From an uncultured Anaerolineales bacterium (GTDB lineage: Bacteria; Chloroflexota; Anaerolineae; Anaerolineales; UBA11858): a DNA stretch of 64,000 nt. This document shows, piece by piece, positions 1-64,000 of the stretch. The first letter of the stretch is position 1; every line of letters starts with the position of its first letter. Both the position numbers and the translations under genes were made by a program. Below the pieces are notes generated by a model, which was not told where the DNA came from, did not search any database, and was given only the letters and a program-made list of their open reading frames with translations. Where the stretch lies: contig CAZTWV010000012.1 of NCBI GenBank assembly GCA_964618295.1, positions 929 to 64,928 on the forward strand, read 5' to 3'.

Positions 1-396
1 GGAGCGGATGATTACTTGACCAAGCCATTTAATCCCAGGGAACTGATAGCCAGAATTCGGGCTGTCTTAAGGCGGGGGCATTCAGATTCTTCTGAAAAAA
101 ACAAAAGCATTCATCTAGCTGATCTGATGATTGATCCTGCTGCAAGGGAAGCAACAATTTCTGGCGAGGAGGTGTTTCTTCGAGCTAAGGAATTTGACTT
201 ATTGTATACACTTGCCCGGCACCGGGGTATTGTAATGAGCAGGGATCAATTGTTGAACCTGGTCTGGGATTATGATTATCCCGGAAATACCAGAACTGTG
301 GATGTTCATATTGGTCAGCTGCGGAAGAAACTAACCAGGAGTCAGGTCAAGATTGAGACTGTAACTGGTGTAGGGTATAAGTTAATTGCCAGCTGA
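1..396 (+). CDS. OmpR/PhoB-family response regulator, C-terminal part (5' end lies outside the window)
   Basis: Frame 1 is open from nt 1. It reads GADDYLTKPFNPRELIARIRAVLRR (end of a receiver domain). A winged-helix output domain follows (EFDLLYTLARHRGIVMSRDQLL...VDVHIGQLRKKL...GVGYKL). Confidence 0.9.
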   Translation, partial: GADDYLTKPFNPRELIARIRAVLRRGHSDSSEKNKSIHLADLMIDPAAREATISGEEVFLRAKEFDLLYTLARHRGIVMSRDQLLNLVWDYDYPGNTRTVDVHIGQLRKKLTRSQVKIETVTGVGYKLIAS

Positions 397-478
397 CAGA
401 CCGTCCAGGTAAGAAGAAATCCGGAAATTGAATTCAGGATCCACCTCACAGCAGAGAGGTAATATTCAAAACAAATCT

Positions 479-1912
479 ATGTTTCTATCTCTTCGCTCCA
501 GACTGCTTTTTACATATGCGATTCTAATTCTCGTAATTCTCTCTATTCTCGGATTGGCGCTCTTCATTTATGTGGTCAGAAACCCGGTCGTGGATCGGCA
601 GTCAGTCCAAACTCTAAAAGCTGCTCTTCTGGTGATTTCAAACCGGTTCAATGAGAGAGAACTCTCAGATGCTCAGCGCTTGGGTGTTTTGAAGCGAATT
701 GGAGATTCATACTCTGTCCGCTTGGTTTTAGTGGATCCTGGAGAGGGAATAAAGCTGGATACTTTGTCAGCTGGTGGGGATTTGATGCTTCCTGAGGATC
801 TCCGTACACTGCCGGACCAAGGAAGGTTGAGAGATTCAAATGGGCAGCCATGGTTGTTTTCTTCCCGAGAGCTCGCGGGTGGCACAAAACTAATTGTTGC
901 TTTGCCACGTTCCGGGGGACTGCAGCTGCTTCGAAGCTCTCAAATTTGGGGCGTCCTTCGCAATGAATTTCTGCCTGCTTTCTTTCGGGCCGGGATGTTT
1001 GCTTTGATCCTGGCATTTGTCCTTTCAATCTGGATGAGCAAATGGATTGCTGGTCCTTTGGAAGACATTAAACAGGCAGCAAATTCTCTTGCGGGAGGTG
1101 AATATTCTGAAATCCCCATTGAAGGTCCCAGCGAAGTTAAAAATCTGGCCGATTCTTTTAACAAGATGGCTTCAAAGGTTGAGTCTACTCAACAAGCCCA
1201 AAAAGATTTTATTGCAAATGTATCCCATGAATTAAAAACTCCATTGACATCCATCCAGGGGTTTTCACAGGCGATTTTGGATGGTGCGGTGAGTACAAAA
1301 CAGGAAATCAACAAAGCAGCCGGAATTATCCAATCAGAGGCAGAACGGATGAACAGATTGGTGCTTGAACTTCTGGATCTTGCCAGGCTGGATGCTGGAT
1401 CTGCTGAGATCAAACGAGAAGTGGTTGATTTAAAGCAGATACTTGAACAGGTAATCCAGCAGTTCTCAATTCAGGCGGAGCAGTCCAATATTGATCTTGA
1501 ATCTGAAATAAGAGATTTACCGACAGCTATCGGTGATCCGGACCGCCTGGCACAGGTCTTTACAAATATTCTCGATAATGCTATCAAACATACTCCAGGA
1601 CCGGGTACTGTTCAAGTCACAGCTGCCCAGGACGGGGCAGAGATTGTGGTCACCATCTCGGATTCAGGCCCCGGAATTCCTGAAGATGAAATCTCAAGGA
1701 TATTTGAACGCTTCTATCAGATCGATAAATCTCGAGCAAAAGAGTCTCGTACAGGAAGTGGGTTGGGATTAGCGATTGTCAAACAAATTATCCGTGCCCA
1801 TCAGGGCCAGATTTCTGTAAGCAGCAGTCCAGAACAAGGTGCATCTTTTGAAATCAGGATCCCTGCGGTCTTACCAAACGATCAAACTGCAGTCAGATAT
1901 TCAATGAGATGA
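479..1912 (+). CDS. Sensor histidine kinase (2 TM segments, HAMP, HisKA, HATPase_c)
   Basis: H-box VSHELKTPLTSIQGF; N box LDNAIKHT; G boxes DSGPGIP and GSGLGLAIV; two hydrophobic segments flank a ~150-aa outer loop. The start is uncertain (TTG 428 or ATG 479). The stop overlaps the next gene (ATGA). Confidence 0.88.
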   Translation: MFLSLRSRLLFTYAILILVILSILGLALFIYVVRNPVVDRQSVQTLKAALLVISNRFNERELSDAQRLGVLKRIGDSYSVRLVLVDPGEGIKLDTLSAGGDLMLPEDLRTLPDQGRLRDSNGQPWLFSSRELAGGTKLIVALPRSGGLQLLRSSQIWGVLRNEFLPAFFRAGMFALILAFVLSIWMSKWIAGPLEDIKQAANSLAGGEYSEIPIEGPSEVKNLADSFNKMASKVESTQQAQKDFIANVSHELKTPLTSIQGFSQAILDGAVSTKQEINKAAGIIQSEAERMNRLVLELLDLARLDAGSAEIKREVVDLKQILEQVIQQFSIQAEQSNIDLESEIRDLPTAIGDPDRLAQVFTNILDNAIKHTPGPGTVQVTAAQDGAEIVVTISDSGPGIPEDEISRIFERFYQIDKSRAKESRTGSGLGLAIVKQIIRAHQGQISVSSSPEQGASFEIRIPAVLPNDQTAVRYSMR

Positions 1913-2940
1913 GTGAAGTTATGAATGTGTCGGTAATTATCCCCTGTTATAATGAGCAGTCGGTTATCAATGATTTATTGGATGCCTTATTGAACCAATC
2001 ATATTCAGTTGATCAGATGGAAATAGTGATCGCGGATGGGATGTCGAATGATGGGACCCGGGATAAGATAAAAAAATATTCTGAGCTGCATCCTGAACTG
2101 GCTATCCGATTAGTGGATAATCAAAAACGTACGATCCCTTCAGCTCTGAACACAGCGATAAAAGCTGCCCGGGGAGAATTTCTGGTTCGTTTGGATGCCC
2201 ATTCCAGTCCAGATCGGGACTATGTTGCCAGGTCAGTTAAGGCTCTTCAGGAGGGAAAAGGGGATAATATTGGAGGAGTTTTAAGGATAAAACCTTCGTC
2301 TAAGACCTTGATTGCTGAGGCAATTGCCCTCGCTGCCGGACACCCGCTGGGTGTTGGGGACGCCCGCTACCGAATTGGGAGCGCTGCCCGTGAAGTAGAC
2401 ACAGTAGCTTACGGTGCTTATCGCAGATCTTTGATTGAAAAAATTGGGTTTTACGATGAAACACTGCTTGCAAATGAAGATTATGAATTTAATGTGCGGA
2501 TCCGTAATAACGGCGGTAAAATTTGGCTGGATCCTGCGATTCAGGCGGTTTATCTTGCTCGACCGGATCTGAAAGCGCTTGCCCGCCAGTATTGGCGGTA
2601 TGGTTATTGGAAATTTAAGATGCTCTTAAGATATCCGGAAACATTCCGCTGGCGGCAGATTTCAGGTTTTTTTGTTCTCTCCTGGATTGTTCTGGGATTA
2701 GGGAGTGTCTGGTTTCAGTTTGCACGCTGGCTGCTCGCATTGGAGGCTGTGCTCTATGTCCTTCCCTTATTGATTTCCGGAATAGCAGCAGCCAGACGTG
2801 AAAAATCCTGGGGACTGCTCTGGGGTTTACCTGCAGCAATTGCGACAATGCATTTCTCTTGGGGATCGGGCTTTTTATGGAGTTTTGTTGAACAAGTGTT
2901 TAAATCCATTTCTAATTTATTCAAAGGTGCAGTGGAATGA
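1909..2940 (+). CDS. Family 2 glycosyltransferase with C-terminal membrane segments
   Basis: VSVIIPCYNE N-terminus, DGMSNDGT, RLDAHS and NEDYEF motifs typical of GT-A/GT2. ATGA overlaps on both sides. Confidence 0.85.
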   Translation: MSEVMNVSVIIPCYNEQSVINDLLDALLNQSYSVDQMEIVIADGMSNDGTRDKIKKYSELHPELAIRLVDNQKRTIPSALNTAIKAARGEFLVRLDAHSSPDRDYVARSVKALQEGKGDNIGGVLRIKPSSKTLIAEAIALAAGHPLGVGDARYRIGSAAREVDTVAYGAYRRSLIEKIGFYDETLLANEDYEFNVRIRNNGGKIWLDPAIQAVYLARPDLKALARQYWRYGYWKFKMLLRYPETFRWRQISGFFVLSWIVLGLGSVWFQFARWLLALEAVLYVLPLLISGIAAARREKSWGLLWGLPAAIATMHFSWGSGFLWSFVEQVFKSISNLFKGAVE

Positions 2941-4364
2941 ATCTACCTTATGATGCCCAAAAGGAACACCGCTGGAGATTCCGGTTTGTAGAAAGAAGAA
3001 TACTTCTACTCAATGGCGATGTGATCGCTGCTGTTCTGGCCCTGGTTATTTCACTATTTGTGTGGGGAAATCAGGCAGAATTCCTGGGTTTTTCAGTTCG
3101 GTTTATTTTGGAGCGTGTTCCCAATTGGTTTTTTGTCATGCCGGTGATTTGGGTCCTGTTATTGAGTGAAGCTTACGACATTCGAAAATCAGGAAATTGG
3201 CGGGATACTATTCAGAGTATTGCCACTGCTGCAGTAATTGGTACAGTCCTTTACTTAATTGTCTACTTCACCTCCACGCCTGAATCACTGCCCCGAATCG
3301 GAGTGGCGGTTTTTATTATCGCAGCAGCACTAATTACCCTGGCCTGGCGGTATTTTTACATTCGGGTTCTGACAGCTCCGCAGTTTTTACGGCGGGTGCT
3401 GTTGATTGGAGGGGGAGTTTCCGGAAATATGTTGCTGGAATCATTTAATGCCCTGGAATCAAAACCTTTTAATTTGGTGGGTATCATAGATGATGATCCC
3501 CGAAAACAGGATATTGAAATCGCGGGCTACCCGGTGCTCGGCCGGGGGCAGGATCTGCTGGAGGTGATCCGGCGTGAGAATATTTCAGATGTGATCGTGG
3601 CGATTACCGGTGTGATAAACGGTGGAACATTCCAGTCCATCCTGGATGCCCAGGAACTGGGTGTGGATGTCAACCGGATGCCGGTGATCTATGAAGAACT
3701 TAACCAGCGCGTTCCTATCCGAATTCTTGAAGCTGATTGGATCTTGCGTTCTTTCGTGGACGATACCAGTGTGTCCAGTTTTTATCATTTGATGAAACGG
3801 ATTCTGGATATTCTGGGAGGATTGGTGGGGTTTGGAATCTTCTTATTAATGCTTCCCCTGGTGGGATTCCTGATTTTTATTGACGATGGTTTTCCCATTT
3901 TGTACCGGCAGGTCCGGCTCGGTCGGAGCGGCCAGGAGTACAAAATTATTAAATTCCGGACGATGAAGAAAGATGCTGAAAAAGATGGAGAAGCCAAGTG
4001 GGCCAGCGAGGATGATCAAAGGATTACAAAAATTGGGCGCATCCTCAGAAAAACCCACTTAGATGAATTTCCGCAGTTTTATAATGTCTTGCGGGGTGAG
4101 ATGAGTCTGGTAGGTCCCCGATCTGAAAGACCGAGCCTGGTAAATAAGCTCCAGGAGCAAGTTCCTTTTTACCGTGCCAGACTGCTGGTAAAACCGGGAG
4201 TCACAGGTTGGGCACAGATTAATTATGGTTATCCTGAAACAATCGAAGGCACAATTGATAAATTGGAGTACGATCTCTTTTACATCAAAAATAGAAATAT
4301 TCTTCTTGATTTGCGGATTATATTCCGCACACCGGCGACAATCTTTGGATTGAAGGGAAAGTGA
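2937..4364 (+). CDS. Polyprenyl-phosphate glycosyl-1-phosphate transferase (WbaP/EpsB-type bacterial sugar transferase)
   Basis: N-terminal TM helices plus a Rossmann-like region. C-terminal sugar-transferase signature KFRTM...DEFPQFYNVLRGEMSLVGPRSERP...KPGVTGWAQI. Confidence 0.87.
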   Translation: MNLPYDAQKEHRWRFRFVERRILLLNGDVIAAVLALVISLFVWGNQAEFLGFSVRFILERVPNWFFVMPVIWVLLLSEAYDIRKSGNWRDTIQSIATAAVIGTVLYLIVYFTSTPESLPRIGVAVFIIAAALITLAWRYFYIRVLTAPQFLRRVLLIGGGVSGNMLLESFNALESKPFNLVGIIDDDPRKQDIEIAGYPVLGRGQDLLEVIRRENISDVIVAITGVINGGTFQSILDAQELGVDVNRMPVIYEELNQRVPIRILEADWILRSFVDDTSVSSFYHLMKRILDILGGLVGFGIFLLMLPLVGFLIFIDDGFPILYRQVRLGRSGQEYKIIKFRTMKKDAEKDGEAKWASEDDQRITKIGRILRKTHLDEFPQFYNVLRGEMSLVGPRSERPSLVNKLQEQVPFYRARLLVKPGVTGWAQINYGYPETIEGTIDKLEYDLFYIKNRNILLDLRIIFRTPATIFGLKGK

Positions 4365-4374
4365 AGGGAAAGTA

Positions 4375-5349
4375 ATGAAAGGAAAACGGGCGCTGGTTAC
4401 CGGTGGAGCTGGGTTTATTGGTTCTCATCTTGTAAATGAGCTTCTCAGTCAAGGAGTTGATGTTACAGTCCTTGACAACTTATCAACCGGGAAACTGTCA
4501 AACCTGGAAGGAGTTCAGGATCAAATAACTTTTCAGGAAGGAGATATCCGGAATCTAAATTTGCTGAATGACTTATTAGTTGAAGTAGATTATGTCTTCC
4601 ACCAGGCAGCTTTTGTCTCCGTGCCGCTGTCAATTGAAAATCCTGATGAATGTTTTGAGATCAATGCAGTTGGAACTGTTCAGCTGATGTCAGCAGCAGC
4701 CAGAGCCGGCGTTAAGCGTCTTGTGTTTGCATCCAGCGCCGCAGTTTATGGCGATAATCCGCAGATCCCGCTTCAGGAATCAGCTAAGCTTCGACCTCAA
4801 TCACCCTACGCTGTTTCAAAATTGGTTGATGAACTTTACAAAGACCTCTACACGGAAAATTTTGATCTGGAAGTAGTAGCGCTGAGGTATTTTAATGTCT
4901 TTGGCCCGAAACAACCCCCGGATTCTGATTATGCGGCTGCGATTCCAATTTTTTTCCGCCGGATGATGCAGGATCAGGAGCCTGTAGTTTATGGTGACGG
5001 CGGTCAAAGTCGCGATTTTATTTATGTCGAGGATGTTACCCGGGCGAATGTCCTGGCAGCTGTCTCTGAGGGCGCAGCTGGGAAGGTTTTTAATATCTGT
5101 TCAGGAATAGAAACCAGTATTTTAGATTTGATCAGAGACATTGGGGAAGTACTGGATAAAGATTTAGAAATAATTTTCGAGGACCCCCGGCCGGGTGATA
5201 TCTATCGATCCGTAGGAGATCCGGGCAGTGCAGGGGAAATCCTGGGCTTTAAACCGGAGTTTTCTCTTGAAAGCGGTTTGAGGAAAACTGCAGAAGCAAT
5301 AGCTGACTTGAGATCAATCAACGATCAACAATTTTTGGAATCAACCTAA
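4375..5349 (+). CDS. NAD-dependent sugar epimerase/dehydratase (UDP-hexose 4-epimerase-like SDR)
   Basis: TGGAGFIGSHL Rossmann motif, catalytic YAVSK (YxxxK), extended-SDR length of 324 aa. Confidence 0.85.
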   Translation: MKGKRALVTGGAGFIGSHLVNELLSQGVDVTVLDNLSTGKLSNLEGVQDQITFQEGDIRNLNLLNDLLVEVDYVFHQAAFVSVPLSIENPDECFEINAVGTVQLMSAAARAGVKRLVFASSAAVYGDNPQIPLQESAKLRPQSPYAVSKLVDELYKDLYTENFDLEVVALRYFNVFGPKQPPDSDYAAAIPIFFRRMMQDQEPVVYGDGGQSRDFIYVEDVTRANVLAAVSEGAAGKVFNICSGIETSILDLIRDIGEVLDKDLEIIFEDPRPGDIYRSVGDPGSAGEILGFKPEFSLESGLRKTAEAIADLRSINDQQFLEST

Positions 5350-5361
5350 GGGGTAATTTTT

Positions 5362-6375
5362 ATGAATTTAGTAAGCATTCAAGAATGGAAAGCATTCTTT
5401 GAATCCTGTCCTGATGCCCATATCCTTCAAAGTTCTGCCTGGGGGGAATTGAAAAAACAGTTTGGATGGGAGACAGAAAGGCTGATCACAGGTAACCTTG
5501 GGGCTCAGGTTTTGTTCCAGGCACTGCCCTTGGGATATTCAATAGCCTATATACCGAGAGGCCCAGTTTCCTGCGCATCACTTCCGCCACAGGAAGCTGT
5601 TTGGCAGAAATTTCTTACCGCTGTGGACCAGGTTTGCAAATCCCGTAATGCAATATTGTTGAAACTTGAACCAGATTTGTGGCTTGGTGAAAGGGGTGAG
5701 TTTCCCTGGTCGGGATTTGTTCCCAGTGCACATGCCATCCAGCCTCCTCGAACAATTGTGGTGGATTTGGATCGATCAGAGGATGAGATCCTGGGTGGAA
5801 TGAAATCGAAAACCCGCTACAATATCCGCCTGGCAGCCAGAAAAGATGTGAAGGTAAAAGAGCTTGAGAGCGTGGATCCTTTTTACCAGATGCTGGAAAA
5901 AACGGCTGATCGGAGTGAGTTTGGTATTCATCACCGGGATTACTATCGGAAGGTCTATGAACTTTTTGAAGCGCAAAACGCCTGCCGTTTGTTTTTAGCT
6001 GAATATCAGGATAAACCGCTGGCGAGCATCATGGTATTTCAACGCGGCAGCAGGAGCTGGTACTTTTACGGCGCTTCTGCTCCAGTCCATAGGGACCGGA
6101 TGCCTACCTATCTGGTTCAGTGGGAAGCAATGCGGTGGGCTCGCAACCAGGGTTGTACCAGTTATGACCTGTGGGGAGTTCCGGATCATAGCCAGGAGGT
6201 CCTTGAGGAACAATTTTTGGACCGCCATGATGGATTGTGGGGAGTCTACCGTTTTAAACGGGGGTTTGGAGGAACATTGAAAAGAACAGCTGGACCCTGG
6301 GATCGGGTCTATAAACCTGTGCTGTATAAAGCATATCAGGCCCGTAACTGGCTGAACAACCGGGTTAACAATTAA
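5362..6375 (+). CDS. FemAB-family peptidoglycan interpeptide-bridge aminoacyltransferase (paralogue 1)
   Basis: Shares blocks with the next ORF (HxLQSxxW, KSKTRYNIRLA, MPTYLVQWEAMRWA, WGVYRFKRGFGG) that are typical of FemX/FemAB/MurM-like enzymes. Confidence 0.78.
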   Translation: MNLVSIQEWKAFFESCPDAHILQSSAWGELKKQFGWETERLITGNLGAQVLFQALPLGYSIAYIPRGPVSCASLPPQEAVWQKFLTAVDQVCKSRNAILLKLEPDLWLGERGEFPWSGFVPSAHAIQPPRTIVVDLDRSEDEILGGMKSKTRYNIRLAARKDVKVKELESVDPFYQMLEKTADRSEFGIHHRDYYRKVYELFEAQNACRLFLAEYQDKPLASIMVFQRGSRSWYFYGASAPVHRDRMPTYLVQWEAMRWARNQGCTSYDLWGVPDHSQEVLEEQFLDRHDGLWGVYRFKRGFGGTLKRTAGPWDRVYKPVLYKAYQARNWLNNRVNN

Positions 6376-6376
6376 G

Positions 6377-7531
6377 ATGAAGAACACTGAATGGAATCAG
6401 ATTCTTTCTAAACTCGATCAACCTCATTTGCTGCAGACCAGCCAATGGGCAGATGTGAAGTCCGATCTTGGTTGGCAGCCAATTTATCTGTACTGGGAAA
6501 AGATCAACGGCGCCTACAAGATGAAGTCTTATTCTGGTAAGAGCGAATTTAAAAACAAGCCTGCTGCAGCTGCTGTGGTGCTGGAGAAAACCCAGGGACC
6601 AGGTCTAAAGGTAATGTACGTTCCGAAAGGTCCGCTGCTTGAGGATTGGGGTAACCGGGATCTCAGGATTCAGGTTTTGAAAGATCTGGAATATTTGGCC
6701 CGGCAGCATCGGGTGATACACCTTAAGGTCGATCCGGATCTCAGTCTCGGCCAGGGGATACCCGGAAAGGGAGATTCATTCGACTCAGAAATAGGGGAAG
6801 AAATCACAAAGGAACTTATAAACCGGGACTGGCTGTTCTCATCCGATCAGATTCAATATCGGAACACGGTTCTGGTTGATTTGGAACCAGATTCTGATGA
6901 AATACTGGCGAGGATGAAATCAAAAACCCGTTATAACATCCGGCTCTCGGCCAGAAAAGAAGTTAAGACCCGCCTGGGAACTGCTGCTGATTATTCTTTA
7001 TTGTATGAAATGTATGCCCAAACCGCGGTCCGGGGTGATTTTACCATCCGCCCCGAAAATTACTATCTTAAAATCTGGAAAACTTTTTCCGCAGAACTCT
7101 CGACCGGGAGTGCAGATCCCATCGCTCAGCCATTAATTGCTGAAGTGGAGGGTTGTCCTGCTGCTGGGGCAGTTGTATTTAAGTTCGGAGACCGGGCTTG
7201 GTACATCCACGGTATGTCTAATTTGGATCACAGTGAAAAAATGCCAACCTATCAAATCCAATGGGAAGCCATGCTGTGGGCAAAAGAACAAGGCTGCCGG
7301 GTCTATGATATGTGGGGTGCTCCAAATGAGTTCACGAGGGATGATCCGATGTGGGGGGTTTATCGATTCAAGAGAGGCTTTGGTGGAAAAGTGAACCGGA
7401 CAATTGGAGCCTGGGACTTTCCAGTCAGACCAATTTTATATTGGCTGTATATAAACCTCCTTCCAAGAATACTGGATATTGCCCGCCTGTTTCAAAACCG
7501 ACGTACGAAACGCCAATCCCAAGCTGAATAA
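6377..7531 (+). CDS. FemAB-family peptidoglycan interpeptide-bridge aminoacyltransferase (paralogue 2)
   Basis: Same conserved blocks (KSKTRYNIRLSA, MPTYQIQWEAMLWA, WGVYRFKRGFGG). Starts 1 nt after the paralogue 1 stop. Confidence 0.78.
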   Translation: MKNTEWNQILSKLDQPHLLQTSQWADVKSDLGWQPIYLYWEKINGAYKMKSYSGKSEFKNKPAAAAVVLEKTQGPGLKVMYVPKGPLLEDWGNRDLRIQVLKDLEYLARQHRVIHLKVDPDLSLGQGIPGKGDSFDSEIGEEITKELINRDWLFSSDQIQYRNTVLVDLEPDSDEILARMKSKTRYNIRLSARKEVKTRLGTAADYSLLYEMYAQTAVRGDFTIRPENYYLKIWKTFSAELSTGSADPIAQPLIAEVEGCPAAGAVVFKFGDRAWYIHGMSNLDHSEKMPTYQIQWEAMLWAKEQGCRVYDMWGAPNEFTRDDPMWGVYRFKRGFGGKVNRTIGAWDFPVRPILYWLYINLLPRILDIARLFQNRRTKRQSQAE

Positions 7532-7568
7532 TTATTGTCCTGGAAAAATCTATTAAAAAGGCGGAGTT

Positions 7569-8534
7569 ATGGTGAGTAAATATAACCTTGCACAGCTGCC
7601 AACACCTCTTCAAAAATTGTCCAATCTCAGCCGGAAGCTCGGGGGACCGGAAATCTATATCAAACGGGATGATTTAACCGGTCTAGCATTTGGCGGAAAT
7701 AAAACCCGCAAACTTGAAATACTAATATCCAGGGCATTGGAGGAGGGTGCCAATCTGGTGCTGACAACCGGAGCAGCCCAGTCTAATCACTGCCGTCAGA
7801 CTGCGGCAGCCGCAGCTGCCGCTGGATTGGATTGCCGTTTAATCCTGGTTGGCTCCAAAGATACCACCTTCTCGGGGAATTTGTTTTTAGATCAACTGCT
7901 CGGGTCTGAAATTATCTGGACAGATCTGGAAGATCGCGATCTGACCCTCCAGCAAGAATTTAATCAAGCGGCTCAAGATGGAATGAGTCCGTATTTGATC
8001 CCATACGGCGGTTCAAATCAGTACGGAGCATTTGCTTATTTGCTTGCGGTGGAGGAGCTGAACGATCAAATGGCTGATCAGCTTCCAGACTGGATTGTTT
8101 TTGCCTCATCTTCTGGAGGAACGCAGGCGGGTTTAGCTGCAGGTGTGCATCTAAACCAGCTGCCAATCAAGGTCCTGGGAATTAGTGTAGATGAACCTGA
8201 GAGGAAACTAAAATTAAAAGTCGCTGCGTTAGCGGGAGAGGCGATTGAGCTGTCAGGTTCAAATCATGATTTTCAACCGGACGAGATATTGGTCAACTCC
8301 GATTTTAGAGGGGGAGGATATGGCGTGATGGGTGAGCTGGAAAAAACCGCAATCCAAATGTTCGCCCATGAAGAAGGTATACTCTTGGATCCGGTCTACA
8401 CTGGTAGAGCTGCAGGAGGATTGATTTCCTTGATCAAACAAGGTTACTTTTCATCTCAAGATAAGGTTCTTTTCTGGCACACCGGTGGGACTCCGGGTTT
8501 ATTTGCTGAGCAATATTTACCCAGGCTGGTTTGA
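7569..8534 (+). CDS. PLP-dependent D-cysteine desulfhydrase / ACC deaminase family protein
   Basis: LPTPLQKL...IKRDDLTGLAFGGNKTRKLE (the PLP lysine motif of this family), SNHCRQTA, C-terminal FWHTGG. Confidence 0.8.
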   Translation: MVSKYNLAQLPTPLQKLSNLSRKLGGPEIYIKRDDLTGLAFGGNKTRKLEILISRALEEGANLVLTTGAAQSNHCRQTAAAAAAAGLDCRLILVGSKDTTFSGNLFLDQLLGSEIIWTDLEDRDLTLQQEFNQAAQDGMSPYLIPYGGSNQYGAFAYLLAVEELNDQMADQLPDWIVFASSSGGTQAGLAAGVHLNQLPIKVLGISVDEPERKLKLKVAALAGEAIELSGSNHDFQPDEILVNSDFRGGGYGVMGELEKTAIQMFAHEEGILLDPVYTGRAAGGLISLIKQGYFSSQDKVLFWHTGGTPGLFAEQYLPRLV

Positions 8535-8589
8535 GATTTTACCTTCAGGAGCGAGATTCAGGATGGATTGTGTTTTGATTTCTGACTTA

Positions 8590-8598
8590 TGGTAAAAT
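8590..8598 (+). promoter_or_regulatory. Candidate extended -10 promoter element (TGgTAAAAT) upstream of nuoA
   Basis: TGGTAAAAT lies 64 nt upstream of the nuoA ATG. I see no well-spaced -35 (TTGATT is only 12 nt away). Confidence 0.3.
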
Positions 8599-8661
8599 TT
8601 GCCTGTATTAAAAGGCTCTGCAGCCGATTGTTTGGCGGTGGGATAAAAAGAAGGAGAGTTC

Positions 8662-9018
8662 ATGCTTACTTATTGGGTTTACATTGGAATCTTTCTGGTT
8701 TTTTCAATTATCGTTCCTACAATTGCGGTCGCCCTCCCTCTTTTAGTTGCACCCAAAAAACCAAGTGCAAGAAAAGAAGAGGTATACGAATGTGGGATTG
8801 AAACCCGGGGCAGTATCCGGGTCCAATTTAAATCACAATACTATCTTTATGCCCTGATGTTTTTAATTTTTGACATCGAAACAGTGTTCCTGTTTCCCTG
8901 GGCGGTTGCTTTAGATCAGCTCCCATTATTTGCACTGATTGAAGGTTTGATTTTTATTATTATCCTTTTTGCTGGCTTGATTTACGCCCTCAGGAAAGAT
9001 GCTCTGGTTTGGGCCTGA
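8662..9018 (+). CDS. nuoA: NADH-quinone oxidoreductase subunit A
   Basis: 118 aa, 3 TM, YECG...F...YYLYALMFLIFDIETVFLFPWA signature; AAGGAGAG RBS. Confidence 0.92.
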   Translation: MLTYWVYIGIFLVFSIIVPTIAVALPLLVAPKKPSARKEEVYECGIETRGSIRVQFKSQYYLYALMFLIFDIETVFLFPWAVALDQLPLFALIEGLIFIIILFAGLIYALRKDALVWA

Positions 9019-9070
9019 GATTCATTATTTTTGTTTAGGTCAGTAATTTGAGACGATTGAGGAGTACTGC

Positions 9071-10273
9071 ATGACAGATTTATATTCGCTGATTGAAACC
9101 TGGATAATGAACGTTCTTATGGGGTGGGGGCTATCGGAAGGCATCACCCTTTTTATTCTCCAAGCGCTGGGAAGCATCGTAGTGATTGTCATCGCTTTTT
9201 TATTCGTGATATTCTTGATCTGGGTGGAAAGGAAATTAGCCGGAAGAATTCAGGACCGTTTTGGTCCAAACCGGGCTGGTCCATTTGGATTATTCCAGAG
9301 TTTCGCTGATATCATAAAAATTTTCACCAAAGAATACATAACACCGCAAGGCGCAGATCGCGGGCCTTATAACATTGCTCCCGTTCTGGCTTTGGGTGCA
9401 GTGCTGGCAATTTGGGCCGTTTTCCCGCTGGCAATCAATGTCCTGGGAGCGGATTTACATGTCGGTGTACTCTACATAGTTGCCATTGGGGCTTTCGGGA
9501 TCCTGGCAATTTTAATGGCTGGCTGGTCCTCCAATAACAGGTATGCTTTATTGGGAGCTTCAAGAGCCGTGGCTATGCTGGTTTCATATGAAATTCCAAT
9601 GGTTGTCGCTCTCCTTGTTCCCGTGATCCTGGCAAATTCAATGAAGCTGTCTGTGATTATTGAGGCGCAGCGCCCCTGGTTTATTTTTACTGCCCCCCTG
9701 GCAGCTTTGATATTTTTCATTACCTCGATGGCAGAAATTGGAAAAGCTCCCTTTGATCTCCTGGAAGCAGAATCTGAGCTGGTCGCTGGCTATCATACAG
9801 AGTACTCCGGGATGAAATTTGGGATGTTTTATGTCGCGGAATTCCTCCATCAATTCACTGTCGGAGCTTTGTTCAGCATTTTCTTCCTTGGGGGCTGGAC
9901 CGGTCCATTTGCGGAGCAGTGGCCCATTCTGGGAGTCTTCTACTTTTACGCCAAAGCCTTGTTGATCTATTTGATCATTTCCTGGATCCGGTTGTCTTTG
10001 CCCCGGATCCGAATTGATGAAATGCTGAACCTGAACTGGAGGTTTTTGATTCCCCTGGCTTTTGTCAATTTGATCAGTGTGGCAACTGCCGACCGGTTAA
10101 TGATCGAATTTGGAACTGCAAAATGGTTGTATGTCCTGGTGATGTTTGGGCTTAATATTCTCCTGCTCTGGATTGGATTGTCCCTGGCAGATAGTTTGAG
10201 CGCCAAAGTGGAGCGGGAAAAATTCCCACCACGCCCTGTAGCCGTCCCTCCAGGAACGGAGTTGAAAGGATAA
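9071..10273 (+). CDS. nuoH: NADH-quinone oxidoreductase subunit H
   Basis: VERKLAGRIQDRFGPNRAGPFGLFQSFADIIK and APFDLLEAESELVAGYHTEYSGMKF signatures. Confidence 0.92.
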   Translation: MTDLYSLIETWIMNVLMGWGLSEGITLFILQALGSIVVIVIAFLFVIFLIWVERKLAGRIQDRFGPNRAGPFGLFQSFADIIKIFTKEYITPQGADRGPYNIAPVLALGAVLAIWAVFPLAINVLGADLHVGVLYIVAIGAFGILAILMAGWSSNNRYALLGASRAVAMLVSYEIPMVVALLVPVILANSMKLSVIIEAQRPWFIFTAPLAALIFFITSMAEIGKAPFDLLEAESELVAGYHTEYSGMKFGMFYVAEFLHQFTVGALFSIFFLGGWTGPFAEQWPILGVFYFYAKALLIYLIISWIRLSLPRIRIDEMLNLNWRFLIPLAFVNLISVATADRLMIEFGTAKWLYVLVMFGLNILLLWIGLSLADSLSAKVEREKFPPRPVAVPPGTELKG

Positions 10274-10335
10274 TCAAGCTGCAGAGAAGATCACTGCAGC
10301 CTGTATAGGATTTAGCTGCTGGTAAGGAAACTACT

Positions 10336-10827
10336 ATGCTGGAATATTTGATTTTTGGAGTTGCTGCCTTGATTACCCTGGGCGCCGGGATCGCTGTTGT
10401 GACTGAGAAAAACATTCTTCACTCGGCATTTTTCCTGGTATTGTCATTCTTCGGGGTTGCTGTATTGTATGTCATGCTGGAAGCACCTTTTTTGGCCGTG
10501 GCTCAGATTTTGATCTACATTGGAGCAATTGCCGTTCTGATCATTTTTGCGATTATGCTCACCCGCAGATTGCTCAGTGAAGATTTAATCCAGCGTAATG
10601 CGCAGTGGTTTTGGTCTGCGCTTGGAGCACTGGCGTTCTTTGGTGTTTTAGCTTTGATCATTTTTGAGGTGAATTGGCCGGCTTTGCAAACTGCTGTACC
10701 GGAAGATCCTATTGTTCTGTTGGGGGAGGGTTTATTATCAACCTATTTGATCCCCTTTGAAATTGCATCCGTGCTTTTATTGGCCGCGCTAATTGGGGCG
10801 ATCATTATCGGCAGAGAGAACGAATAA
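10336..10827 (+). CDS. nuoJ: NADH-quinone oxidoreductase subunit J
   Basis: 163 aa polytopic protein with AVAQILIYIGAIAVLIIFAIML and a C-terminal FEIASVLLLAALIGA block; its position in the operon fits. Confidence 0.88.
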   Translation: MLEYLIFGVAALITLGAGIAVVTEKNILHSAFFLVLSFFGVAVLYVMLEAPFLAVAQILIYIGAIAVLIIFAIMLTRRLLSEDLIQRNAQWFWSALGALAFFGVLALIIFEVNWPALQTAVPEDPIVLLGEGLLSTYLIPFEIASVLLLAALIGAIIIGRENE

Positions 10828-10867
10828 TTATTTGCGGCTGAGGTTTCATTTTTTGAAGGAGTAAAGC

Positions 10868-11179
10868 ATGTCCATTCCAATTACCTGGTTCTTGTTGGTA
10901 GCCGCCGCATTATTTTGCATTGGCCTATATGGTGTCCTGTCCAGGCGAAATGCAATTGGTATCTTGATGGGTATTGAGCTGATGCTCAATGCTGTCAATA
11001 TCAATCTGGTTGCTTTTTGGCGCTACACAGCACCGGAACAGATGTCCGGCCAGATTTTCGCGCTCTTTGTGTTTGCAGTTGCGGCCGCAGAAGTAGCTGT
11101 GGGTCTCGCTCTGATTATTTCTCTGTACCGCAACCGAGAAACTGTGATCGTTGAAGATATTAATTTACTGAAACAATAG
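10868..11179 (+). CDS. nuoK: NADH-quinone oxidoreductase subunit K
   Basis: 103 aa, 3 [18 protein letters not shown]...[12 protein letters not shown] signature. Confidence 0.92.
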
Positions 11180-11193
11180 CGGAGAGGAAACCA

Positions 11194-13380
11194 ATGCAAG
11201 AATTTTTCTTTAGTCTGACCTGGTTAATACCGATCTTTCCGTTTTTGGCATTTATCGTTATTATCCTGTTTACCCAGAAGAATAACAAGCTCAGTCATAC
11301 CATCAGTATTGGTGCAATAGCTCTTTCCTGGCTGCTGGGGTGGGCTGTAGTATTCAGCGCAGTTTTCACTCCCCATCTGGGGGAACATCCAATCCGGATG
11401 GTAGCCGATTGGTTCCCTACAGGGCCATCAACTTTCCAGATTGGTGTCTGGGTCGACCCGCTGATGGCTGTTACCCTTTTCATGGTCCCTTTTGTTTGTT
11501 TGATGATTTTCATTTATTCCGTAGGTTATATGGGGTTTGGGACGGATGAAGTCGATCCGAACTACGGCCGCTTTTTTGCTTATATCGCTCTTTTTGCGAC
11601 AGGAATGCTCGGCCTGGTGATCTCAGAGAATTTGCTGACATTGTTTATCTCCTGGGAGATCATGGGGTTGTGTTCTTATCTCTTAATTGGCTTCTGGTTC
11701 CAGAAAAATTATCCCGACCCGGATCAGATTACACCCCGCCAGGCCGGCTTGAAAGCTTTTCTGGTGACCAAGGTCGGCGATCTATTCCTGATGCTCGGTG
11801 TTATTTATCTCTACTCCCAGGCTGGATCCCTCAGTTATGCGGACACGCTTTTCAATCATGAATTTTTGATGCACCTCACAGAAACACCGGCGCTGCCGAT
11901 CTTTGGCGGTTGGTCAGCCGCATCCGCAATAGCTTTATTGGTGTTTGGCGGGGCGGTTGGAAAATCAGCCCAGTTCCCGCTTCATGTCTGGCTTCCGGAC
12001 GCCATGGAAGGTCCCACACCAGTCAGTGCCTTGATTCACGCTGCCACCATGGTTTCTGCGGGCGTTTTCCTGGTGGCGAGGATTTTTCCCTTGTTGAATG
12101 TTGTAGTTGAAGCGGAGGCTCATAACCCCACAATGGGTTTCATTGCCTTCATTGGAGCTTTTACTGCACTTTTTTCATCGATTATTGCGGTGGCCCAGGA
12201 TGATATTAAGGGAGTTCTGGCATTCTCCACCATCAGTCAGCTGGGGTACATGATGGCTGCGCTGGGTATCGGAGCTTACGTGGCCGGTGCTTTTCACCTG
12301 ATCACGCACGCTTTTTTCAAAGCTTTGCTCTTCATGGGATCCGGATCGGTAATTATCGGCTGCCATCATGAACAGGATATGCTGGAAATGGGGGGGCTCC
12401 GGAAAAAAATGCCCCGCACATTCTGGACCTTTGTAGCCGGAGGGTTTGCCCTTTCCGGATTCCCGTTGATCACCTCGGGTTTCTGGAGTAAAGACGAGAT
12501 CCTGGCACACGCTTTTGATGAGTTCCTTCATGAGGGGATTGTTTCCTGGCCTTTCTTTGTCTGGGTCCTGCTGACAGTGGCGGCATTCTTAACTGCCTTT
12601 TACACAGCCAGGCAAATCTCTCTGACATTCCTGGGGAAACCGCGCAGTGAGCATGCTGAACACGCCCACGAAACACCAAACACGATGACGGTGCCGCTGA
12701 TGATCCTGGCCTTTTTTGCTCTTACTCTTGGTTTCCTGGGAATTCCAGAAGAAATCATCGGTGAAGGTAACAACTGGTTCCACCACTTTGTGGGACACGA
12801 ATATCCTTCCACACCCTTGAGTATTACGGTTATGCTGCTGTCTTCAGTTCTCGCGGTGGGCGGGCTTGGCTTAGGGTGGTGGGTGTACGGCCGTAAGCCG
12901 CTTGAGTACGGTCAGACTGACCCGCTGGAAAAGGGTATGTACAATCTCAAACTGGGCTGGCTTTACCGGGCGATGGAGAATCGTTTTTATTTTGATGAAC
13001 TTTATCAGGCTACTATCATTCAGGGATCAATCAAATTGGCAGATCTATTCTACAATTTTGATTACCACTGGGTGGTGGATCCTTTTGTAAATTTGGTTGC
13101 AGCAGGCGCCCGGGGATTTTCATCTGTTTTCAATTGGTTTGATGAACATATTGTGGACGCACTGGTCAATTTGACCGGTATTTCCAGCGTGAACCTTTCC
13201 AACCTGGGTGGGATCACGGATTTGAAAGTTGTTGATGGTATGGTCAATGGCATTGCGGATATCACTGGATGGGTCGGGGAGAAAGTGCTGCGGCCGATTC
13301 AAACGGGCAAATTACAGAATTATCTGCTCGTTGTCCTGTTATCTGTACTGGCTATTCTTGGTATTAATCTGGTCTATTAG
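11194..13380 (+). CDS. nuoL: NADH-quinone oxidoreductase subunit L
   Basis: 728 aa antiporter-like subunit: WEIMGLCSYLLIGFW, GKSAQFPLHVWLPDAMEGPTPVSALIHAATMV, and a long C-terminal amphipathic extension. Confidence 0.92.
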   Translation: MQEFFFSLTWLIPIFPFLAFIVIILFTQKNNKLSHTISIGAIALSWLLGWAVVFSAVFTPHLGEHPIRMVADWFPTGPSTFQIGVWVDPLMAVTLFMVPFVCLMIFIYSVGYMGFGTDEVDPNYGRFFAYIALFATGMLGLVISENLLTLFISWEIMGLCSYLLIGFWFQKNYPDPDQITPRQAGLKAFLVTKVGDLFLMLGVIYLYSQAGSLSYADTLFNHEFLMHLTETPALPIFGGWSAASAIALLVFGGAVGKSAQFPLHVWLPDAMEGPTPVSALIHAATMVSAGVFLVARIFPLLNVVVEAEAHNPTMGFIAFIGAFTALFSSIIAVAQDDIKGVLAFSTISQLGYMMAALGIGAYVAGAFHLITHAFFKALLFMGSGSVIIGCHHEQDMLEMGGLRKKMPRTFWTFVAGGFALSGFPLITSGFWSKDEILAHAFDEFLHEGIVSWPFFVWVLLTVAAFLTAFYTARQISLTFLGKPRSEHAEHAHETPNTMTVPLMILAFFALTLGFLGIPEEIIGEGNNWFHHFVGHEYPSTPLSITVMLLSSVLAVGGLGLGWWVYGRKPLEYGQTDPLEKGMYNLKLGWLYRAMENRFYFDELYQATIIQGSIKLADLFYNFDYHWVVDPFVNLVAAGARGFSSVFNWFDEHIVDALVNLTGISSVNLSNLGGITDLKVVDGMVNGIADITGWVGEKVLRPIQTGKLQNYLLVVLLSVLAILGINLVY

Positions 13381-13418
13381 ATTTAAAATTTGAGGAATGT
13401 TGTTAGAGGAGTAATAAA

Positions 13419-14960
13419 ATGAGCTTTCCAATCTTAAGTGTCATTACATTTTTCCCGCTCTTAGGGGCATTGATTGTCTTGATTCTTCCCAAGGATCGAA
13501 AAAATTGGATCCGGTGGAGTGCTATTGTACTCAGCTTTGTCCCCCTGGCGCTGGCTGTTTATGTCTTTACGGTTGTGCGCCTTAATCCGGGAGAAATGCA
13601 GTTCATGGAAGAATACTCCTGGATCTCAGCAATTGATGTCTTCTACCGGATGGGTGTAGATGGATTGAGCGCAGTGCTATTAGTTTTGACCGCACTGCTG
13701 TCCACCCTCTGCCTTTTCTACTCTGCTTATACGATAGAGGACCGGGTAAAAGAATATTACCTGCTCTTCCTCCTCCTGCAAACCGGGATGAGCGGTGTTT
13801 TTGTTTCCCTTGACTTCATTTTCTTCTATGTTTTCTGGGAAATCGGTCTGGTTCCGATGTACCTGTTGATTGGTGTTTGGGGTGGAGAAAGAAGAATTTA
13901 TGCCTCAATTAAATTCTTCCTCTACACGCTGGCCGGAAGTATGGCTATGCTTTTGGCTATTATCGGGGTCTACCTAAATACAGGGACATTCGATATCCTG
14001 CAGGCGGCCGCAGCCAAGCCGTTTGCTAACAATTTCACGCTGGCAGCTGCGGCATTCTGGGCATTCTTTATCGCCTTTGCGATCAAGGTCCCAACTTTTC
14101 CGTTTCACACCTGGCTCCCGGATGCACATACAGAAGCACCGACTGCGGGCAGTGTTATCCTTGCCGGTGTGCTGTTGAAGTTAGGCGCCTACGGTTTGAT
14201 TCGGATTGTGCTGCCCTTGTTCCCAGAACCCTTTGCGTTTTACTCCTTCAATGTTCCGATCATTCCGATCCTGGCGGTGATCAGCATCGTTTACGGGGCC
14301 CTGGTTTGTATGGCTCAGTGGGATTTGAAGCGGCTGATTGCTTATTCCTCCGTGAGCCACATGGGCTATGTCACCCTCGGCATCAGTGCCGCTGCTGCCG
14401 GATTGGCAGTCAATGGAGGAGAGGAGACCCTGACCTCGGCAATTATCGGTCTCAATGGAGCGTCTCTGCAGCTCTTTACCCACGGGATTATCACCGGCGG
14501 ATTGTTTTTCCTGGTGGGCATGATTTACGACAGGGCGCATACCCGGCAAATTAAAGACTTTGGCGGATTGGGAGCAAAAGTCCCCTACTACTACGGCTTG
14601 ATGCTGGTCACCGGTTTTGCTTCTTTGGGACTTCCTGGATTGGCCGGGTTCTGGTCTGAATTCTTTGTCTTCCGGGGTGCGTTTGCAATCATCCCCGTTT
14701 TCGCAGCAATTGGTGTGCTGGGGATTGTCTTCACCGCAGCCTATATTCTCTGGAAGATTGTTCAGAATGTCTTCCTCGGAGAATTTGATCAAGAAAAATG
14801 GGACAGGGTAACGCATAATGCGGTTTTGACCGATGTTAAAACTTTTGAAAAGGTGACCATGTGGCCGCTGATTATCTTGATGGTTCTGGTCGGCTTGTAT
14901 CCATCCCTGGTGGTGGATTTGCTGAATGCTGTTTCAACAGTGATTTTGAGCCATTTCTAA
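13419..14960 (+). CDS. nuoM: NADH-quinone oxidoreductase subunit M
   Basis: FYVFWEIGLVPMYLLIGVWGG, KVPTFPFHTWLPDAHTEAPTAGSVILAGVLLKLG signatures. Confidence 0.92.
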   Translation: MSFPILSVITFFPLLGALIVLILPKDRKNWIRWSAIVLSFVPLALAVYVFTVVRLNPGEMQFMEEYSWISAIDVFYRMGVDGLSAVLLVLTALLSTLCLFYSAYTIEDRVKEYYLLFLLLQTGMSGVFVSLDFIFFYVFWEIGLVPMYLLIGVWGGERRIYASIKFFLYTLAGSMAMLLAIIGVYLNTGTFDILQAAAAKPFANNFTLAAAAFWAFFIAFAIKVPTFPFHTWLPDAHTEAPTAGSVILAGVLLKLGAYGLIRIVLPLFPEPFAFYSFNVPIIPILAVISIVYGALVCMAQWDLKRLIAYSSVSHMGYVTLGISAAAAGLAVNGGEETLTSAIIGLNGASLQLFTHGIITGGLFFLVGMIYDRAHTRQIKDFGGLGAKVPYYYGLMLVTGFASLGLPGLAGFWSEFFVFRGAFAIIPVFAAIGVLGIVFTAAYILWKIVQNVFLGEFDQEKWDRVTHNAVLTDVKTFEKVTMWPLIILMVLVGLYPSLVVDLLNAVSTVILSHF

Positions 14961-14987
14961 ACCACAGACCTAAGAGAGGCTATTTAC

Positions 14988-16457
14988 GTGCAAATGTTAC
15001 GATTTCTCCTACCACAATTACTGCTCTTCCTGACAGCTGTGCTGGTTTTCGGAAGTGACCTGGTTGGAAGAAAAGAAAAAAAATGGCTTCCAGGGCTGGC
15101 TTTTGCGGGATCCCTTCTCTCCCTGGGTGCAGCGGTTGCCCTCCTGTTCCAGGACACTCTCCCAAAGGAAAGTATTCTGGGCGGGATGATTGCTGTGGAC
15201 GCCTTTACGATTTTCTTCCAGATATTCGCTGCTGGAGTTTCTGGGCTGGTGATCTTAATTGCAGCTGATTACATGAGAGATAAAACTCCCTACAAAGGTG
15301 AGTTTTATATCTTTATCTTGCTGGCCAGTTTTTCAATCTCACTCCTGGCATCATCCGCGGACCTGGTGATGGCTTTTATCAGTTTTGAATTATTAAGCAT
15401 CGCTTCTTACATAATGACTGGTTATCTCAGAAATGATCCAAGATCCAGTGAAGCAGCCATCAAATATTTCCTTTATGGTGCAGTGGCGTCGGCTGTCATG
15501 CTGTTTGGGATGTCTTTCCTGTACGGGGCCACAGGTTCAACCAATCTGGTTCAGATTGGTGAGCGCCTCGCTGCGAGCGATGCGGGGATTCGCTGGGCTG
15601 TGTTTCCTGCCCTGGCAATGCTGCTGGCCGGTTTTGGATACAAAATCGCGGCAGTCCCATTTCATCAGTGGTCACCCGATGCATATGAAGGAGCTCCAAC
15701 CCCTGTCACTGCCTTCCTGGCCGTAGGTTCGATTGCGGGTGGTTTTGCTGTTCTGATCCGGGTTTTGCTAACTGCCTTTCCGGAGTTCACGCTGGATTGG
15801 ACAGCACTGCTGATGGCGATCTCAATGATGAGTATGACCCTGGGAAATATGGTTGCGCTGAGTCAGAAAAACATCAAAAGGATGCTGGCGTATTCAGGCA
15901 TCGCTCACGGTGGATACATGCTGATAGGCTTGATCTCCTGGGATTTATTCCAATCCGCCAGTATTTTTGACGGTCTCAGCGGAGTACTGCTGTATATGCT
16001 GGTTTATCTGGTTGCGAATCTCGGAGCGTTTGCCGTAGTAATCGCTTTTGAACTGCAAACCAAATCAAACCAGATTGAGGATTACGGCGGTTTAATCAAG
16101 CGGTCACCACTCCTGGCTGGCACTATGGTGATTTTCCTGCTGTCTTTAATCGGGATCCCCGGTACCGGCGGTTTTATAGGCAAATTCCTGGTCTTCGGGG
16201 CAGCGATGCGGACAGAATTTTATATCCTGGTGATTGTTGCGATTATTAACAGCGTGATCGCCGGTTTTTATTATCTCAATGTTATCCGTTATATGTTCTT
16301 CCAGTCTGAAGATGATAATGCGGTAAAAACGTTCCAGATTCCGGGATCGCTGACCGCTGTGATTATTTTTTCATGTGTCTTCACGATCGTGATGGGGATC
16401 TTCGCACAGCCTTTTATCGCTTTTGTGCAGTCATCCTTGACGATGTTCAATTTTTGA
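14988..16457 (+). CDS. nuoN: NADH-quinone oxidoreductase subunit N
   Basis: KIAAVPFHQWSPDAYEGAPTPVTAFL, MLAYSGIAHGGYML signatures. The GTG start lies 8 nt after AGAGAGG; ATG 14994 is an alternative. Confidence 0.9.
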   Translation: MQMLRFLLPQLLLFLTAVLVFGSDLVGRKEKKWLPGLAFAGSLLSLGAAVALLFQDTLPKESILGGMIAVDAFTIFFQIFAAGVSGLVILIAADYMRDKTPYKGEFYIFILLASFSISLLASSADLVMAFISFELLSIASYIMTGYLRNDPRSSEAAIKYFLYGAVASAVMLFGMSFLYGATGSTNLVQIGERLAASDAGIRWAVFPALAMLLAGFGYKIAAVPFHQWSPDAYEGAPTPVTAFLAVGSIAGGFAVLIRVLLTAFPEFTLDWTALLMAISMMSMTLGNMVALSQKNIKRMLAYSGIAHGGYMLIGLISWDLFQSASIFDGLSGVLLYMLVYLVANLGAFAVVIAFELQTKSNQIEDYGGLIKRSPLLAGTMVIFLLSLIGIPGTGGFIGKFLVFGAAMRTEFYILVIVAIINSVIAGFYYLNVIRYMFFQSEDDNAVKTFQIPGSLTAVIIFSCVFTIVMGIFAQPFIAFVQSSLTMFNF

Positions 16458-16506
16458 TCGTTAGTGAAGGATTGATGAGTGCTGGAAGGGCTAAACAGAT
16501 GGTTGG

Positions 16507-16535
16507 TTGACAGTGTTTTTCCTTCTGAGTAAAAT
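16507..16535 (+). promoter_or_regulatory. Sigma-70-type promoter for the F0 operon (TTGACA-17 nt-TAAAAT)
   Basis: TTGACA at 16507-16512, a 17-nt spacer, TAAAAT at 16530-16535, located 36 nt upstream of the first F0-operon ORF. Confidence 0.7.
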
Positions 16536-16571
16536 ACCTTCAGCTAAATTGAACAAACAAGGGAATAAATT

Positions 16572-16844
16572 GTGAGCCAAGAAAACGGCGAGACCAAAAA
16601 AAAGTATAAATGGCAGGATACTGCCTGGGTTTTAGCACTTGGCGGTCAGGCTGGACTTCTGATTGCTTTTCCTGTTTTACTCGGTCTGGCTGGAGGATAT
16701 TTTCTGGACCGAGCTCTGGATACTCTACCATTCATAACTTTGTTTTTTACCTTGATAGGAATTATCGGTGGTCCAATTTTGGTCTACCGCTGGATAAATA
16801 GCACAGTCAGAAAGCGGCTCCAAGAACATAAAAAGGAAGAGTAA
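16572..16844 (+). CDS. AtpZ/AtpI-like small membrane protein preceding the F0 genes
   Basis: 90 aa with two hydrophobic helices and a basic N- and C-terminus. Its position directly upstream of atpB is typical for AtpI/AtpZ. GTG start. Confidence 0.55.
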   Translation: MSQENGETKKKYKWQDTAWVLALGGQAGLLIAFPVLLGLAGGYFLDRALDTLPFITLFFTLIGIIGGPILVYRWINSTVRKRLQEHKKEE

Positions 16845-16851
16845 TGCTGGT

Positions 16852-17751
16852 ATGAACACCGCAAACCTGCGCAAAAATATTGTTCGCATTGTAATTATTG
16901 TTGCTGTCCTGGGATTGACCGGATATGGGATAATCATGCCTGGAAAAGAGCTGCCTGAGATTAGTATGGCAGCTGAAATTATCCCTATACACCTTCCGAT
17001 ACCGGGATTTGACCATGGCATTCCCAACACACTTCCCACAGCAATTTTCACCTCATTGATGTTGATCTTGGTAGGATTTGGCTACTACCGGGCGGTCCGG
17101 AAAGCCGAAAAGGATGGAGAAGAAAGCCGGTTTTTAATCGCTGTCGAAGGAATCATTGAAACGGTCTATTCGTTTGTGCAATCAGTTGTAGGGGAAGATT
17201 TAGCCCGGATTTTCTTTCCAATTATTGGAACATTTTTTTTCTTTATCTTGTTTTCCAACTGGTTAGGTTTGGTCCCGGGAATGAGTTCAATCGGAGTTTG
17301 GGGAGAACATCATGGGGAAGAAGCGCTGATTCCAATCATGCGTTCACCAACTGCGGATCTAAGCACCACAACTGGCCTAGCTCTTATCTCTCTCGCTGTG
17401 ACCCAGTATTATGGGTTCAAATTTCAGGGCGGAAAATACCTAAAAAAGTTTTTCAATTTCAGCGCACCTCCTGGAAGCAGCGGGGCATTAAAACCTGTTT
17501 TGGTGTTCGCCAATGGATTTGCAGGTATCCTGGAGTTAATTGCGGAATTTATTAAAATCCTGTCATTTGCCTTCCGTCTTTTTGGAAATGTTTTTGCAGG
17601 AGAAGTGTTGTTGATTGTTATAAGTTTCCTGGCATCATTTATCGCTGTGATTCCGTTTATGGGTCTGGAGCTGTTTGTTGGAGCAATTCAGGCTTTGATA
17701 TTTTCGATTTTGTCACTGATTTTCTTTCAAATGGCAGCTCACCATCACTAA
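16852..17751 (+). CDS. atpB: F0F1 ATP synthase subunit a
   Basis: SFAFRLFGNVFAGEVLL (essential Arg motif) and a C-terminal LIFSILSLIFF block; 5-6 TM. Confidence 0.9.
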   Translation: MNTANLRKNIVRIVIIVAVLGLTGYGIIMPGKELPEISMAAEIIPIHLPIPGFDHGIPNTLPTAIFTSLMLILVGFGYYRAVRKAEKDGEESRFLIAVEGIIETVYSFVQSVVGEDLARIFFPIIGTFFFFILFSNWLGLVPGMSSIGVWGEHHGEEALIPIMRSPTADLSTTTGLALISLAVTQYYGFKFQGGKYLKKFFNFSAPPGSSGALKPVLVFANGFAGILELIAEFIKILSFAFRLFGNVFAGEVLLIVISFLASFIAVIPFMGLELFVGAIQALIFSILSLIFFQMAAHHH

Positions 17752-17789
17752 ACGACTGCCTATCTATGCAAATTAAAGGAGAAATTTGA

Positions 17790-18032
<243 letters not shown>

Positions 18033-18042
18033 GGAGGAAGTC

Positions 18043-18780
18043 GTGGGTGAAGCCTTATCAGCCATGGGAATCAATCTACCATTTTTGATTTCTCAAGTGG
18101 TTAACTTCCTGATCCTTTTCGGGGCTTTGACTTTCCTGCTCTGGAAACCTGTTCGGAAACGAATGGATGAACGGCAGGAAATGCTCAGACAGCAAGAATC
18201 GGATGCAGCAGCTGCTGCCAGGGAAAGAGAAGCAATAGAAGAAGAACGTCAAAAAGTGCTTGAATCTGCCAAGAAAGAAGCAGATCAGATCATCGCGGAA
18301 GCGTATGAACGCATTGAAACGATTAAAGATGAAGCTGAAAAAGACGCAGAAAAAATCAAGGAAGCGGCCAAAGAATCTGCTCGAGAAGAGGAAATCCGGG
18401 CTCTCAAAGGCGTGAGGGATCAAGTCGCACCAATTGCGATTGCCGCAGCTCAAAAATTAATTGGTACAGCACTGGATGAAGCCCGGCAGCGGTCTTTACT
18501 GAATGAATTTTTCTCACAGATCAAAGCCGGAAAGTTTGTGGTGCTGGAGGGGGTTAAGGTTGAAGGAAATCAGGTTGAAGTGACCAGTGCTCTGCCCTTG
18601 CTGGAAGAAGAAAAAAATACCATTAAGAAAGATCTAGGCGGAAAGATCAGTAAAGACATCACTGTCAAATTTACTGTTAATCCTGATATCCTTGGTGGAA
18701 TGATTATCAAGGTCGACGACAAAGTGTATGATCATTCTGTTTCCGGTCAGCTGGCTGAACTGAAATCTGTTTTGAATTGA
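18043..18780 (+). CDS. atpF: F0F1 ATP synthase subunit b fused to a delta (OSCP) C-terminal domain
   Basis: N-terminal TM plus a long charged helix (b-type, ending AAAQKLIGTALDEARQRSLLNEFFSQI). An 85-aa tail then follows, VEVTSALPL...ITVKFTVNPDILGGMIIKVDDKVYDHSVSGQLAELKSVL. It matches the delta C-terminal signature (compare E. coli [30 protein letters not shown]). Confidence 0.8.
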   Translation: MGEALSAMGINLPFLISQVVNFLILFGALTFLLWKPVRKRMDERQEMLRQQESDAAAAAREREAIEEERQKVLESAKKEADQIIAEAYERIETIKDEAEKDAEKIKEAAKESAREEEIRALKGVRDQVAPIAIAAAQKLIGTALDEARQRSLLNEFFSQIKAGKFVVLEGVKVEGNQVEVTSALPLLEEEKNTIKKDLGGKISKDITVKFTVNPDILGGMIIKVDDKVYDHSVSGQLAELKSVLN

Positions 18781-18810
18781 TCATTATTAACTTGTTAGTG
18801 GTACTATTAA

Positions 18811-18848
18811 GACGCCCTGGGACCCCGTTCCCGCGGGCGTCTTTTGTC
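18811..18848 (+). terminator. Rho-independent terminator after the F0 operon
   Basis: GACGCCC...GGGCGTC stem followed by TTTTGTC, 30 nt after the atpF stop. Confidence 0.75.
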
Positions 18849-18886
18849 TAAGCTGGAAAATAAAATTAGGAAAAATTCGGTTTGCA

Positions 18887-20455
18887 ATGAAAGATTTATC
18901 TCAACTTCTGAAGGAAATTCAAATAAAAAACCTGATCTCAGAGGAACTTCCAAAAATAACCGGTATAAAAATTGATTCAAGGGAAGTCACTGAAGGTGAT
19001 TTGTTTGTAGCGATTCCAGGGACCCAGACAGATGGTCATCAATACATCTCCGACGCAGTGGAAAGGGGAGCCGCTGCGGTTCTTGGAACCAAAGAGGATT
19101 CCCTTGTTTCAAGTTCAAAACAAATTTATCTCCAGGTTGATGACAGCCGTCAGGCGCTGGCTCAACTCACAGCAGCCTGGTACGGCTACCCCGCCAGAAA
19201 TTTGGTGGTAATCGGTGTGACAGGTACAGATGGAAAAACCACCACAGCTAACCTGGTTTATCAAATTCTTGGGGCTGCTGGGATTCAAGCTGGTTTAATT
19301 TCTACCGTTAACGCCCAGATTGGATCTGAAATAATTGATACAGGATTTCATGTGACCACACCGGAAGCAGCTGATGTACAGCACTACCTGGCTGAAATGG
19401 TCCGGGCCGGATTAACCCATGTGGTCCTCGAGGCCACATCACACGGGTTGGCTCAAAAACGGGTGGCTGCTTGTGAGTTTGATATCGGAATCGTGACCAA
19501 TATAACCCATGAACACCTCGATTATCACGGAGATTATCCAGCTTATTTCAATGCCAAGGCGGAGTTATTCCAGCTGGTGGCGCAAAAGAAAAATAAATCG
19601 CATCAGATTCAGCCGCTGGCTGTTTTGAACCAGGATGACCGTTCATTTTCTGATCTGGCAGAATTATGCCAAAATCTTGAGTTGAGTTTTTGTACTTATT
19701 CTCGGAGCAAGGAAGCTGATTTTCAGGGGTCGAATATATCCGCTTCTTTCCAGGGTTTAGAGTTTGATTTGTTTACTACGGAGAGTACGATCAGGATCTC
19801 GTCTGATTTGTTAGGTGACTATAATGTTTCCAATATCCTGGCTGCGGCTTCTGCCTGCTCTCTGGGTCTCTCTGTATCTCCGGGGGAAATTGCGGAAGGA
19901 GTAAAGGAGCTTGAGGGAGTTCCGGGCCGAATGGAGTTGATCAATGAAGGGCAAAATATCACCGCTATTGTTGATTTTGCTCACACCCCAAATGCCCTTG
20001 CTGGCTCACTTTCCTCCGCCAGGGAGATGACGGATGGCAGGGTAATTGCTGTCTTTGGATCTGCTGGTCTCCGAGATCTGGAAAAGCGGAGATTGATGGC
20101 AGAGGTCTCTGCGGATCAAGCAGATTTCACGATTCTAACGGCTGAGGATCCCCGGACCGAGAACCTGGATACAATTTTAGATCAAATGGCTGAAGGGCTG
20201 AGATCTAAAGGAAAAATGCTTGAAAAAGATTTTCTCAAGATTCCAGACCGAGGTGATGCAATCCGAGCAGCTCTCAAGATGGCATCCGAAGAGGATCTCG
20301 TGATTGTTTGTGGGAAGGGGCATGAGCAATCGATGTGTTTTGGTGATGTTGAATATGAGTGGGATGATCGGACTGCGGTCAGAGCCGCTCTGGGGGAAAT
20401 GCTCGGAAATTTTCAGGTCAAGATGCCCTATCTCCCCACAAGCCGTGGGCAGTAA
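18887..20455 (+). CDS. murE: UDP-N-acetylmuramoyl-L-alanyl-D-glutamate--2,6-diaminopimelate ligase
   Basis: GVTGTDGKTTT P-loop, Mur ligase middle and C-terminal domains, and a DPR motif (EDPRTE) consistent with a DAP-adding MurE (DNPR-like). Confidence 0.88.
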   Translation: MKDLSQLLKEIQIKNLISEELPKITGIKIDSREVTEGDLFVAIPGTQTDGHQYISDAVERGAAAVLGTKEDSLVSSSKQIYLQVDDSRQALAQLTAAWYGYPARNLVVIGVTGTDGKTTTANLVYQILGAAGIQAGLISTVNAQIGSEIIDTGFHVTTPEAADVQHYLAEMVRAGLTHVVLEATSHGLAQKRVAACEFDIGIVTNITHEHLDYHGDYPAYFNAKAELFQLVAQKKNKSHQIQPLAVLNQDDRSFSDLAELCQNLELSFCTYSRSKEADFQGSNISASFQGLEFDLFTTESTIRISSDLLGDYNVSNILAAASACSLGLSVSPGEIAEGVKELEGVPGRMELINEGQNITAIVDFAHTPNALAGSLSSAREMTDGRVIAVFGSAGLRDLEKRRLMAEVSADQADFTILTAEDPRTENLDTILDQMAEGLRSKGKMLEKDFLKIPDRGDAIRAALKMASEEDLVIVCGKGHEQSMCFGDVEYEWDDRTAVRAALGEMLGNFQVKMPYLPTSRGQ

Positions 20456-20493
20456 CCCTTTGTAAATAAGCTTTTCTATAGAATAACCGTCTA

Positions 20494-20522
20494 TTGACAA
20501 AATGCTGATAGAGTAGTATTCT
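20494..20522 (+). promoter_or_regulatory. Sigma-70-type promoter of the PadR/NifX-like/MinD-like cluster (TTGACA-17 nt-TATTCT)
   Basis: TTGACA 20494-20499 and TATTCT 20517-20522. The -10 element is one arm of an inverted repeat, TAGAATA (20480-20486) / TATTCTA (20517-20523). Confidence 0.6.
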
Positions 20523-20548
20523 ATGTGCTGTATGCTAAGGAGGTCTTG

Positions 20549-20941
20549 ATGCCAGGTCACGGACAGGGGAGAAAGCGCGGCTGCAGGTTTCCACGCCAGA
20601 GGCGGGGGATGCGGCTCATGCTCAGGCCTTGTTTGCTGTTGATGCTCGCCCAAAAGGAATCCCACGGCTATGAGCTTTTTGATGAGCTGAAGGAATTTGG
20701 ATTCAACCTCGAAAACCTGGATTCCAGCGTGGTCTACCGGGATCTTCGCGAGATGGAGGATCTGGAATTGATTGAGTCTTATTGGGATGAAGAAAGCAAA
20801 GGACCCAAAAGACGTGTGTACCGGCTTCTGGAAGAGGGGAAGATTTGCCTGGAATCATCCGTGGAAAATTTGATTTTACTTCGAAATAATATCGATCAGA
20901 TTATTCAAAGTTTTCAGGATCAATACAATCAGGAGGGATAA
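20549..20941 (+). CDS. PadR-family transcriptional regulator
   Basis: LRPCLLLMLAQKESHGYELFDELKEFGF...VVYRDLREMEDLELIES...GPKRRVYRLLEEG is a PadR winged helix. AAGGAGG sits 5 nt before ATG 20549; the ORF-track start 20525 is probably too early. Confidence 0.8.
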   Translation: MPGHGQGRKRGCRFPRQRRGMRLMLRPCLLLMLAQKESHGYELFDELKEFGFNLENLDSSVVYRDLREMEDLELIESYWDEESKGPKRRVYRLLEEGKICLESSVENLILLRNNIDQIIQSFQDQYNQEG

Positions 20942-20942
20942 A

Positions 20943-21155
20943 ATGGCTGAAATCAATCAAGATGGGAATCATGGACCCGGTCGTATGCGGGGACAAGGCC
21001 TGGGAAGACAATCTCGTGGGAGAAGATTCCGGGGCCAGGGGAGTGTAGGGGAATGTGTCTGCCCTGATTGCGGATATCAGGAAAACCACCAGCGGGGAAA
21101 TCCCTGCTATCAAAAAAAATGTCCAGAATGTGGGGCTGGTTTAGTCAGGAATTAA
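20943..21155 (+). CDS. Small Gly/Arg-rich protein with a C-terminal CxxC...CxxC zinc ribbon (DUF5320-like N-terminus)
   Basis: GPGRMRGQGLGRQSRGRRFRGQG followed by CVCPDCG...CPECG. Starts 1 nt after the PadR stop. Confidence 0.6.
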   Translation: MAEINQDGNHGPGRMRGQGLGRQSRGRRFRGQGSVGECVCPDCGYQENHQRGNPCYQKKCPECGAGLVRN

Positions 21156-21189
21156 TCTTCTGAAGAACTGAATGGAGAAAGGAATCTCA

Positions 21190-21552
21190 ATGAAAATAGC
21201 AATCTCATCAAGGAATGGATCACCGGACAAAAATTTCCAATCGCGTTTTGCCCGCTGTGAAAATTTTGCAGTCTTTGACCAGAATCTGGGAACCTGGGAG
21301 AATCTCAAAAACCCCGCCGGGGACTCTCACGGTGGTGCAGGTCCAAAAGTAGTCCAATTTTTGGCCGATCATGGTATCCAAGCAGTCATCAGCGGCCGAT
21401 ATGGTCCTAATGCATTTACAGCTTTGCAGGCTGCAGGAATTGAGGCTTATCTTGCAGATCAGGGAACTCCGGAAGCTTTAGTGAAAGCGCTTCAGGCTGG
21501 TGAACTTAAGCTTGCGAATGGGGCAAGCGGTCCAGGCAGACACGGCAGCTGA
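21190..21552 (+). CDS. NifB/NifX-family (dinitrogenase FeMo-cofactor-binding fold) protein, copy 1
   Basis: MKIAISS...FARCENFAVFD...HGGAGPKVVQFLADHGIQAVISGRYGPNAFTALQAAGIEAY matches the COG1433/PF02579 pattern. RBS GGAGAAAGGAA before ATG 21190. Confidence 0.75.
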   Translation: MKIAISSRNGSPDKNFQSRFARCENFAVFDQNLGTWENLKNPAGDSHGGAGPKVVQFLADHGIQAVISGRYGPNAFTALQAAGIEAYLADQGTPEALVKALQAGELKLANGASGPGRHGS

Positions 21553-21556
21553 ATAT

Positions 21557-22423
21557 ATGATCCGGATAGCTGTTGCCAGCGGAAAAGGCGGAACAGGCAA
21601 GACCACAGTTGCGGTCAGTTTAGCGGTCACTGCGGCCAGGCTGGGCAGTGCCGTACTGCTGGATTGTGATGTTGAAGCCCCTAATGATCATTTGTTTTTT
21701 TCGATTGATTTTGAAGAACAGCAGCTGGTTGAGCTCCAAGTTCCCGTTGTGGATTTGGATGCCTGTAACGGCTGTGGGAAATGTGCCGAGGTCTGCAGAT
21801 ATAACGCGATTGCTGTCCTGCTCGAGAAACCAGTTGTTTTTCCGGAATTGTGTCACAGCTGCGGAAGCTGCACCCTGGTGTGCCCGGAAAATGCGATTTC
21901 CGAGCAGCCACGGAGAATTGGAAAACTGGATCGGGGTTTAATAGCTCCAGGTTTTATGCTTGGACAGGGTTTGCTTGATATCGGACAGGCTCAGGCAGTT
22001 CCAATCATCAGCCAGCTTAAAGCATGGATGGCAGAAAAGAATAGGGTCCAAATCCTGGATTCTCCTCCGGGTGCTTCCTGCCCGGTTGTGGAAACCATCC
22101 GGGATGCAGATTATGTAGTTCTGGTAACCGAACCCACTCCTTTTGGACTTCACGATCTGCGCCAGGCGGTAGAAATTTGTCAGGAGCTGGGTGTAAATCA
22201 CGGGGTAATCATCAATCGAGATGGGATTGGGGATGGATCCGTTGAAAAGTACTGTCAGGAGAGGGATCTGCCAGTCCTGCTTCGGATTCCATTGGACGAG
22301 GAAATTGGCCGGGGAATTGCCCTTGGGAATCAGTTAATGGATATCAAACCGGAATATAAAGAATCCTTCTCAAATTTGTTCCAGAATATCGTCCAGGATA
22401 GCAGAAAGGAGATTTCAGCTTGA
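21557..22423 (+). CDS. MinD/ParA-superfamily P-loop ATPase with an inserted 2x[4Fe-4S] ferredoxin domain, copy 1
   Basis: Deviant Walker A ASGKGGTGKTT. Two CxxCxxCxxxC motifs (CNGCGKCAEVC, CHSCGSCTLVCP). LDSPPGASCP switch region. Confidence 0.8.
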   Translation: MIRIAVASGKGGTGKTTVAVSLAVTAARLGSAVLLDCDVEAPNDHLFFSIDFEEQQLVELQVPVVDLDACNGCGKCAEVCRYNAIAVLLEKPVVFPELCHSCGSCTLVCPENAISEQPRRIGKLDRGLIAPGFMLGQGLLDIGQAQAVPIISQLKAWMAEKNRVQILDSPPGASCPVVETIRDADYVVLVTEPTPFGLHDLRQAVEICQELGVNHGVIINRDGIGDGSVEKYCQERDLPVLLRIPLDEEIGRGIALGNQLMDIKPEYKESFSNLFQNIVQDSRKEISA

Positions 22424-23304
22424 AAGAAGTCGTGGTCCTGAGTGGGAAAGGCGGAACGGGAAAAACCAGCCTCAGCGCTGCTTTATGTGATCTGGCCCAA
22501 AATAACGGGATTGGAGAAAACGGCCTGGTGATAGTGGATGCGGATGTGGATGCCTCCAATCTCCAGCTGATTCTCAGTCCAGAGATTCTGGAAGAGGGGG
22601 AATTTTCTGGCAGTGACCTTGCCTGGATAAACCCTGCGATTTGCAGCCAGTGCGGAACCTGTCAGGAAGTTTGCCGATTTGAGGCGGTCAATTTGCAGGA
22701 TGGTCAGTATGTGATTGACCGGTTTGCCTGTGAGGGTTGTGCCGCCTGCTATTACCAGTGTCCGGAGGGGGCGATTGAGATGCAAAACAGAACAGCCGGG
22801 GAATGGTACCAATCCTCATCAAGATTTGGTATGATGTTTCATGCCCATTTATATGCCGGGCAGGAAAACTCAGGAAAGCTGGTAGCTTTTATCAAGGAAA
22901 AAGCCAGGGCGTTTGCGGGAGAGAGCAATCCGGAGCTGGTTTTGGTCGATGGCCCACCGGGAGTGGGCTGTCCAGTGATTTCAGCAATTTCAGGTGCAGA
23001 TTTTGCCTTGATGGCCGCTGAACCATCCCTGGCAGGAATTCACGACCTGGAGCGGGTGCTGGACACAGCCAATCAATTCAATGTGCCGTCAGGAGTGGTC
23101 ATCAACAAATTTGACATCAACAAATCCGGTACTGAGAAAATTCACCAGATCTGCCGGGAACGGAAAATTGGGATTTTGGGTCAAATTCCATTCGATCTAA
23201 ATGTCACCAGAGCTATGGTGTCAGGAAATCCGGTTACCTCGGTTTTTCCGGAAAGCCCAGCCAGCCAAGCAATTATTGAGATCTGGAACCGGCTTAGGGA
23301 GTAA
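22420..23304 (+). CDS. MinD/ParA-superfamily P-loop ATPase with an inserted 2x[4Fe-4S] ferredoxin domain, copy 2
   Basis: SGKGGTGKTS, CSQCGTCQEVC, CEGCAACYYQCP, VDGPPGVGCP. The TTG start overlaps the upstream stop; RBS AGAAAGGAG. Confidence 0.8.
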   Translation: MKEVVVLSGKGGTGKTSLSAALCDLAQNNGIGENGLVIVDADVDASNLQLILSPEILEEGEFSGSDLAWINPAICSQCGTCQEVCRFEAVNLQDGQYVIDRFACEGCAACYYQCPEGAIEMQNRTAGEWYQSSSRFGMMFHAHLYAGQENSGKLVAFIKEKARAFAGESNPELVLVDGPPGVGCPVISAISGADFALMAAEPSLAGIHDLERVLDTANQFNVPSGVVINKFDINKSGTEKIHQICRERKIGILGQIPFDLNVTRAMVSGNPVTSVFPESPASQAIIEIWNRLRE

Positions 23305-23374
23305 TCATTGCTGGAACCGGAAATCCAGCCGGTGAAATTTCGTAATTCGCAAGAATAAAAGGAGAAAATTTAAA

Positions 23375-23746
23375 ATGAAAGTAGCCGTATCAGCAGAAAC
23401 GAATCAGGGATTAAACAGCCAGGTTGCCCATCACTTTGGCCGCTGCCCATATTTTGCTTTGGTTGAGGTTGAGAATCAGAAGATCGCTTCCTGCAAGATC
23501 ATCGATAATCCGTATTTCCAGGCTCATCAGCCTGGGCAGGTTCCGGGGTTTATCAAGGAGCAGGGAGCGGAGGTGATGCTCAGCGGTGGAATGGGGGGGC
23601 GGGCAATTCAATTTTTTGATCAATTTGGGATTCAGACAGCAACTGGTGCCTGCGGGACTGTCGAAGAGACCATTCAGCATTACTTGAATGGAGATCTAGG
23701 AGGCGCCGCACCGTGCAAAGAATCAGTGGAGCACGGCCACGGATAA
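23375..23746 (+). CDS. NifB/NifX-family protein, copy 2
   Basis: MKVAVSA...FGRCPYFALVEV...HQPGQVPGFIKEQGAEVMLSGGMGGRAIQFFDQFGIQ shows the same fold pattern as copy 1. Confidence 0.75.
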   Translation: MKVAVSAETNQGLNSQVAHHFGRCPYFALVEVENQKIASCKIIDNPYFQAHQPGQVPGFIKEQGAEVMLSGGMGGRAIQFFDQFGIQTATGACGTVEETIQHYLNGDLGGAAPCKESVEHGHG

Positions 23747-23771
23747 CTAGTCCAAAAAAAACGCAGTGAAT

Positions 23772-23810
23772 ATCACGGTCAGCTGTTCTCTCTGCTGACC
23801 GTGATTTTTT
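23772..23810 (+). terminator. Rho-independent terminator after the NifX-like/MinD-like cluster
   Basis: 12-bp perfect stem ATCACGGTCAGC / GCTGACCGTGAT with a 10-nt loop, followed by TTTTTT. Confidence 0.8.
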
Positions 23811-24408
23811 ATGGTGCTTTCTGGGTCAGAAAAATGCAGGTGGAAACACCGCTTTGAGATTGATTCTGAACCATCGTGAGCTGAAGATCAAATAAATAGC
23901 CCAGGATTTGGCAGTCAAGCTTGCAGAGAGCAGGAAATTCAGAGGGTAGACCAAGATAGGGACAGTGATGGAGCAGTATTTTTGGTCCCTGGGGTCCGGC
24001 TTCCCAGGCAGCATGATAGTGTTGGTCGTTTAAAATTTCAACCGCTTTGTTCCAGCGCTGGAATTTGGATTTCTGTTCCGTTGTTTTACCGGAGGGGAAA
24101 TTTTTGACAACACCTTTCAACAAAGCTTCAGCTTGGGGGTGATTCTCAACAGCTCTTAAAAATGAGCGAAGCAAATTTGCGAAATTTTCGCCCTGGGAGC
24201 GCGGGGAGAGGGTAAATTGGGCTGGGGGTCTGCCAACTCGATCAGGATCCGGGATAATTCTTTTCTTGACTTCCCCTGTGTTTTCCAATTCCTTGAGATG
24301 ATAACGGATATTGGCAGGGGTCAGTCCGAGCGCCTGGCTGATCTCCCGGGGAGTACCTTGTTGATAAGCTCGTAGATACTCAATAATTTTTTGTTTGGTT
24401 TCTACCAT
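23809..24408 (-). CDS. ArsR/SufR-like winged-helix regulator with a Cys-containing C-terminal domain
   Basis: The N-terminal HTH is IIEYLRAYQQGTPREISQALGLTPANIRYHLKELENTGEV. The C-terminal region holds HHCPY...C...DC...C. Divergent from nuoB. Confidence 0.65.
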   Translation of the reverse strand: MVETKQKIIEYLRAYQQGTPREISQALGLTPANIRYHLKELENTGEVKKRIIPDPDRVGRPPAQFTLSPRSQGENFANLLRSFLRAVENHPQAEALLKGVVKNFPSGKTTEQKSKFQRWNKAVEILNDQHYHAAWEAGPQGPKILLHHCPYLGLPSEFPALCKLDCQILGYLFDLQLTMVQNQSQSGVSTCIFLTQKAP

Positions 24409-24466
24409 GGTGAAATCTTACCAAAAAATGGTTAATTAAGCAAAAATTTATTTGCGAAAATATTTA

Positions 24467-24496
24467 TTGACAAAGGTCAGGTACCGCCCGTATAAT
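24467..24496 (+). promoter_or_regulatory. Sigma-70-type promoter of nuoB-nuoCD-nuoI (TTGACA-18 nt-TATAAT)
   Basis: TTGACA 24467-24472 and TATAAT 24491-24496, about 70 nt upstream of the RBS-supported nuoB ATG at 24569. Confidence 0.7.
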
Positions 24497-24568
24497 GGGT
24501 ATGCTCGTGCTGATATTCACAATTTTGGCAGCAGGCACAGCAATCTAATCTGCAGAGGAGTTTGGGGT

Positions 24569-25234
24569 ATGACCAAAGAATTGAATAATGTTCCGCAGCG
24601 ACCTGATCCGGATGAACTGCTCAATCCTGGGTATGAGATTCCCCCGGAATTAAAGAGCAGTGTGACCATCACCACGCTTGACAAAATTTATAACTGGGGC
24701 CGACGCTATTCTGTCTGGCCCATGTTTTTTGGGTTGGCTTGCTGTGCAATTGAAATGATTGCTACAGCTGGTTCCAGATATGATATGGCCCGGTTCGGGA
24801 TGGAAATTATGCGGCCCAGCCCCCGGCAGTGTGACTTGATGATTGTCTCCGGGACTGTGACAAAAAAGATGGCCCCCCAGGTGGTTCGGCTTTACAACCA
24901 GATGCCAGAACCCAAGTATGTCCTTTCCATGGGAGCCTGTGCTTCCGGGGGAGGTCCTTTCAAGCGGGGCTACAATGTGGTTGCCGGCATTGACAAATTT
25001 ATCCCGGTAGATGTCTATGTCCCCGGCTGTCCTCCGACCCCCCAGGCGCTTCTGCATGGATTTATCAAACTTCATGAAATGATGGATCAAGAATCTCTGA
25101 AAGAGATGCGCTGGTATTCTGATGAAAAAGATGACGGGATTCCGGTTCCGATCCTGGGACCCGATCTTATTGATCCGCGGGATTTTCCAGAGATGATGAA
25201 AGCTGATGAAGGAAAAGACGAGGCGAAATCATGA
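24569..25234 (+). CDS. nuoB: NADH-quinone oxidoreductase subunit B
   Basis: [20 protein letters not shown] and VPGCPP motifs (N2 cluster ligands). GAGGAG lies 8 nt before ATG 24569. The ORF-track start 24452 would overlap the promoter. Confidence 0.9.
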
Positions 25235-26988
25235 GTGATCTTAAAACATATGAACTGGAAATCTATCAAAAGATTCTTGAAAATGATTCGGATTGGGTCC
25301 AGCAGGAAGAACGAGAAGGATATTCAGGTCTGGTCGTTGAGGTTGAACACCTCCTGGCTTTTGCAGAAAAACTCCGGGATGAATACGGTTACGACCTGCT
25401 CAGCTCGGTGACTGCTGTTGATTATCTTGAGGATGAATTATTTGAGGTGGTTTATCATGCCTTTCGATCGACCGGCGGGGCCATCATTGAATTCAAGGTT
25501 CAGGTCCCAAGGTCTGATCCGGTGGTTCCATCTTTGGTCCAGATCTACCCTGGAGTGAATTTCCAGGAGCGGGAAGCCTGGGATCTGATGGGCATTCGTT
25601 TTGAAGGACATCCCAACCACAAACGGATCTTGATGTGGGAAGGATTTGAAGGTCATCCAATGCGCAAAGATTGGATTGAAGCGATCTTTGAAGGGGATAT
25701 AAAGCCCTATGAAGACCGGTGGCCGGAAGGGAAAGTTGATCGATTTGAGGAGAAACTCCCGTATCAAAAGAATGTAGCCTATTCTGAGGATTTCAATCCG
25801 GAAACCTGGATTCCTGACCCGGAAGAACTTTTATACCAATCTCTGGTGGAAGCGCATAAAGGTGAGACCCGATCTGACCTGGAGACCGAAAAACTGATAG
25901 TCAGTCTGGGACCGCAGCACCCTTCGACCCATGGTGTGTTCCGGATGGTGGCCACCCTGGAAGGGGAAGGTGTGGTCGATTTGGAACCGGTTATGGGGTA
26001 TTTACATCGGAACCATGAAAAAATCGGGGAGCGCAACACCTACCTGATGAATATGCCTTACACAGATCGTCTGGATTATTTTTGTTCGATGACCAATAAC
26101 TTTGCTTACGCGATTGCTGTGGAACAGCTGCTGGGTGATGGGTATGAACCTCCAGAAAGAGCGGAATATATCCGGGTCATCATGGCAGAACTTACCCGGA
26201 TCCAGAATCACTACATGGCAATTGGCTTTTTCCTGAATGACCTCGGGGCTTATTTCACTCCGAGTTTGTACGCAATTAAAGAACGGGAGCTGATTCTGGA
26301 TGTTTTCCAGGAAGTATCCGGCTCCCGGATGATGTGCAATTACTTCCGATTTGGAGGCGTGGTCCGGGATATCCCTGAGTGGGTAGAGGACCAGATCCGG
26401 AAGCTTGCCTATGAGCGACTACCGCGACAGATTGATGAATTTGACCGCTACCTGGTTGAGAACGAGATTGTTGTTGGCCGTGGAAAAGGGGTTGGGGTGC
26501 TGACCCCGGAGGAAGCGATCGGCTTATCCGCGACCGGACCGGTGCTGCGGGCCTCTGGAGTCCCCTACGATATCCGGCGGGCGGACCCGTACAGCATTTA
26601 TGACCGCTTTGAATTTGATGTAGCAGTTCGCTACCACGGGGATGTCTATGACCGTTTCCTGATCCGGTATGACGAGATCCGGCAGAGCATCCGAATTCTG
26701 CAGCAGGCTATTGACCAGATGCCAAAAGGAGATTTCTTATCCAAGAGGCCATCTTACCGTTTCAGAATGCCGAAAGGCGAGTCCTATGGACGGGTGGAAG
26801 GGCCTAAAGGGGAGCTCGGATTTTATCTGGTTTCAGATGGGTCCGATAATCCATATCGCTATCATGTCCGCTCCCCATCATTTATCAATTTGACTGGATT
26901 GAGACAAATGTCGATTGATGAAAAGGTGGCTGACCTGGTTGCGATCCTGGGATCGATTGATATCGTCCTTGGCGAAGTTGACCGCTGA
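25231..26988 (+). CDS. nuoCD: Fused NADH-quinone oxidoreductase subunits C and D
   Basis: The N-terminal ~170 aa are NuoC-like ([19 protein letters not shown]). The rest is NuoD-like ([15 protein letters not shown]...HRNHEKI...RSPSFINL...IVLGEVDR). One 585-aa ORF. ATGA overlap with nuoB. Confidence 0.9.
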
Positions 26989-27018
26989 GATACTTGAGTA
27001 TTGAGGGAGAATAACAGT

Positions 27019-27615
27019 ATGAAAGGCATTGGAATACTGAAAGGGATCGCAATTACATTCCAGCATATTCTGGATACGTACCTGGAGGACATCAAGGGCG
27101 GCCGGGACCGATATTACACCGAAGAGGGTGTTCAGGCCAGATTGGATGCGGACACCAAAGGGATCTTCACGGTGCAGTATCCAGAGGAAAGACTACCTTC
27201 CTATGAAGAAACCCGGATTGTTCCATTCCTGGTATATGATGAGGGTGAGAATGGAGAAAAGGATGTTCGCTGTACAGCGTGTGGGATCTGCGCCAAGGTC
27301 TGTCCAACACAGTGCATCTGGATCGATCGGGCTGAAGACCCGGAGACCGGCAAACCGATGAAAGAACCGGCTCATTTTGCGATTGATGTCGACCTGTGTA
27401 TGAACTGCGGTTTCTGTGCGGAATACTGCCCGTTTGATGCAATTAAGATGGACCATGATATTGAGCTGGCCAATTATGATCGATTCCAGGAAAACATTCA
27501 CCATATGGATCGCCTGCTCAAACCGGCCTCTTATTATGCTGAGATCCGACCTTTAAATCATGCCCGGGAGCAGGAAGCCAAGCAGGCGAAATCAAGAAAG
27601 CGTTCCAGAAAATAA
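27019..27615 (+). CDS. nuoI: NADH-quinone oxidoreductase subunit I
   Basis: Two 4Fe-4S motifs, CTACGICAKVCP and CMNCGFCAEYCP. RBS GAGGGAG before ATG 27019. Confidence 0.88.
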   Translation: MKGIGILKGIAITFQHILDTYLEDIKGGRDRYYTEEGVQARLDADTKGIFTVQYPEERLPSYEETRIVPFLVYDEGENGEKDVRCTACGICAKVCPTQCIWIDRAEDPETGKPMKEPAHFAIDVDLCMNCGFCAEYCPFDAIKMDHDIELANYDRFQENIHHMDRLLKPASYYAEIRPLNHAREQEAKQAKSRKRSRK

Positions 27616-27649
27616 ATTCTCAATCTGTTTGTTTGATCTGGAAAATTAA

Positions 27650-28477
27650 ATGACCGATGATTCAAAAATGTTGTTTGTTGTTGGCTGCCCAAGAAGCGGG
27701 ACAAGCATTATTGCCAAAGCTTTGGTGGAGTCAGGTCTCCAAACCGCTGTTGATAACAGAAGGAATCAGCAGTATATCAGTGGGTATTACGAATATCTGC
27801 CGCTTCTGATTTTTCATAAAGGCCTTGAAAAATTACCAAGATCCTCTGATTACCGCATAACAAAAGAGCCATACTTAAAATCTGAGGATCTTGATGACAC
27901 TTTTATCCGGGAGATGTTTGACCTGGCAACTTTCCAGATCAAGAACCGGGAAGTTGATTTTATAAAGTTTCCGCAGCTTGCTTTATCAATTGATTTTTTG
28001 TTTGATGAGTTTGAAAATATCCATATTCTTGGAGTCTGGAGAAATCCGGAAAATGTTTTTCGTTCTTTAATACTGAAAGAATTTCCAAGAGATATGATTC
28101 CTGCTTCTGGTATTAGAGCAATTTATCTCCAATCCATGTATGCCTATCATCTAATAGAAGCTCACAAGAAATATAACCAGCGGGTCACGATAGTATCCAT
28201 AGATGATTTGTATGCTGAAAAATGGAAATTAAAATCATTATTAGGATATCTAGGTTTCAAAGCTGACGCTGATGTAGCATTGAGGGATGTCCTTGATAAG
28301 GCGATCTGGACCACTAAGGCTGCTATTCCTTGGAAGATTTATTTTCACCTGATGAAGTGGTTAGTATTTTTGGTTTCCAGATTGGATCGGTCAACACTGC
28401 GGGATCTAGGGGATCTCCAAGATTTTCAACAGAAAATACAAGAAATAATTGATGAAAATTCTCTTACTAACTCCTGA
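27650..28477 (+). CDS. Sulfotransferase-family protein (putative)
   Basis: N-terminal FVVGCPRSGTSIIAKAL resembles the PAPS 5'-phosphosulfate-binding loop. The rest of the protein was not recognised. Confidence 0.5.
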   Translation: MTDDSKMLFVVGCPRSGTSIIAKALVESGLQTAVDNRRNQQYISGYYEYLPLLIFHKGLEKLPRSSDYRITKEPYLKSEDLDDTFIREMFDLATFQIKNREVDFIKFPQLALSIDFLFDEFENIHILGVWRNPENVFRSLILKEFPRDMIPASGIRAIYLQSMYAYHLIEAHKKYNQRVTIVSIDDLYAEKWKLKSLLGYLGFKADADVALRDVLDKAIWTTKAAIPWKIYFHLMKWLVFLVSRLDRSTLRDLGDLQDFQQKIQEIIDENSLTNS

Positions 28478-29564
28478 GTTATTTGGATTTGGAGGAGTGC
28501 AGCGCTTCAGCCGCCATGTCAGCTTGGTACTTGGAAGACTGGCAGAGGTAAATCAATTTCAGCTATTGATAAATTCCTTGATGGATAAGGATATTGATAA
28601 TTATTCTCCCTATCTTCCAGGAAACCCAGTGATCTTGATTTCTAAGGGAAATAAAATCCGTTTTGTTTTCAATTCCCTCCGAATAGTTTCACCAAAAATG
28701 AGATGGATATATGCCACTCATCTACACCTCTCTCCAGTCGCATATTTTATAAAAAGGATAAATTCTTCTGTCAAATATGCTGTTCATTTGCACGGCATCG
28801 ACATCTGGGGTGAAATATCTCCTCTTAGGAAAATGGCATTACAAAATGCTGATCTATTGACAACATCCAGTACCTTCACTGCAGAAAAGGCACTTTCCCG
28901 CCATCGTCTATCGGCTGAAAAAATCCGCGTTTTAAATCCCCCAATAGATCCTTTTTGGCTCCAAAAAATCTTGAATCATTCATCAAGTTTGGAATCAGGA
29001 AAAGAAAATAAAGGAAAATATTTGTTAACTGTTGCCCGTTTGGATGCGGCAGATCAGCAAAAAGGAGTCGATGATGTCATCAGGGCTTTTTCTCTGCTAA
29101 GTCCAAAATATCCTGATTTAAGATACAGAATTGTCGGAACAGGAAGTGACCAGAAACGCCTTGAGGAGTTAGCGAAGAAGTCAGGTTTAGGGGAGAAAGT
29201 CATTTTCTTGGGAAATGTTACGGAAGGTGAACTTCAAGAGCTCTACAAGAATTGCGAAATATTTATCATGCCCAGCAAGAAAGAAGGGCTGGGCATTGTC
29301 TTTTTAGAAGCCATGGCATATAAGAAACCAATCATAGCCTGTGATGAGGGAGGAATTCCTGATGCCGTAATTTCTAATCAAACTGGAATACTTGTTAATT
29401 TTGGAAGACCAGATGAAATTAAAAAAGCCGTTGAACGGCTTATCACAGAACCAGAAACAGCAGCCATGATGGGAGAAGCGGGTTACCATCACCTTTTGGA
29501 TAAATTCTCTTTTGAAACCTTTTGCCGAAAAATATCCAAAAACTTTGATCTCCAGCAATCTTGA
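28452..29564 (+). CDS. Family 4 (GT-B) glycosyltransferase
   Basis: C-terminal GT1/GT4 signature IFIMPSKKEGLGIVFLEAMAYKKPIIACDEGGIPDAV (EX7E region). Confidence 0.82.
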   Translation: MKILLLTPELFGFGGVQRFSRHVSLVLGRLAEVNQFQLLINSLMDKDIDNYSPYLPGNPVILISKGNKIRFVFNSLRIVSPKMRWIYATHLHLSPVAYFIKRINSSVKYAVHLHGIDIWGEISPLRKMALQNADLLTTSSTFTAEKALSRHRLSAEKIRVLNPPIDPFWLQKILNHSSSLESGKENKGKYLLTVARLDAADQQKGVDDVIRAFSLLSPKYPDLRYRIVGTGSDQKRLEELAKKSGLGEKVIFLGNVTEGELQELYKNCEIFIMPSKKEGLGIVFLEAMAYKKPIIACDEGGIPDAVISNQTGILVNFGRPDEIKKAVERLITEPETAAMMGEAGYHHLLDKFSFETFCRKISKNFDLQQS

Positions 29565-29622
29565 TTTTTCTGAAGTTTACTAACGGGGTCATTATCAATT
29601 TGTGATTTGAGGGGAGAGCTGA

Positions 29623-29832
29623 GTGCCGAAGCCGCAAGCGGTCATTGATTACCAGGAATGCGATCCGGAGCGCTGTCCAGGGGAAATTTGCCAGGCGTCG
29701 TTAGTTTGTAAGCGGCGGGTAATCTGGCAGGAGGAAGCCAATCAACCCCCGATTATCTTCAGTGGAAAATGCCTCAGCTGCAGGGATTGTTTAGAAGCTT
29801 GCCCGCAGAATGCCATCCGGATAGTCAGATAA
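29623..29832 (+). CDS. Small 4Fe-4S ferredoxin-domain protein
   Basis: 69 aa with CDPERCPGEICQASLVC and a classical CLSCRDCLEACP. GTG start. Confidence 0.5.
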   Translation: MPKPQAVIDYQECDPERCPGEICQASLVCKRRVIWQEEANQPPIIFSGKCLSCRDCLEACPQNAIRIVR

Positions 29833-29835
29833 TTA

Positions 29836-30693
29836 TCAGGAGGGAGAGGACTCAATTCCAGTAATCTGGATGGTTTCGTAAGGCATCTCAATCTCTGCTG
29901 CTCGCAGGGTATCCAGCAGCATTTCACGCAAATCCGCCCGTTTTCCAACGTGGACCCGTTCATTTTCAAGCCAGACCCGGAGTTCGAGCTCAATATTGTA
30001 GTCGTTCAAGGCGGTCACCAAAACTCTTGGTTCTGGATCAGACAATAAATCCTGGTCCGCTGAAATTGCATCCAAAACCAGGTTTCTCACCTGGTGAATG
30101 TCTTCATTGACCCCGATGGAAAAGCTCATATCCAGGCGTAAATTGGGAAAGTTGGTGTAGGAGGCGACGGTTTTGTTGATCATCTCCGCGTTTGGGACAG
30201 CCAGCATACGGCCGTCCGGGGTCACTATCCGGGTGGAGCGAAGTGTGATCTGCTCCACTCTGCCGTAATTCTCTCCTACCTCAATTAAATCGCCGATCAC
30301 AAAAGGCCGGTCCAGGAAGATCAACAAGCCGGAGATCAGGTTGGAAAATGCATCCCGGGCTGCAAAACCAATTGTGATTCCAGCGATCCCCAGGGAAGCA
30401 AGCACAGCCGAGATATCCAGCCCGGCGACTTTCAGGGCGGTTAAGCCCCCGATAATTAATATGGTGTATTTCACAATTGTCCGGATGAAGACCTGGGTAG
30501 TTTGATCTTGATGACTGCGGTGCAGAATGGAGATGACTAATCTGCTGACCAGAAGCCAGACCAGATAAAAGATCAGGTAGACCAGGACGGCGCTGGTGAG
30601 CTGCACCAGCCACTCTCCCAGGATGGTACCCAGCTGCTCCGGTTGAAAAACCTGGGCTAACTCTGCAAACACATTTTCAAAAAAAGTATTCAT
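29836..30693 (-). CDS. Small-conductance mechanosensitive channel (MscS family)
   Basis: 3 TM segments followed by FSNLISGLLIFLDRPFVIGDLIEV...G.VEQITLRSTRIVTPDGRMLAVPN, the MscS pore and beta-domain signature. Confidence 0.85.
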   Translation of the reverse strand: MNTFFENVFAELAQVFQPEQLGTILGEWLVQLTSAVLVYLIFYLVWLLVSRLVISILHRSHQDQTTQVFIRTIVKYTILIIGGLTALKVAGLDISAVLASLGIAGITIGFAARDAFSNLISGLLIFLDRPFVIGDLIEVGENYGRVEQITLRSTRIVTPDGRMLAVPNAEMINKTVASYTNFPNLRLDMSFSIGVNEDIHQVRNLVLDAISADQDLLSDPEPRVLVTALNDYNIELELRVWLENERVHVGKRADLREMLLDTLRAAEIEMPYETIQITGIESSPS

Positions 30694-30771
30694 TACTTTT
30701 CCCCTGGGTTTTTAGCAAGGTTGGACTCCCAAGACAGCACTGGGAAATAAGATTTGGAGGATAAATCGTTG

Positions 30772-30990
30772 TCAGGCATCGATTCCCGGTGGTTTGATAC
30801 CGAGAATTTCTCTTGCCTGAACCACCTGATCTTCCCTGACCACCAGTTCTGAATACATGCTGTCACCCACATAGGATGAGGGAGATTTAATATGGGGAAC
30901 AACAACTGAAACAATTCCGTGTCCTTTTAATATCTGTTGATCGCGGTTTGCTTCAACTGTGGGCAGGATGTTTATAGTAATTGTTTTCAT
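30772..30990 (-). CDS. Small soluble protein, DUF2007-like (tentative)
   Basis: 72 aa with the pattern ...EA...L...GI...V.V.ED...A.EIL, reminiscent of the DUF2007/PII-like fold. No clear RBS (an A9 run sits upstream). Confidence 0.35.
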   Translation of the reverse strand: MKTITINILPTVEANRDQQILKGHGIVSVVVPHIKSPSSYVGDSMYSELVVREDQVVQAREILGIKPPGIDA

Positions 30991-31042
30991 AATTTTTTTT
31001 TGCTAAATCAAGATAGATAAAAAATGCCCAGTAAAGCGTGAT

Positions 31043-31720
31043 TTAGAACCCTCGTTTTTGTCCTTCCCAGGGGGGAGGATCCTGATTGAGATATTCATCC
31101 ACCCCCGGTCCTCCAAGCTTTCCAAGAAGCGATTGTCCGTAGATGTAGCTGGCGACAAGCACGACAATCAATGCCGGCCATCCGGTCAGGAGTTGAATGA
31201 TCCCCAGTGAGCTGGCTGAACCTTCCAGGAAAAAGTAGCCTTGAATCCCAAATTGAAGTCCGAAAAACACCATCCAGCCCCAGGTTACCTGATTATACGC
31301 TGGGCGAACCTTTGGATGCCAGTACCAGTCCAGCGGCCAACCCCGGGTCAGGTGGCTGCTGAAGCCTGCCAGCGGGCGTTGGGCAATAATGCTGACCAGC
31401 GCCAGAAGGAATGTGATCCCACTGGTGATCACTCCAGGAAGAAAAAAACCTTTCGGGGATTGTGAGACCCAGGCCAGAATACCAGCCAGGGCTGTAATCG
31501 CGGCTCCGCTGAGGGTGTACCCCAAAGCCTGTTTTTTCCAGGCCCGATAAGCCAGGAAAGCACCGGCAGAGATCAAAGCAATCAGCAGTGATATTTGCAG
31601 CGGGAGCAGTTCATGCAGGAGAGTGAATAACAGCGGGGGAAGGATCACATCCAACAGTGGGATGCGTCCGCTGAAAACTGATTTTATCTCCTGCAAAAGT
31701 TCATTAATTTTTGACATCAA
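31043..31720 (-). CDS. Polytopic membrane protein (DUF3159-like, tentative)
   Basis: 225 aa with 5-6 hydrophobic helices. No catalytic motifs recognised. Confidence 0.5.
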   Translation of the reverse strand: MMSKINELLQEIKSVFSGRIPLLDVILPPLLFTLLHELLPLQISLLIALISAGAFLAYRAWKKQALGYTLSGAAITALAGILAWVSQSPKGFFLPGVITSGITFLLALVSIIAQRPLAGFSSHLTRGWPLDWYWHPKVRPAYNQVTWGWMVFFGLQFGIQGYFFLEGSASSLGIIQLLTGWPALIVVLVASYIYGQSLLGKLGGPGVDEYLNQDPPPWEGQKRGF

Positions 31721-31763
31721 ACTGCTCCGGGTCTGGGTCTCACAAGGATTGATCAGGGGCGGT

Positions 31764-32549
31764 TTAGACTGGCGCCAGGGTTCCGGCGAAGATCTGCCAG
31801 GCCAGGGCGGTTTTTGCTACCAGACTCAAGACGATGTAAGCGCGTTCTCCAAAAAGATAATTTTTCCAGGGACCAACTTTCTTATACTGCAGGTACATAT
31901 TGACTGCAAAGCTGTTGAAGAACAAGAACAGAGAGACGATGATGGCGTAAACGAAGTTGGGCGGAGCGACATCATTAATCACAGCACTGCCGTACAGACT
32001 GACAGCCATTGCCAACCAGGGGATAATCCCGGCGATGCAGCCGTAAATAAACGAGGTCCAGCGCACTTTTTCCCGACCTTGATTGTCGTACTCCATCATG
32101 ATTCCGAACAGGTTCATCATCGCGTTGATCCCGAACAGCGCGATCAAGCTGATCAAATCCCAAATTCCAACCAGCATTGCAATCAGGACAATCATCAGGG
32201 ATGAGCTGAAAGCATATTCATAGAACCGAATTGGGTTCATATTTTTCTTCAGTTTTTCAACATAGGATTGATAACCGACGGTGGAGAGATAAAAATGCGC
32301 TACTGCTGATATCAGCAGGAAGGCACCCACGGCCGGGCCGAAACGGAGTTCATAAAAAAGATCCAGCCTGGGAACCAGTTGAAACTTCTCAATATTGAGC
32401 TCTAAAAAAGATGAATAAATCGGGTAGGTGCTGTCATTGCTGAGAATGATCATCGCCAACCCCTGGACCAGATGCAAAAAGCCCATGATGATATTAAACC
32501 TTCTCAGTCTGGGAAAAGTAAGTTTTGGATTTAAATTTTCCTGTGCCAT
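31764..32549 (-). CDS. Heliorhodopsin
   Basis: 261 aa, 7 TM. Near-identical blocks to the prototype heliorhodopsin as I remember it: RFYEYAFSSSLMIVLIA (counterion Glu), FIYGCIAGIIPW, FVYAIIVSLFLFFNSFAV, GERAYIVLSLVAKTALAWQIFAGTL (retinal Lys246, codon 31812-31814). Both conserved His residues are present (FLHLVQ, VAHFYL). AGGAG RBS. Confidence 0.9.
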   Translation of the reverse strand: MAQENLNPKLTFPRLRRFNIIMGFLHLVQGLAMIILSNDSTYPIYSSFLELNIEKFQLVPRLDLFYELRFGPAVGAFLLISAVAHFYLSTVGYQSYVEKLKKNMNPIRFYEYAFSSSLMIVLIAMLVGIWDLISLIALFGINAMMNLFGIMMEYDNQGREKVRWTSFIYGCIAGIIPWLAMAVSLYGSAVINDVAPPNFVYAIIVSLFLFFNSFAVNMYLQYKKVGPWKNYLFGERAYIVLSLVAKTALAWQIFAGTLAPV

Positions 32550-32584
32550 TTTTAACTCCTAGAATAAATTGGTTGGGGATATAT

Positions 32585-32911
32585 TCAAGCGTGCTTTCCC
32601 ATCCAGAACTGCTTCCAGTCACCTTCGCTCCGGGTGAGAGCCAGCAGTGTGTAGAGCGCTCCTGTGAAAAAACCAAGGGTCATCATTAAGATCACCCAGA
32701 TCCCTGCTGCGATAGGGGACTTTTCACGGTAAACAATCCAGATCGAGAAAAGCGTAAAACCGACGTACAAATCTACCAGGGAGACAATTCCCCAGGGATT
32801 GGAAAGAATTTTGGCCCCATCTTCTGAAAAATTGCCTACAGTAAAGCCGTAAATCAGGACTGCTGTCATGGCAATCACACCTAGCCAGGCGAGTAATTTT
32901 GCTATTTTCAT
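32585..32911 (-). CDS. Small 4-TM membrane protein (DUF1475-like, tentative)
   Basis: 108 aa with NPWGIVSLVDLYVGF and four hydrophobic segments. Lies 35 nt upstream of the heliorhodopsin gene on the same strand. Confidence 0.5.
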   Translation of the reverse strand: MKIAKLLAWLGVIAMTAVLIYGFTVGNFSEDGAKILSNPWGIVSLVDLYVGFTLFSIWIVYREKSPIAAGIWVILMMTLGFFTGALYTLLALTRSEGDWKQFWMGKHA

Positions 32912-32919
32912 TTTTCCTC

Positions 32920-33264
32920 CTAGAGCAGCAGCAAAGCACCGAAGACTATTTCAGTTCCGATGCTGATCCAGTTAGATGAAACTACGGATTTATCGACAAA
33001 CATGGACACCGTCCGGATCCCGGCAATCACCAGGTAGGTGATCCCCAGCATGGGATAGCTGACAGCGGGATCCAGGAAGAAGGCTGCGACAGCCAGGCCA
33101 ATGAAGACCCCGCCAAGAATTGAACGGATCTCAGTTATCCCCCGGCCCCCATCCGGGATTAACCCCGTAAAGCCCTGAATGCGTTTGGGAAAAACCAGGG
33201 AATAGAGGCCGGTCAATAAGGTTCCAAATAGGATAATTAGTTGAATGCCTTCTAGAATAGACAT
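32920..33264 (-). CDS. Small 4-TM membrane protein (unknown family)
   Basis: Hydrophobic ORF. The start is ATG 33264 (MSILEG) or 33300. Lies 8 nt from the next gene. Confidence 0.45.
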   Translation of the reverse strand: MSILEGIQLIILFGTLLTGLYSLVFPKRIQGFTGLIPDGGRGITEIRSILGGVFIGLAVAAFFLDPAVSYPMLGITYLVIAGIRTVSMFVDKSVVSSNWISIGTEIVFGALLLL

Positions 33265-33351
33265 CGTTTCCTCCTCAATGAGATTGCTTACTGCTTTCAT
33301 CCGCTCCCCCAGCAGCGGTCAGGTTCTTTTCGGTGATTTCATCAGTATAAA

Positions 33352-34194
33352 TTATCTATTGCTTTTTCCCTTGAAGGCAAAACCGATTGCGCCAGGACCC
33401 AGATGTGTACCCAGGACGGGTGTGACATTGACTGAAATTGGAAAGTTTTGATCCGGAATGAAGGATTTAACTTTTTCCCACAGCTCCTGGGCAGCCTGGG
33501 GAGCATTGGTGTGGACAAGCGCGAATTCTTCTATGGGCCCGAGATGTTTAATGGTATCGATTAACTTTTGGATCGCTTTGGTTTGGGTTCTGACCAGTTC
33601 TGAGGCCGGTTTTCCAAGGTTCATTTTAAGGATGGGTTTAACATGCAGAATACTGCCGATCCCGGCGACAATCCTTGACATCCGCCCGCTGCGGCGGAGA
33701 TAATCCAGGGTGTCAAGGGCAGCAAAGACGTAAAGATGCTTTTCGCGGTTTTTGAGCTCGCTGACAATGGATTCCAAGGATTCACCTTTCTGGGCAGCCC
33801 GGGCTGCGTACAGGACCTGGAAGCCAAGACCCATACTCAGCTGACCGGAATCCAGAACAACCACCGGGATTGGAGCCCGCTCGGCAGCTTTTCGAGCCAC
33901 ATCGACGGTGGCACTTAATGCTTCTGAGATGTGGAGGGAGATAATCTGATCTGCTCCCTGATCTGCCAGTTTTTGATATAGATCCAGGACGGCTTCAATG
34001 CTGGGGGTGGCTGTTGTTGGAGGTATTTCCGAGTCAGGAAGCATCTCATAAAATTCCTTTCGGCTAATCTCCACTCCGTCAATATACCCCCGATCTTTGA
34101 AATTTATGTAAAGGGGAATGAGGGATATGTCGTATTTTTCCAAATATTCCCGGGGAAGGTCACTGGTGCTGTCGGTTACAATTTTGATTGTCAT
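33352..34194 (-). CDS. DegV-family fatty-acid-binding protein
   Basis: MTIKIVTDSTSDLP...YDISLIPLYI N-terminus, SGQLSMG and LVHTNAP blocks typical of DegV/FakB. The start is taken at the internal ATG 34194. Confidence 0.85.
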   Translation of the reverse strand: MTIKIVTDSTSDLPREYLEKYDISLIPLYINFKDRGYIDGVEISRKEFYEMLPDSEIPPTTATPSIEAVLDLYQKLADQGADQIISLHISEALSATVDVARKAAERAPIPVVVLDSGQLSMGLGFQVLYAARAAQKGESLESIVSELKNREKHLYVFAALDTLDYLRRSGRMSRIVAGIGSILHVKPILKMNLGKPASELVRTQTKAIQKLIDTIKHLGPIEEFALVHTNAPQAAQELWEKVKSFIPDQNFPISVNVTPVLGTHLGPGAIGFAFKGKSNR

Positions 34195-34234
34195 GGCAGT
34201 TCCTTGAATGATGTTTGTAAACTCCATTGCAGGT

Positions 34235-34263
34235 ATGGTAGTTGATCTGACTGAATTTGTCAA
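34235..34263 (-). promoter_or_regulatory. Candidate promoter for the DegV-heliorhodopsin cluster (minus strand TTGACA-17 nt-TACCAT)
   Basis: On the minus strand, TTGACA is the complement of 34258-34263 and TACCAT the complement of 34235-34240, about 40 nt upstream of the DegV ATG. Confidence 0.5.
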
Positions 34264-34290
34264 GTATATGGGCAAAATATATCCAAAAGC

Positions 34291-34319
34291 TTGACAATAA
34301 TCTCGAGTAAAGGTAAACT
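34291..34319 (+). promoter_or_regulatory. Candidate promoter for the CarH-like regulator (TTGACA-17 nt-TAAACT)
   Basis: TTGACA 34291-34296 and TAAACT 34314-34319. Its -35 and the divergent -35 form an 8-bp inverted repeat, TTGTCAAG (34257-34264) / CTTGACAA (34290-34297). Confidence 0.55.
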
Positions 34320-34419
34320 AATCCTTGAATTCCCCTTATATAGATGCGGAAAAAGGATTAAAAATTACTTAGAAAATCTGGAAAATAAATATTTCAAGAT
34401 TTTTGAAGGATACGACAAA

Positions 34420-35757
34420 ATGGCACACGACAGAGAATTAGCGACATTCAATCTGGGGGTTGTTCTGCAGGAAACCGGGATCAATCCCGACACACTCCGG
34501 GCCTGGGAGCGCAGGTATGGTCTTCCCTTGCCGGAGCGGTCGGATGGCGGACACCGGCTGTACTCTGAGCGGGATATTGACACAGTCAAGTGGCTCCTGG
34601 AGCGTCAAAAAGAGGGGATGCGAATTGGACAGGCTGTCACCCTGTGGAAAAAGATATCCAACCAGGGAGACGATCCGTTTCTGGAGTATCCCTTACATGG
34701 AGCGGAGATGGAAAATTTTCTTGAATTTGAAGACAGCAAAAATACTGGAACGGATGAAATGTTTTCGATGGTTCGTGAGGCATGGCTGGATGCTGCCCTG
34801 GCGTTTCAAGAAGAAAAAGCTGAACAGATACTAACGGAAGCCTTTGCTCGATACTCTCTGGAAGATGTTTGGGAAGAGGTTTTGGTTAAGGGGTTGGAGA
34901 AAATTGGGGACAGCTGGTATGGAGGGGATGTTACAGTCCAGCAGGAGCATTTTGCGACCTCACTGGTGATTCAACGTTTGCACAGTTTAATCGAAGCTGC
35001 TCCACCTCCGATTCGAAAAGAGGTAATCACGGTAGCCTGTCCTCCGGGGGAAGAGCACACTCTGGCTCCCCTCTTGATCACTTTATTTCTGAGAAGAAAA
35101 GGGTATCCAGTGATTTATCTGGGAGCCAATGTTCCCCTAGCCAATCTGGAAAAATCATTAGAAAAGACCGGGTCGAAGATCATCATCCTGACTGCCCAGA
35201 TTCTGGAAACCGGTATGTCCCTGGTGCAAACGGCCCAGCGCTTAACCCAATCTGGATACCGGGTAGGGTATGGAGGTCGGATATTTAATTTGTTTCCTGA
35301 GCTCAGAAACCGGGTTCCCGGGATATACCTGGGACAGCGCTTAAGTGGTGTGGGAAACACCATTCAGGATTTGATCCAAAAACAGAGCGCTGAAGATTTC
35401 GAGAATATTGATATGCCTGAAAAATATCAAATTCTCTTGGAAGAGTTTGAAAAAATCGAATATAAAGTTTGGGACCGTTTGCGGGAACGATCAGAAACTT
35501 TTGATTTGACCAGGAACGAAATAGATTTTATCAACGGGAAATTGAATCAAGCTATCAAAGCCAGCCTATATCTGGGAGATATTCAGTACCTGGCAGTAGA
35601 ATTGAATTGGTTGGGAAATCTTTTGAAAAGCCGGAAAATATCCAATGACCAGCTAAAAAAATACCTCACTGAGACAGCTGGCATTCACCGGGAGCTGCTG
35701 GATAATGGAGAAAATTTGATTATCAATACTCTTATGGAAGCTGGTTCTGAGATTTGA
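34420..35757 (+). CDS. MerR-family regulator with a cobalamin-binding domain (CarH/LitR-like light sensor) and an extra C-terminal helical domain
   Basis: MerR HTH (FNLGVVLQETGINPDTLRAWERRYGLP...GGHRLYSERDI). Wx9EH motif (WYGGDVTVQQEH, W codon 34915, EH 34945-34950). B12 lower-ligand motif GEEHTLAP (His codon 35056-35058) followed by a Rossmann-like KIIILTAQ...GYGGRIF. About 130 extra residues sit at the C-terminus. Confidence 0.8.
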   Translation: MAHDRELATFNLGVVLQETGINPDTLRAWERRYGLPLPERSDGGHRLYSERDIDTVKWLLERQKEGMRIGQAVTLWKKISNQGDDPFLEYPLHGAEMENFLEFEDSKNTGTDEMFSMVREAWLDAALAFQEEKAEQILTEAFARYSLEDVWEEVLVKGLEKIGDSWYGGDVTVQQEHFATSLVIQRLHSLIEAAPPPIRKEVITVACPPGEEHTLAPLLITLFLRRKGYPVIYLGANVPLANLEKSLEKTGSKIIILTAQILETGMSLVQTAQRLTQSGYRVGYGGRIFNLFPELRNRVPGIYLGQRLSGVGNTIQDLIQKQSAEDFENIDMPEKYQILLEEFEKIEYKVWDRLRERSETFDLTRNEIDFINGKLNQAIKASLYLGDIQYLAVELNWLGNLLKSRKISNDQLKKYLTETAGIHRELLDNGENLIINTLMEAGSEI

Positions 35758-35819
35758 TGGATATCTATTACTGAAGTCCCTGTCGAACGCTGAGATAGTA
35801 TCTACCCCTGGGAGGGATT

Positions 35820-36806
35820 ATGAGAGCTGAAAAAATTGCAGGCAGCGGCCGAAAAAAAATTGGTATCGTTGGAACCGGTTTTGTGGGGAGTACGGCGGCT
35901 TATGCGATGGTTTTACAGGGGGTCGGGCGGGAAATTGTCCTGGTTGATATTGACAAGCAGCGGGCAAAGGCTGAGGCTGCGGATATTCTCCATGCTGTTC
36001 CATTTGGAACTGCACACCTTGTCACAGCCGGTGATTACAAAGATTTAGTGGGAGCTCAGGTTGTGATTATTACCGCGGGCAGTGCTCAAAAACCCGGGGA
36101 ATCCCGCTTGGATCTTCTGGAAAGAAATGCTGCAATCATGAAAGACATTGTCCACCGGGTACTGGAGGTTGCACCCGAGACAATCCTGCTGATCACCACC
36201 AATCCGGTCGATGTGATCACCCATCTTGCCGCGGAATATGCAGCTGAGCTAGGGATGCCAAAAACCAGGGTGATGGGGTCTGGAACAACCCTGGATACGG
36301 CTCGTTTTCGAGCATTATTAGGGCAGTACCTGGAGGTCGATTTCCGGCACATTCATGGATATGTGCTGGGAGAACATGGCGACTCGGAAATGCTGACCTG
36401 GTCTCTGGTTTCGATAAGCGGCATACCGCTGGATCAATACTGTGAGCAGTGCCAGATCAAAGTGGATCAGGAAGTCAAAAACCGGATTGTACATGAAGTT
36501 CGGGATGCCGCCTATGAAATAATTGACGGCAAAGGGGCAACTTATTACGGAATTGGGGGGGCTCTGGCACGAATTGTGGAAACGATTCTGAGTGATCATC
36601 GCTCCATTTTGACTGTTTGCACACCGGTGGAAGAGATTTGTGGGGTTAAAGAGGTAACAATTGCCCTCCCCAACCACCTCGGGGCGGAGGGAATCATTAA
36701 GACTCTTATCCCCCCCTTATCTCCCAAGGAACAGGATCTGCTGGCGGCCAGTGCCAGCCTGATAAAGGACGAAATTGAAACCTACAAAGCAGCAGTGGGC
36801 GATTAA
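35820..36806 (+). CDS. ldh: L-lactate dehydrogenase
   Basis: IGIVGTGFVGSTAAY Rossmann motif. ITAGSAQKPGESRLDLL has Gln at the substrate-specificity position, which is LDH-type rather than MDH-type. Catalytic GEHGDS. Confidence 0.82.
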   Translation: MRAEKIAGSGRKKIGIVGTGFVGSTAAYAMVLQGVGREIVLVDIDKQRAKAEAADILHAVPFGTAHLVTAGDYKDLVGAQVVIITAGSAQKPGESRLDLLERNAAIMKDIVHRVLEVAPETILLITTNPVDVITHLAAEYAAELGMPKTRVMGSGTTLDTARFRALLGQYLEVDFRHIHGYVLGEHGDSEMLTWSLVSISGIPLDQYCEQCQIKVDQEVKNRIVHEVRDAAYEIIDGKGATYYGIGGALARIVETILSDHRSILTVCTPVEEICGVKEVTIALPNHLGAEGIIKTLIPPLSPKEQDLLAASASLIKDEIETYKAAVGD

Positions 36807-36929
36807 ACTGTTCTGAAAGGTGTGTCATTGATGATGAAAAACAATCTGATGTTAAGCTTTTTGAGATCTGTATTTTTATCTTCCTGCGTGTTCTGGACCG
36901 GAATCGCGATTTAATAAAGGGGGATTGAT

Positions 36930-38399
36930 TTGAAGCCTGTTGGAGTGATTGGAGCCGGGATTGGCGGATTAGCAGCCGCCGCTTCTCTCTCAACAGCTGG
37001 AATTCCTGTCCAGGTCTTTGAAGCCCATATGTATCCAGGAGGATGCGCCGGAACATTTTTTCACCGCGGCTACCGTTTTGATGCCGGGGCAACCCTTGCC
37101 GGTGGCTTTGGGAAGGGGGGACCGATGGAGCGGGTTCGGCAGTTGTTGGACCTGGATTTAACGGGGCGGGAATCGGCTTTACCTCTCCGGGTCCATTTGC
37201 CGGATGGAACAATCGTAAACCGCTGGAGCGAAGCAGACAGCTGGAGAAGAGAACGAATTGAAAAATTTGGACTGGAAACGGAAACATTCTGGAACTGGCA
37301 GGAAAAACGGGCCAGCCAGCTCTGGTCCCTGACGGATTTCGATCTTCCCTGGCCCCCGCAAAAACTGACTGATTATCTGGAGCTGCTGGAGATTGGAGGG
37401 AAGTGGCTCTGGAAAACTCCAGGTTCCCTGACTGTGGTTGGAGATGCATTCCGTCCCGTACGGCACCATAATCAAAATCAATCCGATGCTTTCCAGCAGT
37501 ATCTGGATGGACAGCTGCTGATCTCTTCCCAGGCACCCAGCTGCAGGGCCAATGCACTCTTCGGAGCGGCTGCCTTAGATCTGTATAACACAGGGGTATT
37601 ACATTTCCAGGGTGGGATGGGGGCAATTGCCCACAGCCTTGCAGATGCAGTTCGAAAAAGGGGAGGGGAAATTCATTACCGGCACCGGGTGCACCAGGTA
37701 GAAAAAACAAGCAGTGGGTTTCGTATAGGAATTTATGGGAAGGAAGACTTTTTTTACCGGGATGTGGTGTTTAATCTCAATCCCTGGGGGGTGAGGAAGC
37801 TGGCCGAGTTTCCACTTCCGCGGCGTTTTCGGACTATTCCCAACCAACCTGAAAAAGGTTGGGGAGCGTTTATAGTTTATGTTGGTTTCCCGGCTGACCT
37901 GGTACCTGAGGATTTTCCCCTTCATCACCAGATCCTGACAGATTTTCCACCGGGAGAAAGGTACTCAGTTTTTCTCTCCCTCAGCCCAGCCTGGGATGCA
38001 GGACGAGCCCCCGGAGGCCGGCGGGCATTGACAATCAGCACTCACACGAAATTAAAACAATGGTGGAATTCAGCAGGTGAAATCAATCTGGATCATGAGC
38101 AGCTGCGAAGGGAGTTTCTTGACTTTACGCTGGATGCTGCCGAACGGGTCATCCCGGGTCTGCGGGAAAATGCTGAACTAACACTTTCCGGCACCCCAGC
38201 TGCATTTCAGCGATTTACCGGCAGGCCGTTTGGATGGGTGGGGGGATTTCCGCAGGTGGACTTGTTCCAGAATTGGGGCGCGCGGATTCAAAAAGGAGCC
38301 TGGATGGTCGGTGACAGCATATTTCCCGGTCAATCCGTTCCAGCCGCAGCGCTGGGAGGAATTCGGGTTGCAAAGCAAATCCTGAAGGGTATAAAATGA
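36930..38399 (+). CDS. Phytoene-desaturase-family FAD-dependent oxidoreductase (CrtD/CrtI-like)
   Basis: VGVIGAGIGGLAAA dinucleotide fold, GGCAGTF..GYRFDAGATL, C-terminal GDSIFPGQSVPAAALGG. TTG start after AAAGGGGGA. Confidence 0.72.
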   Translation: MKPVGVIGAGIGGLAAAASLSTAGIPVQVFEAHMYPGGCAGTFFHRGYRFDAGATLAGGFGKGGPMERVRQLLDLDLTGRESALPLRVHLPDGTIVNRWSEADSWRRERIEKFGLETETFWNWQEKRASQLWSLTDFDLPWPPQKLTDYLELLEIGGKWLWKTPGSLTVVGDAFRPVRHHNQNQSDAFQQYLDGQLLISSQAPSCRANALFGAAALDLYNTGVLHFQGGMGAIAHSLADAVRKRGGEIHYRHRVHQVEKTSSGFRIGIYGKEDFFYRDVVFNLNPWGVRKLAEFPLPRRFRTIPNQPEKGWGAFIVYVGFPADLVPEDFPLHHQILTDFPPGERYSVFLSLSPAWDAGRAPGGRRALTISTHTKLKQWWNSAGEINLDHEQLRREFLDFTLDAAERVIPGLRENAELTLSGTPAAFQRFTGRPFGWVGGFPQVDLFQNWGARIQKGAWMVGDSIFPGQSVPAAALGGIRVAKQILKGIK

Positions 38400-38414
38400 T
38401 AGGAAGTGAATGAC

Positions 38415-39371
38415 ATGAAAAACAATAAATGGTTATGGATCGGCACGATTGTTTTATTAATCCTGGTAGTCGGCCCGTTTTTGATCCCGGTGGGAACAGT
38501 GGGAGAAATCGATGACCCGAAGAGCCTGGCGGATCCAGACAGCCAGTTTATCCCGGTCAGCGGGTTGGATCTGCATTATAAATTGGCTGGAGAAGGCTCC
38601 CCGGTTTTTGTGCTTTTGCATGGCTTTGGAGCCAGCACCTACAGCTGGCGTTCTGTGGTAGAAGATTTAGCACAGGCCGGTACTGTCATTACCTATGACC
38701 GTCCGGGATTTGGATTGACTGAAAGACCGCTGGTCTGGGAAGGCGAGAACCCTTACAGTCCGGACGCACAGGTTGATATTGTCCTGGAATTAATGGATGA
38801 ATTAGATCTTGAGGAAGCTATCCTGGTCGGTAACTCTGCCGGTGGGACTGTGGCCTTGAACACAGCACTGTCAGCTCCCTCGCAGGTTTCTGCTTTGATC
38901 CTGGTAGATGCTGCGGTGTACGCCGGAGGAGGCTCTCCAGCCTGGGTCCGTCCCTTGCTTTTCACCCCGCAGCTGGACCATCTGGGTCCGCTTCTGGCCC
39001 GGACGATCTCTAACCGGGGGGATCAATTTATTATGAATTCCTGGCATCAACCCCAACGAATTCCTGATCAGGTCTTTATCAATTACCGGAAGCCCCTCCA
39101 GATAAAGAATTGGGATCGGGCGCTCTGGGAGCTGACAAAATCGAGCTACCCTCTCAATCTTGACCAGCGCTTGACCGAGCTTTCCGTTCCGACCCTGGTG
39201 ATTACCGGGGATGACGACCGGATTGTGCCCACCGAGGACAGCATTCGCCTCGCTTCGGAAATTCCAGGTGCAGACCTTGCAGTGATTGAGAACTGCGGAC
39301 ATTTACCGCAAGAGGAGTGCCCGGCTGAGTTTCTGGAAGCTGTTTTTGGGTTTGTATCAGAAACCCCTTAA
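38415..39371 (+). CDS. Alpha/beta hydrolase
   Basis: HGFGAS oxyanion region, nucleophile elbow GNSAGG, C-terminal GDDDRIV...CGHLPQEE (Asp and His). N-terminal TM anchor. GTG 38406 is an alternative start. Confidence 0.8.
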   Translation: MKNNKWLWIGTIVLLILVVGPFLIPVGTVGEIDDPKSLADPDSQFIPVSGLDLHYKLAGEGSPVFVLLHGFGASTYSWRSVVEDLAQAGTVITYDRPGFGLTERPLVWEGENPYSPDAQVDIVLELMDELDLEEAILVGNSAGGTVALNTALSAPSQVSALILVDAAVYAGGGSPAWVRPLLFTPQLDHLGPLLARTISNRGDQFIMNSWHQPQRIPDQVFINYRKPLQIKNWDRALWELTKSSYPLNLDQRLTELSVPTLVITGDDDRIVPTEDSIRLASEIPGADLAVIENCGHLPQEECPAEFLEAVFGFVSETP

Positions 39372-39415
39372 AGCTTTTGGCTTGGAGTGGATTGAAAAAA
39401 GGGGAGAGGAGAGTA

Positions 39416-40858
39416 ATGGCTGAAATCCGACAATCAACAGCAATCTGGTGGATCCGGGGAGATCTGAGAATTAAAAATAACCCGGCTTTGAATCAAGCTT
39501 TAACAGCGGGATACAGTGTATTGCCATTATTTATTTTTGATCCAGTGATTGAAAATTCTTCCCGGATGGGATCGGTCCGGATGGGATTTCTTCAAGGGGG
39601 CTTGTTGAATCTCAAGGATAAAATTGAAAAGGCTGGAGGAAATTTGATTATTCGGCGGGGGCAGCCCAATTTAGTTCTCCAAGCAGTTCTGGAGGAAAGC
39701 GGTGCTGAAAAGATTTTCGCGGAAGGAGATCTGACACCCTACGCCCGGCGGCGAGACCGACAGGTTTCCAACCAGCTCCCCTTGGAACTGGTATCGAGGC
39801 CAACGTATTCGCCGCCGGATCAAATTACCGCCCAGAGCGGAAATCCATATCAAGTTTATTCCCATTACCGGAATAAATGGAAAGATCTGAATTTGAAAAA
39901 GCTCCGGGCCACCAGGCTGTCCAATCCTCCCCAGCATTTTTTTTCTGGAAATCTTACCGGATTGGAGCTTGAAGTGGATTTCGGAGATTATTCTGATTCT
40001 GGATTTGTTCCGGGTGAAGATGCCGCTCGTTCCGTTTTAGAAGATTTCACAGCAGGTGAAGATCCACCGGTCTATTCATACCGGGAGAAGCGAAATCGTC
40101 CGGACCTGAGCGGCACATCGCGGCTTTCCCCCTATCTTCACTTTGGAATGATCTCAATCACCGAAGCATTATTGGCTGCCCTGGAGGCGATGGATCGGTC
40201 TCAAAATCAAGCCCAGCTTCAGAGTGCTGAAACCTGGTTGGATGAATTAATTTGGCGGGAGTTTTTTCAATACATTCTTTATCATAATCCCCAGGTCCTG
40301 CGCCAGAGCTACCGGGAAAAGCTGGCAGCAATTCCCTGGAGGAATGATCGGGAAGAGTTTTTATGCTGGAAAGAGGGCAGAACCGGATTTCCGATTGTGG
40401 ATGCGGCAATGCGGCAGCTCTCCCGCGAAAATTGGATCCACAACCGGACCCGGATGGTCACGGCTTCCTTCCTGGTCAAGGATCTATTGATCGATTGGCG
40501 CTGGGGGGAGGACTGGTTTATGGAGAATCTGCTGGATGCTGATCTTGCGAGCAACAACGGCGGCTGGCAGTGGGTTGCCGGAACAGGCACGGATGCTGCG
40601 CCGTACTTCCGGATATTTAATCCAATCACCCAGGGAGAAAAGCACGATCCCCAGGGAAGATATATCCGCGAATATGTTCCGGAACTCCGTCAGGTTCCAG
40701 GCAGGTACATCCATCAGCCCTGGACAATGCCGGAAAGCGTTCAGCAGGAATCGAAGTGTGTGATCGGGAAAGATTACCCGCCCCCGATAGTAGAACACAG
40801 TCAAGCCCGGGAGCGAACTCTTGAGGCTTATCAGTTTGCGAAAAACAGCAGTTCATAG
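39416..40858 (+). CDS. phr: Deoxyribodipyrimidine photolyase / cryptochrome-family flavoprotein
   Basis: AIWWIRGDLRIKNNPAL N-terminal alpha/beta domain. FAD domain blocks SRLSPYLHFG, WREFF, DADLASNNGGWQWVAGTGTDAAPYFRIFNP. RBS GGAGAGGAGAG before ATG 39416. Confidence 0.9.
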   Translation: MAEIRQSTAIWWIRGDLRIKNNPALNQALTAGYSVLPLFIFDPVIENSSRMGSVRMGFLQGGLLNLKDKIEKAGGNLIIRRGQPNLVLQAVLEESGAEKIFAEGDLTPYARRRDRQVSNQLPLELVSRPTYSPPDQITAQSGNPYQVYSHYRNKWKDLNLKKLRATRLSNPPQHFFSGNLTGLELEVDFGDYSDSGFVPGEDAARSVLEDFTAGEDPPVYSYREKRNRPDLSGTSRLSPYLHFGMISITEALLAALEAMDRSQNQAQLQSAETWLDELIWREFFQYILYHNPQVLRQSYREKLAAIPWRNDREEFLCWKEGRTGFPIVDAAMRQLSRENWIHNRTRMVTASFLVKDLLIDWRWGEDWFMENLLDADLASNNGGWQWVAGTGTDAAPYFRIFNPITQGEKHDPQGRYIREYVPELRQVPGRYIHQPWTMPESVQQESKCVIGKDYPPPIVEHSQARERTLEAYQFAKNSSS

Positions 40859-40907
40859 TGGTTTAGATTTCGAGAAGCAGATAACAATATAGCGACAAGG
40901 AGTAAAT

Positions 40908-41909
40908 ATGATTCTAAATCAATGGTATGCAGTCCTGGAGTCACGAGAAATTCCCTCTGGAAAACCGATTGGCGTGACCCGGATGGGTGAGAAGCTGGTA
41001 TTCTGGAGGACATCAGATGGAGATTTGTTCTGTTTTAAGAATGCCTGTCCCCACCGCGGAGCCGCACTGAGCACCGGTCTGATTATCGATGATCACCTGC
41101 AGTGTCCTTTTCACGGCTTTGAATTTGATTCCAGCGGACAATGTGTTAAGATCCCGGCCCTGGGAGAGGATGCCCAGCCTCCCAAAGCCATGAAAGCTCC
41201 TGGCTACCCTGTCCGGGAAAAATTTGGGTTTGTCTGGTTGTGGTGGGGTGAACCCCGGAGCAGCTATCCGGAGATTGAATTTTTTGAGTCGATTGATGAT
41301 GAGTTCAGTTATGTCACGGTTTGTGATCACTGGGAAACTCATTATTCCAGAGCCGTTGAAAATCAGCTGGATGTTGTCCACCTTCCTTTCATCCATCGGA
41401 CTACGATTGGGAGGGGAAATAAAACTGTGGTTGACGGCCCGATTAAGGAATGGGTTTGCGAGATGGATGACTGCGGGGTTTTAAATATCTGGGTATTGAA
41501 CCGCAAAGATAATGGAAAACCCGCCCGCAAGGAGCGGGATCTGGAAATACCCGACCGCAAACCATCCCTCCAGTTTCGGTATCCAAATGTCTGGCATAAT
41601 TGGATTGGGGAGCAAATTCGGGTAACGGCAGCCTTTGCTCCGGTTGACGATCAAAACACGCTGCTATACCTGCGCTACTACCAAAAAATAACCAATTTTC
41701 CGATATTGAAGCAGCTGATCGGGCTGTTGGGGCGAGTTGGGGTTCGGGTCATCACCAACCAGGACCGCTGGATTGTAGAGACCCAGATCCCAAAGAAATC
41801 CGGACTGAAAATCGGGGAGACCCTGATTCCGGGGGACAGTCCGATTATTGAATACCGCAGAATGAGAGATCAACTTCAAAAAGATGCAGAAATCAGGATC
41901 AAACAATGA
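40908..41909 (+). CDS. Rieske [2Fe-2S] non-haem-iron oxygenase (PaO/KshA-like alpha subunit)
   Basis: CPHRGAAL...CPFHGFEF Rieske ligands. Mononuclear iron motif ENQLDVVHLPFIH. AAGGAG RBS. Confidence 0.8.
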   Translation: MILNQWYAVLESREIPSGKPIGVTRMGEKLVFWRTSDGDLFCFKNACPHRGAALSTGLIIDDHLQCPFHGFEFDSSGQCVKIPALGEDAQPPKAMKAPGYPVREKFGFVWLWWGEPRSSYPEIEFFESIDDEFSYVTVCDHWETHYSRAVENQLDVVHLPFIHRTTIGRGNKTVVDGPIKEWVCEMDDCGVLNIWVLNRKDNGKPARKERDLEIPDRKPSLQFRYPNVWHNWIGEQIRVTAAFAPVDDQNTLLYLRYYQKITNFPILKQLIGLLGRVGVRVITNQDRWIVETQIPKKSGLKIGETLIPGDSPIIEYRRMRDQLQKDAEIRIKQ

Positions 41910-42919
41910 CAGCGACTTCGAATCAAGAACGTGTTCAAAGACAGGATCTCCGGGCTCTTTATGCGGGAATCCTTGTAAGTTTATTTTTTACCGGGCTGAT
42001 CTGGTGGGGAGGAAGAGCCCTTGAAAATATCCGTTTGCTCCCGGACCAAGGTGCTTCCTGGTACTACTGGAAGCTTCCAGAACCTACCTTCTGGACCCGG
42101 GCAACTGCCTGGGGTTTTTATGCCCTGCATCAAGTGGGATTATGGGGTTTGATTTATTTTGCCCAGACCCGGGTTAAAAAATATTCGCGGAAACTGCAAC
42201 GGGTCAATTTCTGGGCCCTGGGCTGGAATGTGTTTTTCATTTTGCTGCATTTTGTCCAAACCCAGATCTGGTATGACGGCTTAGCCCAGGATGTATCAAT
42301 CTGGAGTTCTCAGGCATCTGTCGTGCTGCTGCTGGTTTGGGTGCTGCTGATGGAAAATCAGCGGCGGGGGTTATTTTTCGGGCAAAAAATTCCCTTTCCA
42401 AAGCGAATTGGACGCTTTGCCAGGAAGTATCACGGCTACTTTTTTGCCTGGGCGATTGTTTATACCTTCTGGTATCACCCCATGGTTTCCACTTCGGGAC
42501 ACCTGTGGGGTTTCTTTTACATGTTTTTATTGATGCTCCAGGGAAGTTTGTTTTTCACCAGGATCCATCTTAATAAATACTGGACGTTTCTTCAGGAAGC
42601 GATGGTGCTGGTGCACGGTACTTTGGTTGCTGTGATGCAGGGAAATAATCTCTGGCCGATGTTTGCCTTTGGTTTTGGAGGAATGCTGGTGATCACCCAG
42701 CTGTATGGGCTCGGTTTAAAAGCCTGGCAGCGCTGGGTGGTCCTCGGAGTTTACATTGCAGCAGTGATTGGTGTCTACAGCCAGCGTGGGTTGAGCATGC
42801 TGAATGAGATAGTCCGGATCCCTGCTATAGAATATTTGCTGGTTTTTGCCCTGGCTGGAGCGATTGGGCTCGGGCTGTGGATTAATGAGCAGCTGAAGAA
42901 ATCAGGGGCCGAAAACTGA
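41906..42919 (+). CDS. Polytopic membrane protein of unknown function, translationally coupled to the Rieske oxygenase
   Basis: 337 aa with about 8 hydrophobic helices, Trp/His-rich (WYYWKLPEP, HFVQTQIWYDG, FWYHPMVSTSGH). ATGA overlap with the upstream gene. Confidence 0.6.
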   Translation: MTATSNQERVQRQDLRALYAGILVSLFFTGLIWWGGRALENIRLLPDQGASWYYWKLPEPTFWTRATAWGFYALHQVGLWGLIYFAQTRVKKYSRKLQRVNFWALGWNVFFILLHFVQTQIWYDGLAQDVSIWSSQASVVLLLVWVLLMENQRRGLFFGQKIPFPKRIGRFARKYHGYFFAWAIVYTFWYHPMVSTSGHLWGFFYMFLLMLQGSLFFTRIHLNKYWTFLQEAMVLVHGTLVAVMQGNNLWPMFAFGFGGMLVITQLYGLGLKAWQRWVVLGVYIAAVIGVYSQRGLSMLNEIVRIPAIEYLLVFALAGAIGLGLWINEQLKKSGAEN

Positions 42920-42952
42920 AGATTGAATTCCCGACCAAAACAGAAGAACTAT

Positions 42953-43528
42953 TTAGATCTGCTGGCTGGCGATGAAGTTCATCAAAGCCCGGGTCAGGAG
43001 GGTGTCGTCCTTTGCTCTGTGCGAATTGGGCAGTGGGATCCCGGCTTCCTGCCCGGCTTTTTCAAGTGAAATCCAGCGGTAATCACCCGTTCGGGGATTC
43101 CACTCTCCCCTGAACTGGGCGTAAATTTTCATCACGTCGAAAAACTCGGTCCCGGGAGGGATTTTCCATTTCATCCAGTTCTGCTGGTGGGTCTGGCGGA
43201 TCAGTTTGAGATCAAATTCTGCATTGTACATTCCAACCGGTCTCCCGCTGAGGGCAGATTCGACCTTCGGCCAGAACTCATTCCAGTCCGGGGCACCAGC
43301 AGTCATCTCCCGGGAGATACCATGAATATTCACTGCCTGGTGTGGAATTTCCCGATGGGTCTTGATCAATGAATCTGCCAGTGTCGATCCATCCTGGGCG
43401 ACCACAGCAATTTCAACGACCACATCACCGGGTCCAACTCCAGTTGTTTCCGTATCAAGATAAACAGGATTCTGGTTGATCCAGTCCCGTGCCAGGACAA
43501 CTGCCTGTTGTTTTGCTAGTGACATCAT
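42953..43528 (-). CDS. DEDD-family 3'-5' exonuclease (DnaQ-like)
   Basis: ExoI YLDTETTG, ExoII-like [10 protein letters not shown], Exo[13 protein letters not shown]. Confidence 0.75.
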
Positions 43529-45567
43529 TGATTAAGAATTTCGATCAGATCTTCTTTTGTAGTTACCGGTTCAAGACAGACATAATCACGGCATAAGTAT
43601 ACAGTAGAACGGTTCTGAACGGGAGGGCGGTTCTGAAGAATTTCAGGGGCGGAGGCCTCTATCGGAGGATTTCCCTGGGCCAGGATGCTCCGAGGACGAT
43701 ATTCCTGATTGATTGCTGCAAGCAAAATTTGCATTTCCTGGTCTTCCAGAAGGCCGATCAGCGCCAGTTCATTCCGGGGTCCGACGAATAAATCAGCAGC
43801 CTGGAGCCATTTTCCATAACCTAGAGGGGAAAGAGCCATTTTTTCCCTCATCGCGAGAATGGTTTCCTCGGCAATTTCCTGCCATTCATAATTCATTGTG
43901 TAACCGCTCATCTGGAGCAGGACGTACGATGCCTGGCTGGCACCGGATGGAACCGCATTATCCTGTTTGTTTCTGGGCCTGTAGATTAATTCCGGGTGGT
44001 CCTGACCGGTATCATAGAAGCCGTTTTCGGGGGAGTAAAACAATCGAATCATCTCTTCTGTCAGTTCAACTGCTGCTTCATACCACCGCTGCTGGAAGTC
44101 CGCTTGATAAAGGGCAATCAAGCCCCCGATTAAAGCGCTGTGGTCTTCCAGGTAAGCCAGATGCTGGGCGGATCCGTTTCTCCAGGATCGGAGCAGCCTT
44201 CCCTGGTCGTTGATTAGATTCTCCAGGATAAAATCTGCATTTTTGGCGGCTGTTTCCAGATAGTCCTCGCGCTCAAGATATCTGCCTGCATTTGCAAAAG
44301 CGGTGAGTGCCAGACCATTCCAGGCGACAAGAACCTTGTCATCCAGGGCTGGACGGATTCGTTTTTTCCGAGCTTCGAGGAGCCGATTTTTGAGATCTTT
44401 GATTCGGGATTTGATCGTTTCCAGCGGTACATTAAATAAGTCCGATATTTCCTGATCTGTCTGCTTTCTCCGGAGGATAATTTTCCCTTCAAAGTTGCCT
44501 CCCGCTGGCAGCGTAAAGGCTGCTTCCGCTGTTGAAAAAAGGGCATCATCCTCAAGTATGGATTGAATTTCCTGCAAATCCCAGATGTAATACTTTCCTT
44601 CCTGACCTTCTGAATCGGCATCCAGCGAGGAGTAAAATCCCCCCTGCGGATCCCGCAGTTCGCCCTGGATGAAATCAAGGGTTTCCGTGCTGATCTGCCG
44701 CTGGAATTGCTTTCCGGTGATCAGATATGCCTGGAGGTAAACATTACTCAGAATGGCATTGTCATAGAGCATCTTCTCAAAATGAGGGATAAGCCAGCGG
44801 GGGTCTACACTGTAGCGTGAAAATCCGCCCCCCAGGAGATCATACATCCCACCCCGAGCCATGGCTGAAAGGGCATGGGTGGTGAGCTTTTCAGCTTCTT
44901 CACTCCCCCGGGATTGCATCCGAAGCAGAAATTCCAGGGCCATCCCCATTGGAAATTTAGGCGCTCCTCCCCAGCCGCCGTGGTCCCAATCATACCCTTT
45001 GTACAGATTCCGGGTGATCTCGTGCAGATCCTCAAGCTCAAGGGTTGAATCCTCGATTGAATCCTCACTTTCTGGTTCAAGATGAGCTGTAATCTGGTCC
45101 GCGCTGTTCAGGAGTTTATCCGGATCTTCCTTCCAGAGTTTCGCAACTGTTGCTAAGACCTGCAAAAATGAAGGCAGGTTGTGTCTGGGTTCGGGGGGAA
45201 AATAAGTCCCGCCGTAGAAGGGTTTTCCCTCCGGCGAAAGGAAAACACTCATCGGCCATCCCCCCTGTCCGGTCAAAGCGACCACCGCCTGCATATAGAT
45301 TGAATCCAGGTCCGGGCGTTCTTCCCGGTCCACTTTGATATTAATAAAATGGGTATTCAGGTAGTCCGCTGTTTCCTGGTCTTCGAAGGATTCATGCGCC
45401 ATCACGTGGCACCAGTGGCAGGCTGCATATCCGATGCTTAAAAAGATCGGTTTGTTCTCCTCCTGAGCCAGTGCTAAGGCATCCTTCCCCCAAGGCTGCC
45501 AGTGGACCGGGTTATCTGCATGCTGGATTAAGTAGGGAGAATTTTCACTTTTTAATAAGTTTTTCAC
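43525..45567 (-). CDS. Thioredoxin-fold + (alpha/alpha)6-barrel protein (DUF255/YyaL family)
   Basis: [18 protein letters not shown]...[25 protein letters not shown] signature, then an N-acylglucosamine-2-epimerase-like repeat region. GTG 45567 is preceded by AAGGA. The longer ORF (to 45645) is probably an over-extension. Confidence 0.8.
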
Positions 45568-45690
45568 AGAAATAATCCTTTTGTTAAGTGCAAACAGCCA
45601 AAATATACATGGTAAGATTTGAATTCTAAAAGTAACAAAGTCCAAATTAGTTATCTGGACATTACAGATTTGTTATTTCTTGAATTCTAA

Positions 45691-45718
45691 TTGACGATGA
45701 TTTAAGCTCTGCTATAAT
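45691..45718 (+). promoter_or_regulatory. Sigma-70-type promoter of the TadE-like locus (TTGACG-16 nt-TATAAT)
   Basis: TTGACG 45691-45696 and TATAAT 45713-45718. A tandem CTAATCA CTAATCA (45723-45736) sits right after the -10, around the expected transcription start. Confidence 0.6.
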
Positions 45719-45750
45719 GAAGCTAATCACTAATCAACGGATGGGTTGAT

Positions 45751-46476
45751 ATGTCACAATCTTACAGACCCGGTCGATCAAGCAAAGGACAGAGTTTTGT
45801 TGAGCTGGCAATCGTCCTGCCGCTCTTGCTGTTTTTGCTGATTGGCTTTGTTGAAATTGGCGGGATTATATATCATTATCTATCCATGCTGGACGTTGCC
45901 CGGGAGGCAGCTCGTTTTGCGTCAGAACATGATTACCGGGTTCTGAATGCACCAGGTACGGGATTGCCCGACAGTGCCTGCACCGATACGGATGTCCATT
46001 ATTTCTATGACACCGCCTGTGTGATCATCGGGGCTGGCTTCAACCCGGATCTGCAGCTGGATCCCGCTACAGATGATGTCGCGATTTCTGTTTTCACCGT
46101 CAACAATAACACGGTAACCCATCGCTGGCCGAATGATGGGGATGGGGTCTGGTCGCTTTATTCAGAGAACTGGACCAAGAATTGTGATGGGAGCCTCAAC
46201 TCGACCACGCCGTTCATGACCAATGCGGAGATGGCAAGTATCTATGCTTTACCTACACCAACCTTTGGTCCAGGCACACCCACTCCTGGGGCGGGAACTC
46301 CAATACCAGCAGCACCTGCAGATAAAGGAGCAGTTGTTGTGGAAGTTTATTACTGTCATGAGCAGATTTTGAACCTGCCGGTTTTGTCTTCAATAATACC
46401 AAACCCAGTCCCGCTGCATGCTTTTGCGGTGATGCCAGCCCCGGCGGCTGCACCCACTCCCACACCGCTTCCTTAA
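45751..46476 (+). CDS. TadE-like pseudopilin-type protein
   Basis: The N-terminus KGQSFVELAIVLPLLLFLLIGFVEIGG has a G/xxxxE prepilin-peptidase-type site and a TadE hydrophobic helix. It is followed by ARFAS. The C-terminus is Pro/Thr/Ala-rich. Confidence 0.72.
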   Translation: MSQSYRPGRSSKGQSFVELAIVLPLLLFLLIGFVEIGGIIYHYLSMLDVAREAARFASEHDYRVLNAPGTGLPDSACTDTDVHYFYDTACVIIGAGFNPDLQLDPATDDVAISVFTVNNNTVTHRWPNDGDGVWSLYSENWTKNCDGSLNSTTPFMTNAEMASIYALPTPTFGPGTPTPGAGTPIPAAPADKGAVVVEVYYCHEQILNLPVLSSIIPNPVPLHAFAVMPAPAAAPTPTPLP

Positions 46477-46488
46477 GGTGGATTAGAT

Positions 46489-48072
46489 ATGAAGAAAATC
46501 ATCTCCAGGGTATTCCAAAAAATCACAAACGGTTCAGAACAGGAACGCGGCCAGGCGGTCGTGATCACTGCGGTTGCCTTTCTGGCCATCCTGGCTTTTG
46601 CCGGCTTGGTGACAGACGCTGGATCGTTGTATTTGAATTTCACCCGGCTCAAGAGAGGGCTGGATGCTGCAGCGGTGGCAGCCGCAAATAATATTAAAGA
46701 TTCATCTCTTCCAGCTGCCCAGCGCAGCGCAAACATCCGGGAGGCTGCCCGGGAGATGCTGGCTTTGAATGATATTGAGGGAATTTACACCCTGCGGACC
46801 TTTACCTGTGATGACGGCGGCTTGCCGGCTGATTTTGCTGCGATGTGTCCTGCGCCAACTGAAGATCAGCGCAAGCTGGCATATGTGGAAGCTACTCAGA
46901 ACAGTCCGGTTTATTTTTTACAGCTGTTCGGAATCGATGACATTCCTATCACTACCCATTCGGTGGGAGAAGCAGCTTCGATTGATCTCGTCCTGGTGAT
47001 CGACACCTCGGAATCGATGGGGTCCAACACTGCAGGATATGATGCTAATTTTGATCCGGCAGCCTGCAATGCGGCTAATAACTGCCAACCGCTGCGCCAG
47101 GCGAAAGATGCAGCAAAATCGATGATTAACAAGCTGTTTGACGGCTACGATCGGATTGCAATTGTCACCTACGATTTCAGCGCGACGATTCATGACCCGG
47201 ATTTGTCATCAGCTACCGTTCTGGAATCTGATCACACAGCGGTCAAAGGCGCGATTGATGCCATCACTTTGCATGATGATGTCAATTTGAATGATATTAT
47301 CGCCACCGGTAAGAATCCTATCAACGGGGAGTTAAACCCGCTGGATATCAACGGGGATGGCACCTATGTGGGGGGTGTTCCCCAGAACTTTGGGGATTCA
47401 ATTGTTACTACCTGCACCGGCTGTGGAATGCGGGTTGCCGGGAATATCCTGAGTGATCAGGGGAGGGTAGATTCTGTCTGGGTCATTGTGCTGCTGTCGG
47501 ATGGGGCGACCAATGTCAGTGATCTGCCGGACTCGAGCGATGTGAACAACCCGGTACCTGCTGGATACATTAACGGCTTTTGCGGTGGAGACCCCGGGTT
47601 TCCAAATCCAAACCGGATGTGGGATACTCCCTGGTGCACGGACAGCGATCCCTCCACCCGGCACTGCGGCCCTTTCCATGCAGCAGCTGGGGAATGCCCG
47701 CCCGGAGCCACCTGGGTCGGAAACAACACTCCTCCTTATGATGCTGAGGATTACGCCCGGGATATCACCGACCGGGTTGCGCTGCTCGGGTCCACCAATC
47801 CCAGTGAGCCGGTTGGAGGCGAGGAAATTGCCATATATACCATTGGGTTGGGAGTAGCTGCATCCCCACCGGATTATGATGGAGAGGAACTGCTGCGCTA
47901 CATGGCTAATATCGGGGATGATAATTTCAGGAATCCAGCTGCCTCCGACCCCTGCGATGGAGCGGCTCCACAGACATCCTGCGGGCAGTATTATTATGCC
48001 CCGGATGCGACCTATCTGACCCAGATTTTTGAGAAAATCGCCGGCAGCATTTTCACCCGGATCAGCCAGTAA
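46489..48072 (+). CDS. TadG-like protein with a von Willebrand factor A domain
   Basis: N-terminus ERGQAVVITAVAFLAILAFAGLVTDAGSLY (TadG/Flp-assembly-like). vWA MIDAS motif VLVIDTSESMG. AAGGTGGA RBS. Confidence 0.72.
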   Translation: MKKIISRVFQKITNGSEQERGQAVVITAVAFLAILAFAGLVTDAGSLYLNFTRLKRGLDAAAVAAANNIKDSSLPAAQRSANIREAAREMLALNDIEGIYTLRTFTCDDGGLPADFAAMCPAPTEDQRKLAYVEATQNSPVYFLQLFGIDDIPITTHSVGEAASIDLVLVIDTSESMGSNTAGYDANFDPAACNAANNCQPLRQAKDAAKSMINKLFDGYDRIAIVTYDFSATIHDPDLSSATVLESDHTAVKGAIDAITLHDDVNLNDIIATGKNPINGELNPLDINGDGTYVGGVPQNFGDSIVTTCTGCGMRVAGNILSDQGRVDSVWVIVLLSDGATNVSDLPDSSDVNNPVPAGYINGFCGGDPGFPNPNRMWDTPWCTDSDPSTRHCGPFHAAAGECPPGATWVGNNTPPYDAEDYARDITDRVALLGSTNPSEPVGGEEIAIYTIGLGVAASPPDYDGEELLRYMANIGDDNFRNPAASDPCDGAAPQTSCGQYYYAPDATYLTQIFEKIAGSIFTRISQ

Positions 48073-48107
48073 ACATGTCTGGACAATCTAGCAATATCTC
48101 TTTTTTG

Positions 48108-48116
48108 TGATATAAT
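48108..48116 (+). promoter_or_regulatory. Candidate extended -10 promoter (TGaTATAAT)
   Basis: TGATATAAT lies 36 nt upstream of ATG 48152. No good -35. Confidence 0.35.
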
Positions 48117-48151
48117 GGCAAGAAGATAACCACACACACAAAAAGAGAAAT

Positions 48152-54032: not shown

Positions 54033-56405
54033 GTGATCAAACGATCTCTTTTAATCTCTTGGATGATCCTGCTCCTTCTGGGAGGGTTTCTCTGGTGGGG
54101 ATTTGCCCCGGTTCAAATCGGGGGACCGGTGGGGTATGTGATTGTCAATGGCAGCAGCATGGAGCCCGGGTTTTCAAAAGGGGATCTGGTGCTGACCCGG
54201 AGTGAGATCCAACCTCAACCTGGGACGGCTGTTGTCTATCAGCAGCCGCAGATAGGTATGATTTTCCATCGGGTGATTGATATTCAAAATGGATCCTATC
54301 TCCTTCAAGGTGACAATAATGACTGGGTGGATTCTTATCAGCCTGCTGAAGACGAGATCATCGGCGGCTATTGGCTCCGGATTCCATCTGGCGGTACAAT
54401 CATTACAAGGTTACGAGAGCCGCTAAACTTTTCATTGCTCAGCCTGGGGATTGTTGGCGTAATAATTTCACTTTTCTATTTTCAAAAACAAGATATGGCA
54501 AAAAAACGTAAGAACCGGGTTAAAAATCCAGCACATGCCTCAGAGAAGAAATCAGACACGAGAGCAGGAGAATTCCGTCAGGATCTGCTCCTTATGCTGG
54601 GTGTTCTGGCGCTGGCTGCTGTTATTTTGGGATTATTTGCGTTCCTACAGCCCCTGGAGCAGGAAGTTTCGGAAGAATTTCAATATCAGCATCAGAGTGA
54701 ATTGAATTACAGTGCTCAAGATTTGAGCGGAATTTATGATTCCTCACAGGTGATGACCGGGCAGCCGGTTTACCTGGATTTGACCTGCCGGGTTGATCTG
54801 AATATTGATTACCGCTTGACCGCCCCCGCTATGACCCCCGGCAATCAGGCTTTGTTTACAGGGTCTTACCGGATCAGTGCTCTGCTGGAGGATGTGGACG
54901 GCTGGCAGCGTACCATCCCTCTGGAAGATTTCAGAAGTTTTTCAGGGACATCTTTTTCTGAAGCGGCGGAGCTGGATGTGTGCGAAATCAGGGATTTGAT
55001 CCTCGAAAAAGAACAAAAAACCGGCACCAGCAACCGCTGGTACACGCTTTTTATCAGACCGGAGATCAATTACCAGGGACAGATCAGCGAGCTGCCGCTT
55101 GAAGGTGTGTTTCGACCGGAATTTCAATTTCAAATTGATACCTCATTGATGCGCCTGCCTGGCGAGGAAGAGCAGCTGACGATCATTGAAGAAGGAGCGC
55201 TGGAAAAAACCCGGATTTTGCCCAACACACTCTCAATATTTGGTTTGAGCCTGGAAGTAAAGACAGCACGCTGGACAGCTCTCTCAGTATTAATTATTTG
55301 TCTCGCAGGAGGGATCTGGCCCCTGGTGAGTCTTTACAGGGATTGGAAAAGTTCCGATGCTTCCTGGATCCAGGTTCAGTATCATCCTATGCTGGTTGAC
55401 GTCGCCTTTGGGAGTCCAGCCCGAAATGCGGAGCAAATTGTCCAGGTAGCTTCTTTTCAGGATTTATCCAAGATGGCGGAGCGCTATGGTGCGATGATAT
55501 TGCATGAATCCCGGGGACATCTCCACCGGTATTCAATTCAAGATGAAGGTACAGTCTATCAGTACAGTCTGGACGGCATCCGGGACCACAGCCTGTTTTC
55601 TGATTTGAACGATTTCAAAATAGCCTTAAACACCGCTCTGGAAGAGGATCAATTTGAACTGTACTATCAACCAATTGTAGATTTAAGAAGTAAACAGGTG
55701 ACCGGAATCGAAGCTTTTGTTCGCTGGAATCACCCCCGCTTGGGTCTGCTTTACCCTGCCGAGTTTATTCAGCTCGCAGAAGAAAACGGATTAATCCCGG
55801 TAATAGACCGCTGGGTGATCGAAAGCGGCTGCCGGCAGCTCAATGAATGGGGAGAATTTGGTCTGCCTCTGGTACCCTTATCTATCAATATTTCCCCAAA
55901 CACCATTTTGGATGATAACTTTTCGAATCATATCGAAAACGCTGTGGTTCAAAGCAGCTGTAATCCCGATTTTCTGCAGCTGGAAATCAACCGCTCGAAT
56001 CAGGTTTTCAGGGATAAAACGATCCAGCAGAGACTGCTCGATCTAAGAAGATTAGGGGTGCGGTTGGCTCTTGATAATTTTGCGACAGATGCGGCCAATC
56101 AAATTGACCAGGTTTCCAGGATGCCTATTCAGAGTTTAAAGATAGACCGGAGCATCATGCAGGGGATAACAGGAGATCAATCAAATTTACGTTTGATCAA
56201 CGCGGTTGTGAAAATGGCCCGCAGTTTGCAGATTGAGGTAATTGCTCAGGGTGTGGAGAATAATGAACAGATTGCCCTCCTGGAAAAACAGGAAATCTCC
56301 CTGGCCCAGGGTTATTTCCTGGGAGATCCAGTCCCGGCCCGGGAGATGGGCTGGAAACTGGGAAAAACCCTTCCCCAGGGTTCTGGTAAAGAGCTGGAAG
56401 AATAA
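54033..56405 (+). CDS. Fusion protein: archaeal/ER-type (SipW-like, S26B) signal peptidase + multi-pass membrane module + EAL domain
   Basis: Residues 1-125 carry a TM anchor plus GSSMEPGFSKGDLV (Ser42), IFHRV (His79) and QGDNNDWVDS (Asp94). TM helices lie at about 135-150, 185-205 and 415-435, with a KKRKNRVK loop between the first two. Residues 535-775 form the EAL domain (ELYYQPIVDL...GIEAFVRWNHP...SINISP...LKIDRS...QGYFLG). Confidence 0.8.
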   Translation: MIKRSLLISWMILLLLGGFLWWGFAPVQIGGPVGYVIVNGSSMEPGFSKGDLVLTRSEIQPQPGTAVVYQQPQIGMIFHRVIDIQNGSYLLQGDNNDWVDSYQPAEDEIIGGYWLRIPSGGTIITRLREPLNFSLLSLGIVGVIISLFYFQKQDMAKKRKNRVKNPAHASEKKSDTRAGEFRQDLLLMLGVLALAAVILGLFAFLQPLEQEVSEEFQYQHQSELNYSAQDLSGIYDSSQVMTGQPVYLDLTCRVDLNIDYRLTAPAMTPGNQALFTGSYRISALLEDVDGWQRTIPLEDFRSFSGTSFSEAAELDVCEIRDLILEKEQKTGTSNRWYTLFIRPEINYQGQISELPLEGVFRPEFQFQIDTSLMRLPGEEEQLTIIEEGALEKTRILPNTLSIFGLSLEVKTARWTALSVLIICLAGGIWPLVSLYRDWKSSDASWIQVQYHPMLVDVAFGSPARNAEQIVQVASFQDLSKMAERYGAMILHESRGHLHRYSIQDEGTVYQYSLDGIRDHSLFSDLNDFKIALNTALEEDQFELYYQPIVDLRSKQVTGIEAFVRWNHPRLGLLYPAEFIQLAEENGLIPVIDRWVIESGCRQLNEWGEFGLPLVPLSINISPNTILDDNFSNHIENAVVQSSCNPDFLQLEINRSNQVFRDKTIQQRLLDLRRLGVRLALDNFATDAANQIDQVSRMPIQSLKIDRSIMQGITGDQSNLRLINAVVKMARSLQIEVIAQGVENNEQIALLEKQEISLAQGYFLGDPVPAREMGWKLGKTLPQGSGKELEE

Positions 56406-56408
56406 GAT

Positions 56409-56858
56409 ATGGTCAGGAGAAATCTCAGAAACATTTTGCTGGTTCTGCTGCTCGGAATCGGAATGGTAGCGCTGATCAGTGTTTTTTCAGCTGTAGCGGC
56501 CACCAACACAGTGTCAGAATCCCGGGCAGATCTGAACTCCGCAGCGATTGATGGAAACGATCTCAAACCGGATGCCTGCAGTGGAATCAATATTCAAAAT
56601 ATTGTAGACGTTGGAGCCGGTGAAACCGGGACTGATGCTAACGACCTGATCCTGGGAACTGCCGGGAATGACTTGGTCATCCGGGGCGGAGCCGGGGATG
56701 ACTGCATCCTGGGTGGAGGGGGAAATGAAGGCTTCATCATTTTCCTTGGAATCTTCGGGGAAGAAGGGGATGATGTCTTAATTGGCGGTCCCGGATTTGA
56801 TGTCTGCCAGGGCGGTGGAGGATCAAACACATTTGTGGAATGTGAGGTTACCAGATAA
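56409..56858 (+). CDS. Small secreted protein with RTX-like Gly/Asp repeats and a SipW-type-like signal peptide
   Basis: ALISVFSAVAATNTVSESRADLN resembles the signal region of the two small proteins. LILGTAGNDLVIRGGAGDDCILGGGGNE and GEEGDDVLIGGPGFD are haemolysin-type Ca-binding-like nonapeptides. Starts 3 nt after the upstream stop. Confidence 0.62.
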   Translation: MVRRNLRNILLVLLLGIGMVALISVFSAVAATNTVSESRADLNSAAIDGNDLKPDACSGINIQNIVDVGAGETGTDANDLILGTAGNDLVIRGGAGDDCILGGGGNEGFIIFLGIFGEEGDDVLIGGPGFDVCQGGGGSNTFVECEVTR

Positions 56859-57229
56859 TTAATCTCACTGGAGTTCCTGTGAATTTCTTAAGGAACCGGA
56901 AAAAAATAATTATTATAATAATAATTGAAACAAAACCAGTGGTTAAGGAAATTTTCAGCTGAATCGATTTTATTTCTCTCTTTAAATATATCCTTTCAAG
57001 GGTAGAAAGGATTGTTTTATCGATATGATGGATGTTGAATGAGTCTGATAAAGGTAAAATGAAAAGAAAAACTAGATTAACACGGAAGAGTAAGAAAAAA
57101 CAGGTCCAGACTCAAGAAAAACCTGGAATTTAAACACCGAAAGTGGTCTTGATATGCTTCGGAGTTGAATTCTGATAATTTTATTAAACTTTTTGCGGCG
57201 GGACAGTCCGAGAAAAATGGTGATAAAAA

Positions 57230-60200
57230 ATGAAAGTACAATTTTCTAGAATTCAACCTGGAAAAAAAATGCCCAAAATCCTGCCAAACCATCGTTTGGT
57301 ATTTGCTTTAGTAAGTTTCTTTTTAGCGCTAATTTTGGTCCCGGTTGTGATTGTTTTTGCTGCGACGGTACCGGCGGAGATGAACATTCAATTCACACCG
57401 ATTGCAATTGCATCGGGGGGGACCTCGACATTGAAAGTTTCAGTCTTCAACTTGAATGCTAATCCGCTTACTAATGCGACCTGGACGGACACTTTTCACC
57501 CTGATATAGCAATAGCAGATCCTCCCAACATCAACGTCCAGAACTGCGGCAGCTATTCTTTGACTGATGGTGCTGGAGGTTTAATCGAAGCGGGGGACAG
57601 TTCCATCAAGCTGACCGGTGCTACCGTGCCGGCCCAACTACCCAGCGGGGTTCCCGGGGAATGTTACGTAGAGGTGGATGTCACTTCAACGACGCCCGGC
57701 AATTTGATCAACTCTATACCTGAGAATCATCTAGTATCAGAAACCATTGATCCTGATGGTGGTGGATCCGTGCCGATTACCAATACCACCCCGGCCAGTG
57801 CCACGCTGAATGTGATCGGGGTTGAATCACCCTCGCTGAGCAAGGCCTTCGCGCCCAACACCGTTTTTGTCGGTCAGACCAGCACGCTGACAATTAACAT
57901 TTTTAACAATGATCAGGATTACCCCTTGACCGAAGTGACCATGTTTGATGAGCTGCCGACTGCTGGAAATGAAGATATTAAAGTGGCCAGCCCGCTGAGT
58001 GCCTCATTGAACGGCTGCGGCGAAGGATCCGGCGCAGAGTTGACTGATGAGAATGGGGATCCGCTGGCTCCCGATGACACCACCATTAAGTTGGTCAATG
58101 GCACCATCGCTCCGGATTCGAACTGCACGATCACGGTCGATGTGGTCTCAATGGTGCAGGGTGCTTATGTAAATGTAATACCCAAGGATGCCCCGCTGGA
58201 TGGTTCAATCCAAACCCGGCAGGGTGTTAGCAATGAGGATCCGGCTGATGATCAGCTCAACGTCCAGGCTTTTATCATTGACAAAGAATTTGCCGAGACG
58301 AAGATAGCTGCCGGTGAGCCCACCTTGGTGAGCATTGAGATCGTCAATAACGCCACCATTGATTATACCGGCGCTGCTTTGAACGATATCCTGCCTGAAG
58401 GGCTTGTTTTCGAACCGGGGAGCGCATCACTCAGCTGCACCGATGGATCTTCTACGGCAGCTTTCGCGTATTCAGATGATACAAATCCCAATGATACCCT
58501 GGAAATGACAGGCGGAGTCCTGCCCGCAGGGACAACCTGCACAATTACGGCCACGGCCGAAGCTTTAACTTCGGTCACGGTTGGTACCTACACCAATAAT
58601 ATCCCCATCGGAGCTCTAAGTACTGTTGAAGGGGCGACAAACCATAATTTGGCTTCAGCGGATATTGAGGTGGATACTCTAGGGATTACAAAAGATTTTG
58701 CTGAAGTTACCATTCCATCGGGCGGCACCAGCGAATTGACCATCACAATTTCTAACCCGTTTTCGAAGGACTATACGGATGCTGATGGTGGGGATCCGCT
58801 CCTGGAAGATGTTTTGCCTGCCGAGTTTGAATTCGATACCAGTGTAATACCTGGTTTACAGGGAACTGGTTGTACAGGAGACCTTTCGATTGGTGGAACT
58901 AATAATAATACTCTTTTCTTGGATGGCGGTACCTTGCCGGCGAATACAGTCTGTACAATCACGGCCACTGTCAAGGCGGAATCAACAGGCAATCCGGCTG
59001 ATCCAGGCGATTACGTAAATGAAATCGCCGCAGGAAAAATAAACACAGAAGAGGGGGCGACAAACGCCTCTAAGGCCAGCGATACCATTTCCGTTCAATC
59101 ACTTGGACTGACAAAAGACTTTGATCCCAATACAATTCCCGTCGGGGGAACCAGCACACTGACCATTGAGATCATTAACAATGGGACGGATACATTCACA
59201 GGGGCAGATCTTTCGGATGAGATAACCGATACCTCATTTTACTTTGAAGCTGGAACAGCCCAAACGACCTGTATCCCAAATGGTGTCGTAGATATTTCTG
59301 CGGACTCCCAGACTATTTCTTTGACCAATGGCACGATTCCTCCGGGCGGCTGCACCATCATTGTGGACGTGACCACGGATGATAATCAACTGCCCACCAG
59401 TTACGAAAACATTATTGAAGCGGGTGATCTCATCACAGATCAAGGTGATACAAATCCGGCGGATGCCAGTGACATCATCAGCGTGGAAACGGTCACGATC
59501 ACGAAAAGTTATGGAACCGGCACGATTTCCTATCCGGAAGTCAGCACTCTGACGATCACGATTTCGAATCCAGCCAACGGCCAGGCCTTGACTAATATGA
59601 GCCTGACCGACACCTTGCCGGATGACCTGGTCATTGCAACTCCTGCAAACGCAAGCACAACCTGTAATGATTCAACACCGCCTACACCTACCTTGACAGC
59701 CGAAGAAGGGACTAGGGTAATCGAGTTATCCGATGGTTCTTTAGCGGCAGGCAGTGGGTCCTGCTCGATTCAGGTGGATGTTACCGCTTTATCGGAAACC
59801 GTTTCGGGTGATTACCCTAATACGATTGGCCAGGGGGATTTAACCTCAGGTCCTGCCGGTAATGGCCCGACAAATGGCAATACGAATACTGCCACCCTGG
59901 AAGTTGAAGCCCTTGAAGTCAGCAAAGATTTTCTGTATGAGAGCTTTCAGGCGGGGGACACCAGCAGCACCAATCCGCTGACGATCACCCTGACCAATCC
60001 CACCTCTTTGGATTATACAAACGTAAATATAACAGACAGCTTGCCAACTTCACCGGATACAGATCTGGAATTTGTTTTGGGGACGGAAAATACGGACTGC
60101 GGTGGGACTGTTTCTCTAACTGGTTCTTCACCACCCCCATATCGAACGATTGGATTGGCGGGAGGGACTCTCCCTGCAAATGGCAGCTGCACTATCACCG

Positions 60201-63200
60201 TTGATGTGACCACGGATACAGACGCAACCGCCGGTTCTTATACTAATACGATCTACCCGGATGATATAACCACCACGGTGGACGGCGTGGATGGACCTAC
60301 CATTCCGGAAGATGTAACCGCTGATGTTGAGACCTATCCATTTCAACGGGGAGTGGAAGCCGCCAAGTCGTTTACGCCTTCAAGCATTGATTTTTTCGAT
60401 TATGACGGTGATACATCCACATTAGAATTGGAGTTCACCGCGCCTCCGGACACGGATTTGACCGATTTTTCCTTTACGGATGTCCTGCCGGACAATGGAG
60501 ACGGCAGTGTTTACCTGGCTAGTCCTATCAGCGCGAATCTGAGCGGCTGTGGAGCGAATGCTGAATTAACTGACGGAAGTGGGAATCCCCTGGGTCCGGA
60601 TGACACTACAATTCAAATGATTAACAGCACTATTCTTAAAGGAGAAACCTGCACCGTCTCCGTGGATGTCACCAGCAATACCGGGTCTACTCCTGGTGTT
60701 ATCTATACCAATACCGTTACACCTGATAATGTCAGTAATAACGAGGACCGCAATCCACCTGGCAATCTGACAGCCAACTTAACGGTCACGACCCCCAGCA
60801 CGCTGACCATGGCGAAGGACTTCGATCCCAACATCGTGGGCCCCGAGGGCCTTTCAAGATTGACCATCACCCTTGAGAACGCAAGTACAACCGAGCTTAT
60901 TAATGTGGATCTGGATGATTTCCTCCCTGGCGATACCTCGGATGGGGTTGTGATTGCGGCTAATCCCAACCCCACCACCACCTGCGATAGTGGTGTCATC
61001 ACTGCGGCTCCAGGTACACAAACCCTTCACATGGAGGACGGCACGATTCCGGCTTCGGATGGAACTGTAAACGGCATTTGTACTATTAATGTCAATGTTC
61101 AGGGTAAGACCACCGATGGCACCAATCCTGCCACCTATACCAATACCATTCCGGTTGCGAATGTTGTTGCGACACTTGCCGGAACGCCCTCGACGATGAA
61201 TCCCCAGGATCCGGCCAGCGATGACCTCACGGTCAAAGATCTTGACCTGGAAATTGTCAAAGGGTTTGATCCTGTACTGGTCTATGGTGGTGCCGACTCG
61301 GAGATGAGTATTACCCTCAGGAATCCGAATGCAGAAGCAGAGTTAATCGATATTACTTTTACTGATAATATGCCTGCTGCGGATATGGTTCTGGTCGATC
61401 CGCCCAATTTTGACCCTTCAGACTGCGGTCCGGATGCTGAATTGATCAGGATTGATCAGAGCACATTTGAATTCAGCGGCGGCTATCTGGCCGCAGGTGA
61501 AGAATGCACCATCACCCTCAATACGAACATGACGGTCAACGGCAACCGCACCAATACGATTCCTGCTGAGGCGGTTACGACCACGAATGGAGCCACCAAC
61601 AAAACACCTACTGATGCTACCCTGACCAATCTGGCCAGCGTCAGTGTCAGCAAGAGTTTCGAACCCAATCCCATCGCTGCCGGGCTGGGCAGTTATTCAA
61701 TTCTGACCATTGAAATTCGATCAACTGAGTCAGTTAGGATTACAAGATTGGGTTTGATTGATACCCTTCCTGCCGGGCTGCAGGTTGCAGACCACGTCAG
61801 CGGTCCCGCTCCCGCACCGACCAATGGCTGCGGTGGAAACCTTTCTGCCCCGGTGAGTGCGACAACCATCCAGCTTACTGACGGTGAACTTGACATTGGA
61901 TTTGAAAAGTGTTCATTAACCATTCCGGTAACCGGGGCTGAACCAGGTCAATATACCAATCAGATTCCCCAGGGCTCGATAACCAATGACGAAGGTATTA
62001 CCAACATTCAATCGACTGAAGATACCCTGACCCTGACTCCTTACAGCCTGGGCAATCGGGTTTGGTACGATACGGATAATGATGGCATTTTCGATCCAGC
62101 AGAGGTAGGTATCTCTGGAGTGCGTGTTGAGTTGTATCGAGACACAAACAGCAACGGGGTTTATGATCCGGGAGTGGACGAAGCTGTTGAGGATGGCTCT
62201 GGGAATGCTCGGTTTGAAGTCACAGACCCGGATGGCTACTACCGTTTCGATGATCTGGGCGCAGATGACTATCTGGTTCTGATTTCCGGGGATAATTTTG
62301 ATTCCGGGAATCCGCTGGAGGGGTATTACAGCAGCGGCACCACACTGGCGGATGATGGAACCATCAGCGACAGCATTGGGCCGGATCCGGATGATGATGC
62401 CGATAATGAAGATAACGGTACAACCACGGCGACATCCGGAGCAGTGGATTATGTCTCGGCCCAGGCTGTCACCCTGGGGCCAGACCAATCTGAGCCAACC
62501 GATGATGATGATCCAACCACGAACCCCGAAACTGGCGAAGCGGCCAATGACCAGAGCAACCGCACAGTGGACTTCGGCTTCTACACTATCACCCTGGGCA
62601 ACCTGGTTTGGAATGACGGGGATAACAGCGGAGCAGTCAATGGATCTGAAGCAGGGATAGACGGCGTTGACCTCGAGCTCTGGACCGCGGATCAGAATAC
62701 CCTGCTGGACACTGTGACCACCGGGGGGGGAGGCGGCTACAGCTTCACTGGATTGGCGGAAGGGAATTATATCGTCCGCATTCCTGCTTCAGAATTTCAA
62801 GGCACCGAACCTTTACGCGGATTTGCCTCCAGTACCGGGAACGGTGTCCCCGCTCCGGACGGAGATCTTAACACCACTGATTCAGACGATAACGGTTCTG
62901 AAGTGACCCCACCACGCCTTGGGTTAGGGGGATACATTCAATCTGCGGAAATAACCCTCACACCTGGAAATGAGGCCTCCTTTGACAACAGTACAGGAAC
63001 GACCAGCGAACCGCGGATTGATTTCGGCGTTTATCCATTCCCACAGCAGGAGAAGTCGTTTACTGGCAGCGATCAGGTTTTCACGGCTGGTCTGGATGTC
63101 GCTATCGGGGAGATTCTCACCTACCAGGTTACCTTTACAGTGCCGCCCGGCGCGATCACCGGAGTGACATTGACCGATACCATGGACCGGGGTCTGGTGT

Positions 63201-64000: not shown

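Follow-up and report, generated by a model that had tools for sequence, protein, structure and literature searches.

Why does a heliorhodopsin (HeR) gene lie within a tight cluster of genes for a DegV-family protein, small membrane proteins, and a mechanosensitive channel? The question is raised by a 64,000-nucleotide stretch of DNA from an uncultured Anaerolineales bacterium (GCA_964618295.1 CAZTWV010000012.1:929-64928), called the window below. An earlier note on this DNA suggested a light-dependent response in membrane homeostasis, with the neighboring genes encoding possible interaction partners of the HeR. The answer favored here, which the sequence comparisons make reasonably probable, is that the locus represents a CarH/LitR-type light-inducible regulon made up of two back-to-back operons with one common operator. 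A B12-type regulator and an operator at a HeR operon provide a testable route into HeR function, and no paper describing such control of a HeR was found in the literature search.

The ORF at 31764..32549 (minus strand, 261 aa) is a genuine heliorhodopsin as judged by family and key residues. It matches Pfam PF18761 (E=2e-97, 325.7 bits, cutoff 26.7) and the NCBIfam HeR equivalog NF038020 (351.7 bits, cutoff 100), and its closest solved structure is TaHeR (6is6, E=1.6e-74). In the gap-free alignment with TaHeR, K246 corresponds to K238, the retinal Schiff-base Lys of the last helix, E111 to the counterion Glu E108, H26 to H23, and H85 to H82; the entry for the E108D mutant (7clj) confirms the counterion column. 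The retinal Lys, the counterion Glu, and both His residues are kept in 79-80 of the 81 HeR ORFs collected, and the Lys and Glu counterion in 80. The earlier assignment of this ORF, with the same four residues, is borne out by these matches.

All seven genes of the cluster are located on the minus strand in the order DegV, DUF4345-like, DUF1475, HeR, DUF3159, DUF2007, and MscS. The first gene encodes a DegV-family (FakB-like) putative fatty-acid-binding protein of 280 aa (33352..34194; PF02645, 4.6e-80) with a start codon that lines up across orthologues. This protein scores 275 bits against TIGR00762 (cutoff 99.7) and 169.5 bits, below the cutoff of 350, against the FakB1 equivalog. The second gene encodes a small membrane protein of 114 aa (32920..33264), termed DUF4345-like on the basis of a weak match under the Pfam cutoff (7.5e-4) and of 17 orthologues (52-76% identity), of which those in other loci score as DUF4345. 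A longer ORF starting at 33300 was replaced by the start at 33264, where orthologues begin with MSILE and a strong GAGGAGG Shine-Dalgarno sequence is present. The third gene, for a DUF1475 small membrane protein of 108 aa (32585..32911; PF07343, 1.8e-8), follows after 8 nt, and its Shine-Dalgarno sequence overlaps the stop of the preceding gene; DUF1475 has at least 6638 homologues and 43 invariant columns across 11 orthologues. Downstream of HeR are the genes for a polytopic DUF3159 membrane protein (224 aa, 31043..31717; PF11361, 1.2e-28, 18 orthologues) with a conserved PW.GQ.RGF motif at the C-terminus, and for a small soluble protein of 72 aa without a Shine-Dalgarno sequence (30772..30990). 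The latter is assigned to DUF2007 from a weak match (E=0.0088) and from an orthologue above the Pfam threshold (28.2 vs 25.7 bits). The last gene encodes an MscS-family mechanosensitive channel of 285 aa (29836..30693), in which all three parts were matched (TM2/3, PF21088; beta-domain, PF00924; C-terminal domain, PF21082), with scores below the NCBIfam equivalog cutoffs. It converges on a small ferredoxin-like ORF on the plus strand (29623-29832).

With the DUF4345-like start at 33264, the intergenic gaps are 87, 8, 35, 46, 52, and 78 nt. The tight same-strand packing described earlier is real, and the range of gaps is corrected from 8-78 to 8-87 nt. A crude hydropathy scan gave three clear segments in each of the membrane proteins earlier described as having four, four, and six transmembrane segments. 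Neither an intrinsic terminator nor a conserved internal promoter was detected in the cluster, and the seven genes are plausibly co-transcribed.

Two sigma-70-type promoters were found in the 225-bp spacer between the DegV gene and a divergent gene for a MerR/B12 regulator. The promoter of the HeR operon (34235..34263, minus strand) has TTGACA as the -35 hexamer (34263-34258), a 17-nt spacer, and TACCAT as the -10 hexamer (34240-34235), with 10/12 consensus bases. The promoter of the regulator operon (34291..34319, plus strand; TTGACA, 17-nt spacer, TAAACT) has a 10/12 match as well. A consensus promoter scan gave a site number no higher than in shuffles, and conservation is the better evidence. 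In the alignment of 8 loci, TTGACAAA and TAnnAT of the HeR-operon promoter do not vary, nor does the spacing between them, the -35/-10 positions are kept in seven orthologous loci, and TTGACA-17-TAnnnT is kept on the plus strand in 8 aligned loci.

The -35 hexamers of both promoters are spanned by an operator-like array of four 11-bp units with the CarH consensus nAnnTnnACAn (34254..34297, plus strand; best three units 34265-34297). The single recognizable promoter of the earlier note is present and conserved, but it sits inside this predicted operator of the divergent regulator. Both the repeat consensus and repression at the -35 by CarH/LitR have been described (PMC8156234). Two of the four repeats in the window are degenerate (3/5 and 4/5 specified bases); unlike in CarH/LitR systems, one repeat, the outermost, is inverted and doubles as the -35 hexamer of the regulator operon. 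On both strands of the window this array is the sole tandem CarH-type site at ≥13/15 (three units) or ≥16/20 (four units), where Markov shuffles gave 0.0 and 0.1 expected sites, respectively, against the one observed. An array was found at the same position in six of seven orthologous loci at ≥13/15.

Similar arrays were found at more distant HeR loci. Where a same-strand regulator lies upstream of HeR, arrays are located at the 5' end of the operon in L014, L022, L026, and L023 and, in weaker form, in L021 and L011. In L028, L030/31, and L033/34, where HeR is not immediately preceded by a regulator, the arrays lie directly in front of HeR. Sites of ≥13/15 within 4 kb upstream of HeR are present in 9 of the 33 Anaerolineae-type loci (background 0.0086 per 4 kb), and sites of ≥12/15 in 21 (background 0.19 per 4 kb). 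About one-third of the Anaerolineae-type HeR loci lack both the regulator and a clear array.

The divergent gene (34420..35757, plus strand), absent from the earlier note, encodes a candidate light sensor and repressor of 445 aa with a MerR helix-turn-helix, a CarH-type B12-binding part, and a C-terminal photoglobin-like domain (Pfam: MerR, B12-binding_2, and B12-binding). The protein matches TtCarH (5c8d) by phmmer at E=9e-33 with the W-x9-EH motif and the His ligand aligned; GDSWYGGDVTVQQEHF lines up with GEAWHRGEIGVAEEHL of TtCarH, the W-x9-E-H motif capping the adenosyl group. The W, E, and H of this motif, as well as E-x-H of the lower axial His motif, are invariant in 20/20 regulator orthologues. 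The window shares with the CarH/LitR systems of Thermus, Myxococcus, and Bacillus (PMC8156234) a MerR helix-turn-helix joined to a B12 domain with these residues, tandem 11-bp repeats overlapping the -35, a regulator within its own predicted regulon, and carotenoid and photolyase cargo. Unlike in CarH, the Gly of the E/DxHxxG motif is not conserved (A/S/P/T/G in the regulator clade, GEEHTLA in the window), and the score against the NCBIfam CarH equivalog is 158.3 bits, below the cutoff of 400. By these sequence measures the regulator is a CarH relative, not an equivalog.

A further difference from CarH is that the regulator has ~140 extra C-terminal residues, predicted to form a globin-like domain. 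The AF2 model of the regulator (pLDDT 87.5 overall, ~90 for the C-terminal helices 334-444) matched CarH 5c8d in Foldseek (E=4e-17) and superposed on the photocobilins 8j2w, 8j2x, and 8j2y (TMt 0.81-0.82, ~340 columns, rmsd ~3.5 Å) over the B12 domain and the C-terminal five-helix domain. This likeness lies in the modeled fold; at the sequence level, no similarity between the C-terminal domain and the solved photocobilins was detectable, and a profile of the domain found no photocobilin in the PDB. The MerR-HTH, B12, and photoglobin architecture has been catalogued computationally, and its MerR-type members are without experimental characterization (PMC10979010; PMC8717448); rhodopsin is not mentioned in the text of either paper. 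With the extra domain, oligomerization and the light response may differ from those of CarH.

Under the proposed regulation, the AdoCbl-loaded regulator would oligomerize in the dark, and the oligomer would occupy the four repeats at 34254-34297, cover both -35 hexamers, and block RNA polymerase. On exposure to UV, blue, or green light, the cofactor would be photolyzed, the repressor released, and both operons turned on. The plus-strand cargo would include the regulator, a carotenoid-type desaturase, an alpha/beta hydrolase, a photolyase, and a Rieske oxygenase, and the minus-strand cargo all seven genes from DegV to MscS. Unlike the known CarH/LitR regulons, this one would carry a heliorhodopsin and a DegV/membrane-protein cassette; no description of such cargo was found. 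By analogy with what has been published for other HeRs, the HeR made in light would most likely be a second-tier retinal photoreceptor modulating a co-expressed protein.

Comparison with related genomes provides information on the origin of the cluster. Conservation of gene order, on which the earlier note had staked its reading, was found: the order is identical in five loci of related Anaerolineales and, over the part that its contig covers, in a sixth. A core of HeR, DegV, DUF1475, DUF3159, and DUF4345 recurs in shuffled order in ~12 further Anaerolineae loci. MscS and DUF2007 adjoin HeR only in the window and the five loci of its closest relatives, and the membrane-tension theme is not borne out as a conserved one. 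Genomes were additionally sampled through DUF1475, with HeR sought within 8 kb. In six of the seven genomes sampled, a DegV/DUF1295/DUF1475/DUF3159/DUF4345 cassette was found with no HeR in this range; the neighbors are not obligate HeR partners, and by gene content the cassette is an independent unit. HeR occupies two positions in the cassette, between DUF1475 and DUF3159 (group A) or between the regulator and DegV (group B). In the HeR-less locus L086, the comparison for group A, DUF1475 and DUF3159 overlap by 8 nt. The HeR-less locus L084 is the comparison for the insertion position of group B. The genes for DegV and the small membrane proteins, together with DUF1295 in relatives, would represent a cassette that Anaerolineales already possessed, with a probable role in membrane lipids, and HeR was apparently recruited into it as an accessory gene more than once. 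Where the cassette has no regulator next to it (L086-L088), no repeat array was seen, so that light control is not a general property of the cassette.

A HeR-DegV(-DUF2177-DUF1295) neighborhood and a lipid-remodeling hypothesis were published by Chazan et al. (bioRxiv 10.1101/2021.02.16.431466; Environ Microbiol 2022), so the HeR-DegV link and light-dependent lipid remodeling are not new. As in that study, HeR adjoins DegV in Chloroflexi, DUF1295 is found in the same cluster (15 related loci), and the lipid idea is the same. In contrast to that study, the companions in the window are DUF4345, DUF1475, and DUF3159; a search of the whole 64 kb found no DUF1295, and Pfam gave no DUF2177 match among the cluster proteins. 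The independence of the cassette from HeR and the attached B12-type regulator and operator are further differences. No mention of DUF4345, DUF1475, and DUF3159 together with heliorhodopsin was found in the literature searched.

Clustering could also reflect interaction and not only shared regulation, with HeR physically partnering DegV, DUF4345, DUF1475, DUF3159, and MscS in a light-gated machine for lipid or tension homeostasis. HeR does lie within the cassette with short gaps, its two positions across lineages suggest selection for co-expression, and DegV is a statistically characteristic HeR neighbor across phyla (bioRxiv 10.1101/2021.02.16.431466). Other HeRs are reported to bind and regulate neighbor-encoded proteins, namely glutamine synthetase (AbHeR; PMC9529153), photolyase (TfHeR; PMC9769723), and an ABC transporter (OcHeR; PMC11109279). 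The window resembles these systems in having candidate clients in the HeR operon and a photolyase and an alpha/beta hydrolase nearby, and differs from them in the other neighbor families. We nevertheless consider such a machine unlikely. Besides the HeR-less cassettes and the restriction of MscS and DUF2007 to the closest relatives, cassette proteins from HeR-less loci resemble those of the window as closely as proteins from HeR loci do (for DUF1475, 63-71% vs 59-68%), and this equal similarity gives no sign of HeR-specific co-evolution. Moreover, in 46 HeR loci of Patescibacteria, Thermoplasmata, and other groups, none of these neighbor families was found close to HeR. The idea that the neighbors are interaction partners is weakened, and shared light-regulated transcription is at least as good an explanation of the clustering as physical contact between the proteins.

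In the 34 Anaerolineae-type loci counted along with the window, the commonest HeR neighbor is the MerR/B12 regulator (22/34, compared with 19 for DegV), a count in favor of the proposed regulon. In another reading, HeR might be placed upstream of the regulator, as a membrane photoreceptor signaling to the MerR/B12/photoglobin protein, for example via its C-terminal domain. The regulator-HeR adjacency is the most conserved one: in group B the two genes directly adjoin and share a strand, in L004 and L021 they form the sole conserved pair, and the HeR-less loci L081 and L083 carry a DICT sensory-domain protein in the slot after the regulator. A precedent is a short LOV protein reported to use a class II LitR as its effector (PmSB-LOV/PmlR2; PMC9758184), and a 'MerR family regulator', along with an alpha/beta hydrolase, has been listed among frequent HeR neighbors and operon partners (PMC11109279). 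However, the regulator retains every residue for its own B12 photochemistry, and members of the same subfamily control carotenoid/photolyase loci that have no HeR in their vicinity. An operator in front of the HeR gene places HeR among the targets of the regulator; a feedback loop would be compatible with this. Signaling from HeR to the regulator is accordingly improbable to our minds, and the MerR neighbor in the window is read as a regulator of HeR expression, not as a client.

In the favored regulon, the genes downstream of the regulator (35820..42919, plus strand) would form the second operon, their co-transcription being predicted solely from spacing. These genes encode an L-LDH (35820-36806), a CrtD/CrtI-like (carotenoid-type) desaturase (36930-38399), an alpha/beta hydrolase (38406-39371), a DNA photolyase (39377-40858), a Rieske oxygenase (40908-41909), and a His-rich membrane protein without a known family (41906-42919). 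That this photolyase is the HeR partner, as in Trichococcus flocculiformis, where TfHeR is reported to enhance photolyase activity (PMC9769723), with the DegV cassette as a co-regulated bystander, is very improbable: the photolyase gene lies 7 kb off in the same predicted regulon and a photolyase family recurs no more than 10 kb from HeR in at least eight related loci, but photolyase never immediately adjoins HeR in these loci, and photolyase is standard in CarH/LitR-type loci with or without HeR, so that the regulator alone explains its presence. Elsewhere, homologues of the regulator belong to classic light regulons whose other genes include those for phytoene synthase, CrtI, photolyase, and lycopene cyclase.

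The 261-aa ORF at 31764-32549 (-) of the window matched the Pfam family PF18761 with an E-value of 2e-97 and the NCBIfam heliorhodopsin equivalog with 351.7 bits (cutoff, 100). Its best solved relative was the Thermoplasmatales heliorhodopsin (PDB: 6is6; E = 1.6e-74), and the alignment between them is free of gaps. In this alignment, K246 corresponds to the Schiff-base Lys, E111 to the counterion, a column backed by the E108D mutant entry 7clj, and H26 and H85 to the two conserved His residues. These positions were kept in 79-80 of the 81 heliorhodopsin ORFs collected. Judged by sequence, the product is a heliorhodopsin (HeR), and the hallmark residues listed in an earlier note on this DNA (Lys, Glu, and both His) are thus confirmed. 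The same-strand cluster of seven genes also stands: seven minus-strand ORFs lie in a row at 29836-34194, surrounded by long plus-strand gene stretches.

The cluster starts with DegV (Pfam, 4.6e-80), followed by a DUF4345-like protein with a weak Pfam match in the window, DUF1475 (1.8e-8), HeR, DUF3159 (1.2e-28), a 72-aa DUF2007 protein, and MscS, which carries three Pfam domains; all are encoded on the minus strand. The DUF2007 match is weak in the window, and an orthologue scores above the Pfam threshold. The start of the DUF4345-like gene was placed at 33264 from its orthologues, so the intergenic gaps are 87, 8, 35, 46, 52, and 78 nt; the tight packing noted earlier is retained, but not the range of 8-78 nt. 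A crude hydropathy scan gave no confirmation of the TM numbers in the earlier note (two 4-TM proteins and one 6-TM protein). The spacers upstream of DUF2007 and MscS showed no conservation among orthologous loci, and terminator and promoter scans of the window gave counts at shuffle level. An ORF for a 69-aa 4Fe-4S ferredoxin-like protein, 29623-29832 (+), converges on the MscS stop codon at a distance of 3 nt; no terminator-like site was seen for either gene.

A scan of species-representative genomes with the window HeR yielded 80 loci, which were grouped by tblastn, ORF clustering, and HMMs built from orthologues. The closest loci, herein referred to as group A (L001-L007), all belong to Anaerolineales MAGs, and their HeRs are 80-83% identical to that of the window, which assigns the window to this order of Chloroflexota. 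The window order (DegV, DUF4345, DUF1475, HeR, DUF3159, DUF2007, and MscS) was found in L001, L003, L005, L006, and L007, with an extra gene after DegV, and L002 agrees with it up to DUF3159, where the contig ends; the gene order on which the earlier note had staked its proposal is thus conserved in related genomes. Only the regulator described below and HeR are retained in L004. The extra gene encodes DUF1295 in four loci and a 477-aa membrane protein in two, and neither follows DegV in the window, which has no DUF1295 gene anywhere. The 477-aa protein (L001:7818-9251 and its L003 equivalent) is polytopic, has no Pfam match, and replaces DUF1295 between DegV and DUF4345; in the window this slot is an empty 87-nt gap. 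Group B comprises about 13 loci with HeRs 62-68% identical to the window HeR, where the regulator and HeR are followed, on one strand throughout, by most of DegV, DUF4345, DUF1475, DUF3159, and DUF1295 in shuffled order. A chance juxtaposition of HeR and its neighbours was considered and rejected, since the same families occur in 18-23 of the 34 Anaerolineae-type HeR loci. MscS and DUF2007 accompany HeR in group A only. Thus, the HeR neighbourhood has a conserved core, but the mechanosensitive channel lies outside it. In 46 loci from Patescibacteria, Thermoplasmata, and other lineages, the HMMs detected no DegV, DUF4345, DUF1475, DUF3159, DUF1295, DUF2007, or regulator within 10 kb of HeR, so the association is lineage-restricted here; MscS matches were found near HeR in two of these 46 distant loci (L042 and L045).

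The MerR/B12 regulator gene, divergent from DegV, was omitted from the earlier account of the cluster. Its ORF spans 34291-35757 (+), and the start was put at 34420 on the basis of orthologues and promoter position. The product matched Thermus CarH (PDB: 5c8d) with an E-value of 9e-33, with the W-x9-E-H motif and the axial His in register. Both are invariant in all 20 regulator orthologues, among which the Gly of ExHxxG is not conserved. All orthologues have about 440 aa and are about 140 aa longer than CarH. An AlphaFold model built with 33 homologues (pLDDT 87.5) has a C-terminal five-helix domain. In a Foldseek search the best E-value was that of CarH (4e-17), and the photocobilins 8j2w, 8j2x, and 8j2y were matched far more fully (TMt 0.81-0.82, rmsd about 3.5 A, about 340 columns). 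Photocobilins are photoreceptors for B12 and biliverdin with a C-terminal globin-like "photoglobin" domain (PMC10979010); the architecture of MerR-HTH, B12, and photoglobin domains has been catalogued computationally and never studied experimentally (PMC8717448). The C-terminal domain of the regulator had no Pfam match, and its sequence profile gave only noise against the PDB, with no detectable similarity to solved photocobilins. The model suggests that the regulator may belong to the photocobilins as a MerR-type member, with a bilin as an additional means of light sensing. The C-terminal 140 residues are encoded at 35329-35757, and their five helices, together with the B12 domain, superpose on photocobilins in the AF2 model. 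Three additional proteins of the regulator's subfamily, sampled from other genomes, are flanked by genes for phytoene synthase, CrtI-type desaturases, photolyase, lycopene cyclase, P450, and AhpC, which is typical cargo of a light regulon.

Each CarH DNA-binding domain recognizes one 11-bp direct repeat nAnnTnnACAn, and CarH operators consist of three or four tandem repeats overlapping the promoter (PMC8156234). Both strands of the 64-kb window were scanned for three tandem units with at least 13 of the 15 specified bases. A single site was found, at 34265-34297 (0.0 such sites in Markov shuffles); its four-unit version at 34254-34297, 44 bp long, has 16 of 20 bases (0.1 in shuffles). DegV and the regulator are separated by 225 bp; this operator-like array lies within that spacer and includes the -35 hexamers of two promoter-like sites, TTGACA-17-TACCAT at 34263..34235 (-) and TTGACA-17-TAAACT at 34291..34319 (+). 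Across eight aligned group A spacers, the conserved blocks are the repeats, both -35 boxes, and both -10 boxes, and the best-scoring array is at the equivalent position in six of the seven group A loci. In group B, the operon of regulator and HeR has such arrays at its 5' end. In L028, L030/31, and L033/34, arrays lie directly upstream of HeR, and the regulator is not immediately upstream. In total, a site with at least 13/15 matches occurs within 4 kb upstream of HeR in nine of 33 Anaerolineae-type loci (background, 0.0086 per 4 kb).

Downstream of the regulator, on the same strand, genes were found for L-LDH, a CrtD/CrtI-like desaturase, an alpha/beta hydrolase, a photolyase, a Rieske oxygenase, and a His-rich membrane protein. 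The gene identities, synteny, operator array, and B12 motifs can be read directly from the sequence and indicate that the locus is most likely a CarH/LitR-type light regulon. In the dark, the regulator with its AdoCbl would be bound to the shared operator and mask both -35 boxes; in the light it would be released. The plus-strand operon, if it extends as predicted, would then supply photoprotection and repair functions (desaturase, photolyase, hydrolase, oxygenase), and the minus-strand operon HeR and the cassette of DegV and small membrane proteins, joined in this lineage by DUF2007 and MscS. Under this scheme, we infer that HeR would add a second light input, based on retinal, to a protein expressed along with it.

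The cassette was also approached from the opposite side. A search with the DUF1475 protein gave at least 6638 homologues, from which seven were taken solely by the length of their contigs and checked by tblastn. All seven loci have cassette genes, in varying subsets of DegV, DUF1295, DUF1475, DUF3159, and DUF4345, and HeR was found within 8 kb of the cassette in only one. The regulator is present in four, with arrays upstream in each; the three loci without it have no repeat arrays. L086 has the group A order minus HeR, with DUF1475 and DUF3159 overlapping by 8 nt, and L084 the group B order minus HeR. Relative to those of the window, cassette proteins from HeR-less loci have not diverged further than those from HeR-containing loci. 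From sequence comparison, HeR seems to be an addition to an older cassette, which it entered at two separate points; this argues for selection for co-expression. Together with the HeR-less loci, it also means that the cassette can do without a nearby HeR. In the HeR-less L081 (5716-6285) and L083 (7332-7898), the regulator is directly followed by a stand-alone DICT sensory-domain protein (PF10069), in the slot that HeR has in group B; in L094 (14052-14651) such a protein is encoded about 4.7 kb downstream of the regulator.

These data bear on the earlier idea that the neighbours are interaction partners of HeR. HeR may contact cassette proteins or MscS directly, and the pressure for co-expression favors this, but the cassette stands without HeR within 8 kb in six of the seven sampled loci. 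Alternatively, HeR may signal to the regulator, for which a LOV-class II LitR pair offers a precedent (PMC9758184); or it may assist the photolyase (cf. PMC9769723). All three possibilities are compatible with the light-regulon reading. A more specific scheme, which we regard as rather improbable, would make the Anaerolineae HeR the output of a two-tier cascade: a MerR-photoglobin repressor using B12, and possibly bilin, would license transcription in the light, and retinal-bound HeR would then light-gate the conserved membrane-lipid cassette (DegV, DUF1295, DUF1475, DUF3159, and DUF4345), along with MscS in this lineage. If true, this would constitute a physiological pathway for a bacterial HeR in membrane photoprotection.

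To our knowledge, heliorhodopsins still largely lack an established physiological role, and no more than three of their partner proteins are on record. The 44-bp operator and soluble regulator provide access to whether HeR expression itself is light-controlled via B12, and the candidate clients form a short list: DegV, three small membrane proteins, MscS, and the photolyase. The association of HeR with DegV (and DUF1295/DUF2177), strongest in Firmicutes and Chloroflexi, has already been published, together with the hypothesis of light-dependent membrane-lipid remodelling (bioRxiv 10.1101/2021.02.16.431466); the earlier interpretation, light-dependent membrane homeostasis, is partly supported and in part not new. 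A "MerR family regulator", alpha/beta hydrolase, and photolyase have been described as frequent HeR operon neighbours, without B12 or an operator (PMC11109279). In a literature search with partial journal coverage, no paper was found on heliorhodopsin with MerR and cobalamin or with DUF3159, DUF1475, or DUF4345, and nothing relevant on heliorhodopsin with CarH/LitR or on DUF1295 and light. New here are the link to a B12 regulator and operator and the independence of the cassette from a nearby HeR. This probable CarH-type regulon is distinguished by a photoglobin-extended regulator and by cargo that includes HeR and an autonomous DegV cassette. The reverse-synteny result warns against equating neighbours with partners: the DegV cassette, which is dominant in the published statistics on HeR neighbourhoods, is an autonomous module and frequently belongs to the same predicted light regulon as HeR. 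If the regulator also binds bilin like photocobilins, B12, bilin, retinal, and flavin photochemistry would be combined in one regulon.

The His-rich membrane protein, 337 aa, 41906-42919 (+), has six conserved His residues and is encoded by the last gene of the regulator-side operon. It had no Pfam or NCBIfam match, and its AF2 model (pLDDT 70) had no PDB fold match with E < 1; its 3461 homologues are all annotated as 'hypothetical' and mostly come from Anaerolineae. A role as the missing retinal or carotenoid enzyme was considered, and no family or fold match supports it. The protein may be an unrecognised enzyme of the light regulon. A homologue is encoded at L090:6906-8035 behind a perfect 15/15 CarH-type array, and L091:5704-10341 contains an operon of M50 peptidase, His-rich protein, MFS, and HeR behind a 14/15 array.

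Among the other HeRs, those of L010, L012, and L032 (Anaerolineae/Chloroflexia) have Lys/Ala/Pro-rich N-terminal extensions (MTKKKSAPAK...), and their loci have neither regulator nor repeat array. In Saccharibacteria, a second, divergent HeR-like ORF (L074:11293-11778; 25% identity) lies about 500 bp downstream of the L074 HeR. At the far end of the window, an ORF of more than 2257 aa, 57230-64000 (+), continues past the window end.

Follow-up and report, generated by a model that had tools for sequence, protein, structure and literature searches.

In the Tafi system (Tat-fimbriae) of haloarchaea and in the AbpX loci of archaea and bacteria, an archaeal-type signal peptidase I (SPase I) is dedicated to small fibre subunits encoded beside it, and the peptidase gene adjoins a gene for a DUF5305 protein; in Tafi the pair is TafD and TafG (PMC11821415; bioRxiv 10.64898/2026.01.04.697558). 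Deletion of TafD blocks the processing of TafA, and in archaeal Tafi a dedicated SPase with DUF5305 is required for the processing of fibre subunits or is associated with it (PMC11821415; PMC12337348). [quoted passage not shown] A eukaryotic analogue may be seen in SEC11 and SPCS3, where an S26B-type Ser/His/Asp subunit is accompanied, on the same side of the membrane, by a membrane-anchored beta-sandwich accessory. Fusion of SPase I with DUF5305 into one protein has also been noted already (PMC11821415; bioRxiv 10.64898/2026.01.04.697558).

Two further systems provide useful comparisons. In the tapA-sipW-tasA arrangement of Bacillus subtilis, the gene for an S26B-type peptidase is flanked by the genes for two substrates. 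SipW has about 190 residues, without DUF5305 or EAL, and PMC4292775, citing Terra et al. 2012, describes it as having two functions, the second being a regulatory one in biofilm formation. No link of SipW to c-di-GMP by fusion was found. In the LapD/LapG system of Pseudomonas, a degenerate EAL domain binds c-di-GMP inside the cell and controls a surface-protein protease across the membrane (PMC3032553; PMC3032545). LapD possesses HAMP, degenerate GGDEF and LapD_MoxY_N domains and sequesters a separate cysteine protease, LapG.

The gene described here was found in a 64-kb window (the whole stretch of DNA that was analysed) and encodes an SPase I, a DUF5305 module and an EAL domain. It differs from the TafD/TafG and AbpX pairs in that both proteins form one chain with an extra EAL domain, in that the host is bacterial (Anaerolineae), and in that the small subunits encoded beside it have no detectable similarity to TafA/TafE, AbpX or TasA. 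The SPase I-DUF5305 fusions of other Chloroflexota (Anaerolinea thermophila E8MZY1, Tepidiforma WP_158065712) match its product in topology and throughout the N-terminal 520 residues; a c-di-GMP domain is unmentioned in the published accounts of such fusions, whereas the present protein belongs to an EAL-bearing subset. No description of an EAL domain added to SPase-DUF5305 was found in the literature, and it is only this third domain that is undescribed. A preliminary description of the gene had held that signal peptidases are normally stand-alone enzymes and that fusion to a second-messenger domain is highly unusual. The first part is overstated, since the SPase-DUF5305 fusion is published and common (937 clusters at E<=1e-30 in Chloroflexota).

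The other likenesses are looser. The gene is flanked, as sipW is, by two candidate substrate genes, with the Bacillus order mirrored, but orthology with SipW was rejected (26.8 against a cut-off of 190 for the NF046067 equivalog), leaving a protein that is SipW-like in type only. The resemblance to LapD lies in the proposed working and not in family, since a Ser/His signal peptidase is here in the same chain as the EAL domain; membership of the LapD family was rejected because HAMP, GGDEF and LapD_MoxY_N are absent and the NCBIfam LapD model, which matches the EAL region only, scores 76.6 where the cut-off is 1020. The eukaryotic complex, in contrast to the fusion, is multi-subunit, resides in the ER and is without a nucleotide-sensing domain.

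Architecture, topology and distribution of the fusion

The features of the locus are collected in Table 1. Pfam profiles match the fusion protein at aa 28-111 (Peptidase_S24, 35.6 bits against GA 23.3), aa 302-511 (DUF5305, PF17231, 33.2 bits against GA 29; also found in most relatives) and aa 531-766 (EAL, 218 bits, E=1.5e-64). The NCBIfam profile TIGR02228, 'sigpep_I_arch', scores 56.5 bits, above its cut-off of 51.85, and phmmer reaches human SEC11A/C at E ~5e-4. The peptidase motifs SSMEP, FHRV and GDNN begin at aa 41, 78 and 93, respectively. His79, Asp94 and Asp100 are invariant in all 75 aligned relatives and Ser42 is kept in 74, the remaining one having an alignment gap. The protein has a Ser/His catalytic pair, with no Lys general base, and conserved Asp residues, predicted to lie on the trans side of the membrane. 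Judged by sequence, it is an S26B archaeal/ER-type SPase I and a candidate for cleavage after AxA-type sites.

Table 1. Features of the fusion gene and its surroundings (positions in the window)
Feature	Position	Strand	Basis
Fusion gene SPase I - DUF5305 - EAL	54033..56405	+	GTG start, 790 aa, uninterrupted ORF
TM1 (aa 2-24), N-in signal-anchor	54036..54104	+	Hydropathy peak aa 6-24, K3/R4 before; AF2 helix aa 2-24
Predicted extracytoplasmic S26B (archaeal/ER-type) signal peptidase I domain (aa 30-128)	54120..54416	+	TIGR02228, Peptidase_S24, conserved Ser42/His79/Asp94/Asp100, SEC11A/C matches
TM2 - basic cytoplasmic loop (KKRKNRVK) - TM3 hairpin (aa 129-205)	54417..54647	+	Hydropathy; AF2 helices 130-163, 176-205
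Predicted extracytoplasmic beta-sandwich of DUF5305 module (aa 206-410)	54648..55262	+	AF2 all-beta, pLDDT ~90; Pfam match from aa 302; literature
TM4 (aa 411-440)	55263..55352	+	Hydropathy peak aa 416-434; AF2 helix aa 409-440
Predicted cytoplasmic alpha/beta domain of DUF5305 (aa 441-520), KMAERYGAMILHE	55353..55592	+	Pfam DUF5305 to aa 511; AF2; conservation
Predicted cytoplasmic EAL domain (aa 525-775), degenerate at catalytic positions	55605..56357	+	Pfam, residue alignments, Foldseek
Subunit A gene (127 aa)	53555..53938	+	Sec-type signal peptide, Ig-like fold, neighbour in 74/80 loci (BLAST)
Subunit B gene (149 aa)	56409..56858	+	Signal peptide, RTX-type repeats, downstream homologue in 71/80 loci
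Subunit A paralogue (139 aa), motif GFASANTL, between two TadE-like giants	50490..50909	+	36% identity, E=1.6e-14
Terminator-like hairpin, 10-bp GC-rich stem + U-run	53974..54011	+	Between subunit A and peptidase genes

Hydropathy gives four TM segments (aa 6-24, 131-149, 185-203 and 416-434). The loop at aa 150-184 contains 11 K/R residues, whilst K/R is absent from the initial 15 residues of each of the two long outer segments. The AF2 model of the full protein (pLDDT 79.8, pTM 0.40) is laid out as TM1 (2-24), the peptidase beta-domain (33-117), TM2 (130-163), TM3 (176-205), with low pLDDT in the loop between these two helices, then the beta-sandwich (209-408), TM4 (409-440), the alpha/beta domain (442-514) and the EAL domain (525-775). 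Because the inter-domain geometry is unreliable at this pTM, a relay path is not readable from the model. The peptidase active site and the ~200-aa beta-sandwich are predicted to be outside, and the alpha/beta part of DUF5305 and the EAL domain to be cytoplasmic. The middle module fits the published layout of DUF5305, fused to the SPase (AF2 model compared with bioRxiv 10.64898/2026.01.04.697558). Foldseek with the full-length model returned EAL structures only, and nothing matching the DUF5305 part. The alpha/beta domain of DUF5305 and the peptidase domain are the two most conserved parts of the family (0.66 each, compared with 0.58 for EAL).

Much of this had been anticipated in the preliminary description. 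Its S26B-type Ser/His peptidase behind a single N-terminal anchor agrees with TIGR02228, Peptidase_S24, the motifs and TM1, and both terminal domains stand above their HMM cut-offs. The helix hairpin with a basic cytoplasmic loop corresponds to TM 131-149/185-203 and the K/R-rich stretch between them, and the ~200-aa outside loop, further helix and cytoplasmic tail ending in EAL are seen by hydropathy and AF2 alike. The distribution of positive charges, the AF2 model and the literature on DUF5305 all agree with its inside/outside assignment. The identity that it offered for the middle module, DUF5305, is upheld by the Pfam match; a location of this family beside sipW in Bacillus is undocumented in the papers cited here.

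It had also been recognised that a sequencing error, a frameshift or an assembly fault might have merged two or three genes, and such errors do occur in the family, as the gene is split at three loci in long-read MAGs (L017, L018 and L024). Against this, gene calling on an independent Logan assembly, that of SRR7048221, yields an identical product of 790 aa. A search for the same three domains found them in 35 protein clusters, down to 31% identity, and full-length relatives are encoded in ~45 species-representative genomes, nearly all of them Anaerolineae and including Ornatilinea apprima and Levilinea saccharolytica. Two cultured isolates are amongst these ~45 genomes, where the architecture is continuous and aligns end to end. 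An artefact was rejected on this evidence, and its likelihood is negligible.

The fused EAL domains form a group apart from 22 outgroup EAL domains (one member, L040, is placed at the root), and the clades within it agree with those seen in the N-terminal tree, which indicates from the sequences that the fusion is old and stable. In an NJ tree of the N-terminal 485 residues, EAL-bearing and EAL-less proteins are interleaved; its deep branches are long, and for this reason it was not used for counting gains or losses. Cassettes without EAL are far commoner than those with it, so the system appears able to work without c-di-GMP input.

A sister group carries an HD-GYP domain at the position of the EAL domain. 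Of 43 long family representatives, 30 have EAL and 6 have HD-GYP, and no PilZ or GGDEF domain was seen amongst them. In most of the HD-GYP versions the HD and HHExxDGxGYP motifs are canonical, and the domain looks catalytically intact. By sequence, the HD-GYP version is an independent fusion that links the family to c-di-GMP, and this parallel recruitment suggests that the common factor is the nucleotide and not a shared protein partner.

Conservation and loss in the EAL domain

Aligned to active phosphodiesterases, the fusion EAL domain reads LEINRS, DNFATD and QGVE. In RocR numbering, R654 stands at the position of the loop-6 anchor E268, N682 at that of the second-metal ligand D296 and Q739 at that of the general base E352; in loop 6 the canonical DDFGTGYSS is replaced by DNFATDAAN. 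Intactness was judged by the residues of Seshasayee et al. 2010 (RocR E175, N233, E265, E268, D295, K316 and E352; PMC2952852), with D296 and a DDFG(T/A)GYSS loop 6 added, and the effect of single substitutions was judged from the residue list in that paper and general knowledge. The fusion EAL departs from the published set as well as at D296 and in loop 6. The c-di-GMP and first-metal residues are kept (Q546, E560, R564, N619, E651, D681, K703, E742 and Q759), and the residue table shows the M1 metal site to be intact. The fold superimposes on c-di-GMP-bound 3n3t with a TM-score of 0.90 and an rmsd of 1.9 A (Foldseek).

The same division is seen across the family. Of the binding/M1 positions Q161, E175, R179, N233, K316, E355 and Q372, six are invariant in 44 species and Q372 is kept in 43/44; in 25 wider metagenome representatives, four of the seven never change and R179, N233 and K316 rarely do. 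By contrast, only 7 of these 25 have an intact set of seven metal/catalytic positions. The equivalents of E268, D296 and E352 vary across the 44 species, and E352 is replaced, depending on the clade, by Q, V, M, K, A or N, which argues for repeated independent loss. Kept binding residues beside drifting catalytic ones are, in sequence terms, the signature of selection for binding, and the EAL domain probably binds c-di-GMP without hydrolysing it, as a receptor rather than an enzyme. Degenerate EAL receptors such as FimX and LapD have the same fold and have likewise lost catalytic residues; their EAL chains are matched by sequence (E 1e-17 to 1e-13), and that of FimX also by fold (3hv9). They differ from the fusion EAL, which retains a complete first metal site and the EAL glutamate and has a different output module. 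Since these features are kept, the fusion EAL is closer to active enzymes than are the FimX and LapD domains; it is 34% identical to PA0575 and TBD1265.

Could the domain instead be an enzyme? In an outside-in 'trigger' arrangement, a phosphodiesterase active here or in relatives would be set by precursor load or fibre assembly outside, and subunit export would in turn act on c-di-GMP, either the cellular pool or a local one. It is in favour of this that both recruited domain types are phosphodiesterase folds, with no PilZ, that most HD-GYP versions have canonical motifs, and that the M1 site of the fusion protein is intact. Some EAL versions also appear intact: L026, L030 and L032 in the 44-species table keep all metal and catalytic residues, and 7 of the 25 metagenome-wide representatives keep all seven metal/catalytic positions, only 2 of them with D296 as well. 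These EAL versions and the intact HD-GYP versions suggest that the ancestral role of the C-terminal domain may have been hydrolysis rather than sensing. However, with E352 as Q, D296 as N, E268 as R and a non-canonical loop 6, an active phosphodiesterase was considered unlikely for the fusion protein itself, and the same or equivalent losses have arisen several times and are found in most members, which would be unexpected if hydrolysis were selected. The 'trigger' arrangement is an unlikely explanation overall.

It is improbable that the EAL domain serves merely as a nucleotide-independent scaffold for dimerisation, localisation or partner binding, in the manner of YdiV, BluF or CsrD. Degenerate EAL domains with such roles are known (PMC3509220 for BluF; PMC3032553 for CsrD), and the catalytic residues of the fusion EAL are lost. 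Against such a role, the residues in contact with c-di-GMP and metal 1 are (near-)invariant in the 44 species and in the 25 wider representatives, in contrast to the drifting catalytic ones, and the parallel HD-GYP fusion again favours the nucleotide over a protein partner. The degeneracy at catalytic positions, missed in the preliminary description, is what makes its idea of inside-out signalling credible.

Neighbouring genes and candidate substrates

The product of the upstream gene, subunit A, has a conserved N-terminal extension (FA-A(A/S)NTVPxxxAGEGxxxISGY) of 18 residues, followed by a 6-strand Ig-like beta-sandwich with 2 conserved Cys; in the AF2 monomer (pLDDT 78.9) the extension, aa 32-46, is disordered. 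Only 3 nt separate the stop codon of the fusion gene from the start of the subunit B gene, which encodes AVA-ATNTVSESRAD, RTX-type GGxGxD repeats (HemolysinCabind, E=1.7e-8) and conserved Cys. A relationship of subunit A to TasA, Tafi or AbpX proteins was rejected, as nothing significant was obtained by Pfam, NCBIfam, PDB profile or Foldseek; the best matches were E 0.22 for the profile against PDB and E 0.13 for Foldseek, to generic Ig V domains. The generic Ig-like fold and the conserved N-terminal extension suggest that subunit A may be a fibre subunit.

The order A - peptidase - B is kept in nearly all of 80 Chloroflexota loci, with unrelated outer flanks. In both A and B the signal peptide terminates with AxA and (A)NTVP comes next, and in 63 A and 56 B proteins the N of this cleavage-site motif is present in 100%, the preceding A in 98-100% and TVP in 73-94%. 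From these sequence features, A and B are likely to be substrates of the fusion peptidase, with A proposed as the main and B as the second one. Signal peptidase I is generally broad in specificity, and a general housekeeping peptidase could have unrelated neighbours, or the peptidase-like domain could be only a sensor for EAL output. Such readings are very improbable. The gene order persists while its surroundings change, the motif shared by A and B stretches past the AxA rule, and dedicated enzymes of the SipW/TafD type provide precedent; the catalytic Ser/His/Asp are invariant, which mere sensing would not need.

The spacer between the subunit A and peptidase genes contains a hairpin and folds at -28.7 kcal/mol (z = -2.5, RNA fold), and a comparable hairpin with a T-run is found in 15/61 related loci. 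This hairpin may be an attenuator that sets the subunit-to-enzyme ratio. Counts from a promoter/terminator scan were not clearly above those of shuffles, with only two hairpins being convincing. No c-di-GMP riboswitch or any other Rfam RNA, and no GGDEF-type motif, was found in the 64-kb window.

A possible link between c-di-GMP and signal-peptide removal

The reading preferred here, held tentatively and at a little less than an even chance, is of a dedicated signal peptidase that responds to c-di-GMP, in which SPase I, a TafG-like DUF5305 and a c-di-GMP-sensing EAL domain form one chain. The peptidase would cut the signal peptides off A and B. The extension of subunit A could then act as a donor strand for polymerisation, whilst subunit B, a putative small Ca2+-binding RTX-repeat protein, might be a cap, anchor or nucleator. 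The EAL domain would bind c-di-GMP without hydrolysis, its occupancy would be relayed via the alpha/beta domain and TM4 to the outside pair of beta-sandwich and peptidase, and the cleavage or hand-off of subunits would track the cellular c-di-GMP level. Like LapD, the fusion would signal from the inside out, except that its protease would belong to the sensor's own chain; this direction is tentatively proposed. The stricter claim that c-di-GMP directly gates signal-peptide cleavage, through binding by a dead EAL domain or hydrolysis by HD-GYP, and so controls the assembly of a two-component surface structure post-translationally, is somewhat unlikely.

Matrix and adhesin production is known to be controlled by c-di-GMP at the level of transcription, by riboswitches, by the activation of glycosyltransferases and by regulation of a release protease in the manner of LapD. 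No description of signal-peptide removal as a regulated step was found in the literature, and to our knowledge it is not known as one. The lineage-wide fusion and the independent HD-GYP version provide strong genomic evidence for functional coupling of the SPase and the c-di-GMP domain, and suggest that protein export processing is wired directly to c-di-GMP. If direct gating were true, this would be the first signal peptidase regulated by a second messenger and a new output class for c-di-GMP.

With the fusion, the passage of a signal across the membrane, from a domain that binds a nucleotide to a protease outside, could be studied within a single polypeptide. The cytoplasmic part of DUF5305 (TafG), which is poorly understood, is a likely signal-relay element. 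Anaerolineae are filamentous, biofilm-forming and abundant in sludge and sediments, and the presence of the cassette in two cultured isolates makes the idea testable. The uncharacterised secreted pair A and B may form a new type of Anaerolineae surface fibre; if the proposal is correct, an unrecognised surface structure of these bacteria would consist of a small Ig-like subunit together with an RTX cap that binds Ca2+.

The fusion protein and its orientation

Models for both terminal domains match the 790-aa fusion protein: at the N-terminal end TIGR02228, the NCBIfam model for 'signal peptidase I, archaeal type' (56.5 bits against a curated cut-off of 51.85), and Pfam Peptidase_S24 (aa 28-111, 35.6 bits), and at the C-terminal end Pfam EAL (aa 531-766, 218 bits, E=1.5e-64). 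The membrane module between them, tentatively named DUF5305 in the preliminary description, is indeed matched by that Pfam family (aa 302-511, 33.2 bits against a gathering score of 29). The Ser/His/Asp peptidase motifs claimed there are likewise all present, with SSMEP at aa 41, FHRV at aa 78 and GDNN at aa 93. Among 75 aligned full-length relatives, some with EAL and some lacking it, none departs from His79, Asp94 or Asp100, and Ser42 is constant too, bar one alignment gap; with its catalytic residues kept, the peptidase domain looks active. A Ser/His/Asp set is typical of the S26B enzymes (SipW, archaeal SPase I and Sec11) and a Ser/Lys pair of the LepB-type enzymes, and on its residues the fusion peptidase is assigned to the former and not the latter. 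A phmmer search of PDB sequences also reached human SEC11A/C (E about 5e-4), the catalytic subunits of the ER signal peptidase complex. Because its score against the Bacillus SipW equivalog model (26.8) lies far under the cut-off of 190, the peptidase is classed as SipW-like in type, not as a SipW orthologue.

The possibility that two genes were merged, or that the fusion is an assembly artefact, is ruled out. An identical 790-aa product is encoded on an independently assembled contig (Logan assembly, run SRR7048221), and the same three Pfam domains are common to 35 clusters of 740-840 aa, down to 31% identity, among 5.8 billion proteins searched. With one genome scanned for each GTDB species, end-to-end relatives turned up in about 45 genomes, labelled nearly all as Anaerolineales, Anaerolineaceae or Chloroflexota. 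Two carriers are cultured, Ornatilinea apprima P3M-1 (locus L030) and Levilinea saccharolytica KIBI-1 (L043), and Pfam finds the three domains in both. In three loci on long-read MAG contigs (L017, L018 and L024) the gene is broken into pieces of 250-350 aa, which are probably frameshift errors of the assemblies and not real gene decay.

A 19-residue Kyte-Doolittle scan gives four membrane segments, at aa 6-24, 131-149, 185-203 and 416-434. Lys/Arg residues number 11 in the 35-residue loop that joins segments two and three and zero in the opening 15 residues of each long segment (30-130 and 204-415); K3 and R4 lie at the extreme N-terminus. From this distribution the positive-inside rule places the N-terminus inside, the peptidase outside, the basic loop inside, the 200-aa domain outside and the last 355 residues inside. 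An AlphaFold2 model built with 27 family members (mean pLDDT 79.8) has a layout that matches the hydropathy, although the relative placement of the domains is not to be read from it, because its pTM is 0.40. The Lys/Arg counts and the modelled layout thus bear out the arrangement proposed earlier, with the peptidase and the 200-aa loop outside and the EAL domain inside.

Features of the window and of the fusion protein (nucleotide positions, or residues where marked aa)
Feature	Position	Strand	Remark
Light-response-looking gene group	34291-40858	+	upstream of cluster
Promoter-like site	45691-45718		TTGACG-16-TATAAT with TG; region's best; ahead of TadE-like gene
TadE-like protein, 241 aa	45751-46476	+	opens cluster
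TadG-like VWA protein, 527 aa	46489-48072	+
TadE-headed giant, 715 aa	48152-50299	+	TadE pseudopilin N-terminus; Pro/Thr-rich linkers
Paralogue of A	50490-50909
TadE-headed giant, 750 aa	51031-53283	+	TadE pseudopilin N-terminus; Pro/Thr-rich linkers
Strong GC-rich hairpin and T-run	53313-53339	+	directly 3' of second TadE-headed giant
13-bp inverted repeat	53444-53473
Promoter-like site	53476-53503
A	53555-53938	+	upstream neighbour of fusion gene
GC-rich hairpin and U-run	53974-54011		between A and peptidase gene
Fusion gene	54033-56405	+	single ORF, 790 codons, GTG start
TM1	aa 2-24		AlphaFold2
Peptidase domain, all-beta	aa 33-117		AlphaFold2
Helical hairpin	aa 130-163 and 176-205		AlphaFold2
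Beta-sandwich	aa 209-408		AlphaFold2; confident, pLDDT about 90
TM4	aa 409-440		AlphaFold2
Small alpha/beta domain	aa 442-514		AlphaFold2
EAL barrel	aa 525-775		AlphaFold2
B	56409-56858	+	start 3 nt past fusion-gene stop codon
Giant surface protein, >2,250 aa	57230-64000	+	past window end; 11 DUF7933, 3 DUF11, 2 SdrD B-like

The EAL domain and its HD-GYP counterpart

Compared residue by residue with the active phosphodiesterases PA0575, BifA, TBD1265 and MorA, the EAL domain departs from the canonical motifs at several places: EAL is EAF, LEITES is LEINRS, DDFGTGY is LDNFATD and EGVE is QGVE. In RocR numbering, E352 is the general base and also a ligand of the second metal. Within the residue set for EAL catalysis of Seshasayee et al. 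2010 (PMC2952852), the equivalents of E175, N233, E265, D295 and K316 are retained, and E268 and E352 are replaced by Arg654 and Gln739; D296, a further position, is Asn682. The window's EAL domain is therefore likely to be catalytically inactive, as far as its residues can predict.

The same positions vary across the family. In 44 species, E268 is Glu in 24, Arg in 15 and another residue in five; D296 is Asn in 31 and Asp in seven; and E352 is Glu in 17 and otherwise Gln, Val, Met, Lys, Ala or Asn. The E352 replacements are fixed clade by clade and differ between clades, which implies that the general base has been lost several times. Canonical loop 6 (DDFG(T/A)GYSS) occurs in no family member compared. 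Among 25 wider representatives (50% identity), only seven keep all seven metal/catalytic positions, and only two keep D296 as well. The equivalents of Q161, E175, R179, N233, K316 and E355, on the other hand, are invariant in the 44 species and that of Q372 in 43 of them, and Q161, E175, E355 and Q372 are invariant in the 25 wider representatives. Frozen binding residues beside drifting catalytic ones are the pattern expected if selection has acted to bind c-di-GMP and not to cut it. The modelled domain superimposes on c-di-GMP-bound TBD1265 (3n3t) with a TM-score of 0.90 and an rmsd of 1.9 Å, and the window's EAL domain is predicted to be probably competent for binding. That it serves instead as a scaffold, independent of the nucleotide, is quite improbable given that the binding residues are invariant.

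EAL is not the only c-di-GMP domain found at this place. A groundwater Chloroflexota MAG (L067:9974-12103, + strand) encodes an SPase-DUF5305 protein followed by HD-GYP, with no EAL (Pfam HD_5, 117 bits; motif HHEKWDGSGYP). With this protein as query, seven further clusters of the same architecture were found, down to 40% identity. In the resulting set of eight (P0126-P0132 and P0146), the HD motif is present in all and HHExxDGxGYP is canonical in five, the other three being partly degenerate; genes for A and B still lie on either side. Of 43 long (>630 aa) representatives from the best 150 family matches, 30 carry EAL, six HD-GYP and none GGDEF or PilZ. Two others carry an FGE-sulfatase (formylglycine-generating enzyme-like) domain and one a transposase fragment (DUF4096), possibly a gene-call merge. 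In the peptidase-DUF5305 proteins of five EAL-less loci from Villigracilis-like Anaerolineales (L055, L058, L060, L065 and L073) the C-terminal ~100 aa are acidic and of low complexity, with no Pfam match, and end in a conserved EYVIQTGEIGF ... LRKIKL. The presence of two unrelated c-di-GMP domains at the same spot makes, from architecture, a strong 'Rosetta stone' case for functional coupling.

Since both recruited domains are phosphodiesterase folds, it can also be argued that the coupling runs the other way, with events on the peptidase side regulating a phosphodiesterase. This leading alternative would suit the HD-GYP versions and those few EAL versions, among them the Ornatilinea protein, whose sites are intact. 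It may reflect how the system worked ancestrally, but it accords poorly with the window's protein and is judged unlikely overall. In a neighbour-joining tree the fused EAL domains separate from 22 outgroup EAL domains, which cluster together; one fused member, L040, lies at the root. Clades of the fused EAL domains mirror those of the N-terminal tree, a pattern that fits one old fusion followed by vertical inheritance.

The flanking genes and the wider locus

In nearly all of 80 related loci, a small gene of about 125 codons lies directly before the peptidase gene and one of about 150 codons directly after it, irrespective of EAL. By BLAST the upstream gene is of the A type in 74 and the downstream gene of the B type in 71, and outside the cassette the surroundings are unrelated housekeeping DNA. 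Both products have classical Sec signal peptides, whose n-region is basic and whose h-region spans about 20 residues. In alignments the signal-peptide end reads Y-A-F-A-A-A-N-T-V-P-x-T-x-A-G-D-G-x-G-x-I in A and A-x-A-A-A-N-T-V-P-x-T-R in B; the Asn is 100% conserved in both and the Ala before it 98-100%. Under the small-residue rule, candidate cut sites follow FA, two residues ahead of the invariant Asn, or AA(A/S), immediately ahead of it. The synteny and the motif common to A and B make a housekeeping peptidase with chance neighbours very improbable.

B contains RTX-type GGxGxD Ca2+-binding repeats and several conserved Cys. A has two conserved Cys and no Pfam, NCBIfam or PDB-sequence relative. 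In an AF2 model of A (29-sequence alignment, pLDDT 78.9), the signal helix leads into an extension (aa 32-46) that is unstructured although its sequence is highly conserved, and this into an Ig-like sandwich of six strands; the sole Foldseek matches were to generic Ig V domains (best E=0.13). Subunits of donor-strand fibres are typified by an incomplete sandwich that bears a conserved N-terminal extension, and we hypothesize from the model that A may be such a subunit. Membership of the TasA/Tafi/AbpX superfamily was considered for A and is unsupported, as sequence and fold searches gave no member. The gene order, substrate-peptidase-substrate on this proposal, is that of tapA-sipW-tasA. The hairpin and U-run after A, comparable to those in 15 of 61 related loci, could attenuate read-through and so yield subunit in excess of enzyme.

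Only in the window's own clade does the cassette lie inside a larger surface-protein cluster, and TadE-headed giants stand beside it only there (L001-L008, L014, L017 and L018); these genes are outside the conserved core of the cassette. The two giants are paralogues, 69% identical across their N-terminal 270 aa; PA14 matches one of them weakly, and each is followed by a small A-type gene. The hairpin behind the second giant, the inverted repeat and the promoter-like site beyond it make the cassette look like a transcription unit of its own. The signal peptide of the giant at 57230 ends VFAATVPAE, loosely like the AxA-ANTVP motif, and similar giants lie after or before the cassette at L005 (2,872 aa) and L012 (2,215 aa). 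The light-response-looking group comprises a MerR regulator with B12-binding domains (CarH/LitR-like), a flavin amine-oxidase/desaturase-like protein, an alpha/beta hydrolase and a DNA photolyase.

A proposed link between a signal peptidase and c-di-GMP

The Tat-fimbriae cluster of Haloarcula hispanica encodes a dedicated signal peptidase, TafD, whose deletion abolishes processing of the major subunit TafA, and a DUF5305 protein, TafG; some bacterial signal peptidases carry DUF5305 too, and joint action has been proposed (PMC11821415; PMC12337348). A preprint on AbpX treats DUF5305 as a putative SPase I accessory subunit, likens SPase I/DUF5305 to the eukaryotic signal peptidase complex, cites an SPase-DUF5305 fusion from Anaerolinea thermophila (E8MZY1) and reports genes for c-di-GMP enzymes as frequent neighbours of bacterial abpX loci (bioRxiv 10.64898/2026.01.04.697558). 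None of the parts is new in kind: dedicated peptidases of the SipW/TafD type, DUF5305 accessory modules and degenerate EAL receptors are all known, and fusions of the first two have been reported. At E<=1e-30 a sensitive search of 1.84 billion representatives with aa 1-525 returned 937 clusters, which makes the two-domain fusion common, and the initial view of signal peptidases as normally stand-alone enzymes goes too far. For the three-domain form, the literature searched on DUF5305, signal peptidases, Chloroflexi and SipW/c-di-GMP yielded no description of EAL or HD-GYP on a signal peptidase, nor of how the combination is conserved in Anaerolineae, of its HD-GYP counterpart or of the A/B cassette.

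The established elements are an outward-facing intact S26B site, a DUF5305 module through the membrane, an inward EAL fold and two secreted neighbours with a common cleavage-site motif; to judge from its residues, the binding pocket of the EAL fold is preserved and its catalytic apparatus broken. On this basis the fusion protein would be a dedicated signal peptidase for A and B. Occupancy of the EAL domain by c-di-GMP would be relayed through the conserved alpha/beta domain and TM4 to the beta-sandwich/peptidase pair outside, and the maturation of A and B would track the c-di-GMP level. This complete chain, each functional step of which we infer, has somewhat less than an even chance of being correct. 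The signalling would run inside-out in the manner of LapD (PMC3032553), with the difference that here the protease is part of the receptor. A messenger-linked signal peptidase would come as a surprise to c-di-GMP specialists, and the two cultured isolates, which carry the cassette, make it testable.

Follow-up and report, generated by a model that had tools for sequence, protein, structure and literature searches.

A type I signal peptidase of Anaerolineae fused to a degenerate EAL domain, a candidate c-di-GMP sensor

A gene encoding a membrane protein of 790 amino acids, in which a signal peptidase I, a DUF5305 region and an EAL domain are joined, was identified in a 64-kb stretch of Anaerolineales DNA (64,000 nucleotides, hereafter the window). 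The EAL domain most likely binds c-di-GMP without useful hydrolysis, since the ligand- and metal-1-binding half of its active site is kept while the half providing metal 2 and the general base, together with loop 6, is replaced. It would thereby act as a non-hydrolysing c-di-GMP sensor that gates a dedicated signal peptidase, a role towards which we lean on balance for both the binding and the gating; a receptor is the best reading because the catalytic core is degenerate, the ligand contacts are kept, the domain is under purifying selection and an HD-GYP domain takes its place in sister proteins. The database label of the protein is only 'signal peptidase I', and no description of a signal peptidase-EAL or signal peptidase-HD-GYP fusion was found in the literature. 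Degenerate EAL domains are common, making up one quarter of EAL-only proteins (PMC2952852), so that their bare observation is ordinary; the attachment to a signal peptidase is the more interesting point.

Domain architecture and membrane topology

Pfam matched Peptidase_S24, DUF5305 and EAL in the protein, and the NCBIfam model TIGR02228 (sigpep_I_arch) scored 56.5 against a cut-off of 51.85. The DUF5305 match scored 33.2 (Pfam cut-off 29), and the layout of the AF2 model agrees with the published description of this family. Full-length homologues of the fusion fall into 34 clusters, and orthologues were obtained from 65 Anaerolineae genomes. The gene and its domains are as follows.

54033–56405, + strand: whole gene, 790 residues, signal peptidase I, DUF5305 and EAL in one protein (ORF list, Pfam, NCBIfam)
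54114–54419, + strand: extracytoplasmic signal peptidase domain of SipW/archaeal type, residues 28–129, between TM1 and TM2 (Pfam, NCBIfam)
54156–54158, + strand: catalytic S42 (family alignment)
54267–54269, + strand: catalytic H79, with D94 and D100 further on (family alignment)
54486–54581, + strand: Lys/Arg-rich cytoplasmic loop between TM2 and TM3, residues 152–183, nine Lys/Arg in residues 158–182, low pLDDT
54648–55256, + strand: extracytoplasmic beta-sandwich of DUF5305, residues 206–408 (AF2 strands 209–408, pLDDT about 90; Pfam)
55353–55577, + strand: cytoplasmic alpha/beta domain of DUF5305, residues 441–515, linking TM4 to the EAL domain (AF2)
55623–56330, + strand: cytoplasmic EAL domain, residues 531–766 (Pfam, alignments, AF2 superposition)

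The peptidase part is intact in its catalytic Ser, His and Asp: wherever a family member covers these positions, it has S42 (in GSSMEP), H79-R80, D94 and D100. The catalytic pair consists of Ser and His, not Lys. TM1 (residues 5–27) and TM2 (residues 133–151) were placed from the AF2 model and topology analysis. By the positive-inside rule, the Lys/Arg-rich loop between TM2 and TM3 indicates that the N-terminus lies inside, the peptidase outside and the EAL domain inside. The protein spans the membrane four times, with the peptidase and the DUF5305 beta-sandwich on the outer face and the DUF5305 alpha/beta domain and the EAL domain in the cytoplasm. The alpha/beta domain is the best-conserved segment of the protein (60% mean identity, dN/dS 0.031).

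Dedicated signal peptidases of the ER/archaeal (Ser-His) type, encoded beside their few secreted substrates and in part with DUF5305 as partner or fusion, are also found in the SipW-TasA (Bacillus), TafD/TafG (Haloarcula tafi) and AbpX loci; the substrates in the present case are putative. It has been described that the DUF5305 family is a signal-peptidase accessory protein, and A. thermophila E8MZY1 has been cited as an SPase-DUF5305 fusion (bioRxiv 10.64898/2026.01.04.697558). In TasA-like filament loci, DUF5305 accompanies the dedicated signal peptidases (PMC11821415, bioRxiv 10.64898/2026.01.04.697558), and processing of TafA requires TafD (PMC11821415). No nucleotide-sensing domain has been described on the peptidases of the SipW, Taf and AbpX systems. 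Orthology to SipW was ruled out, the SipW Bacillus model giving 26.8 against 190.

The three-gene cassette

The gene is flanked by two genes for small secreted proteins, and a further paralogue of one of these lies nearby.

53555–53938, + strand: upstream gene, 127 residues, small secreted beta-sandwich protein, signal ...YGFA-ASNTV, putative substrate (synteny, motif, AF2)
56409–56858, + strand: downstream gene, 149 residues, secreted RTX-type Ca-binding repeat protein, signal ...SAVA-ATNTV, putative substrate (Pfam HemolysinCabind, synteny)
50490–50909, + strand: third paralogue of the 127-residue protein, 139 residues, ...YGFASANTL

This three-gene cassette is conserved, with a homologue of the 127-residue protein directly upstream in 74 of 80 related loci and one of the 149-residue protein directly downstream in 77 of the 80. 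Both flanking proteins possess a common 'AANTV' signal motif, present in 71 of 93 homologues of the upstream protein and 56 of 81 of the downstream one; synteny and this motif together suggest the two as putative substrates of the peptidase. The 127-residue protein, whose mature form is 97 residues long, is modelled with confidence by AF2 as a signal helix, a disordered but conserved N-terminal segment or linker and a six-strand sandwich. Foldseek gave no significant match of this protein to a TasA-like or any other solved fold (best E = 0.15), PDB profiles gave no match, and Pfam returned only two sub-threshold chance matches (Wzz, E 0.088; DUF6318, E 0.12). In these searches neither putative substrate resembled TasA, AbpX, TafA or a protein of known structure, and a link of the cassette to donor-strand filaments is at most a possible one. 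The rest of the 64-kb window consists of housekeeping genes (complex I, ATP synthase, Mur ligase, glycosyltransferases).

Identity and fold of the EAL domain

An earlier note on this DNA, made from the sequence by eye, had described a degenerate EAL domain at 55635–56357, which corresponds to in-frame residues 535–775 of the ORF at 54033–56405 (+). These residues are a bona fide EAL domain. PF00563 matched residues 531–766 over 234 of its 236 profile positions (E = 1.5e-64; 218.1 bits, cut-off 31.3), and pairwise HMMER comparison with five solved active EAL domains gave E = 1e-44 to 1e-48 (PA0575, 5m3c; BifA, 8arv; TBD1265, 2r6o; MorA, 4rni/4rnh). The AF2 model of the domain (pLDDT about 80–93) superposes on TBD1265 with c-di-GMP (3n3t; TMt 0.89, rmsd 1.9 Å) and on MucR (5m1t; TMt 0.92).

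When active domains and the present one are aligned, gEAlvRW corresponds to iEAfvRW, lsvNis to lsiNis, lElEitE to lqlEinR, lalDDFGTGYsslsyl to lalDNFATDAanqidqv (loop 6 being one residue longer here), lKiD to lKiD, vaEGiE to iaQGvE and QG to QG. The five HMMER alignments place the motifs exactly where the note had placed them, and its residue numbers (E560, N619, K703, Q739) are correct on the in-frame translation. An error in the by-eye register was ruled out by the agreement of these five alignments with the family alignment, in which the same substitutions recur, and chance can be discounted.

Retained and replaced halves of the active site

The residues that make up the site are located as follows.

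55668–55724, + strand: Q546 (YQP), E560 (EAF, metal 1) and R564 (ExLxR); 65/65 orthologues, aligned to TBD1265
55887–55889, + strand: N619, metal-1 ligand; 65/65
55983–55994, + strand: E651-I-N-R654, first ExxE Glu (metal 1) kept, second replaced by Arg (alignment)
56073–56111, + strand: D681-N682-FATDAANQIDQ, first Asp kept, second (metal 2) replaced by Asn, new loop 6 (alignment)
56139–56147, + strand: K703-I-D705, catalytic Lys (65/65) and KxD Asp (D705 at least 90% conserved)
56247–56258, + strand: Q739-G-V-E742, general-base/metal-2 Glu replaced by Gln, second Glu kept (alignment)

The domain appears to retain the half of the site that binds c-di-GMP and metal 1. Kept residues are Q546, E560, R564, N619, E651, D681, K703, E742 and Q759, so that all four metal-1 ligands (E560, N619, E651, D681) are present. 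The Glu of EAF, the Asn of NIS, the Lys of LKID and the QG motif, each of which the note had listed as kept, align with those of active EAL domains; E560, N619 and K703 occur in all 65 orthologues, E742 in 64 and Q759 in 63. From EAL structures, Q546, E560, R564, N619, K703 and the other kept residues are taken here to be contacts to c-di-GMP and metal 1. All signature residues by which c-di-GMP-specific EAL domains typically contact the bases and riboses are kept, and although identity within the family falls to about 30%, the binding-site residues are invariant or nearly so. Degenerate EAL-only proteins contrast with this, 91% of them having lost the binding site too (PMC2952852).

On alignment, the catalytic core is degenerate at three positions, each of them one at which model enzymes lose all or much of their activity when mutated. 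R654, at one of the three, might fill the metal-2 site. LEINR does stand in place of LEITE, with R654 at the second ExxE Glu, which we take to be E268 of RocR and to stabilise loop 6; this position is Glu in 36 of the 65 orthologues, Arg in 14 and another residue in 15, Arg being fixed in the window's clade. The loss of the second Asp of DDFG and of loop 6 was likewise read correctly (N682 and NFATDAANQ): the consensus of the clade is DNFATDxANQINQ, and canonical loop 6, DFG(T/A)GYSS, occurs in 0 of the 65 Anaerolineae orthologues. AQGVE replaces AEGVE, as the note had it, and puts Q739 at the general-base position, presumably that of TBD1265 E703 and RocR E352, where Glu is found in 20 orthologues, Val in 16, Gln in 15 and other residues in the rest. 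The substitution pattern is fixed across the window's clade. Across the family, positions 654 (E/R/Q/K and others), 682 (N/D/A/S and others) and 739 (E/V/Q/K and others) vary freely, and the full signature ENEEDDKEEQ, with all ten residues, is kept in three orthologues (L037, L028 and L039).

Purifying selection on the EAL domain is strong (dN/dS 0.064, lower than the 0.117 of the peptidase domain); family-wide identity is 52% for the former and 54% for the latter. A decaying EAL domain was ruled out by this dN/dS together with the conserved motif that replaces loop 6.

These observations bear on whether the domain is still a phosphodiesterase (slow, single-metal or conditional), in which case signalling would run outside-in, the peptidase and DUF5305 sensing substrate load or envelope state and controlling local degradation of c-di-GMP. 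The metal-1 site is intact, as are K703, D705, E742 and Q759, active phosphodiesterases give the best sequence matches (E about 1e-48), and the changes of Asp to Asn and Glu to Gln are isosteric, with metal ligation still conceivable. Degenerate FimX, moreover, shows weak turnover (PMC3527489). Yet the general-base Glu is lost, and the E703A variant of TBD1265 is inactive according to work cited in PMC12943098, which also gives loop 6 DFG(T/A)GYSS as essential. The second Asp of DDFGTG, which with Glu217 ligates metal 2 (PMC5301497), is lost too, the loop-6-stabilising Glu has become Arg, and none of the orthologues has the canonical loop. The free variation of positions 654, 682 and 739 beside invariant binding residues is what one sees when selection has slackened for catalysis and not for binding, and a present-day phosphodiesterase is considered unlikely. 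The family-wide or ancestral role could nevertheless be enzymatic, because the three orthologues named above keep all catalytic residues and some HD-GYP variants look intact.

Comparison with active phosphodiesterases, LapD and FimX

Active class I EAL domains (TBD1265, RocR, MorA, MucR, BifA and PA0575) are the nearest relatives, with 32–34% identity, E = 1e-41 to 1e-48 and TM 0.87–0.92. They have in common with the present domain the EAL Glu, the ExLxR Arg, the Asn, the first ExxE Glu, the first Asp, the Lys, the second EGVE Glu and the Gln, whereas the second ExxE Glu, the second Asp, the general-base Glu and loop 6 DFG(T/A)GYSS are missing here. The earlier note had likened the domain to the receptor-type degenerate EAL domains of LapD and FimX: the degenerate core and the absent loop 6 bear this out, but in kinship the domain is far closer to active phosphodiesterases.

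LapD of Pseudomonas fluorescens is alike in being a transmembrane protein with a cytoplasmic, degenerate, c-di-GMP-binding EAL domain and in exerting inside-out control over proteolysis of a secreted or surface protein (PMC3032553), both the binding and the control being presumed for the present protein. LapD differs in its HAMP-GGDEF-EAL architecture, its KVL motif and its metal-free site, and it is no protease itself, sequestering LapG; the 790-residue protein has neither HAMP nor GGDEF, carries a type I signal peptidase fused in cis and has an intact metal-1 site. The NCBIfam LapD model (NF045673) gave 76.6 bits against a cut-off of 1020, and the LapD EAL structure 3pjt matched with E = 3.6e-14. 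FimX (P. aeruginosa/Xanthomonas) has likewise lost catalytic residues and DDFGTG and binds c-di-GMP tightly (PMC3527489, PMC5301497), as the present domain may, and the EAL model superposes on FimX 4fok with TMt 0.84. It is, however, a soluble REC-PAS-GGDEF-EAL regulator of type IV pili whose metal ligands are more fully lost, with an EVL motif and no metal in 3HV8, and its sequence matches (E about 1e-17 to 1e-18 for P. aeruginosa, 4e-15 for the Xanthomonas homologue 4foj) compare with 1e-48 for active phosphodiesterases. Membership of the LapD or FimX families was ruled out by the Peptidase_S24-DUF5305-EAL architecture and these scores. The likeness to both would be functional only; here the metal-1 site is complete and the catalytic Lys present.

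Exchange of the C-terminal domain and a probable link to c-di-GMP

The peptidase-DUF5305 scaffold is represented by 935 clusters. Its fusion to an EAL domain is present in no fewer than 65 species of Anaerolineae, among them the cultured Anaerolinea thermophila, Ornatilinea apprima, Levilinea saccharolytica and Thermanaerothrix species. Of 46 long relatives of the scaffold, 29 possess an EAL domain and six an HD-GYP domain at the same C-terminal position, the HD-GYP motifs ranging from intact (some with canonical HDxGK/HHE/GYP, a point in favour of enzymatic function) to degenerate. The three-gene cassette was found at all three HD-GYP loci examined (of six such proteins), and a PAS-GAF-GGDEF gene adjoins one HD-GYP locus. 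This exchange of EAL and HD-GYP at one position points independently to c-di-GMP as the input. GGDEF genes lie less than 8 kb from the locus in A. thermophila, O. apprima and T. daxensis; no GGDEF/diguanylate cyclase gene was found in the 64-kb window. Other sister proteins have the same cassette but no C-terminal domain at all, so that the EAL domain is not needed for the core function. In a neighbour-joining tree of the N-terminal 515 residues, which is crude, gives no event count and does not separate one gain of the EAL domain from several losses, EAL-less forms interleave with EAL forms.

Two further roles can be weighed against this exchange. The EAL domain might bind no nucleotide and, in the manner of YdiV or YcgF/BluF, serve only for dimerisation or for contacts with other proteins, for example by oligomerising the peptidase or recruiting a partner. 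It has been reported that the 91% of degenerate EAL-only proteins without a binding site function without c-di-GMP (PMC2952852), and loop 6, which is involved in EAL dimerisation, has here been rebuilt as a new conserved motif. A scaffold role is nonetheless quite improbable: the Gln of YQP, the Glu and Arg of ExLxR and the Asn, Asp, Lys, Glu and Gln of the site are (near-)invariant at about 30% identity, and such a role does not predict that an unrelated, c-di-GMP-specific HD-GYP fold should occupy the same position. That another ligand is sensed (pGpG, a different cyclic dinucleotide or a metal ion) would accord with the binding of pGpG by the FimX EAL domain (PMC3527489), with R654 and the rebuilt loop 6, which alter the phosphate/metal-2 region, and with the Ca-binding RTX protein encoded downstream. 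The base and ribose contacts of c-di-GMP-specific EAL domains are kept, however, and the HD-GYP swap and neighbouring GGDEF genes indicate c-di-GMP itself, making a different ligand very improbable indeed.

Proposed function and significance

As a c-di-GMP receptor, the preferred reading, the EAL domain would bind c-di-GMP, probably together with a single metal ion, and would hydrolyse it too slowly to matter, if at all; it would be the second-messenger input of the protein. A ligand-dependent change in the domain, probably dimerisation, would be relayed outward through the cytoplasmic DUF5305 domain and TM3/TM4, and on the outer face it would tune how the two flanking pre-proteins with the 'AANTV' signal are cleaved or released.

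It is a real possibility, if short of a probable one, that a second messenger here gates a type I signal peptidase, which would be a first, through interchangeable EAL/HD-GYP sensors in a large Chloroflexota family, with c-di-GMP deciding at the cleavage step on the maturation or release of two co-encoded surface or matrix proteins. If true, c-di-GMP would have a new class of effector, and secretion a new point of control. Transcription, polysaccharide synthases, pili and flagella are the known targets of c-di-GMP effectors, and one effector, LapD, reaches a periplasmic protease indirectly; a signal peptidase with its own c-di-GMP sensor would add post-translational control at the level of secretion. 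Anaerolineae grow as filaments and form granules and biofilms in digesters and sediments, and their surface biology has hardly been studied. With its three genes and one ligand, the cassette is a small system that lends itself to experiment.

Identity and active site of the EAL domain

The region 55635-56357 lies in frame with a 790-aa ORF with a GTG start (54033-56405, forward strand), of which it covers residues 535-775. Residues 531-766 were assigned to an EAL domain by Pfam (E = 1.5e-64, 218 bits), and a phmmer search of all PDB sequences matched it at E = 1e-44 to 1e-48 to five entries of active EAL phosphodiesterases (PA0575, BifA, TBD1265 and two constructs of MorA). An earlier note had claimed by eye that this domain is substituted in its catalytic core and may be a c-di-GMP receptor; the motif register on which this was based was reproduced exactly by the phmmer alignments, and the substitutions were confirmed by the PDB alignments. 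An AlphaFold2 model of the protein, built from 34 homologues, superposes as an EAL fold: its EAL part (pLDDT ~80-93) was aligned with TBD1265 bound to c-di-GMP (3n3t; TM 0.89, rmsd 1.9 Å) and with MucR (TM 0.92). By sequence and fold, the domain belongs to the EAL superfamily, and it probably works like a receptor-type EAL. Membership of the LapD or FimX family was rejected on domain architecture and scores.

Table. Active-site positions of the EAL domain (feature; residue; state; distribution among 65 orthologues where counted)
EAL-motif Glu; E560 (EAF); kept; invariant
ExLxR Arg; R564; kept; invariant
Asn; N619; kept; invariant
ExxE first Glu; E651; kept
ExxE second Glu; R654; replaced; E 36, R 14, other 15
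DDFG first Asp; D681; kept
DDFG second Asp; N682; replaced; N 38, D 12, other 15
Loop 6 (FGTGYSS); FATDAANQ; replaced, longer by one residue; canonical form in 0/65
Catalytic Lys; K703; kept; invariant
EGVE first Glu; Q739; replaced; E 20, V 16, Q 15, other 14
EGVE second Glu; E742; kept; 64/65
Conserved Gln; Q759; kept; 63/65
Substrate-binding Gln; Q546; remains; invariant

The domain misses several (four to five) of the defining features of class I phosphodiesterases. Rao et al. are said to have reported in 2008/2009 that loop 6 is anchored by E268 of RocR. In EAL domains, ligands of the second metal include the Asp at the second position of DDFGTG and the Glu of EGVE (Glu217 in PA3825) (PMC5301497). 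Passages of PMC12943098 cite the E703A substitution of TBD1265 (equivalent to RocR E352) as abolishing activity and the second EGVE Glu (TBD1265 E706) as dispensable, and describe loop 6, DFG(T/A)GYSS, as needed for activity and dimerisation. Given these published roles of the positions of R654, N682, Q739 and loop 6, the site has lost its metal-2/general-base half; judged from the residues present, the metal-1 half (E560, N619, E651, D681) is retained, as are Q546 and R564, which bind substrate. Together, the E-to-R, D-to-N and E-to-Q changes take away three negative charges and bring in a positive one, which would fit loss of the second divalent cation, with the c-di-GMP phosphate held directly. 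Residual or conditional phosphodiesterase activity, with signalling from outside to inside, could draw on the intact metal-1 site and Lys, on the few orthologues that are fully intact and on the existence of intact HD-GYP variants; for a domain with the other half of its site replaced, we consider it unlikely.

Conservation of the EAL domain

When one genome was scanned for each GTDB species, 65 EAL-bearing orthologues were identified, all among Chloroflexota and mostly Anaerolineae, with Anaerolinea thermophila, Ornatilinea apprima, Levilinea saccharolytica, Thermanaerothrix daxensis and T. solaris as cultured carriers. The peptidase-DUF5305-EAL architecture is shared by 34 full-length homologue clusters found by protein search. 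Members of the clade to which the window belongs (identity ≥40%) are fixed for the pattern EINRSN ... DNFATDxANQINQ ... AQGVE. Against the closest homologue (L081, 88% identity), dN/dS was 0.064 for the EAL domain, 0.117 for the peptidase domain and 0.031 for the cytoplasmic DUF5305 domain, and the mean family identity of the EAL domain (52%) is on par with that of the peptidase domain (54%). Decay of the EAL domain was ruled out by its conserved family-wide state, its low dN/dS and an identity matching that of the peptidase domain. The residue distributions, dN/dS and identity indicate a functional domain, in which binding residues are strictly constrained and catalytic ones are relaxed or re-fixed. 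In the census of Seshasayee et al. (PMC2952852), one quarter of EAL-only proteins were degenerate and 91% of those also lacked the binding site, relative to which a degenerate EAL retaining its binding residues is a minority case.

In one Black Sea Anaerolineales MAG, the fusion gene is present as two tandem copies (L011:2342-4930 and L011:6829-9381), both of which are preceded by a small gene of their own. In two long-read MAGs, the orthologue occurs as two overlapping frames (L015:7968-9065 and 8998-10323; L018:7962-9050 and 8968-10317), reflecting either a frameshift/pseudogene or a homopolymer sequencing error.

Peptidase, DUF5305 and topology

Over its N-terminal 129 residues, the protein matches the archaeal/ER-type signal peptidase I model TIGR02228 (56.5 bits; cut-off 51.85) and Pfam Peptidase_S24. 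The Ser/His/Asp residues S42, H79, D94 and D100 of this part are shared by all family members, and residues 302-511 match DUF5305. The AlphaFold2 model and hydropathy gave four transmembrane helices (~5-27, 133-151, 184-205 and 414-434), and loop 152-183 has nine K/R within 158-182. These helices and the K/R-rich loop place the peptidase outside and the EAL domain inside; in the resulting predicted layout, the DUF5305 beta-sandwich is also outside and the DUF5305 alpha/beta domain (441-515) inside. At TasA-like, Tafi and AbpX filament loci, according to published work, DUF5305 proteins accompany dedicated signal peptidases as accessory components (PMC11821415; bioRxiv 10.64898/2026.01.04.697558). 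The latter preprint, from 2026, mentions an SPase-DUF5305 fusion of A. thermophila and no EAL domain; the NCBI name of the A. thermophila orthologue (WP_298010412.1, 800 aa) is just 'signal peptidase I'.

Alternative C-terminal domains

A search with the peptidase-DUF5305 scaffold only (aa 1-520) against 1.84 billion representatives yielded 935 relatives at E <=1e-30. Pfam scanning of 46 longer proteins from the top 150 of these found a C-terminal EAL domain in 29, an HD-GYP-type HD domain (PF13487) at the same position in six (P0144, P0146, P0178, P0157, P0213 and P0271) and an FGE-sulfatase domain in two. The HD-GYP motifs are canonical in P0144 (HDVGK ... HHERWDGTGYP) and degenerate in P0213 (HDWGL ... 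HRERWDGSGYP) and P0178 (HKIGL ... QHERWDGTGQP). In P0257 and P0278, the C-terminal FGE-sulfatase (formylglycine-generating enzyme-like) stands in place of a nucleotide-sensing domain.

That two unrelated c-di-GMP-specific folds occupy one position, both tolerating catalytic loss, argues that c-di-GMP recognition is the selected property of the C-terminal module. A nucleotide-independent scaffold would be at odds with the invariant binding residues and the swapping in of HD-GYP, and we regard it as rather improbable, less so than sensing of another ligand by the EAL domain, to which we give very little credence. EAL-less relatives keep the same cassette, so the module is regulatory and not essential.

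The HD-GYP loci examined, those of three of the six proteins (P0144, P0146 and P0178; L082:3165-5420, L083:865-2994 and L084:3448-5661), all have the three-gene cassette and the AANTV motif. In one of them, a PAS-GAF-GGDEF diguanylate cyclase gene (L082:848-2530) is located directly upstream of the HD-GYP version, and A. thermophila (L056:23-1057), O. apprima (L037:13215-14099) and T. daxensis (L061:16583-18253) also have GGDEF genes no more than 8 kb from the cassette.

Cassette and neighbouring genes

Genes around the fusion in the window are:
45751-46476, TadE-like gene (241 aa)
46489-48072, Tad/VWA gene (527 aa)
48152-50299, TadE-like gene (715 aa, unusually large)
50490-50909, third paralogue of the 127-aa protein
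51031-53283, TadE-like gene (750 aa, unusually large)
53555-53938, 127-aa secreted-protein gene
56409-56858, 149-aa RTX-repeat gene
57227-64000, ORF of >2250 aa running past the window end, giant surface protein/adhesin

Homologues of the 127-aa gene are directly upstream in 74/80 related loci and those of the 149-aa gene directly downstream in 77/80. Both families possess a hydrophobic N-terminal segment followed by A-A-[A/S/T]-N-T-V (71/93 and 56/81 homologues, respectively), a predicted family-specific signal and cleavage-site motif. The cassette thus resembles a dedicated peptidase with putative cognate substrates, for which cleavage would be expected behind ...YGFA and ...SAVA and ahead of A-(A/S/T)-N-T-V. 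In each of the three small secreted proteins of the window, the N-terminus is hydrophobic and leads into A-A/S-A/S/T-N-T-V/L, a pattern kept in ~80 loci. The 127-aa protein, with no match among solved structures, was modelled as a six-strand beta-sandwich after a conserved disordered segment, AGEGxGxISGY, which would fit a donor-strand subunit.

The giant surface protein carries ~12 DUF7933 repeats, DUF11 repeats and SdrD B-like/Cna-B domains, and its N-terminal hydrophobic segment ends ...VFAATVPAEMN, resembling the cassette signal motif. The 750-aa TadE-like protein contains linkers rich in Pro and Thr and matches PA14 weakly; neither a Tad ATPase nor a prepilin peptidase was found in the window. 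Linkage of the four upstream Tad/TadE-like genes to the cassette is confined to the closest clade (1-10/80 loci, varying by gene); the two giant TadE-like proteins and the downstream adhesin are likewise linked only there (4-10 loci, varying by gene). Positions 1-45000 hold ordinary chromosomal housekeeping and envelope biosynthesis genes, including a HAMP histidine kinase, glycosyltransferases, FemAB-like genes, complex I subunits, ATP synthase a/b-delta, a Mur ligase, a photolyase, a Rieske oxygenase and a DUF255 thioredoxin. Over most of its length, the window has positive GC skew. A 'Nitrosomonadaceae' MAG includes a 3.9-kb contig (L032, CAXMRF010000120.1) with a cassette whose peptidase lacks the EAL domain and shares 39% identity with that of the window; this is probably a binning error, as all other matches are Chloroflexota.

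Proposed role

We lean, with modest confidence and from sequence, towards a role in which the EAL domain binds c-di-GMP without useful turnover. Occupancy would be passed to the outer peptidase and beta-sandwich by way of the cytoplasmic DUF5305 domain, which is highly conserved, and the transmembrane helices, and maturation of the flanking pre-proteins would thereby be tuned. LapD follows a comparable inside-out logic (PMC3032553), with the difference that here the protease is in cis. Neither the signal peptidase fusion nor its EAL/HD-GYP/none modularity is described in the searchable literature. A degenerate EAL domain alone is ordinary; it is the signal-peptidase context that makes this one of greater interest.
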